Origin: Macrostomum lignano
Lineage: Eukaryota
Direction of reading: 5' to 3'
Length of the DNA stretch: 64,000 nucleotides
Assembly: GCA_002269645.1 (NCBI GenBank)
Contig: NIVC01000708.1
Span: 1 to 64,000 of the forward strand
The first letter of the stretch is position 1, and each line of letters opens with the position of its first letter. This document shows positions 1 to 64,000 of this stretch, piece by piece. The position numbers were made by a program, and so were the translations under genes. Below the pieces are notes generated by a model that saw only the letters and a list, made by a program, of their open reading frames with translations, was not told where the DNA came from and made no database searches.

Positions 1-2
1 TT

Positions 3-4765
<4,763 letters not shown>

Positions 4766-4844
4766 GTGAGGCGGACAGGGAGCTGATGCGGGTGTCTTCT
4801 GCTTCTGGCTTGCTGTTAGTGCTTTTGTGTACTTTTATTGGCTA

Positions 4845-5231
4845 TTGTGTCTAATGTGCATTCAATATTGTGTCTAATGTGCATTCAATATTGTGTCTAA
4901 TGTGCATTCAATATTGTGTCTAATGTGCATTCAATATTGTGTCTAATGTGCATTCAACATCGTGTCTAATGTGCATTCAATATTGTGTCTAATGTGAATT
5001 CAATATTGTGTCTAATGTGCATTCAATATTGTGTCTAATGTGCATTCAATATTGTGTCTAATGTGCATTCAATATTGTGTCTAATGTGCATTCAATATTG
5101 TGTCTAATGTGCATTCAATATTGTGTCTAATTTGCATTCAATATTGTGTCTAATGTGCATTCAATATTGTGTCTAATGTGCATTCAATATTGTGTCTAAT
5201 TTGCATTCAATATTGTGTCTAATGTGCATTC
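4845..5231. repeat. 23-bp minisatellite (TATTGTGTCTAATGTGCATTCAA)
   Basis: About 16 near-identical units. Confidence 0.95.
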
Positions 5232-5671
5232 ACACGCACGCAGACTTCTGCAAATCTGCTTCAAGCATTGCCGGCTAGTGTTCCCATATGCCCGACCCTT
5301 TTCTTCTGTACTACTGGTAGTTATATAAATTAACTGCTAGATTAGTCTTAGAGACAGAAGACCCAATGCAGCAGGACCAACAGGTGTTTCTGATTTCTGC
5401 CCAAAAGCAGATAGGAAAAGAATTTTTGGCCTGTCCGACCATCCGTCACGAATCCACTCCGATCCGCCACGATGCGCAATCGGCCTCTGCCCCAGATTCC
5501 TCCAAAGATATAAAATATGTTCCGATTTGCGTGCAGCAAGCATTGCAGCCTCCATCCGCAGAGTTGCGGCTCCGGGTCTGGCGGCACCTCGTGACAATCA
5601 GCTGATTTTGAGTCTGGCGCAACTGCTGCGTGTCAATTACAGCCTGTCTGAGTGCACCCCGTGTGTCTTAG

Positions 5672-6852
<1,181 letters not shown>

Positions 6853-7182
6853 TTTGTTTATGTTTATGTCTCGCCTCTTTACCTTTCCCACCTTTTCAGT
6901 TATCCCAGCCCTTATTTCCTTTTCCTGACTCACCGTGCCGCAGACTGTCGCTCTGAGTCGGGAACTTTTTTCTATACTGTGGGGGGTTTGTCGTAAATCA
7001 AAAGTTTTATGGCTACCGCTGCATTATTAACCGTCTCCCCTTGCTCTCTCTCTCTCTCCGTATCGTTCCTGCAGAAATCAGTTTTTTATTACAGATAGGT
7101 TAAACTTTTAACGCGCAGGCTTGGAAGTTTTACTAAATCTTGCTGCTGCAAATGTACTTTTATTTCTATTCGCCCGCCGCAG

Positions 7183-8677
7183 AACTCTGGCCGGCACCGG
7201 CGCCGTCACGCTGCTGGACGCGGCGGCTTTTCGCGACTTTGCGGACGAAGCGACGCGGCTGTTCGGCGCACCGCCGCCTGGCGGCTGCACACAGGGTGAG
7301 CCGGGCTGCTCAGGGTGCTGTTTCTGTTTCTGGGACTTCCCTCTGGGGGTTTCTGTTTTGGGAATTCCGTCTGGGGGTTTCTGTTTTGGGAATTCCCTCT
7401 GGTGGTTTCAGTTTTGAGAATTCCCTCTGGTGGTTTCAGTTTTGAGAATTCCCTCTGGTGGTTTCAGTTTTGAGAATTCCCTCTGGGATTTCCGTTTTGA
7501 GAATTCCCTCCGGTGGTTTCTGTCTTGGGAACTTCCCTGGTGGTTTCTGTTTTGGGAATTCCCTCTGGGATTTCCGCTTTGAGAATTCCCTCTTTTGGTT
7601 TCAGTTTTGAGAATTCCCTCTGGTGGTTTCTGTTTCGGGAATTCCCGTTGGGGATTCGCCATTACGGGATTCCCTATGGTGATTTCCGTTTTCTGGAATT
7701 CCCTTCATTGGGTCTCCTTTAGGGGATTCCTATTGAGGCCTGCTAGGTGATCACACCAGAGCGTCCGCCGCCAGCGCTACTGTAAGTTAAGCAGAGTTGG
7801 TCTCGGTTAGCACTGCTGTACGAAAAGTGTTTTTCGAATTACCATAATTTCGCTTAGGCTTGCTAAATAGAGTTACTCAATGCAATTTAGTTTCTATGGT
7901 CTTTCTCAATATTTTCCACCGCACTGCAGGCCTGGTGATTCCTGTCGGGGACCGGAGCACATCGCATTGCCTGCTCACGGTAAGTGGTAGACTGTGCTCA
8001 CACAGTGCTCACATTGTGCTCAGCACTGCTCTTTATTCAATCAAGGCCTCAATGTTTGCAGCCCGCCATTTCATCTAGCTTATCCGCGCCAGGGTCTATT
8101 GTGCTCAATCTCATTCTTGCCCAGCCTCCTGCTCAAGTCTCGTGTCAGAGTCCAGCTGTGTGAGGAGCTGCGGGTTGAGGGCACCCGCGATCACGAACTA
8201 GGATCTGGATTGCCAGCTTCTTCCTCAAGGCCTTCATTTTCAGACATTTTCAAAGTTTCTCTGCCTCCTCCTAATCGCTAAACTCATCCTAAATTAAGCT
8301 ATTTTTGCGTAGCAAAGCTTTAATAAACTCAACTGCAGTTTCAATATCAATAAGTCAAATACAGATTTTTTAATTTTTAGCTTCACACAAACAATTCTTG
8401 ATGTAGAATCGGTTTTTTAAAAATCTACGATCAAGCGATACAAGGGTTTTAGATGATGAAGGAGTCGGCCCCTCCAGATGCTGGGTTACTAAGATCGCTT
8501 TGACTCTTTCCCAGTCTCACTTACTGGCCATCGCGTCCAACCTCCGCTCCGCTCCCCGTCCCGGACACCTCCCCCTGCCTTTCTTTTCATTTCATAATGC
8601 CGTCTCTACTCAAGGCCTACCCAGCTGAGGAGGTGACTGAGCGGCACAGAGCGAGCATGGAGAGCCTCAGGAGACAG
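7183..8677 (+). CDS. PDE2: PDE2 N-terminal region exons (probable)
   Basis: Exons 7183-7295 (TLAGTGAVTLLDAAAFRDF...TQG), 7930-7979 (LVIPVGDRSTSHCLLT, resembling PDE2A LVIPLADK..VILV) and 8615-8677 (AYPAEEVTERHRASMESLRRQ). Canonical splice sites; phases chain into exon 9947. Confidence 0.65.
7320..7705. repeat. 28-bp minisatellite (TTTTGAGAATTCCCTCTGGTGGTTTCAG)
   Basis: Directly visible, degenerate at the edges. Confidence 0.85.
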
Positions 8678-8939
8678 GTGAGTAAGATCATCATTAATTA
8701 CTCTGCATCTTAATTAAGGAGACGGCGGCTCAGGGAAAGGCTTCGACGCTTTCAATATGAGACTGCGCCGTCATTTTGAAGCTGTTTGGTTAATTAAGAA
8801 AACTCATGACCAGCTGCCGCCATCTGCGCCTCAGTCTGCCACAGTGACTGTTTATCAAAATGAAGTACCTGTGAGGTACGCTGGCCTCACCCTGCTCACG
8901 TCTACCTTTAACTGACTGATCCTTTGATTGTCGCTTCCT

Positions 8940-9885
8940 ATATCCTTCAGTTGCCTTCCTTCCCAATCCTTCAGTTGCCTACCTTCCCGATCCTTCAGTT
9001 GCCTACCTTCCCGATCCTTCAGTTGCCTTCCTTCCCGATCCTTCAGTAGCCTTCCTTCCCCATCCTTCAGTTGCCTTCCTTCCCGATCCTTCAGTAGCCT
9101 TCCTTCCCCATCCTTCAGTTGCCTTCCTTCCCGATCCTTCAGTTGCCTTCCTTCCCGATCCTTCAGTTGCCTTCCTTCCCGATCCTTCAGTTGCCTTCCT
9201 TCCCCATCCTTCAGTAGCCTTCCTTCCCGTTCCTTCAGTTGCCTTCCTTCCCGATCCTTCAGTTGCCTTCCTTCCCGATCCTTCAGTTGCCTTCCTTCCC
9301 GATCCTTCAGTAGCCTTCCTTCCCCATCCTTCAGTTGCCCCTTCCCGATCCTTCAGTAGCCTTCCTTCCCGATCCTTCAGTAGCCTTCCTTCCCGATCCT
9401 TCAGTTGTCCCTTCCCGATCCTTCAGTTGCCTTCCTTCCCGTTCCTTCAGTTGCCTTCCTTCCCCATCCTTCAGTTGCCCCTTCCCGATCCTTCAGTAGC
9501 CTTCCTTCCCGATCCTTCAGTTGCCTTCCTTCCCGATCATTCAGTTGCCTTCCTTCCCCATCCTTCAGTTGCCCCTTCCCGATCCTTCAGTAGCCTTCCT
9601 TCCCGATCCTTCAGTTGCCTTCCTTCCCCATCCTTCAGTTGCCCCTTCCCGATCCTTCAGTTGTCCCTTCCCGATCCTTCAGTTGCCGATTCCCGATCTT
9701 TTAGTTGTCCCTTCCCGATCCTTCAGTTGCCTTCCTTCCCGATCCTTCAGTTGCCGATTTCCGATCCTTCAGTTGCCGATTCCCGATCCTTCAGTTGCCC
9801 CTTCCCGATCCTTCAGTAGCCTTCCTTCCCGATCCTTCAGTTGCCGATTCCCGATCCTTCAGTTGCCCCTTCCCGCCCCTTCAGC
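8940..9885. repeat. 24-bp pyrimidine-rich minisatellite (GATCCTTCAGTTGCCTTCCTTCCC) with shorter variants
   Basis: Directly visible; about 40 units. Confidence 0.95.
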
Positions 9886-9946
9886 TGGCATCTTTCGCAA
9901 CTCTATTGCTAGCAAAAGTCTCACAATTACTAACAATGCCATTCAG

Positions 9947-12900
9947 CTGGATGCCACCTGCTCGCGGTTAATCCGCCTGGCTTCGATGGGCTTCTCAGGC
10001 AGCGGCGGCAGAGCTCCCGCCACTGCGGCTGCGGACGGTGGCGCCCTGGCGTCGACTCCAACCGCCGCAGGTTCCGCGCCGCTGCTTCAGTCTGACTGCC
10101 ATCCAATACTCGCCCTGTGCGGTGAGAAATCTGACTGGTTTATTGCCCTTTGTTGCATGTTGTGAGCGATTCTCCAGGTGTGGGCTATGAGCGATTATCC
10201 AGGTGTGGGCTATGAGCGATTTTCTAGGTGAGGGCTATGAGCGATTATCCAGGTGTGGGCGTTGAGCGATTATCCAGGTGTGGGCTATGAGCGATTTTCC
10301 AGATGTGGGCTATGAGCGATTATCCAGGTGTGGGCTATGAGCGATTTTCCAGATGTGGGCTATGAGCGATTATCCAGGTGTGGGCTATGAGCTATTCTCC
10401 GGGTGTGGGCTATGAGCGATTCTCCGGGTGTGAGCTATGAGCGATTCTCCGGGTGTAGGCTATGAGCGATTCTCCAGGTCTGGGCTATGAGTGACTCTTT
10501 AAGTGTTTGACCGCTGAGCAATTTCTCTGCTGACTCTCTCTTGTTGAATCAAAGCATTTTTAATGTTTATAGCATAAAAAGAATTCCTAAGAATTGCAAA
10601 AAGTCGCAACCGGCAAATCCTTGCTGTTTTAGGCGAGCTCTACGACCAGGACTCGGAGCACCTGCAGCTGAAAGTAATCAAATATGTAAGACCGCTTCTT
10701 CAATTATTTGTTTTAGACCTATCGCTACAGCTGCCCCTGCATCTTAACTTCAAAACAAGCCCACGCTGTGTTTCAGCTGAAAAATCGCATTAACTGCGAG
10801 ACTGGATTTCTATTGCTCGTGTCGCAGGACAGGGCGCATGTGTTCTGTCAGGTAAGGGGCGGGAGAAACGGGCGAGAGGGGGAAGGAATTTACACTCTCT
10901 GATTGGATAGGGAGTGAGAGAGAAGGAATGTACACTCTTTGGGCTGGGCTGGATAGGGGAAGAGGGGGAAGGGATGTACACTCTCTGAGTGAATAGGGGG
11001 AGAGAGGGAAAGAATGTACACTCTCTGATTGGATAGGGAGAGAGAGAAGGAATGTACATTCTCTGATTGGATAGGGAGAGAGAGAGAAGGAATGTACACT
11101 CTCTGATTGGATAGGGAGAGAGAGAAGGAATGTACACTCTCTGATTGGATAGGGAGAGAGAGAAGGAATGTACGCTCTCTGGGCTGGGTGGATAGGGCGA
11201 GAGAGGGAAGGAATGTACACTCTTTGGGCTGGGTGGATAGGTGGAGAGGGGAAGGGATGTACACTCTCTGGGTGGATAGAGGGAAAGAGGGAAGGAATGT
11301 ACACTCTCTGGGCTGGGTGGATAGGACGAGAGAGGGAAGGAATGTACACTCTTTGGGCTGGGTGGATAGGTGGAGAGGGGGAAGGGATGTACACTCTCTG
11401 GGTGGATAGAGGGAAAGAGGGAAGGAATGTATCTAAGCTGGGTGGATAGGACGAGAGAGGGGACAAATATACACTCTCTGAGTGTATAGGGGGAGTGAAA
11501 AGGAAGGAATGTACACTCAGGCTGTATAAAGAAAATGAAGAAATTTCCTTATGAAAAGTACCAATGAATGAATGCCTATGAGGAATGCAGGAAATGAGCA
11601 AAGCCAAAGCCTTAATCTCAAACAGCGTCCGTCCCACAACTTTTCAGGTCGTGGGCGATAGCATTCTGCCGGATCAGATTCACATCGGTGTACGTATTGA
11701 TTGATTGCCCAGACCAAGAGTTGATGGCGCTGAGGATGCTGGACAAAGAAAATTTTAAACTTAGGCACTAATGAAATTTTCTCCTAGTCAAGGCCTTCTT
11801 CTTTTAAAGCAAACAGATTCTGAGCTTCAGAAGGTAGCCTGAATGCAGACAGAATTCTGGCCATTGAAGCCCGCTTTTATCTTCCCTGAATTCCAGTTTC
11901 TTGTCTACTTGTCTACTCTTTAAATCTACTTTTTTAATCTACTTGTCTACTTCTTGGATCTACTTGTCTACTTCTTAAATCTACTCATATACTCTGTGAA
12001 TCTACTTGTCTACTTCTTGAATCTACTTGTCTACTTCTTGAATCTACTTGACTACTCTTTGAATCTGCTTGTCTACTCTTTGAATCTACTTGACTACTCT
12101 TTGAATCTACTTGACTACTCTTTGAATCTGCTTGTCTACTTCTTGAATCTACTTGTCTACTCTTTGAATCTGCTTGTCTACTCTTTGAATCTACTTGTCT
12201 ACTCTTTGAATCTGCTTGTCTACTCTTTGAATCTGCTTGTCTACTCTTTGAATCTACTTGTCTACTCTTTGAATCTGCTTGTCTACTCTTTGAATCTACT
12301 TGTCTACTCTTTGAATCTACTTGTCTACTCTTTGAATCTGCTTGTCTACTCTTTGAATCTACTTGTCTACTCTTTGAATCTACTTGACTACTCTTTGAAT
12401 CTACTTGTCTACTCTTTGAATCTGCTTGTCTACTCTTTGAATCTACTTGTCTACTCTTTGAATCTACTTGACTACTCTTTGAATCTGCTTGTCTACTCTT
12501 TGAATCTACTTGACTACTCTTTGAATCTGCTTGTCTACTCTTTGAATCTGCTTGTCTACTCTTTGAATCTGCTACTCCATTATGTTTATTGTTGAAGTCA
12601 TTGGCACGCAGCCACTTGCCGGTACAGTCAGTCTCTCTCCTGTTCACAGCATCACGAACGCAGATTATGCAGCACGAATGCGTCTGGACTAAAACAGTAC
12701 AGTTGCATGTCGCTATGCTCTGCCCTGCAAATTCCCCAGGAAATCTCAGACAGCTCAGGCCCCGGACTCAAGTCTGAGCATTCCGCCCTATCGAACTCTC
12801 ATTAATTAGTTGACGCAAAACGGGGCTGTCAGTCTCTTCAGGCCGGCCAGTCTGAGCTGGGCTGCTCTGGTCAGCTGGGACTGCCAGCCGAGTTTCTGCA

Positions 12901-13174
12901 GCCGCGCTCAATTTCCTTTATTTGCTCCTGCCCCGCCGGCGCTCCGGCCGCATCTCCAGCTTCCTCTAGCGGATTAAGGGGGGGGTGGGTTGTCTTCTGT
13001 CTCTCCCCTCTCTCTTCCTGCGTGTAGTTTCTACGAATGCGCGCAAAAATGCAATTCAGAAATCTTGAAAGGAATTTTTCTCTGTGTGAGCTAAAATGAA
13101 TCTGCGACTGGGACTGCGTTTGAGTTGTTTTCCTGCCCCCTCTCCCTTTGCCGACTCGGTGTGCGTTCTCTCTC

Positions 13175-13254
<80 letters not shown>

Positions 13255-16200
13255 CTCCTCTCTCTCTCCTCTCTCCTCTCTCTCTCTCCTCTCTCTGACT
13301 CACAGGCCAGATATATGATTTCTATGCTTTCTGCTCTATCTGAAATTCGGACGGCTGTTCTGCGATTAGGTGGCCCATTCCAGTTATGAATTTAAGAATA
13401 TTTATGATGCATTCTATGCGTGTTTAGTCGAGAGATTCCTGATGTGCATCTTCAATATATGTTATTAGTAGTAGCCTGATTATGTTTTAATTTCATTGTT
13501 TCATACAAAGCAAGGAAGAAAAAATCCAAAAAAATTTCAGGCCCACATGAATTTTTTTGAAACCATGATTGAAAGCAGCAAGTCGCACTACCTGGATGAC
13601 CTACCGCAAGTGAGCAATTTTTCACGGAATTCTTGCATACTCACCCCATATCACCTACACCCGTATTCACGCACCCCTATTCACACACAAACCCCTATTC
13701 ACACAAACCCCTATTCACACACACACACCCCTATTCACACATAAACCCCTATTCACACACAAACCCCTATTCACACACACACCCCTATTCACACACACAC
13801 CCCTATTCACACACACCCCTATTCACACACACACCCCTATTCACACACACCCCTATTCACACACAAACCCCTATTCACACAGACCCCTTTTCACACACAA
13901 ACTTCTATTCACACACAAACCCCTATTCACACACAAACCCCTATTCACACAGACCCCTTTTCACACACAAACCCCTATTCACACACACACCCCTATTCAC
14001 ACACAAACCCCTATTCACACAAATCCCTGTTCACACACACCCCTATTCACACACAAACCCCTATTCACACAAACCCCTATTCACACAAACCCCTATTCAC
14101 ACAAACCCCTATTCACACAAACCCCTATTCACACACAAACCCCTATTCACTCACAGGAGCAGCTGGCTGACATCCAGTCGGTGCTCGGTGACTCGGTGTC
14201 CATCAGGTCGCTACTCTGCGTCCCAGTCACCAGCCGAGGCGCCTCCCAAGTGGTTGCCATCGCTTGCATGGTTAATAAATTATCGTCCGCCGAGTGAGCA
14301 CAATTTTTTAAGCATAAAATTCAATACTTGCCTACTTTCAGTAGCATAAATGTTAAAAATTGCGTCGATTTTCATTATTCTCCGCTACTAAAGTTTCTCC
14401 CCAGTTGACGTAGACGTGATTCACGAGTGTTTTCGCTACACGAGCACCGTGCTGACTAGCACCATCGCGTTCCAGACTGAGCGGATGCTGAAAAACCAGA
14501 CTCAGGTGAGCGCGTTATGACACGCATTTTCACTCAGCTTCTGACTCCATAATGACCAGGGCTATCCAGCTTAGCTGTCTGTTCCCTTCCGTCCCACCTG
14601 CATCCAGGCCTTGCTGCAGGTGGCTCAGAATATTTTTCGCAAACTGGACGATCTGACCGTTCTGCTCCGGGAAATCATGGCCGAGGCCAGGAATCTCACA
14701 CAGGCCGAGAGGTGAGGCTGGCAGCAGGGGAGGGGAGGATCGGAGGAGGTAGGAACAGGGAGGGGAGGAACAGGAAGGGGAGGACCAGGGGAGGGGAGGA
14801 ACAGGAAGGGGAGGAACAGAGAGGGGAGGAACAGAGAGGGGAGGAACAGGAAGGGGAGGACCAGGGGAGGGGAGGAACAGAGAGGGGAGGAACAGAGAGG
14901 GGAGGAACAGAGCGGAGGAACAGAGAGGGGAGGAACAGGTGATAAGAGGAACAGGGAGGGAAGGAACAGGGGAGGGGAGGAACAGAGAGGGGAGGAACAG
15001 GGGAGGGGAGGAACAGGGAAAGGGAGGAACAGGGAAGGGGAGGAACAGAGAGGGGAGGAACAGAGAGGGGAGGAACAGGGGATGGGAGGAACGGGGGATG
15101 GGAGGAACAGAGAGGGGAGGAACATGGGAGGGGAAGAACAGGGAGGGGAAGAACAGGGAGGGGAGGAACAGAGAGGGGAGGAACAGGGGATGGGAGGAAC
15201 GGGGGATGGGAGGAACAGAGAGGGGAGGAACATGGGAGGGGAAGAACAGAGAGGGGAAGAACAGGGAGGGGAGGAACAGAGAGGGGAAGAACAGGGGATG
15301 GGAGGAACAGAGAGGGGAGGAACAGAGAGGGGAGGAACAGAGAGGGGAGGAACAGGGGATGAGAGGAACAGGGAGGGAAGGAACAGGGGAGGGGAGGAAC
15401 AGTGAGGGAGGAACAGAGAGGGGAGGAATAGGGAGGGGAGGAACAGGGGAGGGCTTGAAAACGCAGAAAGAATACGGATCGGAATGAAAAAAAAATTCGT
15501 TCAACCGCCAAATAACAGGTGCTCAGTCTTCCTACTTGACCGCGAGACCAACGAACTGGTTGCCAAGGTGTTCGATGGACTGCCAACCACATCTAACGAG
15601 AAGGAGGTGAGTTGCTTTTGCAGCTACTTCTTACCTGCTTGCCTGCAGTTCAGTTGATCGCATATTGCAGTTAATCTTAAAATTAACTTCACGCACTTAA
15701 ACCGTGTTTAAAAAAAGACCATTACTTTATTGCACCATTCACCAACTTGAGTTAAAGCACTTTGCGCTCGAACTCTTAACTTCAGAGTGAAGTATGTTTA
15801 ACAGTCTTTGATGAGCCGCCACCCCCCCTCTCCAGTAGTCTTTGATGAGCCGCCACACCCCCTCCCGGTAGTCTTTGATGAGCCGCCACACCCCCACACA
15901 GTCTTTGATGAGCCGCCACACCCCTCCCAGTAGTCTTTGATGAGCCGCCACACCCCCACGCAGTCTTTGATGAGCCGCCACACCCCCACGCAGTCTTTGA
16001 TGAGCCGCCACACCCCCACGCAGTCTTTGATGAGCCGCCACACCCCCACGCAGTCTTTGATGAGCCGCCACACCCCACGCAGTCTTTGATGAGCCGCCAC
16101 AACCCCACGCAGTCTTTGATGAGCCGCCACAACCCCACGCAGTCTTTGATGAGCCGCCACACCCCCACGCAGTCTTTGATGAGCCGCCACACCCCCACGC

Positions 16201-19200
16201 AGTCTTTGATGAGCCGCCACACCCCACACAGTCTTTGATGAGCCGCCACACCCTCCCACACAGTCTTTGATGAGCCGCCACACCCTCCCACACAGTCTTT
16301 GATAAGCCGCCACACCCTCCCACACAGTCTTTGATGAGCCGCCACACCCTCCCACACAGTCTTTGATAAGCCGCCACACCCTCCCACACAGTCTTTGATA
16401 AGCCGCCACACCCTCCCACACAGTCTTTGATAAGCCGCCACACCCCCACGCAGTCTTTGATGAGCCGCCACACCCCCACGCAGTCTTTGATAAGCCGCCA
16501 CACCCCCACACAGTCTTTGATGAGCCGCCACACCCTCCCATGCTGCCCTTATCAGCTTCGCGAGGACTAAACGCTGTGCCGCTAGACTCAATTTTTTAGT
16601 TCCTGGGCACTTGCAACAGATTCAGTAATGATGCACTGGTAAGAAATTAAAGTACTTTAAGTAGTACACACGCACAGGGCATTTATCCAGCTCGTACGAC
16701 GGACAAAAGTCTTTTATGGCGGATTTATTAATCTAGTTTTTAATCTACCTGATCTCTGGAGTTATTTATTTTTTGTTTCTATTTTACTATAACAATCCGC
16801 GCCTTCCCCTTCTGCTCAGGTTGTTCAGAGGAAAATTCTCTTATCGGACGGAACAGAAATCGAGGTGCACCCGCTGCGCTGTCTCAGTTTCCATTTTTGT
16901 GCTCCCAATTATATTTATGCCCAACGATTGCTTATTTCTCGTAGATCATAGTTAAGTAGTAATTTAATGTCTGTCTGTTGATTTCATTTGGATTCCAAAT
17001 GTTGGTCGCATCGGCTTGCTGACCTGGTCTAATAAATCCAAATCTTACCGTTGTCACCAATATATACTTTAGCTTTTGAAAATCTATTTATTCTCGAAAT
17101 AACAAAACTTTACGCTGGCTTTGCAACTCTTCTACTAACAGTAGCTGAGTTAGTAAACAACTTGTAACCATATTTATATTTTGACGTTGTGCGCTTCGAA
17201 TTTGCTCCGCTTTGTGCTTGAACTCCTTGTACCGTTGTGTATGAGTTCGAGTGAGGACCGATTTGGGTGCTCACTTCTTTGTCCTGCGGTTTGTGGGTTG
17301 TTGTGGATAGATAGATGCTGGTGTATAGATGCTGTTAGATAGATGCTGTTGGATGGATGCTGCTATATAGATGCTGGTGGATAGTTACTGGTGGATAGAT
17401 GCTGCTGGATATATGTTGGTGGATTAGATGCTGGTGGATATATGTTGGTGGATAGATGCTGGTGGATAGATGTTGGTGGATAGATGCTGGTGGATAGATG
17501 TTGGTGGATAGATGCTGGTGGATAGATGTTGGTGGATAGATGTTGGTGGATAGATGTTGTTGGATAGATGCTGGTGAATAGATGTTGGTGGATAGATGTT
17601 GGTGGATAGATGTTGTTGGATAGATGCTGGTGGATAGATGCTGGTGGATAAATGCTGGTGGATATATGCTGGTGGATAGATGCTGGTGGATAGATGTTGG
17701 TGGATACATTCTGGTGGATGGATGCTGGTGGATGGATGCTGGTGGATGGATGCTGTTGGGTAGATGTTGGTGGATAGATGCTGGTGGATAGATGCTGGTG
17801 GATAGATGCTGGTGGATAGATGCTGGTGGATAGATGTTGGTGGATAGATGCTGGTGGATATATGTTGGTGGATAGATGCTGGTGGATAGATGCTGGTGGA
17901 TAGATGCTGGTGGATAGATGCTGGTGGATAGATGTTGGTGGATAGATGTTGGTGGATAGATGCTGGTGGATAGATGCTGGTGGATAGATGTTGGTGGATA
18001 GATGCTGGTGGATAGATGTTGGTGGATAGATGCTGGTGGATAGATGCCTTTAGCTATATGTATACGGCATTAAATAGCTTTAGATGAACGAAATTTTTCT
18101 ATTTTAGCCATTTTTCTCGGAAGAAATTCTGAAAAAAAACATTAAGCTGCTACGAACAGATTACACAGCTAATTACAATATCTGTGCTCTCCATTTCCTC
18201 TCTTCCCCAGCAACCAGTGGAGATTCGAATCCCCGCAACCCACGGAGTTGCTGGCTACGTGGCCACCAAAGGTGAGCAATTTCTTGTCTGTTAATAAACA
18301 TTTTTGCTTTAATAATGCAATACAGAAACTCTTAAACCTGATTAAAACTCAGAAACTTTGACCCAAACTGCCTTTGACCCAAACTGCCCTTGACCCAAAC
18401 TGCCTTTGATCCAAACTGCCCTTGACCTAAATTGCCTTTGACCCAAACTGAAAACTCCTTTGACTGACATTTCTCTTGTATACTTCTATAACTCTAGGCA
18501 TTCAAATCTTTGAAAATATTGCCACCAATTCAAACAAATCCGCAGGCGAACTACTCAACATCAAAGACGCTTACTCGCATCCGTTGTTCTACAGCAAGGT
18601 GGACGAGGACACCGGCTTTAGGACTCGGTGAGAGCGCCGCTGCCAGTCACTGCTTTGATCTGACTGGGCAATTCGACAGTCTTTCTCAGCATTCTGTTTT
18701 CATTTTCACCCACCACACAATGCACACACCCTTTATTCACCCACCACCCCATTCACTCACCACCCTATTCACTCACCACCCCATTCACGCACCACCCTAT
18801 TTAACCACCACCCCATTCAACCACCACCCTATTCAACTACCACCCTATTCAACCACCACTCCATTTAACCACCACCCCATTCAACTAACACCCTATTCAA
18901 CCACCACCCCATTCAACCACCACTCCATTTAACCACCACCCCATTCAACCACCACCCCATTTAACTACCACTCCATTTAACCACCACCCCATTCAACTAA
19001 CACCCTATTCAACCACCACTCCATTTAACCACCACCCCATTCAACCACCACCCCATTCAACCACCACCATATTCAACCACCCCATTCAACCACCACCCCA
19101 TTCAACCACCACCCCATTCAACCACCAATGACGCACACAGTGCAAACTCCCCCCTCTTTCCAGGAACATTCTCTGCTTCCCCATCCAAGACGAGCACGGC

Positions 19201-22200
19201 ACCATAGTCGGTGTGGCCCAGCTGTGCAATAAAATCAAAGCCGCGCATTTCTCCACCTTTGACGAAGATTTGGCCAGGGCCTTCTCCGTGTACTGCTGCA
19301 TCGCCATCATTCACGTGAGTCTGGACTGCGGCTGAGGATGCAGTGTGAATACTGAGTGATTGCAGAGTGGCAGGCGTGAATGCAGAGGAACGCGTGTGAA
19401 ATCCAAGCTAGCTGCGTGAATCTAGGGGTGCGAATTTTAAGCTTGGGGCGTGAATGCTAAGCTAGGGGCGTGAATGCTAAGCTAGGAGCGTGAATGATAA
19501 GCAGGGGTGTGAATTCTAATCAAGGGTGTGAATGCTAAGCTAGATGCGTGAATGCTAAGCAGAGGCGTGAATGCTAAGCAAGGTGTTTGAATGCTAAGCT
19601 AGGTGTGTGAATGCTAAGCTAGGTGTGTGAACGCTAAGCTAGGTGTGTGAATGCTAAGCAGAGGCGTGAATGCTAAGCTAGGTGTGTGAATGCTAAGCTG
19701 GGTGTGTGAATGCTAAGCAGAGGCGTGAATGCTAAGCTAGGTGTGTGAATGCTAAGCTGCGTGTGTGAATGCTAAACAGAGGCGTGAATGCTAAGCTAGG
19801 TGTGTGAATGCTAAGCTAGGTGTGTGAACGCTAAGCTAGGTGTGTGAATGCTAAGCTAGGTGTGTGAACGCTAAGCTAGGTGTGTGAATGCTAAGCTAGG
19901 TGTGTGAATGCTAAGCTAGGTGTGTGAATGCTAGATGTGTGAACGCTAAACATTCACGTGTGACAGCAGCGGCGCAGATTAAACGGGTGCTGAACTGCCG
20001 CCCGCTCTCCGCAGTCGCTGATGTACAAGAGGGTGCAGGCGGCCCAGGCCCGGCACCAGCTGGCCACCGAGCTGATGACCTACCACATGCACGTGCCCGA
20101 GCGCGCGGTGTACGACCTGGCGAACGCTGCCGTGCGACGGCTTGACGAATTCTGCCCGCACTTCGACCAGTTCGTGTCGGTGCCCCGGGACATTGTGGAG
20201 GCCGACAGCTGCTCAGCGGTCGTGCAGATGTTTGACGACCTCAAGCTCACCAAAACCTGGCGCATCCGCCGCACCACCCTGGCTCGCTTTGTGCTGCTGG
20301 CCAGGAAGGGATACAGGTTGGGGAAGTGGGCTGGGATTTGGGATCCTATTGTGGGATCTTTGATGCATGGGATTTGGGATTTCATTGTGGGATCTTTGAT
20401 AAATGGGATTTGCGATTTCATTCTGGGATCTTTGATATATGGGATTTGGGATTTCATTGTAGGATTCGAGATTTTATTGTGGGATTTGCGATTTCATTTT
20501 GGGATTTCGGATTTGATTGTGGGATTTGGGATTTCATTGTGGGATTTGATTTGAATGTGGGATTTGGGATTTCATTGTGGGGTTCGGGATTTGATTGTAG
20601 GATTTGGGATTTGGGATTTTATTGTAGGATTTGGGATTTCATTGTGGGATCATAGGTGCATGGGATTTGGGCTGCCAATGTCTCTGGTGATCCTGCACCC
20701 GAACCGCACTCCGCAGGGACCCGCCCTACCACAACTGGTCTCACGCATTCTCCGTGGCGCACTTCACCTACCTGTGCCTGAAGAACCTGCGACTGGACAA
20801 GTGCCTGACCCCGCTGGAGTACTTCTCTTTTCTGGTGGCCTCGCTCTGTCACGACATTGACCACCGCGGCACCAACAACTCCTTTGAGAACTCGAGCGGC
20901 TCGGCTCTATCGGGCCTGTACAGCTCCGAGGGCTCGGTGCTGGAGCGCCACCACTTCTCCCAGACTGTGTGTATCCTCAACAGGGAGGGCTGCAATGTGT
21001 TCGAGAATTTGTCTGAGAAGGTGAGCGATTCTCTTTGCTATCTGTTTACTTGACTAGCTCGTACTCCAGCTTAGTGTTCTGAAATCCAGCTTAGTGTCCT
21101 GAAGTCCAGTTTAGTATCCTGAAGTTCAGCTTAGTGTCCTGAAATCCAGCTTAGTGTCCTGAAATCCAGCTTAGTGTCCTGAAGTCCAGTTTAGTATCCT
21201 GAAGTTCAGCTTAGTGTCCTGAAATCCAGTTTAGTGTCCTGAAGTCCAGTTTAGTGTCCTGAAGTCCAGTTTAGTGTCCTGAAATCCAGCTTAGTGTCCT
21301 GAAGTCCAGTTTAGTGTCCTGAAGTCCAGTTTAGTGTCCTGAAATCCAGCTTAGTGTCCTGAAGTCCAGTTTAGTGTCCTGAAATCCAGCTTAGTGTCCT
21401 GAAGTCCAGTTTAGTATCCTGAAGTTCAGCTTAGTGTCCTGAAATCCAGCTTAGTGTCCTGAAATCCAGCTTAGTGTCCTGAAGTCCAGTTTAGTATCCT
21501 GAAGTTCAGCTTAGTGTCCTGAAATCCAGTTTAGTGTCCTGAAGTCCAGTTTAGTGTCCTGAAGTCCAGTTTAGTGTCCTGAAATCCAGCTTAGTGTCCT
21601 GAAGTCCAGTTTAGTGTCCTGAAGTCCAGTTTAGTGTCCTGAAATCCAGCTTAGTGTCCTGAAGTCCAGTTTAGTGTCCTGAAATCCAGCTTAGTGTCCT
21701 GAAGTCCAGTTTAGTATCCTGAAGTTCAGCTTAGTGTCCTGAAATCCAGCTTAGTGTCCTGAAATCCAGCTTAGTGTCCTGAAGTCCAGTTTAGTATCCT
21801 GAAGTTCAGCTTAGTGTCCTGAAATCCAGTTTAGTGTCCTGAAGTCCAGTTTAGTGTCCTGAAGTCCAGTTTAGTGTCCTGAAATCCAGCTTAGTGTCCT
21901 GAAGTCCAGTTTAGTGTCCTGAAGTCCAGTTTAGTGTCCTGAAATCCAGCTTAGTGTCCTGAAGTCCAGTTTAGTGTCCTGAAATCCAGCTTAGTGTCCT
22001 GAAGTCCAGTTTAGTATCCTGAAGTTCAGCTTAGTGTCCTGAAATCCAGCTTAGTGTCCTGAAATCCAGCTTAGTGTCCTGAAGTCCAGTTTAGTATCCT
22101 GAAGTTCAGCTTAGTGTCCTGAAATCCAGTTTAGTGTCCTGAAGTCCAGTTTAGTGTCCTGAAGTCCAGTTTAGTGTCCTGAAATCCAGCTTAGTGTCCT

Positions 22201-23899
22201 GAAGTCCAGTTTAGTGTCCTGAAGTCCAGTTTAGTGTCCTGAAATCCAGCTTAGTGTCCTGAAGTCCAGTTTAGTGTCCTGAAATCCAGCTTAGTGTCCT
22301 GAAGTCCAGTTTAGTGTCCTGAAGTCCATTTTAGTGTCATGAAGTCTAGTTTAGTGTTCTGAAGTCCATTTTAGTGTCCTGAAGCCTAGTTTAGTGTCCT
22401 GAAGTCCATTTTAGTGTCCTGAAGTCTAGTTTAGTGTTCTGAAGTCCATTTTAGTGTCCTGAAGTCCAGTTTAGTGTCCTGAAGTCCATTTTAGTGTCCT
22501 GAAGTCCAGTTTAGTGTCCTGAAATCCAGCTTAGTGTCCTGAAGTCCAGTTTAGTGTCCTGAAGTCCATTTTAGTGTCCTGAAGTCTAGTTTAGTGTTCT
22601 GAAGTCCAGTTTAGTATCCTGAAGTTCAGTTTTGTCCTGAAGTCCAGCTTGGCTTACTGAAGTCCAGCTTGGCTTACTGAAGTCCAGCTTGGCTTACTGA
22701 AGTCCAGCTTCAAGATTGCACAGTTGGCAGTGATCAGCTGGAGTGCCGCCCCTCCCCTCAGGAGTACTCAGCCGTGCTGGACATCATCCGTGACATCATC
22801 CTGGCCACGGACCTGGCGCACCACTTGAAAATCAAGTCTGAAATCGATGCGGTGGCTGAGTCGGGCCCGGACTGGTCCAAGCAGCAGCACCGCTACCTCA
22901 TGCTCTGCCTGCTCATGACCGCCTCGGACCTCAGCGACCAGACCAAGGTGTGGAAGAACACCAGGCAGGTTGCTAAGCTCATCTATCAGGAGTTCTTCAG
23001 CCTTGGTGACAAAGAGAAATCGCTGGGCAAGCAGCCGGCGGAGGGCATGGACAGGGACAAGGCGGACATCCCGCAGCTGCAGGTCAACTTCCTGAACATA
23101 ATCGCGGCTCCGGTCTACAAGTGAGTGGCTAAAATTTTGTAAAATGCTACTATCAATAGCTGAATAGAATTTTTGCACCAATGCTCGCGTTTTCAATCAA
23201 GTCTACTGTAAGTAGTAGGTATCATACCAGGTAAAAAAATTGTTGCTTAAAAACATTTTCTAAGGTCCTATTTGTAGGCTAATAGAGTTGTTCTAAATTC
23301 GATATGCGATTCTAATTCATAAAGTGACTCAGATGCGCTTTAGACGCAACTCGGTGATTCTGCAGCGACTCCAGCACGCCTCAGATACGATTCTACGGCC
23401 CCAGAGTCGGTTCTGGGTCGCAGACGATAAAACGTCTCAAATTCACTCTTAGGCGACGACTTTTTGACGACTTTGTGGCGACCTGTACCGTGACAGCTTG
23501 TCATTTTTTTATTTTACCTGTGCTACCTGCAACCACTCTGGTTTAATTTAGTAATGACAACAGATTTTAGTAATGTGTAGATAAGCTTTTATTTTCCTGA
23601 CAGATGTACAAGAATATCTGAAGAGTGTCCGAACATCTTTATAGGACTTATTTCATAATTTTCCTAACTTGCTTACTGTTAGTAGAGTAGTCAGTAAGAT
23701 TGCTCACCTGTGCGTCTCTCAACTCGCGTCCCGCAGAGCCATGGTGAAGGTGTGGCCAGCCCAGTGCTCTGTGCTCACCAGCCAGATCGACCGCAACGTC
23801 AGCAACTGGCGAATCATCGGCCAGAAGCTGAGCAGCGGCGAGGTGCAACGCTGCGACGCGACCATCTTCGAGTCCCGCCTGGTGCCAGACGATGAGTGA
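9947..23899 (+). CDS. PDE2: cGMP-stimulated 3',5'-cyclic nucleotide phosphodiesterase 2 (GAF-A, GAF-B and catalytic domain exons)
   Basis: Phase-consistent GT-AG exons: 9947-10121 (...[10 protein letters not shown]), 10633-10685 ([17 protein letters not shown]), 10777-10851, 11648-11689 ([14 protein letters not shown]), 13541-13609, 14157-14293 ([24 protein letters not shown]), 14394-14505 ([18 protein letters not shown]), 14608-14711 ([10 protein letters not shown]...EARNL), 15519-15606 ([17 protein letters not shown]), 18211-18271 ([15 protein letters not shown]), 18546-18627, 19164-19314 (NILCFPI...CNK...FDE), 20015-20316, 20717-21020 ([36 protein letters not shown]), 22762-23120 ([28 protein letters not shown]), 23737-23899 (stop). 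Motifs are collinear with vertebrate PDE2A as recalled. Confidence 0.93.
10165..10492. repeat. 25-bp minisatellite (GAGCGATTATCCAGGTGTGGGCTAT)
   Basis: Directly visible. Confidence 0.9.
10870..11520. repeat. ~38-45-bp purine-rich minisatellite (GGAATGTACACTCTCTG..GGATAGGGAGAG..)
   Basis: Directly visible; a 130-bp block recurs at 11221 and 11351. Confidence 0.9.
11905..12572. repeat. 21-bp minisatellite (TCTACTCTTTGAATCTACTTG)
   Basis: Directly visible. Confidence 0.95.
13665..14152. repeat. ~18-bp minisatellite (ACCCCTATTCACACACAA)
   Basis: Runs up to the acceptor at 14156. Confidence 0.9.
14745..15450. repeat. 15-bp purine minisatellite (GGGGAGGAACAGAGA)
   Basis: Fills the intron 14712-15518. 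Confidence 0.9.
15800..16535. repeat. ~30-bp minisatellite (CAGTCTTTGATGAGCCGCCACACCCCCACG)
   Basis: Directly visible. Confidence 0.95.
16820..16864 (+). CDS. Candidate 45-nt in-frame cassette exon in PDE2 GAF-B ([15 protein letters not shown])
   Basis: Pyrimidine tract CCGCCTTCCCCTTCTGCTCAG before it, GAG|GTGCAC after it, no stop, phase 0-0, matching flanking exons ending 15606 and starting 18211. Confidence 0.4.
17300..18046. repeat. 14-bp minisatellite (GATGCTGGTGGATA)
   Basis: Directly visible. Confidence 0.95.
18710..19128. repeat. 16-bp minisatellite (CCATTCAACCACCACC)
   Basis: Directly visible. Confidence 0.85.
19370..19952. repeat. 20-bp minisatellite (GTGTGAATGCTAAGCTAGGT)
   Basis: Directly visible. 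Confidence 0.9.
20320..20670. repeat. Degenerate GGGATTT-based repeat
   Basis: Fills the intron 20317-20716. Confidence 0.8.
21065..22710. repeat. 20-bp minisatellite (TTAGTGTCCTGAAGTCCAGT) with a 300-bp higher-order unit
   Basis: Sequence lines starting 21121, 21421, 21721 and 22021 are identical, as are the following lines. Confidence 0.95.
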
Positions 23900-24589
23900 C
23901 TGACGTACAACCCGCGGAGCTGCTCATAAATCCTTCAGCAGCTGGTTAACCCCCCCCCCCTTAGTAACACTCACTGATTCGAAGTCTCGTGCTAGGCTAG
24001 GTCTTTAATACTATTGTTTAATTATAGTTTATATAAATATACTATTATCATTATTACCCTACCTGCTATCCTGTGCGACACTCCTGTCCGTGTGCAAAAT
24101 CGGGGCTCTATTAGGGTTTCATTTTGACCCATCTCTGGTCTCTCCCTGTGCTTCCTGGGCCGTGGGCTTTTGCGGACTGCATGTACGCGATAAAACACCT
24201 GTTCAATCCGCATCTCAAGCTGTCCCTGGCTGACAACAGCTTGCGGACTCTCTGTGTGTGTGTGTGTACTCAAAGTTCTATAGCACTCATTCTGTTAAAC
24301 CACCGCTATTCAATACTTGATTGTTTATAGTGTCTCTTTGTTTCAAATTTGGATTCTTTTTTTATTATTGTAGAAACAGTGATAGTTAATATTTATCACA
24401 TATTATTTGTGCGTGAAAGAGGTTTTTATTTTATTTTTTACTTGTACTTTTGTCTTTTAATTTGTTCGTTTCAATTGCACTTTTGCGTTAGACGAATATT
24501 TTTATCGCTAATCTCGTCCCGTTTGATTGCAGCTTCTAATTTCAGCTAACCTTATTGGTTTTGGGATTTTGATTGCACTCCTGTCTCTC

Positions 24590-24890
24590 CCCATCTCTGC
24601 CCACCTCTCAGCATCTCTGCCCACCTCTCAGAATCTCTGTCCACCTCTCAGCATCTCTGCCCACCTCTCAGCATCTCTGTTCACCTCTCAGCATCTCTGT
24701 CCACCTCTCAGCATCTCTGTCCACCTCTCAGCATCTCTGCCCACCTCTCAGCATCTCTGTCCACCTCTCAGCATCTCTGTCCACCTCTCAGCATCTCTGC
24801 CCACCTCTCAGCATCTCTGCCCACCTCTCAGCATCTCTGTTCACCTCTCAGCATCTCTGCCCACCTCTCAGCATCTCTGTCCACCTCTCA
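24590..24890. repeat. 20-bp minisatellite (CCACCTCTCAGCATCTCTGC)
   Basis: Directly visible. Confidence 0.9.
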
Positions 24891-25279
24891 CCATTTCTGT
24901 TCGCCTCTTCCCATCTGTGTCCACCTCCAAGAAAGCAGCTATCTTATTGCCAGCAGCAAACTCAGCACCCGCTGCGCTCACCAGACCTGTTTTGTCAGTT
25001 CATTCGCTTGCTGTCCCCCACGCCGCATGTTCGTAAATCTGTGTTTTATCTGAATAAATTTTAATTTAAATAAATAGAAAGGAGTCTGTTTTGCAAGTCA
25101 ACTATTGATTGATCGGTTAATTGTTTGTTATAATATAATTACAAATTCGGCGACTTTGAGCAATTGAGTCCTAGAGTCAATTAATTCTTTGCACCTCATC
25201 AGAACTCGTTTTCTGCTACATAACATTGCTACAGCAAAATCTCTATCGATGAAGTGGCCTGTAAGGCTTAACTTGACAG

Positions 25280-26178
25280 TTCTCTGACACTCTTTGAGCT
25301 CGTCCTTCAACCATTTTGTGACACTCTTTGAGCTCGTCCTACAACCGTTCTCTGACACTCTTTGAGCTCGTCCTACAACTGTTCTCTGACACTCTTTGAG
25401 CTCGTCCTACAACCATTCTCTGACACTCTGAGCTCGTCTTACAACCGTTCTCTGACACTCTTTGAGCTCGTCCTACAATCGTTCTCTGACACTCTTCGAG
25501 CTCGTCCTTCAACCATTTTGTGACACTCTTTGAGCTCGTCCTACAACCGTTCTCTGACACTCTTTGAGCTCGTCCTACAACTGTTCTCTGACACTCTTTG
25601 AGCTCGTCCTACAACCATTCTCTGACACTCTGAGCTCGTCTTACAACTGTTCTCTGACACTCTTTGAGCTCGTCCTACAATCGTTCTCTGACACTCTTCG
25701 AGCTCGTCCTTCAACCATTTTGTGACACTCTTTGAGCTCGTCCTACAACCGTTCTCTGACACTCTTTGAGCTCGTCCTACAACTGTTCTCTGACACTCTT
25801 TGAGCTCGTCCTACAACCATTCTCTGACACTCTGAGCTCGTCTTACAACCGTTCTCTGACACTCTTTGAGCTCGTCCTACAATCGTTCTCTGACACTCTT
25901 CGAGCTCGTCCTACAACGATTCTCTGACACTCTGAGCCCGTCCTACAACCGTTCTCTGACACTCTTTGAGCTCGTCCTACAACCATTCTCTGACACTCTG
26001 AGCTCGTCCTACAACCGTTCTCTGACACTCTTCGAGCTCGTCCTACAACGATTCTCTGACACTCTGAGCCCGTCCTACAACCGTTCTCTGACACTCTTTG
26101 AGCTCGTCCTACAATCGTTCTCTGACACTCTTTGAGCTCGTCCTACAACCATTTTGTGACACTCTTCGAGCTCGTCCT
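25280..26178. repeat. 34-bp minisatellite (CTCTGACACTCTTTGAGCTCGTCCTACAACCGTT) with a 202-bp higher-order unit
   Basis: Directly visible; near-identical ORFs at 25339 and 25541 reflect the 202-bp period. Confidence 0.9.
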
Positions 26179-26894
26179 GTTCTTAAACAATATTTTTTCA
26201 TGCCAGCCAGGCACCGCCGTCTAAAGTAAAGACATTGTAAAACAGTTGTTGCTATAAGATTCCGCTGAATGCTTAAGCAAAAAGAGCTTCGATTTTGACT
26301 GCAACCGGCGCCGTTTCCACTGCAGTTTCCTTCCCCAGCAGTCGAGGCGAAGGACATGCAGGACAGGACGACAGTGTGCAGCTACAACGGACCCATGCAG
26401 CGGGGAAGGCCTGACAAGAGTGCTGCAACCCAAAATGCGGTAGCTGCGCAGATGCTGGAGTCTTCAGTCTGGCTAGGAGGTCACTGTACGACTGAATGTT
26501 CATTGGCGCAATGCAAGCTGCGTCCCAATCTATTCGCTGCTTGAATCTGTGGCTTAAATGCCATGAAGCAGATCAGATCCAGTCAGAGAGAAAGAGGGGG
26601 CAGAAGCGCTATCAGCGACTATCGATTGCTGGCTTTCAGGAGGTGCGTGGGCTGCAGAGGGAGAGTTTCGAACGTTCCTAAGCGAAAGTTTTGCTCCTTG
26701 CCGGTGGTGCAAGGCAGAGAGAGGCTGCAGGCCTCCCGGGGGTCAAAGCGGAATTCTGGGACTGCTTGAATGGATGGCATTCGCTAAAGCCTGCTTCAGG
26801 TCCAACATTTTGGTGAACGGGCCCAACCCCCTCCTTTGGTACTCCCGACCTTCCTTTCAGCCCCCTCTGCTTCCCATTGCGGAGGATCGGCCGT

Positions 26895-26926
26895 TATAAA
26901 ATGCTGCATCCACAGGAACGCAGTTG
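26895..26926 (+). promoter_or_regulatory. Candidate TATA box and initiator for the long tropomyosin first exon
   Basis: TATAAAA at 26895-26901 and CAGTT at 26921-26925 (about 27 nt downstream), about 160 nt upstream of the ATG at 27082. Confidence 0.4.
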
Positions 26927-27081
26927 GCCCTCTCTACCTCTCAGTCTCCTGCAGTCGCTCCTGAAGCCCGTCTGTTCATCTCAGCCTTCGGATCGCATTT
27001 CAGCATTTTCGGTTCGGGTCTTCGAGAATCAACTCGTTTTTGTTTTAATTTATTCGACTAATTGAAAAAGTTTAACAAGAG

Positions 27082-30000
27082 ATGGACGCCATCAAGAAGA
27101 AGATGCTGGTGATGAAGCTAGAGAAGGAGAATGCCGTTGACGCGTACGTGGTTTGCATGTTATTTTTTGCTTTTGAATCGTTCCACCAAGACGCAATGAT
27201 GAACAACTGTATTTTATTTACAAAATCATTTCAGGGCCGATCAGCTGGAGACCAAGCTGAAGGAGAAGGAGGCTGAGATGGCCAAGAAGGAAGAGGAGAT
27301 GGGCGAGATGCAGAAGAAGTTCCAGCAGCTGCAGCAGGATCTCGACACCGCCCAGGAGTCCCTCACCACCACCAACACCAATTTGGAGGGAACAGAGAAG
27401 CGAGCCAGCGATGTAAGTCCATTATATGTATAATCATTTTTGTGATGTTAAAGCCTTTTACCAGTGGCAAAACCAAAACTAATTAGCTCATGCATGTCAA
27501 GGACTACTTAAGTAGAAGGACTGTACACTCCAAAATCGTTGAAAATTTTTTGAAGGCCAAATTTTGCAATTGTGCCATGTCTGAACGGATTGATGAATCG
27601 GGCAGATTTTTGCTCAGGATATACAGTTACATATGTGCTCTTTCGATTGCTGCATGGCCTTTTATTTATTCCCCCCAGAATACGAAAGAATTGACTTTTT
27701 AGTACAGTACCCCGTAGATTGCATGCCTTTCAATGCAAAATCTTGACTTCTTTTTGGCAGTGGAAAGCAACACACACCACGTTTATTAACCAGTAAAAAA
27801 GTAATGCTCATAGTCAGTTCAATTAGCTAACCTTTTGACCTCTGACTTCGAGTCAGTGTAAGAAACAAGATGATTTTAAGGTCAGTTTTTTGTGACAAAG
27901 AAGGGAACAAAAAGTAGTATATTTATGGAAGGCAATTGGAAACAAATGAATGCTGAAAAATGTAGAAACAAAGAACATAAACTCATCGTAAACATCACCG
28001 GAAACAATTGCATTTCATAGATCAGTAAAAATAATATTGCTTGAAAAAAACATCAAAACACAATGAATTCGAACGAAAATGAGTACACAGAAGCATTAAA
28101 TACAGTATCGTAAATTGATTAGGCAGATTACAAAACTTAAAGAACAGACTGCTTTGAAGAATATATTTACCTATTCAGGGATTCTGTCACAACTGGGACT
28201 GGGCCACCATAATCCAGTGCTGGGCGTTAACTAGTTAATTGTTTAACTAGTTAATTAACTAGTTAAATTTTTAAAAAAATCGTTAAATTTTCGTTAAATT
28301 TTTTATGTATTAACTAGTTAACAAAAATCGTTAATTTTTTTCTGAAGTTAAAGTTAAATGACAAAAGTTAATAATTCCGGGAAATGGAGTTCCCCGGGTT
28401 CAAAATCCGCGGGTTTCAACAGCTTGTATGCCATTAAAAAGTAAAATTAATACATACATAAAATAACTTCGCCTTTCTAAGCATTATTTAACGCGTCACA
28501 AACTACTATTACATGTATATATTTCAGTTACAAGTTATAATGTATAGAATATTCCGGAAGATTCTGGAATCTTCAACTATTATCTATTGATATTCTACCC
28601 AAGCACTACTATAAGTTATCGTTGTACATAGGGATGTCGATTCCCCGGGGAATTTTCTTATCGGGGACCCGGGGAATTTACTGTCATTCCCCGGGGACCC
28701 CGGGGAAAAAATAAGTAAAAAACGGCGGATAACTTAGATCTTTATAAGTCACTAAGTGGCATTTTTTAAACTTTGATTAAAGCTTTGGATGGACTACATG
28801 TTCAAGGCGCAAGGGTAAAAACTTTAAGCAATGTTTGTTTAAAACTGTATTTGACAATATGGCATCACCAAATCGTGCGCGCACCTTTATCAGAAAGGGT
28901 CCAGACTCCGGAGGCGGAAAATGCATACTCAGCAGCTGCACTCGTGGGAGGATAATTAATGAATGAGACTGTTTTTATAATCGAAATTTTAATTTCTTGC
29001 AGATACAAATAAATCACCATTTTGTCCTGTCTAATACGGAGTATTTTGTTATTGTATGATACCCCCTATGCGTCAGTGACTGACGCAGGATATGGCGCTG
29101 TGCCTGCGTCAAATGTGTCAAGCCGTCAACGCAGACCAACACAATAGTCAGTAAGGCTTCTTTTTCCTGATGGGTTTCTACGCTCGTACGTTCAATTTGC
29201 TTGATTGAAAGACTCATAGTGAAAAAAACATTCAAACGGGTCGCTAATTTCATAAGACCGAAATTTCACAACGCCAAAAATTCTGCATGCAATACAATCC
29301 TTATTGTAAAGTTTTCTACGATGTGAAATTTCGGTCTTATGAAGTTTCGGTCTTGTGAAGTATGGTGTTTCGGCGTTGTGAATTTTGGTCTTATGAACCC
29401 CCCCCATTCAAACGTGTGTTGTGTTTGAAATAATACATTGAAATAAGCAGTTTTGCGGTAAAAAAGCATAGACAGAGTTTCAATCAGCTTTCTGTGAATA
29501 ATTTTCTTATTTAAATGGCAAAAATTTAGTTAAAAATGCTTTTTTTCTCCCCGGGGTCCCCGGTCTAATTCCCAGGGGAGTATTCCCCGACAAGCTCCCC
29601 AGGGCGCCGCGACCTGGCCACAGCCGCGCCGCGCCGACCTGAAATTTAAAAAAACACGCCGAACACATGTCCGGGAAAATGTCACTTTTTCCGTTAGGGA
29701 ATTATTAACTTTAACTTTTAACTTTTCAGAAGTTAAATTTTGGGCAAAAGTTAAATAATTAACTAGTTACAGTTAATTTTTTTGGAGCAATTAAATTAAC
29801 TTTTTAACTTTTAACGAGTTAAAAAAATTGATTAACTTGCCCAGCACTGCCATAATCCCATCCCACCTTAAATTTTAGTCTCAACGAGTGGAACTCCTCG
29901 TAACACTAAACGTATAGTAATACTCAGTTTGCACTTAAGAAACTCAATTCAACGCAATAAATAGACGTTATAAAACACCAGAAAAGTCATTTATATAGTA

Positions 30001-33000
30001 AAAATTAATGTTTTCCTGTCAAATTCATCCTCTATTATTCACTTATATACATGTGGAGTTGCTATCATATGAAAAAAATCGCTAAGCATAGCATCGTGAA
30101 TTTACCCATCAAAAATTATCCACTATTCCGGAGAGTTACGTCCTGTGTAACGAAGTGACTTCAGAGGTCCTTGATGCATGTACATGCAAAATGATCCGGA
30201 TTTTTATAGGCTTAACCAGACGTTCGAATCGGGACATATAATTTAGTCATCAAGAAATATTGTTTCCCTACGTTAAAATTTGTGTCTTTAGGGCTTATGG
30301 GGGGATGGCCCAGAATGAAAATGTAATACAAGAATCAGAGTTCGACAATTCTAAATGAGTTAAGTAGTTTACCAGACGTTCATCAATATTATATCAGAAA
30401 TTACTGAGGTGTACATATGCATTCAAGACGGCAAAAAGTGAACAAAATGCAAAATAATGAAATTGCTAGTAACTGTACCCTGGCATCTCGCGTAAGGCGT
30501 ATTAAAGAAGTACCCATTGCTAATAGACATCCATCGACGTCGGGTACGTCGGTGGAAGTCCAATTTTTTTACGGGGAAGTAATAGGACGGAAATATAAAA
30601 ATCTGCTACGGAGTTCAGATGAGCGATATTTGGTGCAAGTTCCATCCATTTAGTTTTACGCTTTGAAATTTGAATTAACAAACCAATATTTATAAAGGTG
30701 CTTGTATGCACATTTAAAAAATCTTTCAAAAATTCTTAAAACGAATAATATAACTTGGTCGATTCATGTCATTCTAACTGCTACTTAATGGCTTTAAAAG
30801 CCACTAAAGGTTGTTTTTTTGTTTTAAAGGCACTAAAAAATTTTCAAGCATTAAAATATTCCTAGAAACTGCGGAACAAGAATCAGCAATAAAAAAGTAG
30901 TAAAGTAGTAAAGAACGTTCTTTCCTAAATAATTATCCTTCTAAAACTTTCTTTATATAGTTATATAGCTTTGTGCTTATTTTAGCTATATCAGTTACAA
31001 TGACGACAAACAATAAGGAATCTGTTCTAGCTTCACTGAAGCAGAGAATGCAGGCACTGAAAAATGATCTGGATTCTGTTCAGGATGAACTTTCTACCAA
31101 AGGTGCTGAGCTAGAAAACGAAAAGAATCTGCGCACTCAGGTACTCTAAATATTTAATATTTACTGCTGAATTTTCTAGTACCAATTCTGCAATTTTTTT
31201 GTTTTAAAATTTAACTAAAACAGCAATTAGCAAGTATGCCTAATTGCTGATAACAAGACATTTTACATTTATTAGATAGCAATATTTTAATGTGGCAGTG
31301 CTTACGCTGGTCAAATAAGCTCGCTGGTACTATTCAATGAGTTGGTCACTATTTAGCTAGCATCTTACTCTTAGTATATAATAAAGTGCCCTAGGTTGGA
31401 TACCAATATTCTAAATATAACAGATATAGTGGCAAAGCTAGGATTTTGAAAAGGGGGATTACTTTAAGGGACAAAGTTTTAGACTGATTCAATAGTTTTT
31501 TTGCAATTTATGCTTAAAATATACATTTAAAAGGTACAAAAACCATGTTTTTAGGCTAAAAAACTTTACTTTGTTGAAATCAAAATAAAGCCAGCAGATA
31601 TCTGTCTTGACTAAGGTATTTTAGCCTTTAGGAACTAGGGTAGGGATTTGCTGAAATATCATTTAAAACATTTTATTAGTAATTTACAAGTGAAATGGGC
31701 CAATTTTTGGGAATTTTGCTAAGTCTAAGCCACTGTATTTTGCATTTTTTTTATCAAAAAACCTCATTTTTGTTTCTTATAACTCATCAAGATGGGGTGA
31801 TATATTCTTATATCCCCCCTGGCTCACTACTGCATAGATATCTAGACATCAATATAAATATATTGAATTCAAACTGATTAAAAATTGATGCCAAAAATTC
31901 AACTCATTTTAGTGCTACCTATATTAAGAGATATAATCATTTTTTGAAAAAATGATATACCATAAAAAATCTGTTTTTATGAATTAAAAGTTGTGATTTT
32001 TTAAAACAAAAATGCAAATAGTTTACTTTTGTTGTTTTATGAGGGGTGCTTATTAAGTTCCTAGAAAATGCAGCTTAAAATAGAAAATGTGCCTCCTTGC
32101 CATAGCTGACTTAATATGATAGGCAAGTGGCAATACAAGTCCAGTTTTGGCTAGGCAGCTTAGCTGCCACCTGCCTTTAGATGAATTAAAAATCTTAACA
32201 GTAAAACTAGGAAGAAAATTCCCCCCCCCACCTGTCAATTTTTTGCTACACTGGAACAGAGCAATATAGGCACACAAAATTCAAGAACATGGGCTAACTT
32301 TTTGTCGCACACCTTCTCAATCTTATCATTATTGAAGCTTGATAAGAAAAACCTGACATAGTTGCAAAAGGATGTCCATAGTCACCTATTGAAGGCGCCA
32401 ATGGGGTCCAAGTGATGACTAAATGCTCGTGAGACTAGCTGAAAGTGTCCAGAAATTAAGGCTTGCCCACTGTCAAGTCTTGATTGGTGAAACTCTAGAA
32501 ATTTGCATCAGGGTGTTCATAGTCACCTAGTGTCATCTGTTGAAGGTGCCAACGGCATCCAGGTGAAGACTAACTACTTGAGAGACCAGCTGAGGATACC
32601 TAGTAGTTGAGGCTTGCCCACTGTCAAGGTTTGATCAGCAAAACTAGAGAAATTAGTATCAGGATGTTCATAGTCACCTGGTGCCACCTGTTGAAGGTCT
32701 AGAAGCTTTGTCTCGGTGAAGGCCAGTGACCAACAAAGTCAGAGCTGATGCAGACACATGTGGTCAATGTGCTGATGAAATTTGGAGACTTGAAAAAGCT
32801 GCACTTTGGCACACAGGGGTGTACTGAATACACTGGTGCTTATGGGATAATCCAACCTTCTGGCAGAATAGTTGAATATCTCAACAGTCTGGAGGGCTGG
32901 CGACTTGATTCTTGTTTGAGAAGGTGTGCAACAAAAATTTAGCCTATGTTCTTGAATTTTGTGTGCCTGTGTTGCTCCATTCTGGTGCAGCAAAAAATTG

Positions 33001-34586
33001 TCAAAAAGGGGGGAATCCCCCCCCCTATTGGTAATTTTTACAGGCGGAAAATGGTTTGGTATTCCTACTGTTAATGGTGGAAGCCTCACTTACTATCCAA
33101 TGTTTGAAACAGCTTAATTGTAACATTTTGCCTAAAAATTAATGCATTTCCTTTAAATTTAATATATTTGTGATTTCATATTTATATACTTCAGGCCAGG
33201 GAGTTGGCATAGTAGGATCAGTTAATTTGTAAAGACTTGGCACATTTTATAAAGCTCATACAAATGAGCAAGTTTCCATGCCAATCATTGAAGCAACTGC
33301 AAATTTTGATTTAAATACTATTGTGTAAAGAATGCAGTTTTACCATACATATGTTGTAAATTAGCTTTCCAAATTTCAATCCACTCTAGTCATACTTGTT
33401 CTCTTATTTAAAAACTGATCCAGAATGCTTTATTGCTTCTATAAGACTATGAAATCAAGCCTTCAATTCAATGATTTTTTGTCTTTGTCAAAGCTGTGAA
33501 TATCTAAGATTTACTTAGAGATTAAGATGTGTATAAGATATATAAGATATTTTTACTGAATTTTATTCCAATACAGTATCAACTTTTATTCAATGCCCTT
33601 ATTATTAATCTGAATGGAATTTTGCTGGGTATAATGTAACTAGCATCTTATAATCTTGCTCATTTTTCCCTGTCTCAAGGCCGAGGCGGAGGTGCAGGCC
33701 CTCACCCGGCGCATCCGCCTGATTGAGGAGGACCTGGAGCAGACTGAGGGCCGCCTGCAGGAGGCCACGCAGAAGCTGGAGGAGGCCAGCAAGGCAGCTG
33801 ACGAGAGCGAGCGGTGAGCTGATTAGTTAATCAATACTTGCCAGTCGTTATGTCCTTACTACACTACTGAACAGGAATAAGTAGTATTTTTTAGCTTTTC
33901 ATGACTATTTTATATTCGCATGCCCATCGCGTGCCGTGCTTTTCGATTTCAGGCGGATGACAGAATTCAAAGTTCCCGTTGTACTTTTATTTAAATAATT
34001 GATTTCTGCTCTCTATTAGATCCCGCAAAGTGCTGGAGAGTCGCCAGAACGAGGACGAAGCCAGGCTGAGCTCGCTGGACCAGATGGTCAAGGAGGCCAC
34101 GGATGCGGCCAAAGAAGCTGAGAAAAGATACGAAGAGGTACAGAGAGGGCTTGATGGTATCCGTAAGATGCTTTTTATTTAGGCTCCGGATTTTGTGGGC
34201 CTAGTCTGTGGGAGTTGTTTTTGCCAGCAGGAAACACAGCAATTCATCAGTGTTGTTGGTAAAACGCTTAACTTCATGTTGTTTTTATTTTGTAGATGAA
34301 GTCATTCTGATAACCAAATTTCTGTAAACTTGTTCATTTTTTGGAACGTTTATCAACTTGCTAAATTATTTGTGTCATTCGCGTTTGTCCGGTGCTACTA
34401 TTGATCATTTTTTCCTTTAAACATTCATTCGCTTTTATATCCGATATACTCGTATGCTATCGAATATTCAGTATGTTTAGTTAAACATGCTTGATAGATA
34501 AATAGATTGATAGCAATAAACAAGACAGACTGACAAACAGACACTAAGACAGATAGGCAGACAGGCAGACAGACAGACAGATAGGC

Positions 34587-34625
<39 letters not shown>

Positions 34626-34658
34626 TAGGCAGACAGACAGACAGACAGACAGATAGGC

Positions 34659-34691
<33 letters not shown>

Positions 34692-34698
34692 CAAAGAA

Positions 34699-34735
<37 letters not shown>

Positions 34736-34770
34736 CAAAGACAGATAGACAGACAGACAAACAGATAGGC

Positions 34771-34813
<43 letters not shown>

Positions 34814-34826
34814 TAGGCAGACAGGC

Positions 34827-34873
<47 letters not shown>

Positions 34874-34906
34874 TAGGCAGGCAGGCAGACAGACAGACAG
34901 ATAGGC

Positions 34907-34945
<39 letters not shown>

Positions 34946-34978
34946 TAGGCAGACAGACAGACAGACAGACAGATAGGC

Positions 34979-35011
<33 letters not shown>

Positions 35012-35018
35012 CAAAGAA

Positions 35019-35055
<37 letters not shown>

Positions 35056-35090
35056 CAAAGACAGATAGACAGACAGACAAACAGATAGGC

Positions 35091-35129
<39 letters not shown>

Positions 35130-35142
35130 TAGGCAGACAGGC

Positions 35143-35189
<47 letters not shown>

Positions 35190-35202
35190 TAGGCAGACAG
35201 GC

Positions 35203-35243
<41 letters not shown>

Positions 35244-35246
35244 CAA

Positions 35247-35279
<33 letters not shown>

Positions 35280-38200
35280 GGCAGACAGACAGACAGAACA
35301 CACTGACGGAACCGCTGTCGCTGCCGCAGAGGCCGCAAGGTGCTGGAGACCCGCTCCATCGCTGACGAGGAGCGCGTCAATACACTGGAGGAGCAGCTCA
35401 AGGAGGCGAAGTTCATCGCAGAGGACGCGGACCGCAAATATGATGAGGCAGCCAGGAAGCTGGCCATCACCGAGGTGGACCTCGAGCGGGCCGAGTCCCG
35501 CCTGGAGGCGGCTGAGAGGTGCCCTTGGCATGCCCTGCGTGTCCCATTGAAGTGTTTTCAGTTTTTTTGACTGCATTTAAATCTTCGTCCTGTTGTGAAT
35601 GTTTTTGTCCAGAGACCTGTTCCAGGATATTTTGAGTTCTCAAAAACAAATTAGAGAATTTATAATAACTATTTACTAATTGCCCGTCTTGCTTGTATTT
35701 TCATGCTCGATTTCTATTTATGAACTGCAGATTTAAACTGTTATGATCCCAGTGCGAATATAAATCCTAAACTGACACTTGTGATCCCGATTTGAAAGTT
35801 AAAATCCCAACCTGGTGGCTGAAATCCTAATGTGACAACAATTATCCCAACCTGTCAGCTAAAATCCCAACCTGTCAGCTAAAAATCCCAATCTGACAGC
35901 TAAAATCCCAACGTGGCGGCTAAAATCCCAATCTGAAAGCTAAAATCCCAATCTGACAGCTAAAATCCCAACCTGGCGGCTAAAATCCCAATCTGACAGC
36001 TAAAATCCCAATCTGACAGCTAAAATCCCAACCTGGCGGCTAAAATCCCAATCTGACAACTAAAATCCCAGTATGAAGTCAGAAAAGTTTTTTAAAGTTT
36101 TTCGATATGCTTTTCGAGTTTTTTGGCATGAACGTTTTTTAAACAGGAGTCTTGCTTTTCTTTGTCGGGAATTGCTGTGTTTTTTAGAGAGCTAGAAGAT
36201 AGAACTAAGTAGAAGCATGAAGCTGTTCGGGTGCCAAGAACTATAGTGCCAGTGAATTTGAGTTGGTTTAAAAATTGTAATTATTAGGAGTGTAATCCTT
36301 ATTCTAGCGTTATCCTCTAACTCCGGCTTAGATGGGAGTTTTACTTCCCAGTACTGGCACATAAATAGTTTTAAACAGCTGGCAGGGTATATATTTATTA
36401 GTTGTTGCTAACCGCCAACCTGGGGGCCATGTCGTCATCAGGTCAACCGGAAGCTGCTTCTGACCGAAGCCCAGCTGGACAGGGCGGAGCAGAGGGCCGA
36501 GGCCGCTGAGCGCAAAGTCAAGGATCTGTCGGACGAGCTGCACTCTGTCGCTAACAGTCTAAAATCGCTTGAGCAGAGGGATGCCAAGGTTCTTAGTTTA
36601 CCTTTTTGGTTATTTTTAAGCGCCCATCATATTCATTATTCACGTTAACGATTCGATTATTTTATAATTTTATGTTTTTAACGCCATAAAGAATTTATGG
36701 AGGTTTAGTCAGTATTCACTACTCACAAGTAGCTAATTATTGTACAATAGGAAAAGTCTGTGTTTGCACGCTTGCGCATGGCATGGTTCAAGCCAATAAA
36801 TTAATCTGTCTATTCGTATGAACAATTACTATAAAGTTGCAATTGAAATCAACGATAAAGAAACTGTGCACTGAAAATGCAGCAAAATCCTGGAACTGGA
36901 AGAGGAGCTGCGCGTTGTTGGCAGCAACATGAAATCGTTGGAGATCTCAGAGCAGGAGGCGGCCCAGCGCGAGGAGTCTTACGAGGAAACTATCCGAGAT
37001 CTCTCCGAGCGTCTCAAGGCTGTAAGGGCTTAGATTGAATTGGATTTGCAATTAGATTGCAGTATGCCATAGTTGAACTACAATAAAAAGATAAGTCAAT
37101 TAGTTCAAAGCATTTTAAATTAATATTGGAGGAAATTAACGGTGTGTCTAGACTGTAAAATGTGCTGGAGGGGCAGGTGTGAGTACGTAGAAAAGTTTAG
37201 CGGGCTCTGGCTCTTATCTAGATTGACTAGCTAGAACGGGGTGGGTGTGGGGGGTAGGAAGGTTTAGCTAGCTCTGGCTCTTATCTAGATTGACTAGCTA
37301 GAATGGGGTGGGTGTGGGGGGTAGGAAGGTTTAGCTAGCTCTGGCTCTTATCTAGATTGACTAGCTAGAATGGGGTGGGTGTCGGGGGTAGAAAAGTTTA
37401 GCGGGCTCTGGCTCTTATCTAGATTGACTAGCTAGAACGGGGTGGGTGTTGGAGGGGTAGGAAAGTTTAGCGGGCTCTGGCTCTTATCTAGATTGACTAG
37501 CTAGAACGGGGTGGGTGTGGGGGGTAGGAAGGTTTAGCTAGCTCTGGCTCTTATCTAGATTGACTAGCTAGAATGGGGTGGGTGTGGGGGGTAGGAAGGT
37601 TTAGCTAGCTCTGGCTCTTATCTAGATTGACTAGCTAGAATGGGGTGGGTGTCGGGGGTAGAAAAGTTTAGCGGGCTCTGGCTCTTATCTATATTGACTA
37701 GCTAGAATGGGGTGGGTGTCAGGGGGGGTAGAAAAGTTTAGAGGGCTCCTGCTTTTATCTCGGTTGACTAAGCTAGAATGGGGTGGGTGTCGGGGGTAGA
37801 AAAGTTTAGCGGGCTCTGGCTCTTATCTAGATTGACTAGCTAGAACGGGGTGGGTGTTGGAGGGGTAGGAAAGTTTAGCGGGCTCTGGCTCTTATCTAGA
37901 TTGACTAGCTAGAACGGGGTGGGTGTGGGGGGTAGGAAGGTTTAGCTAGCTCTGGCTCTTATCTAGATTGACTAGCTAGAATGGGGTGGGTGTGGGGGGT
38001 AGGAAGGTTTAGCTAGCTCTGGCTCTTATCTAGATTGACTAGCTAGAATGGGGTGGGTGTCGGGGGTAGAAAAGTTTAGCGGGCTCTGGCTCTTATCTAT
38101 ATTGACTAGCTAGAATGGGGTGGGTGTCAGGGGGGGGGTAGAAAAGTTTAGAGGGCTCCTGCTTTTATCTCGGTTGACTAAGCTAGAATGGGGTGGGTGT

Positions 38201-41200
38201 CGGAGGGGTAGGAAAGTTTAGCTGGCTGGCTGAATTTTTTATATTGGCAGGCTAGAGTGAGTGGTTTAGCTAGAGTGGCTCTGGATTGAGGTGGGTGTCG
38301 AACGGGTTAGGTTCTAGATTATAGTTTATGCTACAAGGAGGCGATTTCGCTCAGTAATACGAAACTTATGTCGCATATTTTCATAGCCGCCAAAGCAGTC
38401 GTAAGCAAAACCAGTATTTTAGAAGAAACAGTCTCCAAAGCTTCGTCGTGTCGTTCTTCGTCGACTTGCATCGCATATTGCTGTAATTAACACACCGAGT
38501 GCCGTGCCCTCTTGTATAATTTGCAAAAATCCAAGCATTGCTTCTTTGAAACTTGAAGACCAAAGTTCAGTTCAGTTTGAACTATGCCTGCGTTTTATGC
38601 GTTCACTTAGGGGGGGGGGAGTATTTGAGTAAGAGTAGTTTGAAGCATGGCGTTTTTCATTACTTTATATTTACAAACTTTATGATTTTCATTATCCTTT
38701 TTTTGTAATTGTTAACATATCTTTTAAATATTGCAATGTCTTGTGCATGCCAGTTTGCTGCTCAGACATTCTGGTGACTGATTCCAACTCCACCAACCAA
38801 TCTTCAAACCAACTCCCATCTACTTTTCTCCATCCTCTCTACCCCATCCCTCTTGCCGCATCATTTCTACCTCAGTCCGTCCGCATGCCCTTGATCGCGA
38901 ACAGTCGCCCATTAGTTCAACTAACTGCCTGCCATCTTTGCAGTCTGCATCCAGAGAGGAGTCGTACGAGACTCAGATTAAGAGCCTGACCCGCCGGCTT
39001 GCCGAGGTAAATATTAATTTATATCTCCGTGAAATACTTGTTTTAACTGGGCCGCATGCTTTGTTCTGAGTCCAGATTAGTGCACGAGTATGCTTGCTGT
39101 GACTGTTGCTCCTGTTGCTCCTGCTTGCCCAACAATTTTTTTAACCTAATAACATGTGACGACACGACTGGCTGAAGTTGAGGAAGCAGCGGTGGAGTAG
39201 CGGCCAAATCGAATTCGGTTTTTCAATGGGAGTTTCGCTGGATCGCCTCTTTTATATTTGCTTCTAAAAATGATAGTGTTATTCAATTCACTCTACTAAG
39301 AAGAGTAGTTCTATTCCAATTTAAAGCTTTAGGTTTTTTAGATACAGAGATAAATATTACTTTAGGTAGGCTGTTAAATTGCGTGCATTCTGCCCAGCAG
39401 CTGCCAAACTGCATCGCAAAGAGTCACCCATAGATGGATCAAGAATTGTCCATAGATAGATCAATAATTACCCATAGACGGATCAAGAATTGCCCATAGA
39501 CAGATCTAGAATCACCCATAGACAGATCTAGAATCACCCATAGATAGATCAAGGATTATCCATAGGCAGCTCAAGAATTACCCATAGACAGAATAAGAAT
39601 CACCCATTCTTATTCTGTCTCAAAGGGATAGATTGAGAATCACCGATAGACAGATCAAGAATTATCCATAGATCGCTCAAGAATCACCCTCAGACAGAAT
39701 AAAAATCACCCATAGACAGGGCTACCCCATAGACAGATTGAGAATCACCCATAGACAGGGCTACCCCATAGACAGATTGAAAATCACCCATAGACAGATT
39801 GAGAATCACCCATAGACAGATTGAGAATCACCCATAGGCAGATTGAAAATCACCCATAGACAGATTGAGAATCACCCATAGACAGATTGAGAATCACCCA
39901 TAGACAGATTGAAAATCACCCATAGACAGATTGAGAATCACCCATAGACAGATTGAGAATCACCCATAGGCAGATTGAAAATCACCCATAGACAGATTGA
40001 GAATCACCCATAGGCAGATTGAAAATCACCCATAGACAGATTGAAAATCACCCATAGACAGATTGAGAATCACCCATAGACAGATTGAAAATCACCCATA
40101 GACAGATTGAGAATCACCCATAGGCAGATTGAAAGTCACCCATAGACAGATTGAGAATCACCCATAGACAGATTGAGAATCACCCATAGGCAGATTGAAA
40201 ATCACCCATAGACAGATTGAGAATCACCCATAGGCAGATTGAAAATCACCCATAGGCAGATTGAAAATCACCCATAGACAGATTGAGAATCACCCATAGA
40301 CAGATTGAAAATCACCCATAGACAGATTGAAAATCACCCATAGACAGATTGAGAATCACCCATAGACAGATTGAGAATCACCCATAGGCAGATTGAAAAT
40401 CACCCATAGACAGATTGAGAATCACCCATAGACAGATTGGAAATCACCTATAGACAGATTGAAAATCACCCATAGACAGATTGAGAATCACCCATAGACA
40501 GATTGAAAATCACCCATAGACAGATTGAGAATCACCCATAGGCAGATTGAAAGTCACCCATAGACAGATTGAGAATCACCCATAGACAGATTGAGAATCA
40601 CCCATAGGCAGATTGAAAATCACCCATAGACAGATTGAGAATCACCCATAGGCAGATTGAAAATCACCCATAGACAGATTGAAAATCACCCATAGACAGA
40701 TTGAGAATCACCCATAGACAGATTGAAAATCACCCATAGACAGATTGAGAATCACCCATAGACAGATTGGAAATCACCTATAGACAGCTATTGGGAATTA
40801 CTCACAGATTGAGGATCACCCATAGACAGATCAAGAAGTGCCCATAGACAGCTCACGAATTATCCTTGGACACGAATAAGTAATCTGAACACAAGTTGAA
40901 AACATCCTTTGCTATGCACTTTGGGATGTTGCTAAGGCAAAATACACGCAACTTGAGCAGACAGTAAGTACATTAAATTCTCTGACTAAATCCGGACACA
41001 ATCGTCACCCTCGATCGTGAGCTCAGGCTGAGCAGCGCGCTCAGGAGGCCGAGAGGCAGGTGTCCAAGCTGCAAAGCGAAGTGGACAGGCTGGAGGGTAT
41101 GTTACAGTATCTGTCATTGCTCACTGCGGTGCGGCCTCTCCGCTATCAGCATCGGCCGAGAAACGAACCGGACCTTTTGCCGCGGATGTTCTATTGCTCT

Positions 41201-43691
41201 GATTTTGTCAGCCCCAAATCTGTTTGCCTGTCCGTGTTTTGTCTGCCGTGTGGTTTTCAGTTCAGTTTGACGTGACCAGAACAAAGCATGCCGGCTGTTA
41301 ACAGAGTTTAGCAATAGCGCATGTGAATTTTATGAATAAGTTCTCGCTTTTTGTAAGGCTGAGGACCGAGCTGAGAAGGCGGAGCGCGAGTCTGTTAAGC
41401 ACCAGAAGGAGCTCGACAAGGCTGAGGGTGAGCAACTGCTTATTGATTCTCAGTTTGTGTTTGCAGTAGGGATGATGGAGTACAAGTGAGATGCAAGGGA
41501 TAGATTTGAGATTCAGTTGTAGAAGAAGGCACAGTGTAGAAGGAGGGAACAGAGGGGTAGAAGGGGGTCACAGAGGGGAGAAGGGGGGCACAGAGGGGTA
41601 GAAGGGGTCACAGAGGGGAGAAGGGGGGCACAGAGGGGTAGAAGGGGGTCACAGAGGGGAGAAGGGGACACAGAGGAGAAAAGGGAGACAGGGGGAGAAG
41701 GAGGCACAGACAGGAGAAGGGGACACAGAGGAGAAAAGGGAGACAGGGGGAGAAGGAGGCACAGACAGGAGAAGGAGACACAGAGGAGAAAAGGGAGACA
41801 GGGGGAGAAGGAGGCACAGACAGGAGAAGGGGACACAGAGGAGAAAAGGGAGACAGGGGGAGAAGGAGGCACAGACAGGAGAAGGGGACACAGAGGAGAA
41901 AAGGGAGACAGGGGGGGGAGGAGGCACAGACAGGAGAAGGGGACACAGAGGAGAAAAGGGAGACAGGGGGAGAAGGAGGCACAGACAGGAGAAGGGGACA
42001 CAGAGGAGAAAAGGGAGACAGGGGGAGAAGGAGGCACAGACAGGAGAAGGGGACACAGACCGAGTGGCGTCAACGTTTCCCCCATTCGCTCCGCAGAGCG
42101 CCTCCTGGAGGAGAAGCAGCGCAACGCCAGCCTCAAGCAGGAGATGGACAGCATGCTTGGCGAGTTCCAGAAGATCTAAAAGAGAATGGGAGACCCAGAG
42201 AGCTCCGTAGCAATAGAATGAGTTTACTGTTACAGAACACTGAAAACGTGGACCCAGCTGCTTGGGCACCCAAGTTTATTTATTAACAATTTATATATTT
42301 ATTAACATTGCACGGGTTTTCGTTAGTTTGCTGTTGTTGCATGGTCTGTTGCAACCGAGTTTGCACTTTTGGCCTGATCGAGCTTCGCTGATACGGCGCT
42401 TAGCAACAAGAGTGTGTTTTCCTTAGTTACGGATTGTTTCTTTACGGTCTCTCCGAGGCAGTAAGTTTTTTTCATTAATCGAACCCACAATCAATACGCG
42501 CTTGTTTTGCTACTAATAATAGCTTTGGCAGTAGTGTATTTGGAATTGTTTATTAATAAAATTTCTGATTGCATTGCTTCTGCCTTCTGCCTTTTTTGTC
42601 TACTAAAACTGCCTGGTGTTAATGCTGCTAGCCCGTGCTACCAATACTATCCGATTGAATTACCTTAGCCATCTATTTGATGCCAGATAGATCAAGTAAG
42701 CGCTTTTTCTCTTGCAAGTAGAATTCTTGCTAGTCTAAAACTCTGCACTGATGACATTTTTTCAATGAATGAATATAAAAATAGCAACGTACTCATCTTA
42801 CTACTGTCGCCGGTCTGTTCGAGTAGAGTTCAGTTCGGAAGCTTGCCCCACCCACTTCAGATCCGCTAAGCTTCATCAGCCAGCTTTTTGTTATAAATTA
42901 GCGTTATTATAGTCTATGCTATAGTTATTATTATTTGAACCAAATATAGTTATAGACAATTTTGCAGTTTCTATCGCTTTTCGCTACTGTCAGTAGCGGT
43001 TAGGAAATATTTTAATTTTAGGAAAATCAAGAACGGCCAGCTGCACGCTCTGTTTGTATTCCTGCGTATTATTATTATTATAATTACTACTGATAATCTT
43101 TCTGCGTTACTAACTGTTTATAATAAATAAACAATTTCTAATATTAAAAAAATATTGTCAATCTGCAATCTGCTTGTTTTTCAACAGTGAAAGGAGTTTG
43201 GCATGCTGAAAATTTTTTAATTGTGTTTTTTCCCTGCCGTTCAGTGACTTTGCTTTGTTCTGCATGCCGCCTTTGACAGCGTGGCCTGCATGGTTTTACA
43301 CAGTTTTTTGGCTTTCCCTGGGCTGACAAATCCGGTTCGTTTCCATGTAAAGTTACAAGGAGTGTCACAAATGCAGAAGTACACTGCTGTAACATTATGT
43401 ACAGTCATTAGAAATTCAGATCTATTATGGCTAAAAATGTACATTGCTTTGAAAATGTACAGTGCTGTAGGGACAGAAATCTATATTCAGTGGGTTAGAA
43501 AAGTACATTGGTCACAAAAGTACACAGCAAGTGCACTCGTACACCACCGCGCACTGAGCGCTACTGACAGTAGCAGCATGGGATTTCAATTCGTTGACAA
43601 ATCCGCAGACGAGCTGCTTTCGGAGAAGGACCGCTACAAAGGCATCAGCGAGGAGCTGGACCAGACCTTTGCCGAGCTCACTGGCTATTAA
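27082..43691 (+). CDS. TPM: Tropomyosin, 284-aa muscle-type (long) isoform
   Basis: Exons 27082-27143 and 27235-27412 (residues 1-80, [26 protein letters not shown]...), 33680-33813 ([12 protein letters not shown]...KAADESER), 35330-35518 ([15 protein letters not shown]...[23 protein letters not shown]), 36883-37021 ([46 protein letters not shown]), 41027-41096 ([23 protein letters not shown]), 43609-43691 ([27 protein letters not shown]). Sums to 284 aa with consistent phases. Confidence 0.93.
28215..29849. mobile_element. Non-autonomous hAT-type DNA transposon (1635 bp) in the tropomyosin intron between the two first exons
   Basis: Perfect 11-bp TIRs CAGTGCTGGGC...GCCCAGCACTG; 8-bp TSD CCATAATC at 28207-28214 and 29850-29857; GTTAA/TTAAC-rich subterminal arrays at both ends; internal inverted CCCCGGGGACCCCGGGGAAAA blocks near 28690 and 29545; no transposase ORF seen. 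Confidence 0.85.
29238..29404. mobile_element. Mini inverted-repeat element nested in the hAT element
   Basis: CATAAGACCGAAATTTCACAACGCC (29251) inverted against GGCGTTGTGAATTTTGGTCTTATG (ending about 29395); 9-bp direct repeat CATTCAAAC at 29229-29237 and 29405-29413; ends GGG...CCC. Confidence 0.6.
30962..30996 (+). promoter_or_regulatory. Candidate internal promoter (TATA plus TCAGTT initiator) or splice acceptor for the short tropomyosin first exon
   Basis: TATATA at 30962 and TCAGTT at 30991-30996, ATG at 31000. The 5'UTR would be only about 7 nt; a TTTTAG acceptor just upstream is an alternative explanation. Confidence 0.3.
31000..42179 (+). CDS. TPM: Tropomyosin, short cytoplasmic-type isoform built from the alternative exon set (251 aa)
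   Basis: Alternative first exon 31000-31140 ([25 protein letters not shown]...NLRTQ, 47 aa, absent from the ORF track), shared exon 33680-33813, then 34020-34137 ([16 protein letters not shown]...KRYEE), 36442-36588 ([23 protein letters not shown]...KSLEQRDAK), 38944-39006 ([21 protein letters not shown]), 41358-41427 ([23 protein letters not shown]), 42097-42179 ([27 protein letters not shown]). Every exon is in register with tropomyosin residues 81-284. This specific pairing of first and last exons is inferred. Confidence 0.8.
32237..32999. mobile_element. Foldback/MITE-like element with ~84-bp inverted arms and internal ~150-bp direct repeats
   Basis: 32237-32320 is the near-perfect reverse complement of 32916-32999. 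The interior has CATAGTCACCT at 32377, 32518 and 32669, and AGGCTTGCCCACTGTCAAG twice, 151 bp apart. Outer boundaries and TSD not resolved. Confidence 0.65.
34520..35296. repeat. (GACA)n tetranucleotide array
   Basis: Same motif as 5672-6852 on the opposite strand; lies between alternative tropomyosin exons 34020 and 35330. Confidence 0.95.
35845..36075. repeat. 20-bp minisatellite (AAAATCCCAATCTGACAGCT)
   Basis: Directly visible. Confidence 0.85.
37195..38222. repeat. ~65-bp G-rich minisatellite with a ~410-bp higher-order unit
   Basis: GCTCTGGCTCTTATCTAGATTGACTAGCTAGAATGGGGTGGGTGTGGGGGG units; the variant GAGGGCTCCTGCTTTT occurs at 37741 and 38151. Confidence 0.9.
39430..40850. repeat. 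22-bp minisatellite (CACCCATAGACAGATTGAGAAT)
   Basis: Homogeneous core with degenerate flanks. Confidence 0.95.
41545..42060. repeat. Purine-rich minisatellite (~21-bp then ~55-bp units)
   Basis: Directly visible, upstream of the acceptor at 42096. Confidence 0.85.
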
Positions 43692-44494
43692 GCAGCTCCG
43701 CCTGGTGGTCGCGGGTTCGAATCCTGCGCCTGACCTGCGCAACGAGGACAATCCTAAACTACAAGCAGTTTTCTTTTTTTCAATTTATCAATTTCTCTGT
43801 CGCTCTGTTTCACTCCTTTTTTTACTTTCTCAATTTCTCTCTCACCTCTGGGCAACAGGAGGGTGCGGTCGCGTGCCTCCTTGCACCAGTCTACTTTTTA
43901 TTAATAACACTACTACTACAAGTAGTCACTACAGCAATATCAATGACCGTACTAGTATGCACGCGTTATACATTTATAATTAAGTAATAATGGCGCTCGA
44001 CTCTGCTTCCGCTTTTTCAAGCCTCCTGAAACTGCAAACCCGAATACTCTTATTCAACTGTACCTGTAACAATTTTAGTTTCAGATTGTTTTACTGTAGT
44101 TTAGCGCTTGCCAATGTCTGCATGCAGTCAGCAGTAACTCAGAAATTATGCAACAGACTTTTTCAATAGAAAACTCTGCGCCCTGAGGTACCGTAAAAGT
44201 TTTCAAAAGTTACATTAGTAATTAAATTTATCTGTAAAGATCTGGACAGATTTAAATTAAATTATTTAACTTAAATAAATGCAATTTTTATCGAGCTAAT
44301 AATTATTAAAATATTAATAATAATTAATATGACTGCTAATTGCTACATTTTTTCTATATTTTCTGCAGCTGTTTCTGAGTTTCGATGGGTGCTTGTGATT
44401 TGAAAGTTTCTGAACATTTATTGAATATTCTTTCTGCTATGTGAATATTGGGAAATGCTATAGCTCCTACTAAACTCTCAATTATCTCTCACCG

Positions 44495-44700
44495 ACTGTC
44501 TTTCAGATTGTTTGACCAGCTGTCAGTCTGCTTGTCCACCTGAGTGTCTTTCTGACTGTTAAACCTGTCAGTCTGCCTGTCCACCGGAGTGTCTTTCTGA
44601 CTGTTAAACCTGTGAGTCTGCCTGTCCACCTGAGTGTCTTTCTGACTGTTAAACCTGTCAGTCTGCCTGTCCACCGGAGTGTCTTTCTGACTGTTTAACT
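44495..44700. repeat. 45-bp minisatellite (TGTCAGTCTGCCTGTCCACC..GTCTTTCTGACTGTTAAACC)
   Basis: About 4 units. Confidence 0.85.
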
Positions 44701-44995
44701 AATCCTTTGTCTCATCAGATTTGTCAGTGCCAATCTTTCCAAACGTATACATAGTGAGTGCTGCTCTGTGCTCGTACTTAAGAGTGCATTTCTAAAAAAA
44801 TGAGTCTCTCGAAAGCATCGCACAATTGTTTTGTTTATTAAAAGACAGGCATATACGATATGTCTATGGCCTAAAAGCAGAGCGAATTTTCAGCAATTCT
44901 CTACCAGGGTTGCTCATTCATTCTGCTGTTAGGAGAAACAAAGCATAAGTCGGCCAAGTTTGCTTGAGCTAACGGAAGATTGGAACAACAAGGAA

Positions 44996-47900
44996 ATGTC
45001 CTTCAACGAGAATGTAAGTTTACATTTGTTCCTGTCATTAAGAGTCAGCAAAACGTACAAACAATGCCCATCGTTCCCTGATCTGTAATACAAAAACGGG
45101 AGACATGCAAAATCAGTCAATTAAGATAAGACGAACCATATATACTCGTTTTGCTCTGTTCGCCCAGGCCCGGCCATTCCTGACTCTCCACGTGGGTCAG
45201 GCTGGAGCACAGATCGGCAACGCGATTTGGGAGCTGCTCTGTCTTGAGCACAATGTTCAAAAAAGCGGCCTAGCCAAGCCCGACTGCCCTAGCAACGGTT
45301 TCTATGACGCAATGTTTGTACGCAATCAGAACGGCCATTTCATGCCCAGGTCGATCTTTTTAGATACGGATCCAACGTGTATTGGTAAGCATATGCTTTA
45401 GATTAGCGGCTTCTGTATCTCCTTCATTGCTGAAACTCTAATTTGGAAGCGGCCAATCAGAATCGGAGGGGTAGCTTGCGGAGTGAGGTGGGTGTCAACA
45501 GGGCAGACAGACCAGTTGAAAAGCAGCCAATCAGAATTTGAGTAACGGATTTTGTTGTCTTGAGTAGTCTCAACTGTTTTTCCGCAGACGAGATTCGAGT
45601 CGGGCCCTACAGGGAGTTGTTCAGCACCCGGCAGCTGCTCAGCGACAGCGCGGACTCTGGGTTCAACTACATGCGCGGCCGGCGCGACTTCCGCCGCAAC
45701 CTCCTGCCGGAAGCAGTTGAAAGGTTTCGCTGGCTCTCTGAGAAGTCGGATGTGACGCCGACCGCATTTCTTGTTCACAGCACCGGCGGCGGCACTGGCA
45801 GCGGCCTGTCGGTGTCCTACCTGGAGGAGCTAAGGTCCGAGTTCGATTCCCGTCTGCAGGTACTTGAGCTAAGCGTCAGCTCGGGCAACAGCGGCCTGCA
45901 GAGCACCTGCGAACTTGTCAACTCGATGCTATACTCATACGAGTCCAAGGACTACACTTCGTTGTCCTTCTCCGTCACCAACTCGGCCATGTTCAACTTG
46001 TGCAGGTCCGGCCTCAGCCTGTACGGTGGCGCCACCTTTGCCCATCTGAATCGCATGCTCGCCATGTGCTTCAGCAACCTGACCGTGATGGAGAGATTTC
46101 CAGGCACCATGATGTGCAACATTGCCAACATTTGCAGCAATGTACTGCCGTTTAAGTAAGTACTGCGACGGTCCGTTACTTGACAAATAGGGAATTCAGG
46201 ATGGTCAGGATGGGATGGTCAGGATGATCAGGATGGTCAGGATGGTCAGGATGGTCAGGATGGTCAGGATGGTCAGGATGGTCAGGATGGGATGGTCAGG
46301 ATGATCAGGATGGGATGGTCAGGATGGTCAGGATAGTCAGGATGGGATGGTCAGGATGATCAGGATGGTCAGGATGGGATGGTCAGGATGATCAGGATGG
46401 TCAGGATGGTCAGGATGGTCAGGATGGGATGGTCAGGATGGTCAGGATGGGATGGTCAGGATGATCAGGATGGTCAGGATGGTCAGGATGGTCAGAATGG
46501 GATGGTCAGGATGGTCAGGATGGTCAGGATGGTCAGGATGGGATGGTCAGGATGGTCAGGATGGTCAGGATGGGATGGTCAGGATGGTCAGGATGGGATG
46601 GTCAGGATGGTCAGGATGGTCAGGATGGTCAGGATGGGATGGTCAGGATGGTCAGGATAGTCAGGATGGGATGGTCAGGATGATCAGGATGGTTAGAATG
46701 GTCAGGATGGTCAGGATGGTCAGGATGGGATGGTCAGGATGGTCAGGATGGTCAGGATGGGATGGTCAGGATGGTCAGGATGGTCAGGATGGGATGGTCA
46801 GGATGATCAGGATGGTCAGGATGGTCAGAATGGGATGGTCAGGATGGTCAGGATGATCAGGATGGGATGGTCAGGATGGTCAGGATAGTCAGGATGGGAT
46901 GGTCAGGATGATCAGGATGATCAGGATGGTCAGGATGGTCAGGATGGTCAGGATGTTCAGGATGGGATTGTCAGGATGGTCAGGATGGTCAGGACGGTCA
47001 GGATGGGATGGTCAGGATGATCAGGATGGTCAGGATGGTCAGGATGGTTAGGATGGTCAGGATGGTCAGGATGGTCAGGATGGTCAGGATGGGATGGTCA
47101 GGATGGTCAGGATGGGATGGTCAGGATGATCAGGATGGTCAGGATGGTCAGGATGGTCAGGATGATCAGGATGGTCAGGATGATCAGGATGGTCAGGATG
47201 GTCAGGATGGTCAGGATGGTCAGGATGGGATGGTCAGGATGATCAGGATGGTCAGGATGATCAGGATGGTCAGGATGGTCAGGATGGGATGGTCAGGATG
47301 GTCAGGATGGTCAGGATGGTCAGGATGGAATGGTCAGGATGGTCAGGATGGTCAGGATGGTCAGGATGGTCAGGATGGGATGGTCAAGATGGTCAGGATA
47401 GTCAGGATGGGATGGTCAGGATGATCAGGATGGTCAGGATGGTCAGGATGGTCAGGATGGGATGGTCAGGATGGTCAGGATGGGATGGTCAGGATAGTCA
47501 GGATGGGATGGTCAGGATGGTCAGGATGGTCAGGATGGTCAGGATGGGATGGTCAGGATGATCAGGATGGTCAGGATGGGATGGTCAGGATGATCAGGAT
47601 GGTCAGGATGGTCAGGATGGTCAGGATGGTCAGGATGGGATGGTCAGGATGGTCAGGATGGGATGGTCAGGATGATCAGGATGGTCAGGATGGTCAGGAT
47701 GGTCAGAATGGGATGGTCAGGATGGTCAGGATGGTCAGGATGGTCAGGATGGGATGGTCAGGATGGTCAGGATGGTCAGGATGGGATGGTCAGGATGGTC
47801 AGGATGGGATGGTCAGGATGGGATGGTCAGGATGGTCAGGATGGTCAGGATGGTCAGGATGGGATGGTCAGGATGGTCAGGATAGTCAGGATGGGATGGT

Positions 47901-50381
47901 CAGGATGATCAGGATGGTTAGAATGGTCAGGATGGTCAGGATGGTCAGGATGGGATGGTCAGGATGGTCAGGATGGTCAGGATGGGATGGTCAGGATGGT
48001 CAGGATGGTCAGGATGGGATGGTCAGGATGATCAGGATGGTCAGGATGGTCAGAATGGGATGGTCAGGATGGTCAGGATGATCAGGATGGGATGGTCAGG
48101 ATGGTCAGGATAGTCAGGATGGGATGGTCAGGATGATCAGGATGATCAGGATGGTCAGGATGGTCAGGATGGTCAGGATGGTCAGGATGGGATTGTCAGG
48201 ATGGTCAGGATGGTCAGGACGGTCAGGATGGGATGGTCAGGATGATCAGGATGGTCAGGATGGTCAGGATGGTTAGGATGGTCAGGATGGTCAGGATGGT
48301 CAGGATGGTCAGGATGGGATGGTCAGGATGATCAGGATGGTCAGGATGGTCAGGATGGTCAGGATGATCAGGATGGTCAGGATGATCAGGATGGTCAGGA
48401 TGGTCAGGATGGTCAGGATGGTCAGGATGGGATGGTCAGGATGATCAGGATGGTCAGGATGATCAGGATGGTCAGGATGGTCAGGATGGTCAGGATGGTC
48501 AGGATGGGATGGTCTGGATGGTCAGGATGGTCAGGATGGTCAGGATGGGATGGTCTGGATGGTCAGGAATGTCAGGACAGTCATCAGTGCCAGGATCAAT
48601 GGTATTCCGAGGCTTCCCAACCAATCCGCAGGCAGCTGAAGCACCCCATCGTGGCCTGCGCGCCGTTTGCTGCAGCCTCGGCTGTCGGCAAGGAGCGCTC
48701 GAGCGCCATCGGCATCACTTCGGCGGTGATGGAGCCTGATGGTCAGCTAGCGGATGTGGACCTGCGCCAGGGCAAGCACATGGCCGGTGCGCTCATCTAC
48801 CGAGGCGCGGCCAAGACAGCCGGCATCGAGCAGGCGCTGCTGTCGCTGCGCGAGCGCGGTCGAGTTCAGTTCGTTGACTGGGCGCCGTCCAGCTTCAAGA
48901 CCGGCCTGTCCGAGCTGCCGCCGCTAGCCGTACCGGACAGCGGCATCGCCGGGCTGCCCCTGTCTGTGACGCTGGTCAGCAATCACTCGGCCGTGGCGTC
49001 ACTTTTCCGCGGCCAATCGACCGCAGTCAGGAAGCTAGTCGAGGCCGGCAGCTGCTTCCTGCGCAGCTACGAGACGAGCGCCGCCAATGGTTCCGAGGCC
49101 GGTGGCGGGTTGGAAGACAGCGGCTCTTCGCAATCGGCTGGTCACAACGTCGGCGGCCGCGGTGGAAACATCGTCGGCCTGCTCCAGGAGGCCTCCGACC
49201 ATTTGGAGGGCCTGGCGCATGTGTACAGCAGCGAGCTTCCGCCGACCCCCACTGGCCAGAAGGCGAACAGCGAAGACTCCGGCGGTCCCAAGCGGATCGT
49301 GGCGTCACCAATGTCGAGGGCGGCAGCCGCCAAGCCGCGCCGGGCCTCGCTGGGTCGGGAGGCGCTGTTCCCCATCGGGCCAAGTCGATCCGGCCGAGTG
49401 CAAGCGGACGAGGAGTCAGCAACCCCGAGCAAAGTCGCCTCTGTGCAGCAACAGTCGACAGGAAGCGGCACCGACGAACGATTCGGACCATCGCAGATGC
49501 AGGAACTGGACTCGCCGGGCAAAGTCGCCTCTGTGCAGCAACAGTCAACGGGAAGCGGCACCGACGAACGATTCGGACCATCGCAGATGCAGGAACTGGA
49601 CTCGCCGGGCGAAGAGGCAGTGGGCTCTTCAGAAATGAAGCCAGAAAGCCAATACTCGCCGGTTGCTATGCAGCCGTCGCAGGAGTACGGTGCGACAGCG
49701 TTCAGCGAAAAAGAGACACTGACAATTGAGAGATCCGATGTGTCCGACAATATGCCGGAGGGAGCGGCGTCGCCGCAAGATAGCGCGGTCACGCAAGGCC
49801 AGCCGGTGACGCTCACGCACACTCAGTCATTCTCCACGCCGACCGCTGACAGCGAAGGAGCCACTCCGCTGGCCAGCGCTCCGCGGCAGGATTATAGCGA
49901 ATCAATATCGAGGCGGCAGCAGAAGCGAGGCGGCGGCAGTGGTGGCTGCTGCCGAAAGCGCAATAAACAGCCGTCGAAACGGTCCGGCGCCCATCAACGG
50001 TCGCGGTCGCAGAATCACGCCAACTCGTGGGGTGCCAAATCCAGCAGGTTCTTCCTGTACAGCGGCAGCAGTAGCAGCCAAGACGACATGCTGGTTGGCA
50101 CCAGGGACGGCTATTCGTATCTGACCTATCATTCGAGTGCCACTCACAGTTTCAGCTTCCTGCCCGCCAACGTGGTCAACTCTCAGGTCGAGAGCGACGC
50201 GAAATCCGAGCTTGACGAGGCCCTCGACTACGCGTCTGTTGGGTCGAGTGGCGCAGCTACGGATAGCGCAACTGATCTGGACGAGATCATACGCGACTGC
50301 GTGCCCGGACCAATGCCTGTTTTGACCAGCGTCAAGAGAATGGTGCAAAAGTACAATGAAATGTTTGCGAAAGAAGGCTGA
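44996..50381 (+). CDS. Highly divergent alpha-tubulin-like protein with a long C-terminal extension (about 850 aa)
   Basis: Exons 44996-45013 (MSFNEN), 45168-45384 (LHVGQAGAQIGNAIWELLCLEH...PRSIFLDTDPTCI), 45588-46155 (DEIRVGPYRELF, NYMRG, HSTGGGTGSG, HLNR), 48632-50381 (GKHMAGALIYRG, QFVDWAPSSFKTG, SNHSAVA, then the tail). Alpha-type motifs; phases consistent; no internal stops. The true start may lie further upstream, as the frame is open back to an AG at 44931-44932. Confidence 0.85.
46195..48575. repeat. 9-bp (GGATGGTCA) plus 5-bp (GGATG) satellite filling the tubulin intron; ~1.2-kb higher-order duplication
   Basis: Rare variants recur 1225 bp apart (GGTTAGAATG 46691/47916; GGATTGTC about 46967/48192; GACGG 46993/48218). 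Confidence 0.95.
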
Positions 50382-53300
50382 TTTAAAAAAATAACATGAT
50401 GCTTTGCCATCTCTCGTGATAGAGTTAAAATCCGCTGTATTTTAAAAATTTAAGTTTAAAATAAATTGATTTAATTTTCGCCGCTTTTAGCACTGTGTTG
50501 GCCACTTGCTTAGCCGCCCAGTTGCAGCCGCGGAGCAATTAATTTATTTAAAATCCACATAAAAACTATAGCCCCAATATAATTAATTTAAACGCACAAT
50601 GCATGTGCCTGAGGACTTAAGTCAGCCCTGTATATGAAAAAATCGTCCGCAAAAACGAGGAAGGATTCGTCCGCAATTTATGTATTGTAGATCTATATAG
50701 ATCTATAGTTCATATATTAAGGAGCTAGATCTTTATCAGAGAAAATTCTAAAAGATATTCTCTCAAATTTCGATGACTACGTCTACATATGGAGTCTGCA
50801 CACCGAATAGGATATTTTCATGTACTCACTCGGACAAAGATAAATCCAAACCGAGATTTTCTGTCGTAACTTTAAAATTTGAATAATAAAAATATAGTAC
50901 TTATTATTTACCGATTTGTTGTTTTCCAGAAAATATTTATGAGTAGAATTTACTATTTATTTTTCATGTTTTGCTGATATTGCAATATACATTTCGTTTT
51001 TTGTTAACATTTAAGCAAGTTTACAGTAAAAATTTAACACTGTGAAAGATTTCATTTTTTTGCAATGACTTGAGCAGCTCAGCTTAGTCGTTAAGGTTGT
51101 AGCTTGTGGATAAGGTCCATCCCAGTGCCCTTATTACTGTCAGACCTGTGCTAAGTAAAATTAAGTTTGCATAAATACGTTTATTATATTATATTATATT
51201 ATATTATATAATTATATTATACTATAAATACATAGGTCATTCATAGGCCTAGGTCTAGTCATCACCCATCAGTCATTTTTGCATTTTTGTAAGAATAGGC
51301 CTACTATATTGGTATACTTAAATCATTTAAGTATAAATCTTATGAGAAAGCCTACTAGTGTATTAGCTTAAATGTAAGTCCTATATCTTATTTTAATATT
51401 CTAGATTTATGTCTTCTATTTTCTACTTTTTCACCATACAGTATGTTATAGGTATGAAAATCCATTTAAATACAGCTATTTCTCACTGCTATTCCTGCTA
51501 ATTTATACCAAACATCATTCTAAGCCTATACTATACAACTAAAAAATAAATCTTTGTTTAATACCATAGCATAATCCAGATCATGCTAAGTACACACAAA
51601 TGAACATTAAACAAAGATTGAATGCACACCCATTCTGGAAGCTACACCAGTGTTGTGACTCAATGTCCTTTTTTAAATTGCATAAAGGACCTTTTTGGCT
51701 AATAATTTAGTTGATTTTTGTGCTTTTTTAATAATATTATTTATTAAAATATAGCGGAAAATTGATACATGCAAAGATTTGCTTAAGTAAATACTTTATT
51801 ACTAGCTTAAAAAACCTAGAAAGATATGAAAGGTTTCATATCAATATATACCAAGTATAGCTCTAGGCCCTAATATAGACACTAAATAAAAGGTCATACA
51901 TGCGCAACCCCCCTAATTTACACTGGCTATGCAACTTACTTTTTGACCAAAAATGTGACTTACCTATGATAGAAACCCTAGAGCAACATTAACGCAATTT
52001 TGGGTAAATGGCAAGAATAACTGTGACTGTCTTATAAGGGCTAAATGCCTCATCATCTAATTAGTACTATATCTGTATTCTTTGGGGTAGGCATTTTTGC
52101 GACTTACCCATGGTCCACCACAATTTACGGTGGCCAGATTGGCCAGGTTAGCCAGCAGTTACGCATGTATGTAAAATGTATTATAAAGTTGAAAATAGTT
52201 TCAAAAAAGGAAATAAAGACTTAATGAATTTAATTTAACCCTATACTTTCTATTTTGCAATTTAGCCTTATACTTTTCAATTAGCTGACTCCCTTTGTCT
52301 ACCATGCTCTTCCCCACAGATAATCCCAACTGTTAATTTATTATTTATTAGTTAATTGTCAACTTTGACAACATGATTCCTACATTTTTGCACCAATCTG
52401 AAATAAAAAACTTTGAAACTTTGAATTGTTAGGAATTGTTTAGAATTTCTAGAGATGGATAAGTGCTTAAAAAACAAAGTTGTTAATTTTACTGTTTTAA
52501 TAGCTTGGGGATGTCCAAACATGCTAAAATCAGCTTCTCAAGTGGAGAAAATGTAAAAGCCTTGAAAAAATAGTTTAAAATTGATTCAAGAAGAATGCCT
52601 ATTTATAATATATATTAAGATATTATATTATGAAAACCAGTCTAAATCAAAAGTTGTAAGTTGTAAAGTTTAAAAAAGTAGGCCTAAAGTTAAAAAGTAG
52701 CAGAATAGGGTCAAATAAAGCTTTTTTTCAAATTTATTTGTTATGACTTCTTAGAAGCTTATGTTATATATCCTTATATAAATAAATAAAAATAAAAAGA
52801 TATTTGCTATTTTCATCTATAAGAATTCAAGTTTGAAATTAGGTTTTTTAGGTCTTAAAAAATCCATAGAATCACCAAATCTCCTAGGCCCATTCTAGTT
52901 AATTATAGAATTTATAATTTTATATCAAAGACATGGGTTAGGGTTAGGGTTGAGTTTAGCAAATTATATTAAATGAAAGCAAAAGTTTAGTTTTATATAC
53001 AAATATAGTAGCTAAAATTTTATGAAATTTTAAGATTTGAAATACTTTGGTAGGTTTATTGTATATTACAAATTGAATTGTTCTATAAAAATCTTAAAGT
53101 TAGCAATATTTTTATTAAATATTCTATATTCATTGTAATAATTTAGAAATATGAGTGTAGTTTGAGATTTAAAAAATATATATTTTATTTATTGTAAATA
53201 TGTAAATATGTAAGTTTAAAATACCAGCAAAATACTTTAAATGACTATTCTAATGTCACACTACATTCCAACTAAAGTACAATGTTAAATTTCCACACTT

Positions 53301-53500
53301 TGTATTATTTACCATATTCTAATTAGGATAGTTCATTTTTGTTTTAATGTGCAGAAGCTTCTAGGTAGGCCTATTTAAAATGTATGAATACATAGTATCT
53401 GCCACCAAAATCTTCAAATCTCATGAGACAATTGAAAAATGAAATATTTGGCGGGTGCAAAAAGCTTGCTACTTTGATTTCCAATTCATGCCCTCCCAAA

Positions 53501-56096
53501 ATGTCGGCAGCAGACGATGACGCATTCAACAGGCTGGCTAGTGACATTGCTAGACAGGTGGACAGCATTAAGAGCAATGCCAATCAGATCAAATCTCTGG
53601 CCTCATCTATTGGCACTGAGCGGGACTCGTCAGACAGGCGGCAGCAGCTGCACTCGCTGACCCACACCACTAGGGCGCTGTGCCAGGCTGCCGCTGATCA
53701 GCTGCGCGACGGCCTGGCGCCAATGTGCGTCGGGCTGGCTGGCGGCGCCAGGCGCGCGCAGAAGGACCGCCTGTTGGACAAGCTGGCTAAGGCGGCAGGC
53801 GACTTTCAGGTATGCCTAGTGGGGTGGGTGGAATGGCCGGGGGCGGTTGGTAGGTTTTCTCGTAGAGTCGGTGAGTAGAGTGTCTGGTAGAGTCGGTGAG
53901 TAGAGTGGCTGGTAGAGTTCGGTGAGTAGAGTGTCTGGTAGTGTCCGGTGAGTAGAGTGTCTGGTAGAGTCAGTGAGTAGAGTGTCTGATAGAGTCTGTG
54001 AGTAGTTTCTGGTAGTGTCCGGTGAGTAGAGTGTCTGGTAGAGTCAGTGAGTAGAGTGTCTGGTAGAGTCTGTGAGTAGTTTCTGGTAGTGTCCGGTGAG
54101 TCGAGTGTCTGATAGTGTCCGGTGAGTAGAGTGTCTGGTAGTGTCTGGTAGTGTCCGGTGAGTAGATTGTCTGGTAGAGTCTGTGAGTAGTTTCTGGTAG
54201 TGTCCGGTGAGTAGAGTGTCTGGTAGTGTCCGGTGAGTAGAGTGTCTGGTAGTGTCCGGTGAGTAGAGTGTCTGGTAGTGTCTGGTAGTGTCCGGTGAGT
54301 AGAGTGTCTGGTAGTGTCCGGTGAGTAGAGTGTCTGGTAGTGTCCGGTGAGTAGAGTGTCTGGTAGTGTCCGGTGAGTAGAGTGTCTGGTAGTGTCCGGT
54401 GAGTAGAGTGTCTGGTAGTGTCCGGTGAGTAGAGTGTCTGGTAGTGTCTGGTAGTGTCCGGTGAGTAGAGTGTCTGGTAGTGTCCGGTGAGTAGAGTGTC
54501 TGGTAGTGTCCGGTGAGTAGAGTGTCTGGTAGTGTCCGGTGAGTAGAGTGTCTGGTAGTGTCCGGTGAGTAGAGTGTCTGGTAGTGGCCGGTGAGTAGAG
54601 TGTCTGGTAGTGTCCGGTGAGTAGAGTGTCTGGTAGTGTCCGGTGAGTAGAGTGTCTGGTAGTGTCCGGTGAGTAGAGTGTCTGGTAGTGTCCGGTGAGT
54701 AGAGTGTCTGGTAGTGGCCGGTGAGTAGAGTGTCTGGTAGTGTCCGGTGAGTAGTGTCTGGTAGTGTCCGGTGAGTAGAGTGTCTGGTAGTGTCCGGTGA
54801 GTAGTGTCTGGTAGTGTCCGGTGAGTAGAGTGTCTGGTAGAGTAGAGTGTCTGGTAGAGACTTAGAGTTCGGTGAGTGGGATAGCTGGTAGAGTCAGTGA
54901 GTAGGCATGTCGTTGAGCGTTCAGCCTCTCCCGGCCCCATCCAGGAGGCGCAGCGGCTTGTCCAGTCGCGCGAACGCGAGCAAGTCGCCCAGCAAAAGCG
55001 CGCAGCCAGCGGTGTGGAGGCGGCCTTCAACGGCGATGCGCAGCCGCCCCCGCCCAGCGGTGCCGAAGACAACTCCAACCCGTTCACGCTGGAGAACGCG
55101 CAGATGCAGGCGACCGCGGATCTGCAAGACGATTTGCAGGCCGCCGAGGAGCGGGAGAGCCAGCTGCGGCAGCTGGAGCAGGACATTGTGGGTAAGCTTG
55201 CGGGTCTGGGTCGTCAGGCTGTTAATTCCAACTATTCTAATGCGGTTATTCGGGTTTAATATCCACACTCCTTCCGTCATCTCAATTTCTCTATCCATCA
55301 CAGTAATACATTTACAGCCTACTGACTTCAGTAGTGTGTTAGTCAGCCTACTGACTTCAGTAGTGTGTTAGTCAGCCTACTGACTTCAGTAGTGTGTTAG
55401 TCAGCCTACTGACTTCAGTAGTGTGTTAGTCAGCCTACTGACTTCAGTAGTGTGTTAGTCAGCCTACTGACTTCAGTAGTGTGTTAGTCAGCCTACTGAC
55501 TTCAGCACAATTGACCACTATTCTTAATTCACACCACTCCCCTATTCACCCCCTTTCACACCTCGATTCTCCTATTCGCCCCATTACAGAATTCCCTCCA
55601 CTCCACCTTTCACACCACTACCCTATTCGGTCCACTACCTTTTCACTCTACTACCCTGTTCACTCCACTACCCTATTCACTTCACTACCCTATCCACCCC
55701 CATTCACACCTCGATTCTCATATTCGCCCACTCCACTATTAATCCACTCCACCATTCACCCACTTCACCATTAACCTTACTCCAACATTCACCCACTCTC
55801 TATTCACTCACTTTCCCCTTTGCTCCACTACCCTGTTCCCCCCAACCGCAGGCATCAACGAGATGTTCAAAGACCTGGCTCAGATGGTGCACGAGCAGGG
55901 CGACATGATCGATTCGATCGAAGACCACGTCGGGCAGGCGGTCATGCAGGTGGAGGAGGGCAGCAAGAACCTGAAGCAGGCGGTCACCTATAAGAAGTCT
56001 GCTAGGCGCAAGAAGATCATCATTGCGCTGGTGGTGATTGCGGCGCTCGCAATCCTGGCCGTGATCATCTATTTTGCCGTGCCCAAGCCTAACTAG
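53501..56096 (+). CDS. STX7/STX12: Syntaxin-7/12-like endosomal Qa-SNARE (266 aa)
   Basis: Exons 53501-53809 (Habc-like; IGTERDSSDRRQQLH; QKDRL...DFQ), 54945-55191 (EERESQLRQLEQDIV), 55852-56096 (GINEMFKDLAQMVHEQGDMIDSIE SNARE motif with layer-0 Gln, then KKSARRKK and a C-terminal transmembrane helix). Confidence 0.9.
53870..54900. repeat. 26-bp minisatellite (GTGAGTAGAGTGTCTGGTAGTGTCCG)
   Basis: Fills syntaxin intron 1. Confidence 0.95.
55315..55505. repeat. 29-bp palindromic minisatellite (CAGCCTACTGACTTCAGTAGTGTGTTAGT)
   Basis: About 6 identical units; each has CTACTGA-CT-TCAGTAG dyad symmetry. Confidence 0.95.
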
Positions 56097-56229
56097 TGAT
56101 TCATTGGCTGCTCGCTAGACTCTGTGAAACCGGTTTTCAGTTAACAATCAGCTTTGTAAACTTGTATACTACGGGTCACTAATTCACCCATTTTCATTTC
56201 GGCTGTTCCGCCAAGCATAAGCTGAAATA

Positions 56230-57065
56230 TGTGTGAATGAGTGATTTATATGGGTGTGAATGAGTGATTTATGTGTCATTAAGTGAAATTTTTGGATTCC
56301 AATGGGTGGAAGGCTGAAGCGTGAATGAGTTGAAAATGTTGATGTGATTAATTGGAATCCAGCTGTGCGTGTGGATGAGTTAAAGGTGTGAGTGTGAATA
56401 AGTGAATTGTATGGGTGTGAATGAGTAATGTGTGGGTGTGAATAAGTGAATTGTATGGGTGTGAATGAGTAATGTGTGGGTGTGAATAGGTGATGTTTGG
56501 GTGTGAATAAGTGAATGGTGTGAGTGTGAATGTGTGAAATGTGTGAGTGTGAATGAGTGAAAGGTGTGGGCGTGAATGATTGAAATGTGTGAGTGTTAAT
56601 GAGTGAAAGGTGTGGGTGTGAATGATTGAAATGTGTGAGTGTTAATGAGTGAAAGGTGTGGGTGTGACTGTGAGTGAGTTAAAGGTGTGGGTGTGAATTA
56701 GTTAAAGGTGTGGGTGTGAATGAGTGAAATGTGTGGGTGTGAATTAGTTAAAGGTGTGAATGTGAATGAGTGAAAGGTGTGGGTGTGAATGAGTGAAAGG
56801 TGTGGGTGTAAATGATTGAAAGGTGTGGGTGTTAATGAGTGAAAGGTGTGGGTGTAAATGAGTGAAAGGTGTGGGTGTTAATGAGTGAAAGGTGTGGGTG
56901 TAAATGAGTGAAAGGTGTGGGTGTGAATGAGTGAAAGGTGTGGGTGTGAATGAGTTGAAGGTGTGGGTGTGAATGAGTGAAATGTGTGGGTGTTAACGAG
57001 TGAAAGGTGTGGGCGTTAATGAGTGAAAGGTGTGGGTGTTAACGAGTGAAAGGTGTGGGTGTAAA
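56230..57065. repeat. ~23-bp minisatellite (GTGTGGGTGTGAATGAGTGAAAG)
   Basis: Directly visible, downstream of the syntaxin stop. Confidence 0.85.
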
Positions 57066-57974
57066 TGCGGGATGTTTAAGTGGAAGCTGCTTAAATAGAT
57101 AATCAAACCGCAGATGCTACTACATTTTGAAGACACCTAAAGTTTCACTGTCACCATTCATACCTGAATCTGCCGTAGTCCATCGCACTCTCAGCTGTCC
57201 AGACACAGCTTACTTCCAGGACATGTCAACCCCTTGAATTGCGGCTGTGGCTCTTTTCTTAGCAATTATTGTTGCAAATTTACATGCTAACTTAAATATG
57301 AAACCCTTTGATCAAAAAGTATACAACGCCAAAGCACGTATTGCAGACACTCCACTCTGCAACCCATGTGAGCGCACGCAGGTCATCATTCCAGTGTCAC
57401 AACGGCCCCCGGCTGTCTCAAAATTAAAATTCTTGGAATATATTGCACTTTTAGCTGAAACATTTTATTTTAACCGAATCGCGTTTTTACAGTCTCCTTG
57501 TCGCCTCCTCCTTTGCACTCAGTTTGATTTCTTCGCCTAATAGTTTTTTTAGTTCGGCTTTAAAACTATTATGGACATCTCAGTTACCCATTATTAATAT
57601 GTTGCTTTTCCATGTTCAGTGCTGTTTTTTCATGTTTTTTTTATTTTACAGCAAAAATTCTAGCGCGCATTCTGCCAGCGCTACTGATAGTAGAAAATGC
57701 CGACTATTTATAACGTCGCGGGCTGTCACAGAGTATCACCAATCGGATATATTCTGTTTTTTTGTAAATAAGTATATTAAGTAAAAGTATAACTATACAT
57801 TATTTCGTACTCAAAAATATAATTGCTTTATTATTTAATATCCTGATTGGGTCTTTCATCTTAGATTTTTTTACTTTTTTTCGTCTAATTGATTGCTGAT
57901 TTAGTCTAGATAGCTTATACTCCTGTGGGTAAACTTAATGCACATTATATATGATCAACTCCAAATCTGTGATC

Positions 57975-58380
57975 CTCCTACAACCTCTAACCTCCCATAC
58001 CCTATAACCTCCCACACCTTCCAACCTCCCACACCCTCTAACCTCCCACGCAAATTTAACCTCCCAGACCTTAAAACCTCCCACACCCTCAACCTCCCAC
58101 AACCTTTAAACTCCTACACCCTCTAACATCAGGGACCTTCTTACCTCCCGCACCCTCAACCTCCCACACCGTCTAACCACTCACACACATCTAACCTTCT
58201 ACACCCTCTAACCTCCCACACCTCTAACTTCCCACACACATGTAACCTCCCAGACCTTCTAACCTCCCACACCTCTAAACTCCCAGACCTCTCAGACGTC
58301 CAACTTACCAGACACAACCTCCCAGGCATCCAACTTCCCAGGCAACCAACCTGCCAGACACCCAACATCCCAGACCCACT
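57975..58380. repeat. Degenerate AACCTCCCACAC repeat
   Basis: Directly visible, just upstream of the 58490 gene. Confidence 0.75.
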
Positions 58381-58489
58381 GTAATCTTGAAGGTATGGCT
58401 GATTGAAAACATTTGGAAACAAGAACTGTTACGTAACCAACGTATCCCGCAGCTATTCAGTCCATTTATCTAGTCTCTACCTTGTCAAG

Positions 58490-59939
58490 ATGGCGGCACT
58501 GGCTATGAACCCACTGAATCAGAGCATGGGCGCTCTGGGCGGCGGCGGTGGCGGCGGCCAATTCTCTCCCCTGACCCTATTCGAGTGCACCATCACCAAC
58601 GCCACCATGCTGGTGGACACCATGCCGGTGCGCGACCTTCTAGCCGCATTTCGCATCGTCTCCCAGCTGGGCGCCCACGTAGCCGAGGTGCTGGAGCCTC
58701 AGGTCGGCAGGCTGGCCGACTCTGCCGATGACGGCCACCAGGGCCAGCCGGCTGGGGCGGCCTCGTCGTCAGCCAGCCTGCAGCAGCGACCTCAACCACC
58801 GCAGCAGCCGCAGCAGCCGCCGCCGCCTCAGCCGCCGCCGCAGTCGCGCCCAATGAAGCGGGAGTTCTTCGACGACGAAGACGACGAGGAGCCGCCGGAT
58901 GCCGACTTTTGCGGCGCCGGGCCGCTGGGCACCGGCGGCTCTTCGTCGTTTTTCTACGACGAGGCAAGCGTGTCCAGCGGCGCCGCCGGGGCTGCGCCGA
59001 ACGCCAAGATGATCCGGCATGGGTACGCGGACGCTCCGCCAGTGTCAGAGTCTGGGGAGCTGTCGGCTGAGTGGAAGGTGCGGCGCCAGAGTGGGGGGTT
59101 TCAGAATTTTATTATATAATCTCCATGTATAACAGTAATCTGTTATCAGGTTAAAGGTACAGGAGTTTGTCAAGCTGGCGATGAATAAGGCGATCTGTAT
59201 CTGAATTGTCTGAGCAAAGCAACAGATGGCTTGGGAACCTTATGCCCAACAAGAAACTCGCGTGCTGCTGAAAAAGCGATTGAAACGACTATTCAGTTGG
59301 CCATGAAGCACCTTTAAAACGATTGAAATCCCGACGAACCTTTTTATTAGAATTTTTTTATAACCGCGATAACTATTTAAAACTGCATGTGCGCATATTA
59401 CTACTTTTTTGCAGACGGTGCAGTAGGTTCAGTTTGTTCTTTAAAGAAAATACTAATGTTTTAAGATTATAATAGCTGGCAAATTGATTTCCAATCTAGT
59501 ACATATTTCGACAATTGCGCGGCATTTTTGTTTGATGTGTTTTCGCACCTACCAAAGTTGTACAAGTGGGCAATAAATGAAATGAATAAATTGAGTTTGC
59601 GGCACTTCACAGTTAGTTAATTAGCAGCAAGGTGTAAACGAGTTGAAAATTATCATCTGCCTGCAATTAAGATAAAGACATTTTATAGGAATAAAGGCGG
59701 GCAGGTATGCTTGGGCTAATCATAATTACCTAATTACCTGCCTGCTAATCTCGGCTTTTAACAGGGCATCCTGCGCCGGGCCTATCGCCTGCTTAAAGAG
59801 GAAACCGGCAGCAACCTGTTCGACTTTGCGCTGCCCTATTCGGCTCGCGTCAACCTGGAGGCGGCCAATCGGGTGATTGAGAAGGCTCGCAGCATGGCGC
59901 CAGACAGCGTCTCGCCCAGCCACTTGACCGCTTGGACCA
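58490..59939 (+). CDS. Uncharacterised protein (N-terminal helical segment, Q/P-rich and acidic linker, C-terminal helical domain); 3' end unresolved
   Basis: GC-rich exon 58490-59077 (ATG preceded by several AGs; donor AAG|GTGCGG) and exon 59765-59939 (GILRRAYRLLKEETGSNLFDFALPYSARVNLEAANRVIEKARS...AWT; donor A|GTGAGT), phase 0 join. A possible next exon is 60317-60401 (KDYRLSLCNTRLASSS...). Confidence 0.7.
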
Positions 59940-62365
59940 GTGAGTGCCACGCTAAAGTTAAAAAATACAAACGGAATTGCTTGAATAGCAAGGATTTGTT
60001 GTCTTTGAATTGAGTTTATTTTAATTTATTATATTGCACTTTTTCTATTGCATTTTTTTACTTTGTCTTTAAAGAACTCAAACTAAACGGACGTTGCAGG
60101 GCTCTGTACTAATTATTAAAACTATAATGCCGATATTCAGTGTTCACGGCCAATTTCTATTTATGATGGATTGTGTATGCATTAATTATCTAATTAACAA
60201 TCTTTATTTTAGAGTTTTCGTGCGTTTTGAAGGGCCCATCTAAAAACAAGCTTAGCCTTTTTTATTTAAATTTAAATGATTAGTAAAGCAATAATAATAA
60301 TGTACATTGTACACAGAAGACTACCGCCTAAGTCTCTGCAACACTCGTTTAGCGTCATCTAGCACAAGTTCAAGCCAAGTAAATCAAGTAAATACACAAT
60401 GGTAAGACGCTAAGACCTTGTTTACTATTTTTAGCCCTGTGCCGAAGGTACACCCGATTGTACTTTAAGGACACACTAAAGCGTACTCACGCATCAGAAA
60501 ACAGTAAACAGAGGAGCAGCGAGATATTCTATTTATACTGTCCCGTAAGCTTACCAGTTCGATTTGTGGTTCAATTCTTTTAGTTGTGGCTTTGCCCAGA
60601 TTAAAGTTTAAGAGGAAAAAGTATGCACTGCAGCTCCGACAAGTTTGTGTTGGCCCTTGTTATAAAATTGAAATGAAATTATTGTTTTATGTTTCTTCAC
60701 TCAGAATTCGCCAATAATTATTTGTCAAATTACTACAACAAGACTTTAAAAGCAAACTTTTGGCGTCGCAGGAAGTCTTCTTCCGTTGGTGTGCTCTTTG
60801 TAAGTTACCGAGACGTTACTCAAAACCGTAGAGCCTGTAACGATTCGTCTCTAATTTATCGTATGTTCTGCAGACTTAAGCAACACTAACGCCAACCTTT
60901 TAGATAATTGCACAAAGTACTTAAGTACTTACTTCTATTGTACTTTGGTTTCAAACATGAAAAAAAACTAAAGTCAAAGAGATGGGATTCTCAATGCAGG
61001 CTGTTGTCAGTAAGTTTGCTGCAATGCTAGATAGCGGGGAGAAAATCTTGGGGTTAATCATTGCTGTTATTTCCTTCTTATAGACTCGTTAGCAGCAGTA
61101 TATATAGAAAATAGTTTGATGAATGCGAGGCAGCTGTTAGGATGCTTACTCTGTACACATCGATATAGTATGAGCATTATGTGTCCAGAGAAGTATCCGA
61201 AAGCGTGTTTTAATTTAACCTCGGTTCGCGAAGTCAAAGCAATGGAAGTTTAAAACGACGACATGACGAACTACCGTTCCAAAACGGGACGTTTACTATG
61301 TACACCAAACATTTAAAGCATTTGTGTATACACGGTAAACGCCCCGCCAGCACGGACAATGAGACAAGGAGTTTGGGATTTTAGGTTGAAACGGTGCGCA
61401 ATGAAATTCCTTTTGGTGCTTAACGTATTCCACTTGTCTTTTAAAATTCTGACAAATGGACATACGAAGCGCCATTAGAAACATCGTGTATCTTACATTA
61501 GAAAGTAAGTCTCCAAATAAAACAAAAACTTACCACGCTTACTCGCAGTTGCAACAATCGTCGTAGGAGTTGATTTGTCTGTCTTGAATGAAACAGACTA
61601 AGTGTGGAGCTTTGTCGTTTACTGGGGTCCTTTTTATCTGCATTTGTCTAGACCAACTTATTGGTGGGTGCCTGAATTGGCCAACGCAAGTTTAGCGACT
61701 TGTGCTATTGGCTCACGTGTGGACGCCCCTCTCACCCTCCCTCCTCCGCGGATTGGCTCTGCGCATTTTTGTGCGTGCCACTGTGGTAGGGTGGGGTAAG
61801 GAAAGGAAGCCTGATCCGGCTGGTAGAGCGGCTGGCTCTGAGGCATGATTCTAGACCCAACCCCTTGCAGTCTTCGCCTCACTTCCTAATACGAAGCCCC
61901 CAATCTTAACCAAAACCAAGCCAACTTAAACCCCAAACCCAAACTATTTGACTTCAATTCTTATGTTCACTCGACTCTCCTAGCCTTCTACTTGCAAGTT
62001 GCAACAAATAGCTCCTATTAGATACTTTTCTCTAATGAGAAATGTAAGATCTGTACTATTCTTTTTGTAATTAGGAATAGTGGGTTGACTCAATTTTATT
62101 TTTATTTTTTTGCGTTTCTATGATCACCCCGTATAAAAAGTCCATTCCATGTGAAACTGATGACTGCAACTAGGTTTGATGAATGACAGCTGTACGTGTA
62201 AGATTAGAATAACTTGGACGGCCGACTATTTACTTTGGTCGATTTATGACATGGTTTTATGCATCGTAAAATACGCATGCATGGCAAAAGTTCAACAAAA
62301 AACAATTCTTTACTGGAATTGTACTGTTGATTATCTTCAGTTCAGTGTCAGCTTAATAATTATTA

Positions 62366-62796
62366 TAGTATTTGTCATGCTGTCTCAGCCTGGAGACGTC
62401 CAAACTCAGCCAGCCCATCTCAACAGTGCGATTTTTTACGTAAGCCAGTCGAGTTTTGCCATGGACATGCTTCTTAAGGCTATCTCAGCTATCTCAGCTA
62501 TCTCAGCCTGGGACATGCAATCTCAGCCACTTTTCAGATTCTTACTGACTTTTCTTGCTGCGTTCATTCATTGCTGTTTGTTGCCATTTCATGTCACGTT
62601 ACAGAAATGATAGCATTGAGATCTGTTTGCAATTGAAATCTATATTGGCTGAGATTGCATGTCCCAGGCTGAGATAGCATGGCCTTAAGAAGCATGTCTA
62701 TGGTAAAACTCGACTAGCTCGAGCCAAAAAACGCATTGCGGAATGGGGCTGGCTGAGTTTGGATGTCCCTGGGCTGAGATAGCATGACAAAAGCTA
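62366..62796. mobile_element. MITE (431 bp) with ~150-160-bp terminal inverted arms, TA-flanked
   Basis: TTTGTCATGC..CTCAGCC..CCAAACTCAGCCAGCCC..GTCGAGTTTT..CATGCTTCTTAAGGC..TCTCAGCCTGGGACATGCAATCTCAGCCA (to 62529) is mirrored at 62646-62796; 116-bp spacer; TA on both sides. Confidence 0.75.
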
Positions 62797-64000
62797 TATT
62801 ACATAGCCTTAACTCACGCGGCACAGAACTTAAGCAATGTCATTGCTGATTCAGTAACGTGTGAATTTGTGAAGGAACTACAAGCGTGCCAAAGTGCTGT
62901 TGCTCATCGTAGCATCAGGGACGTAAGCAGGATTGGGGAGGGGCTTCATTTCATTTTGGTGGCCTGGGCTCTTGATATTTACTAGGATTTGCAATTGCCC
63001 GAAATTTTTTATTTTACATAGTAAGTACCAAAAACGTGCCCATTTCGTGCATCCGCAATAGTTATTTGTTATAAAATATTTTGAAGGCTTAACAATCGTT
63101 TGAAATTAATATTTTTTTCTGGATGCACTTTCTGTAATTACTATCATATGCATATATTAAAAATTCTAAACTGCAGAGTCAGACACTGGTATTACGTTGA
63201 TGTGCAACAGTGTCTGTCCGTCTTGTCAGAAACTGAAAAAAAAACACTAAGAAACCTATATGAATAGTATATAGAAGACTACTCGTAGTGCAAGGCATAC
63301 TAATTACTAACATGTGAAGTACAGCTAGTGATTGCTATATTTTAGAAAGCGAGCGTAACTTGAATGTTCATTTCTATTTGTAAAACACAGACAGGTCTTA
63401 ACTCGGCATAAATAATACAAAGAAGTTTAAAAGTAGGCACATCATTGAACAATGAATCATCCATAACTTTGGGGTCCCCGGTGGAGCGTTGTTCCACTTG
63501 GCCGGGATTAGAAAGCCAACCTGTTGAACTCTTGAAGCAGCCGAAGCTGTATTACCATTGCCAATGGCATTTTTGTTTTTATCATTGCAGTGTCAGCACG
63601 AGTTAGTAGGGGATAACAGGTAGTTGTTGCTTAGTACTTAAACTTCTTAAAGTATAGAATGCCACACACGGGCTTCAGGTTGGGTCAGATGGGTCAGTCA
63701 GTGGGTCAGATTTCCATATGTTCGATTTTGTCTCCAATTTTGACACGTGGTTTTTAATGAAAATTTAGATTACTACCTTTGGAGTTCCTTAATCACTGAA
63801 AGGGTGGGTGTCATTCCGAAGTCACAACTTGCAATTCAACTTAGGCGTAGCCTTGAAACTGACAGTCACCCTTGGGTGGTCAAAGTCGGGTAGAGGAGTG
63901 GGGAAAGTGAAATGTGAAAACACCGTGGGGGTCTTTATCAATGCGCAGGTAGCCGCCCTAGGGGTTCGGAGTGCAACGCTGGGCTGGCATAAAGACCTGA

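What the first reader, a model, noticed from the sequence alone, without database searches (positions are those of the whole stretch)
27082..43691. Two almost complete tropomyosins interleaved in one locus, sharing only one exon
Seen: every segment except residues 81-125 (exon 33680-33813) exists in two versions. First exons: 27082 or 31000. Residues 126-234: track A 34020, 36442, 38944 or track B 35330, 36883. Residues 235-257: 41027 or 41358. Residues 258-284: 42097 or 43609. The genomic order alternates A,B,A,B,A. Track B is conserved and muscle-like (ending [10 protein letters not shown]); track A is strongly divergent. Established: animal tropomyosin genes use alternative first, last and some internal exons, but usually keep several constitutive exons. 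Inference: a whole-gene internal duplication retained as a splicing switch, giving up to 2x2x2x2 = 16 full-register isoforms.
Basis: partly seen in the sequence, partly recalled or inferred. Interest (0 to 1): 0.72.

Follow-up and report, generated by a model that had tools for sequence, protein, structure and literature searches.

The report
Flatworm tropomyosin gene with paired exons
This is a real tropomyosin gene in which every coding exon but one exists in two alternative versions, but that layout is already the documented standard for flatworm tropomyosin genes, so it is a new example of a known design.

Summary
All 13 claimed exons are on the + strand between 27082 and 43691, with AG/GT splice sites and compatible phases. 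A tropomyosin profile finds exactly these 13 pieces and nothing else in the window. They assemble into 284-aa (first exons 1a+2) and 251-aa (first exon 1b) tropomyosins that share only exon 3 (33680-33813).

The layout is six tandem pairs of single exons (4 to 9), not one whole-gene duplication. The same copy order (4A 4B | 5B 5A | 6A 6B | 7B 7A | 8B 8A | 9A 9B) occurs in Hymenolepis, Paragonimus and Schistosoma bovis loci. It is published for S. mansoni TpmII: 17 exons, one common exon, six mutually exclusive pairs.

The divergent "A" track is not decayed. It keeps the heptad pattern and scores 127 bits on Pfam Tropomyosin. It groups with the A tracks of other flatworms and aligns without gaps to an S. 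japonicum cDNA-derived 249-aa protein.

The local peculiarity is that three introns between neighbouring same-track exons are lost (4B+5B, 5A+6A, 6B+7B). Residues 126-234 are therefore all-A or all-B, because every hybrid shifts the frame or changes the length. Transcription in this species could not be tested. Interest is low to moderate.

The parts
27082..27143 (+). Exon 1a. Start codon, [20 protein letters not shown], then 2 nt of codon 21. Start of the high-molecular-weight (muscle-type) isoforms.
   Evidence: donor GTACGT; HMM E=1e-5. Hymenolepis has an intron at the same position.
27235..27412 (+). Exon 2, residues 21-80.
   Evidence: acceptor tttcag, donor GTAAGT; HMM E=2e-13. 54-58% identical to exon 2 of Hymenolepis and S. 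bovis tpm-2.
31000..31140 (+). Exon 1b. Alternative first coding exon of 47 residues that replaces residues 1-80 and gives 251-aa low-molecular-weight isoforms. An internal promoter upstream of it is inferred.
   Evidence: HMM E=2e-4. Aligns with the 1b part of the S. japonicum cDNA-derived protein P0221.
33680..33813 (+). Exon 3, residues 81-125. The only coding exon common to all isoforms.
   Evidence: HMM E=2.5e-20, with no second copy anywhere in the window. Equivalent to the 'common exon E' of S. mansoni TpmII.
34020..34137 (+). Exon 4A, residues 126-164, track A.
   Evidence: HMM E=9e-13. Same position before 4B as in L001, L002 and L003.
35330..35518 (+). Fused exon 4B+5B, residues 126-188, track B. 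The intron at 164/165 is lost.
   Evidence: HMM E=3e-27. 4B and 5B are separate exons in Hymenolepis, Paragonimus and S. bovis.
36442..36588 (+). Fused exon 5A+6A, residues 165-213, track A. The intron at 188/189 is lost.
   Evidence: weak donor GTTCTT; HMM E=2e-15. 5A and 6A are separate in Hymenolepis and S. bovis.
36883..37021 (+). Fused exon 6B+7B, residues 188-234, track B. The intron at 213/214 is lost.
   Evidence: HMM E=5e-21. 6B and 7B are separate in Hymenolepis and Paragonimus.
38944..39006 (+). Exon 7A, residues 214-234, track A.
   Evidence: HMM E=1e-3. Lies after 7B, as in Hymenolepis and Paragonimus.
41027..41096 (+). Exon 8, B type, residues 235-257.
   Evidence: HMM E=2.5e-8. 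87% identical to Paragonimus 8B.
41358..41427 (+). Exon 8, A type, residues 235-257.
   Evidence: HMM E=8e-7. Lies second in the pair, as in the parasites. Groups with the A exons in the exon 8-9 tree.
42097..42179 (+). Exon 9, A type, residues 258-284 (...[12 protein letters not shown]) plus the stop codon. Non-muscle type C-terminus. AATAAA at 42555.
   Evidence: The HMM match is weak (E=0.29), but it aligns without gaps to the C-terminus of the S. japonicum cDNA-derived protein...EMDTMINEFHSI.
43609..43691 (+). Exon 9, B type, residues 258-284 (...[11 protein letters not shown]) plus the stop codon. Muscle type C-terminus. ATTAAA/AATAAA at 44221-44305.
   Evidence: HMM E=2e-10. 67-78% identical to the parasites' 9B.

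Best explanation
This is a single tropomyosin gene of a flatworm. The species is not in the databases; the N-terminal exons are closest to tpm-2/TpmII of tapeworms and flukes.

It has the architecture typical of that phylum:
- two alternative starts (exons 1a+2, or exon 1b);
- one common exon (3);
- six tandem pairs of duplicated exons (4 to 9), used in a mutually exclusive way.

The main products are most likely two. One is a 284-aa muscle isoform (1a-2-3, then the B exons, ending AELTGY). The other is a 251-aa cytoskeletal isoform (1b-3, then the A exons, ending EFQKI). Some mixing is possible at exons 8 and 9.

In this lineage three ancestral introns that lay between neighbouring exons of the same track were lost, fusing 4B+5B, 5A+6A and 6B+7B. 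The fusions, together with mismatched intron phases, make residues 126-234 an all-A or all-B choice. Any hybrid shifts the frame or changes the length.

Shown: the exons, their phases, the frame logic, the conserved order, the orthology of the A track and its intact coiled-coil pattern.

Inferred: transcription in this species, the coupling of each promoter to one track, and the tissue distribution.
For: - Exon anatomy and frames.
- Exactly 13 tropomyosin-like pieces in the window.
- Only 8 of 256 forward exon paths give 284 aa, and none of them is an A/B hybrid within 126-234.
- Same copy order, with all introns present, in Hymenolepis weldensis (L001), Paragonimus heterotremus (L002) and S. 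bovis (L003).
- A block is Pfam Tropomyosin at 127 bits against a cut-off of 38.6.
- Heptad a/d positions are hydrophobic at 17/23 and 18/23 in A, against 19/23 and 19/23 in B.
- A exons have GC of 0.58-0.61, against 0.32-0.47 in most introns; the tandem-repeat-filled 8A/9A intron is 0.57.
- The A tracks of the window, Hymenolepis and Paragonimus or S. japonicum form one split in 94-100% of bootstraps, and window A never joins window B.
- S. japonicum cDNA-derived proteins AAM74948.1/CAX73344.1 (249 aa) and AAP06508.1 are 1b-3-all-A. They align over 239 residues without a gap to the window's predicted low-molecular-weight A isoform.
- Literature. S. mansoni TpmII has 17 exons A-Q, a common exon E, and tandem pairs F/G to P/Q that are about 50% identical and mutually exclusive, with 8 TpmII isoforms (12 across the four Tpm genes) detected by RT-PCR (PMC4026961). 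[quoted passage not shown] High-molecular-weight isoforms are the muscle forms in cestodes (PMC4015340 and PMC10614006).
Against: - No transcript data exist for this species.
- By raw identity, the window's A exons are closer to B exons (45%) than to other flatworms' A exons (32-39%). The A grouping in the trees could therefore be inflated by long-branch attraction.
- The S. mansoni data show several mixed isoforms, so a strict two-isoform model may be too simple.
- The donor of 5A+6A (GTTCTT) and several B acceptors have weak consensus.
Confidence: 0.85

Rival explanations
1. Free combinatorial switch. The four choice points (first exon, central block, exon 8, exon 9) are used independently, giving all 16 isoforms.
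For: All 16 combinations stay in frame. Nothing in the exon phases forbids 8A with 9B or 8B with 9A. S. mansoni TpmII yields at least 8 RT-PCR-detected isoforms, including pairs that differ only in the 3' exon.
Against: The published model and the cloned schistosome cDNAs pair 1b with the all-A exons and 1a with the all-B exons. 9A sits directly after 8A and has its own poly(A) signal, which favours 8A-9A as a unit. No data exist for this species.
Confidence: 0.2
2. The pairs arose independently in this lineage. This would be convergent exon duplication, which is common in tropomyosin genes, rather than inheritance from the flatworm ancestor.
For: Tropomyosin exon duplication is recurrent across bilaterians. 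The annelid Dimorphilus duplicates only exons 3 and 4. The window's A exons are more identical to B exons than to the parasites' A exons.
Against: The order of A and B copies is identical in all six pairs to three other flatworm loci. That has about a 1 in 64 chance if the orders were independent. The A tracks form one split in 94-100% of bootstraps in every partition. The flatworm-specific intron in codon 21 is shared.
Confidence: 0.07
3. The track A exons are decaying pseudo-exons and are never included in mRNA.
For: They are divergent. 9A is barely seen by a general tropomyosin profile (E=0.29). The 5A+6A donor is weak.
Against: All six A pieces are open and splice-competent in phase, with an intact heptad pattern and exon-like GC. 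The A block alone scores 127 bits on Pfam. Orthologous A exons are intact in cestodes and trematodes and are present in cloned cDNAs.
Confidence: 0.03
4. Assembly artefact: two paralogues or haplotypes were interleaved by mis-assembly in a repeat-rich region.
For: The introns are full of tandem arrays, which are error-prone to assemble.
Against: The same interleaving is present in three independent assemblies of other flatworms and in the published S. mansoni gene. A and B are only 30-58% identical, so they are not haplotypes. There is only one exon 3 and one of each first exon.
Confidence: 0.01

Closest known systems
Schistosoma mansoni TpmII (Smp_031770), and the tpm-1/tpm-2 genes of cestodes and trematodes
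   Same: Two alternative starts, one common exon (residues 81-125), and six tandem exon pairs covering residues 126-284. The order of A and B copies is the same. The intron in codon 21 is shared. The products are 284-aa muscle and roughly 250-aa non-muscle forms.
   Different: Three introns are lost here, so there are 13 coding exons instead of 17 and the central 109 residues form one locked two-way choice. The long alternative N-terminal exon is not detectable in the window. That exon is exon C by its position in the S. bovis orthologue, and is present at L001 9426-9620 and L003 4609-4803.
Vertebrate TPM1-4 genes
   Same: Two promoters (1a and 1b) give high- and low-molecular-weight forms. 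Exon boundaries at 80/81, 125/126, 164/165, 188/189, 213/214, 234/235 and 257/258 are shared; this rests on established knowledge of vertebrate TPM genes and is visible here and in the parasite loci. Both have muscle and non-muscle alternative last exons.
   Different: Vertebrates duplicate only exons 2, 6 and 9 and keep exons 3, 4, 5, 7 and 8 constitutive. Here only exon 3 is constitutive. The first intron lies in codon 21, not at 38/39.
Caenorhabditis elegans lev-11 and Drosophila Tm1
   Same: A single gene with two promoters and several sets of mutually exclusive exons that give tissue-specific isoforms (abstracts of PMC5921574 and PMC11702560, as listed).
   Different: Different subsets of exons are duplicated, and several exons stay constitutive. 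I did not compare these loci directly.
Dimorphilus gyrociliatus (annelid) tropomyosin gene
   Same: A lophotrochozoan tropomyosin with tandem duplicated exons and extensive intron loss.
   Different: Only exons 3 and 4 are duplicated. Exons 5 to 9 form a single exon with no alternatives.

Membership tests
Tropomyosin (Pfam PF00261) | Profile match above the curated cut-off | tested here: met
   HMW-B isoform 294.6 bits, LMW-A isoform 195.3 bits and the A block alone 127.3 bits, against a cut-off of 38.6.
Tropomyosin (Pfam PF00261) | Unbroken heptad repeat with hydrophobic a and d positions along the whole rod | tested here: met
   residues 126-284: A has 17/23 (a) and 18/23 (d); B has 19/23 and 19/23. 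The other five registers are at most 0.26. Exon 1b continues the register.
Tropomyosin (Pfam PF00261) | Canonical lengths (284 aa for the high-molecular-weight form, about 248 aa for the low-molecular-weight form) | tested here: met
   284 aa and 251 aa for all 16 combinations.
Tropomyosin (Pfam PF00261) | Binds along actin filaments as a head-to-tail polymer | not testable with these tools
   This needs biochemistry. Only the conserved N-terminus (MDAIKKKM) and the C-terminal motifs are visible.
Flatworm dual-isoform tropomyosin gene (SmTpmII / tpm-1, tpm-2 type) | A single common coding exon (residues 81-125) | tested here: met
   one copy only, at 33680-33813. 'common exon E' in S. mansoni.
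Flatworm dual-isoform tropomyosin gene (SmTpmII / tpm-1, tpm-2 type) | Six tandem pairs of duplicated exons covering residues 126-284 | tested here: met
   both versions of exons 4 to 9 are present and are 30-58% identical to each other. Three junctions are fused.
Flatworm dual-isoform tropomyosin gene (SmTpmII / tpm-1, tpm-2 type) | Copy order 4A 4B 5B 5A 6A 6B 7B 7A 8B 8A 9A 9B | tested here: met
   the window's order matches the complete order in Hymenolepis (L001). Paragonimus (L002) and S. bovis (L003) agree for every exon detected (5A not found in L002; 7B, 7A and 8A not found in L003).
Flatworm dual-isoform tropomyosin gene (SmTpmII / tpm-1, tpm-2 type) | Alternative first exons 1a+2 and 1b, with the 1a/2 intron in codon 21 | tested here: met
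Flatworm dual-isoform tropomyosin gene (SmTpmII / tpm-1, tpm-2 type) | Third, long alternative N-terminal exon between exon 2 and exon 1b | tested here: not met
   tblastn, motif and HMM searches of the whole window were negative (best E=2, on the wrong strand). This exon is seen in tpm-2 loci (L001, L003) but was not detected in the tpm-1 locus L002 either, so it may not be a defining feature.
Flatworm dual-isoform tropomyosin gene (SmTpmII / tpm-1, tpm-2 type) | Mutually exclusive use of the pairs in mRNA | not testable with these tools
   No transcripts of this species are available. It is shown in S. mansoni and in S. japonicum cDNAs. Frame logic enforces it here for residues 126-234 and for the exon 8 pair, with one exception: 7A included after 6B+7B stays in frame, giving 305 aa.
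Vertebrate-type TPM gene | Mutually exclusive exons 2a/2b and 6a/6b, with exons 3, 4, 5, 7 and 8 constitutive | tested here: not met
   there is no second exon 2, and exons 4, 5, 7 and 8 are all duplicated.

The most novel reading that the evidence does not exclude
The three fused exons are splice choices written back into the genome. Intron loss could only remove introns that lie between genomic neighbours spliced together in one isoform. That points to reverse-transcribed, isoform-specific mRNA recombining with the gene. This turned four independent mutually exclusive pairs (exons 4 to 7) into one hard-wired two-state block. The locus would then be an intermediate on the road to splitting into separate muscle and cytoskeletal genes, which, as I recall from a paper not held here, has been reported for planarians.
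Probability: 0.4. Interest if true: 0.4.

Novelty: new member of a known kind. Interest (0 to 1): 0.25.

Why it matters
It adds one more, apparently unsampled, flatworm lineage to a textbook case of 'internal paralogy', in which one gene does the work of a muscle and a cytoskeletal tropomyosin through paired exons. The useful points are practical and evolutionary.

- Automatic gene models routinely string these alternative exons together into false 370-440-aa 'tropomyosins', as seen in several public flatworm annotations. This locus needs isoform-aware annotation.
- The same-track exon fusions show how intron loss can lock coordinated exon choice into the DNA, which makes the coupling of distant splice choices testable.

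It does not change what is known about tropomyosin function.

Tried and rejected
- **Extra exons.** tblastn with permissive settings gave only low-complexity noise. The HMM scan showed no further tropomyosin pieces on either strand.
- **Long alternative N-terminal exon.** This exon is present in the parasite tpm-2 loci, in an annelid and a nemertean, and in arthropod and tardigrade proteins. tblastn, regular expressions and a dedicated HMM were all negative.
- **Transcript evidence for this species.** No protein more than 79% identical (best local alignment) was found in the two homology searches.
- **Species identification.** A search with the neighbouring phosphodiesterase exon gave a best hit of 61%, which is uninformative.
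- **RNA 'docking/selector' pairings** that could enforce mutual exclusion. The inverted-repeat scan of 33600-43800 gave 10 pairs. One is a 16-nt pair linking the region downstream of 4B+5B to the start of 6B+7B. My back-of-envelope estimate is that a 16-nt pair of that quality should occur by chance about a dozen times in 10 kb, and I did not estimate the longer pairs, so I draw no conclusion.
- **First tree**. Two outgroup tails were misaligned, so I discarded it and repeated the analysis. One bootstrap script timed out.
- **Papers.** Irimia et al. 2010 (MBE) and Koziol et al. 2011 (MBP) are not held. What I say about the Koziol paper rests on my memory of its abstract.
- **Lineus locus.** It is not on record.
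Full report
**1. What is there**

The + strand between 27082 and 43691 carries 13 coding exons of a tropomyosin gene.

| Exon | Coordinates | Notes |
|---|---|---|
| 1a | 27082-27143 | first coding exon of the long form |
| 2 | 27235-27412 | |
| 1b | 31000-31140 | alternative first coding exon |
| 3 | 33680-33813 | common exon |
| 4A | 34020-34137 | track A |
| 4B+5B | 35330-35518 | track B, fused |
| 5A+6A | 36442-36588 | track A, fused |
| 6B+7B | 36883-37021 | track B, fused |
| 7A | 38944-39006 | track A |
| 8 (B type) | 41027-41096 | |
| 8 (A type) | 41358-41427 | |
| 9 (A type) | 42097-42179 | stop included |
| 9 (B type) | 43609-43691 | stop included |

All internal exons have AG acceptors and GT donors, and the phases fit. 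Eight give 284 aa (start 1a+2) and eight give 251 aa (start 1b).

A tropomyosin HMM was run against every stop-to-stop fragment of both strands. It finds these 13 pieces and nothing else (E from 3e-27 to 0.29, next best E above 2). Exon 3 is therefore the only shared coding exon, and there is no third version of anything.

Exon GC is 0.42-0.70. Most introns are 0.32-0.47, and one repeat-filled intron is 0.57. Poly(A) signals follow both last exons.

**2. Is track A alive?**

- The A block alone (159 aa) matches Pfam Tropomyosin at 127 bits, against a cut-off of 38.6, and in the correct register.
- Its a and d heptad positions are hydrophobic at 17/23 and 18/23, against 19/23 and 19/23 for B. 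All other registers are at most 0.26.
- The predicted 1b-3-all-A protein aligns over 239 residues to a 249-aa Schistosoma japonicum protein known from cloned cDNAs (AAM74948.1, CAX73344.1). Identity is 40%, positives 66%, and there is not a single gap. Both end at the same C-terminal motif.
- A second cDNA clone (AAP06508.1) has the same composition.

The A path is therefore a conserved, expressed isoform in at least one relative. I could not test expression in this species.

**3. What the arrangement really is**

Many public flatworm gene models of 370-440 aa turned out to be alternative exons strung in series. That pointed to the same structure elsewhere. I fetched three loci and mapped the exons: Hymenolepis weldensis tpm-2, Paragonimus heterotremus tpm-1 and Schistosoma bovis tpm-2.

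Hymenolepis shows the complete order 1a, 2, (long N-terminal exon), 1b, 3, 4A, 4B, 5B, 5A, 6A, 6B, 7B, 7A, 8B, 8A, 9A, 9B. The other two loci agree for every exon detected. Each exon from 4 to 9 is thus a side-by-side tandem pair.

The window has the identical order. However, 4B+5B, 5A+6A and 6B+7B are single exons here. The boundaries 164/165, 188/189 and 213/214 are present in the parasites and, from established knowledge, in vertebrate TPM genes. They are therefore ancestral, and the window has lost three introns.

Only introns between neighbouring exons of the same track could be lost without destroying the alternatives, and three of the four such introns are gone. The 8A/9A intron remains. 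It also argues against one whole-gene duplication, which would give a block of A followed by a block of B.

**4. Orthology of the tracks**

| Comparison | Identity |
|---|---|
| Window B vs parasite B | 75-84% |
| Window A vs parasite A | 32-39% |
| Window A vs window B or parasite B | about 45% |

By raw identity, then, A looks no closer to other A exons than to B exons. Neighbour-joining trees tell a different story. With annelid, mollusc, nemertean and tardigrade sequences included, the A tracks of the window, Hymenolepis and Paragonimus or S. japonicum fall on one split. Support is 94-100% of bootstraps, whether exons 4-9, 4-8, 4-7 or 8-9 are used. Window A never joins window B.

Long-branch attraction could inflate this. 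The identical copy order in six pairs (about 1 in 64 by chance) points the same way independently.

The annelid Dimorphilus duplicates only exons 3 and 4 and has exons 5-9 as one exon. This agrees with the published view that tropomyosin exon duplications recur independently in different phyla (PMC3342872).

In the first tree the A tracks also grouped with a vertebrate TPM4 isoform that carries the non-muscle last exon. I regard that as unresolved.

**5. How it most likely works**

I enumerated all 256 forward exon paths from exon 3 to either last exon.
- Only 38 keep the frame.
- Only 8 give 284 aa. These are (all-A or all-B central block) x (8A or 8B) x (9A or 9B).
- 4A followed by 4B+5B, 4B+5B followed by 5A+6A, 5A+6A followed by 6B+7B, and 8B followed by 8A all shift the frame. 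Double inclusion or track switching there would yield premature stops. Their removal by nonsense-mediated decay is an inference.
- The only frame-preserving error within the block is 7A after 6B+7B, which adds 21 aa.

Within residues 126-234 the gene is therefore a two-state switch fixed in the DNA.

Coupling of 1a to B and of 1b to A is inferred, not shown here. It rests on three things:
- the schistosome cDNAs;
- the muscle restriction of high-molecular-weight isoforms in cestodes (PMC4015340 and PMC10614006);
- the published model in which each duplicate is assigned to one promoter isoform.

S. mansoni TpmII shows at least 8 RT-PCR-detected isoforms (12 across the four Tpm genes), including forms that differ only in the last exon. 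Some mixing at exons 8 and 9 is therefore plausible here too. I found no convincing intronic RNA pairings that could act as selector elements.

**6. Comparison with what is known, and novelty**

Silas et al. 2014 (PMC4026961) describe S. mansoni TpmII as follows:
- 17 exons, A to Q;
- one common exon, E;
- tandem pairs F/G, H/I, J/K, L/M, N/O and P/Q;
- pairs about 50% identical and never used together.

That is this architecture. From memory, the abstract of Koziol et al. 2011 (Mol Biochem Parasitol 175:181) states the same for cestode and trematode tpm-1 and tpm-2, and says that isoforms of one gene share only one exon. That paper is not in the library, so I could not verify the wording.

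What is particular to this locus is modest:
- the three same-track exon fusions;
- the absence of the long alternative N-terminal exon found in the parasite tpm-2 loci;
- its origin in a flatworm lineage not represented in the protein databases.

**7. Verdict**

This is a new member of a known kind. Interest is low to moderate.

Noticed in passing
window 34523-35297, 35800-36070, 37187-38227, 39419-40862, 41570-42059: Five of the introns between the alternative exons are largely filled by tandem arrays: (AGAC)n of 775 bp, a 20-bp unit x13.5, a 67-bp unit x15, a 22-bp unit x66 and a 55-bp unit x9. Similar arrays, including the same AGAC/GTCT family at about 5500-6900, fill much of the rest of the window.
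   Followed up: partly
window 22774-23124 (+): An exon of a cyclic-nucleotide phosphodiesterase (Pfam PDEase_I, 103 bits) lies upstream of the tropomyosin gene. The closest database proteins are only about 61% identical, so the species and its near relatives seem absent from the protein collection.
   Followed up: partly
window 45560-46159 and 48432-50381 (+): A divergent tubulin-family gene lies directly downstream. The Tubulin GTPase domain and the Tubulin_C domain sit in two long ORFs, separated by about 2.3 kb of a repeat that reads MVRMVRM/GWSGWSG. A long non-tubulin C-terminal extension follows.
   Followed up: partly
window 53423-53878 and 55827-56021 (+): A syntaxin-like gene, with a Syntaxin_2 domain and a SNARE domain in separate exons. 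A tandem repeat lies between them, read on the opposite strand as a long repetitive ORF (54044-55186).
   Followed up: partly
L001 9426-9620; L003 4609-4803; proteins P0001, P0003, P0005, P0009, P0038, P0031, P0050: A third alternative N-terminal exon (motifs LFSDYG and LNSGTLIKLAIIGxELxN, ending ...LRK just before exon 3). It is conserved from flatworms to an annelid and a nemertean, and in shorter form in a centipede and a tardigrade. It is absent from this window. Several public models splice it in after exon 2.
   Followed up: partly
proteins P0010, P0011, P0021, P0024, P0027, P0101, P0121, P0122, P0123, P0142, P0007: Public gene models of flatworm tropomyosins, and one mollusc-like model, are 319-437 aa because mutually exclusive exons were concatenated in series, sometimes with translated intron between them. 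These are annotation errors that mask the real isoforms.
   Followed up: yes
L003 9224-10931 versus 10939-14010: In the S. bovis contig the exon group 5A-6A-6B appears twice in tandem with identical peptides. This is either a local assembly duplication or a very recent real one.
   Followed up: no
L004 11417-11551 and 11599-11730; 11925-12038 and 12198-12314: The compact Dimorphilus gyrociliatus tropomyosin gene has tandem duplicates of exon 3 and of exon 4 only. In flatworms exon 3 is the one exon that is not duplicated.
   Followed up: partly
protein P0162 (marine transcript collection): A non-flatworm-looking low-molecular-weight tropomyosin fragment joins a 1b-type start to an exon 4 that resembles the window's 4A (...MVKEVSEAANESERKYE). 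This hints that an A-like exon 4 tied to the internal promoter may be older than the flatworms.
   Followed up: no

What the first reader, a model, noticed from the sequence alone, without database searches (positions are those of the whole stretch)
45168..46155. Alpha-type tubulin predicted to bind GTP but lacking the residues that trigger hydrolysis in the neighbouring beta-tubulin
Seen: the ORF is intact and keeps GQAG, GGGTGSG (45785-45805) and the E183, N206 and N228 equivalents. The T7 loop/H8 reads GTMMCNIANICSNVLPF (46103-46153) against canonical GALNVDLTEFQTNLVPY, i.e. N249M, D251N and E254N, and the T3 loop has N101F. Established: alpha-tubulin E254, helped by D251, completes the beta-tubulin GTPase site in the lattice, and E254 substitutions give hydrolysis-deficient, hyperstable microtubules. 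Inference: this could be a natural non-catalytic alpha-tubulin acting as a stable cap or seed or building a non-dynamic structure (for example flatworm sperm microtubule arrays or the 9+'1' core), or a tubulin-fold protein that no longer polymerises. This is my best candidate for an undescribed system.
Basis: partly seen in the sequence, partly recalled or inferred. Interest (0 to 1): 0.82.

Follow-up and report, generated by a model that had tools for sequence, protein, structure and literature searches.

The report
Divergent non-catalytic alpha-like tubulin, long tail
A flatworm (Macrostomum lignano) gene encodes a strongly diverged alpha-tubulin copy that has lost the residues that normally trigger GTP hydrolysis and carries a 380-residue disordered tail; selection is preserving it, but its altered surfaces suggest it is not an ordinary microtubule building block.

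Summary
However, 45168-46155 is not one ORF. It is exons 2 and 3 of a four-exon gene (44996-50381, + strand) that encodes an 850-aa protein: a tubulin body plus a 380-aa disordered tail. The gene is Macrostomum lignano Mlig018576, annotated only as a hypothetical protein.

It is alpha-derived: 256 bits to alpha, 156 to beta and 120 to gamma, with alpha-specific motifs, and Foldseek TM 0.94 to alpha chains. It has no acidic residue anywhere in T7/H8 (N249M, D251N, E254N). It is not a pseudogene: three genomic copies keep the whole frame open, with dN/dS about 0.2.

A sister paralogue, Mlig033756 (47% identical, dN/dS about 0.08), also lacks D251/E254 and also has a long tail. No closer relative exists among 1.84 billion representative proteins.

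Only 42% of alpha-invariant positions survive. The nucleotide pocket and plus face are conserved between the two paralogues. The minus face, the lateral loops and the H11/H12 outer surface are not.

The idea of a cap or seed inside a canonical lattice is poorly supported. A specialised role outside the ordinary lattice is more likely. Expression site and partners remain unknown.

The parts
44996..45013 (+). Exon 1 (MSFNEN), followed by a GTAAGT donor
   Evidence: The junction MSFNEN|ARPF is reproduced in the transcript-derived proteins P0001 and P0273.
45168..45384 (+). Exon 2: S1 to H2, including the T1 loop GQAG (45195-45206) and a shortened H1-S2 loop
   Evidence: It ends at alpha codon ~76 (DPTCI|DEIRVG), and the paralogue has an intron at the same position.
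45385..45587 (+). Intron 2 (203 bp, GT..AG).
   Evidence: The reading frame from exon 2 stops at 45399-45401. In the homeologue L001 this intron is 353 bp.
45588..46155 (+). Exon 3: T3 (N101F) through T7/H8. Includes T4 GGGTGSG (45785-45805) and T7/H8 GTMMCNIANICSNVLPF (46103-46153), with N249M, D251N and E254N.
46156..48631 (+). Intron 3 (phase 2, GTAAGT...CAG), almost entirely a 9-bp minisatellite (TCAGGATGG)n at 46196-48577
   Evidence: Its length differs between genomic copies: 2476, 1554 and 1444 bp.
48632..49238 (+). Exon 4, first part: M-loop, Tubulin_C domain (FVDWAPSSFK, alpha-type S9-S10 insertion), diverged H11, an insertion of ~25 aa in the H11-H12 loop, and H12 (protein aa 268-470)
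   Evidence: In the AF2 model, built on database copy P0001 whose numbering runs 42 residues ahead of the window protein, the insertion (P0001 residues 465-487, window aa 423-445) is disordered and H12 is predicted at P0001 residues 490-510 (window aa 448-468).
49239..50381 (+). Exon 4, second part: a 380-aa C-terminal extension rich in S, A, G, Q and P (aa 471-850), plus the TGA stop. It contains a 90-bp x2 coding repeat (49425-49614), a basic patch at aa 694-740 (49908-50048) and two predicted terminal helices at aa 812-849 (50262-50378).
   Evidence: The frame is open in all three genomic copies, the only indel is an in-frame 9 bp, and tail dN/dS is 0.205, p=5e-5.
50460..50465 (+). AATAAA, a candidate poly(A) signal 79 nt after the stop
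   Evidence: Read directly from the sequence. Not otherwise tested.

Best explanation
This is Mlig018576, a functional, lineage-restricted paralogue derived from alpha-tubulin in Macrostomum lignano. It is 850 aa: a complete tubulin fold plus a 380-aa intrinsically disordered C-terminal extension that replaces the acidic E-hook.

Shown:
- It is alpha-derived.
- The T1, T4, T6 and H7 nucleotide-binding elements are kept.
- The T7/H8 residues that an alpha subunit inserts into the neighbouring beta E-site (D251, E254, also N249) are gone, and no acidic residue replaces them.
- Both the body and the tail are under purifying selection in three genomic copies.
- A sister paralogue (Mlig033756) shares the loss and the long-tail architecture.
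- Between the two paralogues the nucleotide/plus face is conserved, but the minus face (T7, H8, H10), the lateral loops and the H11/H12 outer surface are not.

Inferred:
- The protein still binds a guanine nucleotide as a structural cofactor, as the alpha N-site does.
- It engages a partner through its plus face, either a beta-tubulin or its own sister paralogue.
- It cannot stimulate GTP hydrolysis in any neighbour.
- It is not a regular subunit of dynamic microtubule lattices, because it lacks conserved lateral, minus-end and motor/MAP surfaces.

Most likely it is a specialised non-catalytic tubulin-fold subunit. It would end or decorate a stable cytoskeletal structure, or build one, and the long disordered tail with its basic patch and terminal helices would supply the new interactions. 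Tissue and partners are unknown.
For: Identity and gene model: confirmed by P0001 and P0273.

Fold: Pfam Tubulin 5e-29 and Tubulin_C 2.5e-22. AF2 body pLDDT is mostly above 90. Foldseek best hits are alpha chains, TM 0.94, E 6e-44.

Alpha origin: the best 60 PDB hits are all alpha, at 262 bits. All named hits are alpha-tubulins. phmmer gives alpha 255.7, beta 155.6 and gamma 120.1 bits. The NJ tree has 100% bootstrap for the alpha-like clade against beta and gamma. The FVDWAPSSFK motif and the alpha-type S9-S10 insertion are present.

Catalytic loss. E254N abolishes hydrolysis experimentally (PMC8764682).

Selection:
- Window versus L001: whole gene omega 0.195 (32.5 synonymous, 20.5 nonsynonymous, p=2e-8), body 0.18, tail 0.205.
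- The full frame is open in three copies.
- The paralogue body has omega 0.08-0.09, p about 1e-7.

Transcription: the Mlig_3_7 gene models are built from RNA-seq and transcripts (PMC5730564).

Lineage restriction: in an exhaustive phmmer search of 1.84e9 representatives, only P0002 (410 bits) exceeds ordinary alphas (about 260 bits).

Surface pattern:
- 89 of 211 alpha-invariant positions are kept.
- Identity between the paralogues is 0.60 on the plus face and nucleotide loops, against 0.34 on the minus face (p=0.008), 0.36 on the lateral loops (p=0.004) and 0.07 on H11/H12 (p=6e-9).

Tail: disordered except for two C-terminal helices. It has no E-hook or terminal Y and carries a basic patch.
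Against: - No expression, localisation or interaction data were found for either gene.
- Nucleotide binding is predicted, not shown. Nine of 25 N-site contact positions differ (E71D, A99S, A100G, N101F, P173S, V177G, T179Q, Y224F, I231L), and the T5 loop is completely replaced.
- The face and surface sets were defined from textbook secondary-structure ranges, not from computed contacts, and the comparison rests on only two sequences.
- Part of the plus-face conservation may simply reflect the nucleotide pocket.
- Fast-evolving interfaces could still fit a co-evolved partner or lattice.
- The deposited gene models end the protein early through a frame-shift in the 90-bp repeat. Translation of the full tail therefore rests on ORF retention and dN/dS, plus one independent annotation (P0275).
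Confidence: 0.6

Rival explanations
1. One reading: a natural hydrolysis-dead alpha subunit. It pairs with ordinary beta-tubulin and is incorporated into otherwise canonical microtubule lattices. There it locks the beta subunit below it in the GTP state, producing hyperstable microtubules, caps or seeds, for example the cortical microtubules of sperm.
For: - E254N and E254A human tubulins still assemble, do not hydrolyse GTP and grow without catastrophe (PMC8764682).
- The protein is alpha-derived, with the alpha-type S9-S10 insertion and FVDW motif.
- Plus-face and nucleotide elements are the best-kept surfaces.
- Purifying selection shows that it does something.
Against: - Lattice incorporation needs lateral contacts (M-loop, H1-S2, H2-S3, H3) and minus-face contacts (T7, H8, H10) that fit canonical neighbours. 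These regions are only 7-25% identical to alpha and are not conserved between the two paralogues.
- T5 keeps 0 of 5 alpha-invariant positions and the H11-H12 loop 2 of 13, with a 25-aa insertion. Both lie on the intradimer face.
- H11/H12, the motor/MAP surface, is unrecognisable, and the E-hook is replaced by 380 disordered residues that would crowd a lattice surface.
Confidence: 0.2
2. A private pair: Mlig018576 and Mlig033756 form a heterodimer or polymer with each other. This would be an alpha-derived analogue of the alpha/beta or BtubA/B pairs, building a non-dynamic filament without GTP turnover that is independent of canonical microtubules.
For: - The two are sister paralogues (100% bootstrap). 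Both are retained in three copies under purifying selection.
- Both lack catalytic T7 residues, and both have long tails.
- Their plus faces are conserved while their minus faces differ from each other, as expected if the two play non-equivalent roles in a polar pair.
Against: There is no direct evidence of interaction or co-expression. The two genes are unlinked. With only two sequences, co-evolution cannot be tested. The multimer prediction that would test this was not available here.
Confidence: 0.12
3. A decaying or neutral relic: a duplicated alpha-tubulin drifting towards pseudogene status, so the lost catalytic residues are simply decay.
For: There is extreme divergence from alpha (about 33% identity, 58% of invariant positions lost). 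It sits in a repeat-rich genomic setting. The deposited models are truncated by a frame-shift.
Against: - An 850-853-codon frame is open in three genomic copies, with canonical splice sites.
- Synonymous changes are in clear excess: omega 0.195, p=2e-8.
- The sister paralogue has omega about 0.08.
- The gene models are transcript-derived.
- The nucleotide-binding loops are selectively retained.
Confidence: 0.03

Closest known systems
Canonical alpha-tubulin (e.g. TUBA1B, yeast Tub1; PDB 4ffb_A, 3j8x_A)
   Same: It has the same fold (TM 0.94) and the same two Pfam domains. It shares GQAG, the GGGTGSG signature, D69, D98, E183, N206, N228, the FVDW-P--FK motif and the alpha-type S9-S10 loop insertion. 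From memory only, its intron positions (one just after a tiny first exon, one at codon ~76) also resemble those of alpha-tubulin genes.
   Different: - Only about 33% identical; 58% of alpha-invariant positions are changed.
- D251, E254 and N249 are lost, and N101 is F.
- The T5 loop is replaced; H8, H10, H11 and H12 are unrecognisable.
- There is a 25-aa insertion in the H11-H12 loop.
- It has no MREC N-terminus, no K40, no acidic tail and no terminal tyrosine.
- It carries a 380-aa disordered extension instead.
Engineered hydrolysis-deficient alpha-tubulin mutants E254A and E254N (LaFrance et al. 2022, PMC8764682; PMC11893814)
   Same: The substitution at the catalytic position is identical (E254N). 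The predicted consequence is the same: no activation of GTP hydrolysis in a neighbouring subunit.
   Different: The mutants are otherwise wild-type and assemble into normal lattices. The window protein has changed nearly every polymer interface, so its assembly behaviour cannot be extrapolated from them.
Mlig033756 (P0002 / A0A1I8J262), the sister paralogue in M. lignano
   Same: It is 47% identical. It shares many derived residues (E71D, T179Q, V182C, E207S, Y210F, L242E and others), also lacks D251/E254, also has a long low-complexity tail of about 320 aa, shares the intron at codon ~76 and is also under purifying selection.
   Different: Its T4 reads ACGGTGSG. Its tail is acidic and Q-rich, with no detectable similarity to the window protein's tail (blastp E>5). 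T7/H8, H10, H11 and H12 differ between the two, and it lacks the intron after LPFK.
E-hook-less and highly divergent alpha- or beta-like tubulins of ciliates and other protists; mammalian TUBAL3-type E-hook-less alphas (Findeisen et al. 2014, PMC4202323)
   Same: These are lineage-specific, fast-evolving tubulin paralogues that lose canonical motifs or tails. Some have been proposed to act as structural rather than dynamic building blocks. Several representatives sampled here also lack D251 and/or E254 (P0164, P0213, P0240).
   Different: There is no orthology: the grouping in the tree is on long branches. Most of the sampled divergent alpha-likes keep an acidic residue at 254 (22 of 26). None sampled here has a comparable C-terminal extension of several hundred residues. 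The window protein is from an animal.
Gamma-tubulin, and beta-tubulin at position 254
   Same: Both are naturally non-catalytic at position 254 (beta has K, gamma has G). For both, the plus face is what matters for binding the next subunit. This resembles the plus-face-conserved, minus-face-free pattern seen here.
   Different: The window protein is not a member of either family: 120 bits to gamma and 156 to beta, against 256 to alpha. Both keep N249 and D251, which are lost here.

Membership tests
Eukaryotic tubulin superfamily | Tubulin/FtsZ GTPase domain followed by the Tubulin C-terminal domain | tested here: met
   PF00091 5.1e-29 (aa 11-217) and PF03953 2.5e-22 (aa 271-394), both above the gathering cut-offs. 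AF2 body pLDDT is mostly above 90.
Eukaryotic tubulin superfamily | Tubulin signature motif [SAG]GGTG[SA]G in loop T4 | tested here: met
   GGGTGSG at 45785-45805.
Alpha-tubulin class | Closest similarity to alpha rather than to beta, gamma or other classes | tested here: met
   The best 60 PDB hits are all alpha, and all named hits are alpha. Scores are 255.7 (alpha), 155.6 (beta) and 120.1 (gamma) bits, with 100% bootstrap for the alpha-like clade. Delta, epsilon and zeta were not placed in the tree. They are excluded only indirectly, because none appears among the best hits.
Alpha-tubulin class | Alpha-specific S9-S10 loop insertion and FVDWCPTGFK-type motif | tested here: met
   FVDWAPSSFKTG and PPLAVPDSGIAGLPLS align without gaps to alpha 351-375.
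Alpha-tubulin class | Catalytic T7/H8 residues D251 and E254 (with N249) that complete the beta E-site GTPase | tested here: not met
   N249M, D251N and E254N. There is no D or E between R243 and K263 equivalents. These positions are 98-100% conserved in 42 diverse alphas.
Alpha-tubulin class | Full set of N-site GTP contact residues | tested here: inconclusive
   16 of 25 listed contact positions are identical. Nine are changed, three of them conservatively (E71D, Y224F, I231L). N101F and the T5 changes are non-conservative. The contact list is from memory of PDB entry 1JFF, not computed here.
Alpha-tubulin class | Acidic C-terminal tail (E-hook) with a terminal tyrosine; MREC N-terminus; K40 | tested here: not met
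   The tail is 380 aa, pI 5.4, S/A/G/Q/P-rich, and ends ...MFAKEG. The N-terminus is MSFNENARPF, and the K40 equivalent is C. E-hook-less alphas do exist elsewhere (PMC4202323), so this is a typical feature rather than a strictly defining one.
Alpha-tubulin class | Forms a heterodimer with beta-tubulin and assembles into microtubules | not testable with these tools
   No multimer prediction or biochemistry was available. Indirectly, the lattice surfaces are poorly conserved.
Hydrolysis-dead alpha that is otherwise a normal lattice subunit (E254A/N-type) | Lateral, minus-face and outer surfaces remain alpha-like, so that only catalysis is affected | tested here: not met
   Identity to the alpha consensus is 0.25 on the minus face, 0.25 on the lateral loops and 0.20 on H11/H12. 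89 of 211 alpha-invariant positions are kept.
Processed or decaying pseudogene | Disrupted frame, or dN/dS near 1 | tested here: not met
   The frame is open in three copies, with introns and canonical splice sites. Omega is 0.195, p=2e-8.

The most novel reading that the evidence does not exclude
Macrostomum has evolved a private tubulin system from alpha-tubulin alone. Two sister alpha-like proteins (Mlig018576 and Mlig033756) have both lost the GTPase-activating T7/H8 residues and both carry long disordered tails. They pair through their conserved nucleotide faces and build a GTP-bound, non-hydrolysing and therefore non-dynamic filament or cap that is distinct from canonical microtubules. 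This would be an animal counterpart of an alpha/beta-like pair arising de novo within a single tubulin class.
Probability: 0.1. Interest if true: 0.85.

Novelty: new variant of a known kind. Interest (0 to 1): 0.5.

Why it matters
Alpha-tubulin E254 is almost universally conserved, and everything known about removing it comes from engineered mutants. This is a naturally E254N/D251N alpha-derived protein in an animal. It is kept by selection in three gene copies, and a sister paralogue shares the loss.

It shows that the tubulin fold can be retained and selected for after the GTPase-activating function and the canonical lattice and MAP surfaces are given up. It therefore offers a natural case of what a non-catalytic tubulin subunit does in vivo.

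M. lignano has RNAi, in situ hybridisation and transgenesis, so localisation and loss-of-function tests are practical. The relevance to the GTP-cap question is limited, because the protein is too diverged to behave like a simple hydrolysis-dead alpha. The two genes are currently annotated only as hypothetical or tubulin-domain proteins, and their deposited models are truncated.

Tried and rejected
1. Expression data. I searched full texts and the held supplements of five M. lignano transcriptome papers for Mlig018576 and Mlig033756. There were no occurrences, so tissue specificity is unknown.

2. Spliced protein as input. I used database copy P0001 instead.

3. Segmental duplication. A phosphodiesterase gene lies next to the paralogue. 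A tblastx of those flanks against the window gave only simple-repeat matches. An ORF at 20021-20554 that I had guessed to be PDE-like has no Pfam hit. The idea is rejected.

4. Tail homology. The full-length search found nothing that matched through the tail. Pfam finds only the two tubulin domains. A blastp of one paralogue tail against the other gave E>5.

5. Exact reconstruction of the paralogue's annotated CDS from GT..AG junctions failed. The cause is probably small alignment gaps in the deposited models. I used in-frame genomic segments instead; these include a few intron-edge codons.

6. The first tree script timed out. I redid it with my own distance code. The placement of the pair among protist divergent alpha-likes is on long branches and is not interpreted.

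7. I searched the literature for naturally E254-less alpha-tubulins and for ciliate alpha-like tubulins. Nothing useful came back.

8. The tail in the first AF2 model is meaningless, because P0001's tail is frame-shifted. Only the body of that model is used.
Full report
**1. What is in the sequence**

The window is eukaryotic and very rich in minisatellites (57 TRF rows). The closest database protein identifies the organism as Macrostomum lignano.

The interval 45168-46155 is not one ORF. The frame starting upstream of 45168 stops at 45399-45401, and a second frame runs from 45560 to 46159. With canonical GT..AG junctions the gene has four exons:
- Exon 1, 44996-45013 (MSFNEN).
- Exon 2, 45168-45384.
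- Exon 3, 45588-46155.
- Exon 4, 48632-50381, ending in a TGA stop.

Intron 3 (46156-48631) is almost entirely a 9-bp minisatellite (46196-48577). The spliced CDS is 2553 nt and encodes 850 aa.

All three junctions are reproduced in the deposited proteins BOX15_Mlig018576g1 (P0001, 98% identical) and g4 (P0273, identical up to aa ~536). Those gene models come from RNA-seq and transcript assemblies (PMC5730564), which is indirect evidence of transcription.

**2. Fold and class**

- Pfam finds Tubulin (5.1e-29) and Tubulin_C (2.5e-22).
- The best 60 PDB sequence matches are all alpha-tubulins (E about 1e-76, 262 bits).
- Local phmmer gives 255.7 bits to a vertebrate alpha, 155.6 to TUBB2B and 120.1 to TUBG1.
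- An AF2 model of the 98%-identical copy has pLDDT above 90 over most of the body. Its best Foldseek matches are alpha chains (TM 0.94, rmsd 2.2-2.9 Å, E 6e-44).
- Alpha-specific features are present: FVDWAPSSFKTG and the S9-S10 loop insertion.
- In an NJ tree (43 sequences, 440 columns, 200 bootstraps), the protein and its paralogue group together at 100%. They sit inside an alpha-like clade separated from beta and gamma at 100%, on a very long stem.

Delta, epsilon and zeta were not in the tree. They are excluded only indirectly, because none appears among the best hits.

**3. The catalytic loop**

Both the HMMER alignments and a MAFFT alignment with 42 diverse alphas give the following changes:
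- N249M, V250C, D251N, E254N, F255I, Q256C and T257S.
- These positions are 91-100% conserved in alphas.

There is no acidic residue anywhere between the conserved R243 and the K that follows LPF, so the result does not depend on the alignment register. Beta has K and gamma has G at 254, but both keep N249 and D251. E254N has been engineered in human alpha-tubulin: such microtubules do not hydrolyse GTP and grow without catastrophes (PMC8764682).

**4. Nucleotide site**

- Kept: G10, Q11, A12, Q15, I16, D69, D98, S140, G143-G146, V171, E183, N206 and N228.
- Changed: E71D, A99S, A100G, N101F, P173S, V177G, T179Q, Y224F and I231L.

That is 16 of 25 positions. The contact list is from my memory of PDB entry 1JFF. 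Nucleotide binding is plausible but unproven, and the T3 and T5 changes could alter gamma-phosphate or ribose contacts.

**5. Not a pseudogene**

Two further genomic copies exist (L001 and L002, assembly GCA_002269645.1). Both keep the same exon structure and an open 853-codon frame, and the only indel is an in-frame 9 bp.

Nei-Gojobori dN/dS for the window copy against L001:

| Region | omega | Support |
|---|---|---|
| Whole gene | 0.195 | 32.5 synonymous, 20.5 nonsynonymous; p=2e-8 |
| Tubulin body | 0.18 | p=1e-4 |
| Tail | 0.205 | p=5e-5 |

dS is about 0.055. Introns and flanks differ by 4-11% plus indels.

The deposited models g1 and g4 end early because of a frame-shift at the 90-bp coding repeat. 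The genomic frame, the dN/dS of the tail and an independent annotation (P0275, which carries the tail through to ...KYNEMFAKEG) all indicate that the long form is the real product. Long-read cDNA should confirm this.

**6. Relatives**

An exhaustive phmmer search of 1.84 billion representatives found only one protein closer than ordinary alphas. It is P0002 (Mlig033756, 410 bits, 45-47% identity), against about 260 bits for ordinary alphas. The two higher-scoring others are multi-stretch, fused tubulins. The word-index search agrees.

Mlig033756 also exists in three genomic copies (L003-L005). Its body has omega 0.08-0.09 (p about 1e-7) and its tail 0.19-0.46. It has G at both 251 and 254, reads ACGGTGSG in T4, and carries a tail of about 320 aa that is acidic and Q-rich. 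It shares the intron at alpha codon ~76.

The two proteins share many derived residues at alpha-invariant positions (E71D, T179Q, V182C, E207S, Y210F, L242E and others). The loss of catalysis therefore most likely predates their duplication, and both lineages have been kept since. The family appears restricted to the Macrostomum lineage, as far as databases reach.

**7. Which surfaces are constrained**

Of 211 positions that are at least 90% invariant in 42 diverse alphas, the window protein keeps 89 (42%) and the paralogue 84 (40%).

- Best kept in the window protein: T1/H1 (0.78), T2 (0.71), H10-S9/S9 (0.70), T4 (0.58).
- Worst kept: T5 0/5, H8 1/7, S5 1/7, H11 1/8, H11-H12 loop 2/13, H12 4/16.

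Identity between the two paralogues, by surface:

| Surface | Identity | p versus plus face |
|---|---|---|
| Nucleotide loops / plus face | 0.60 | n/a |
| Minus face (T7, H8, H10, H10-S9 loop) | 0.34 | 0.008 |
| Lateral elements (H1-S2, H2-S3, H3, M-loop) | 0.36 | 0.004 |
| Outer H11/H12 surface | 0.07 | 6e-9 |

So the pocket and plus face are under clade-specific constraint. The surfaces that a regular lattice subunit needs are neither alpha-like nor shared within the clade.

There are caveats. The region boundaries are textbook ranges rather than computed contacts, and only two sequences are compared.

**8. Tail**

Residues 471-850 are rich in S, A, G, Q and P, with pI 5.4. They contain:
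- a 30-aa tandem repeat (49425-49614);
- a basic patch at aa 694-740, net charge about +13;
- no E-hook and no terminal tyrosine.

AF2 on P0275 predicts disorder (pLDDT below 35) except for two C-terminal helices at moderate confidence, corresponding to window aa 812-824 and 830-849. The tail has no detectable homologue. The N-terminus lacks MREC, and the K40 equivalent is C.

**9. Interpretation**

Shown: this is an alpha-derived, transcribed, selectively maintained tubulin-fold protein that cannot supply the catalytic residues to a neighbour.

Inferred: it binds nucleotide structurally and uses its plus face for a partner. It does not behave as a standard lattice subunit, and its tail provides new interactions.

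It is disfavoured by the state of the lateral, minus-face and outer surfaces. The 9+'1' suggestion does not apply: from my own knowledge, not tested here, Macrostomum sperm are aflagellate and macrostomorphs lie outside Trepaxonemata. A private pairing of the two paralogues is the most novel reading that the evidence does not exclude.

**10. Novelty**

[quoted passage not shown] Among 26 sampled divergent alpha-like representatives, 22 keep E or D at 254, and three have lost it (L, Q or K). One near-canonical Caenorhabditis alpha has E254S.

The combination found here is uncharacterised:
- it is from an animal;
- both D251 and E254 are lost;
- two paralogues are each under selection;
- it carries a tail of several hundred residues.

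I found no literature on either gene. I rate it a new variant of a known kind and moderately interesting.

Noticed in passing
window 46196-48577 (intron 3): A 2.4-kb minisatellite of about 289 copies of TCAGGATGG fills the intron. The intron length differs between the three genomic copies (2476, 1554 and 1444 bp), so the array is unstable and also risks assembly or annotation errors.
   Followed up: partly
window 49425-49614; proteins P0001 and P0273: A 90-bp x2 tandem repeat lies inside the coding tail, encoding the 30-aa unit GKVASVQQQSTGSGTDERFGPSQMQELDSP. The deposited models Mlig018576g1 and g4 shift frame here, skipping about 10 nt, and end at ...RQWALQK. The genome keeps the long frame open in all copies, so the deposited proteins are probably truncated artefacts.
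   Followed up: partly
whole window (for example 2191-3775, 5672-6852, 21065-22707, 34523-35297, 39419-40862): The density of minisatellites and microsatellites is extraordinary: 57 TRF rows with score of at least 200 in 64 kb. Most long 'ORFs' in the window are repeat translations rather than genes.
   Followed up: no
window 53423-55300: The downstream neighbour is a syntaxin-like gene (Pfam Syntaxin_2, 4.6e-12), apparently interrupted by a 26-bp minisatellite at 53858-54840. The same neighbour follows the tubulin gene in homeologue L001, and L001 is collinear with window 33.9-41.8 kb at 87-95% identity.
   Followed up: partly
window 44520-44699: Four copies of a 45-bp repeat lie about 300 bp upstream of the start codon, within the putative promoter or 5' region of the tubulin-like gene.
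   Followed up: no
protein P0017 (Caenorhabditis brenneri CAEBREN_28751): This otherwise near-canonical 449-aa alpha-tubulin reads GALNADLHSITVNLVPYP, that is E254S, and also N101D. It may be another natural alpha-tubulin without the catalytic glutamate, in an animal.
   Followed up: no
loci L003-L005 (Mlig033756 copies): In all three copies, a PDEase_I phosphodiesterase gene lies 2-2.5 kb downstream on the opposite strand. No counterpart was found in the window, so there is no sign that the two tubulin-like genes arose by a segmental duplication that included neighbours.
   Followed up: yes
window 28001-33000 and 50400-53400: Two AT-rich stretches (GC 0.32-0.36) contrast with about 0.45-0.6 elsewhere. 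The exon 4 region is the most GC-rich part of the window (0.615).
   Followed up: no
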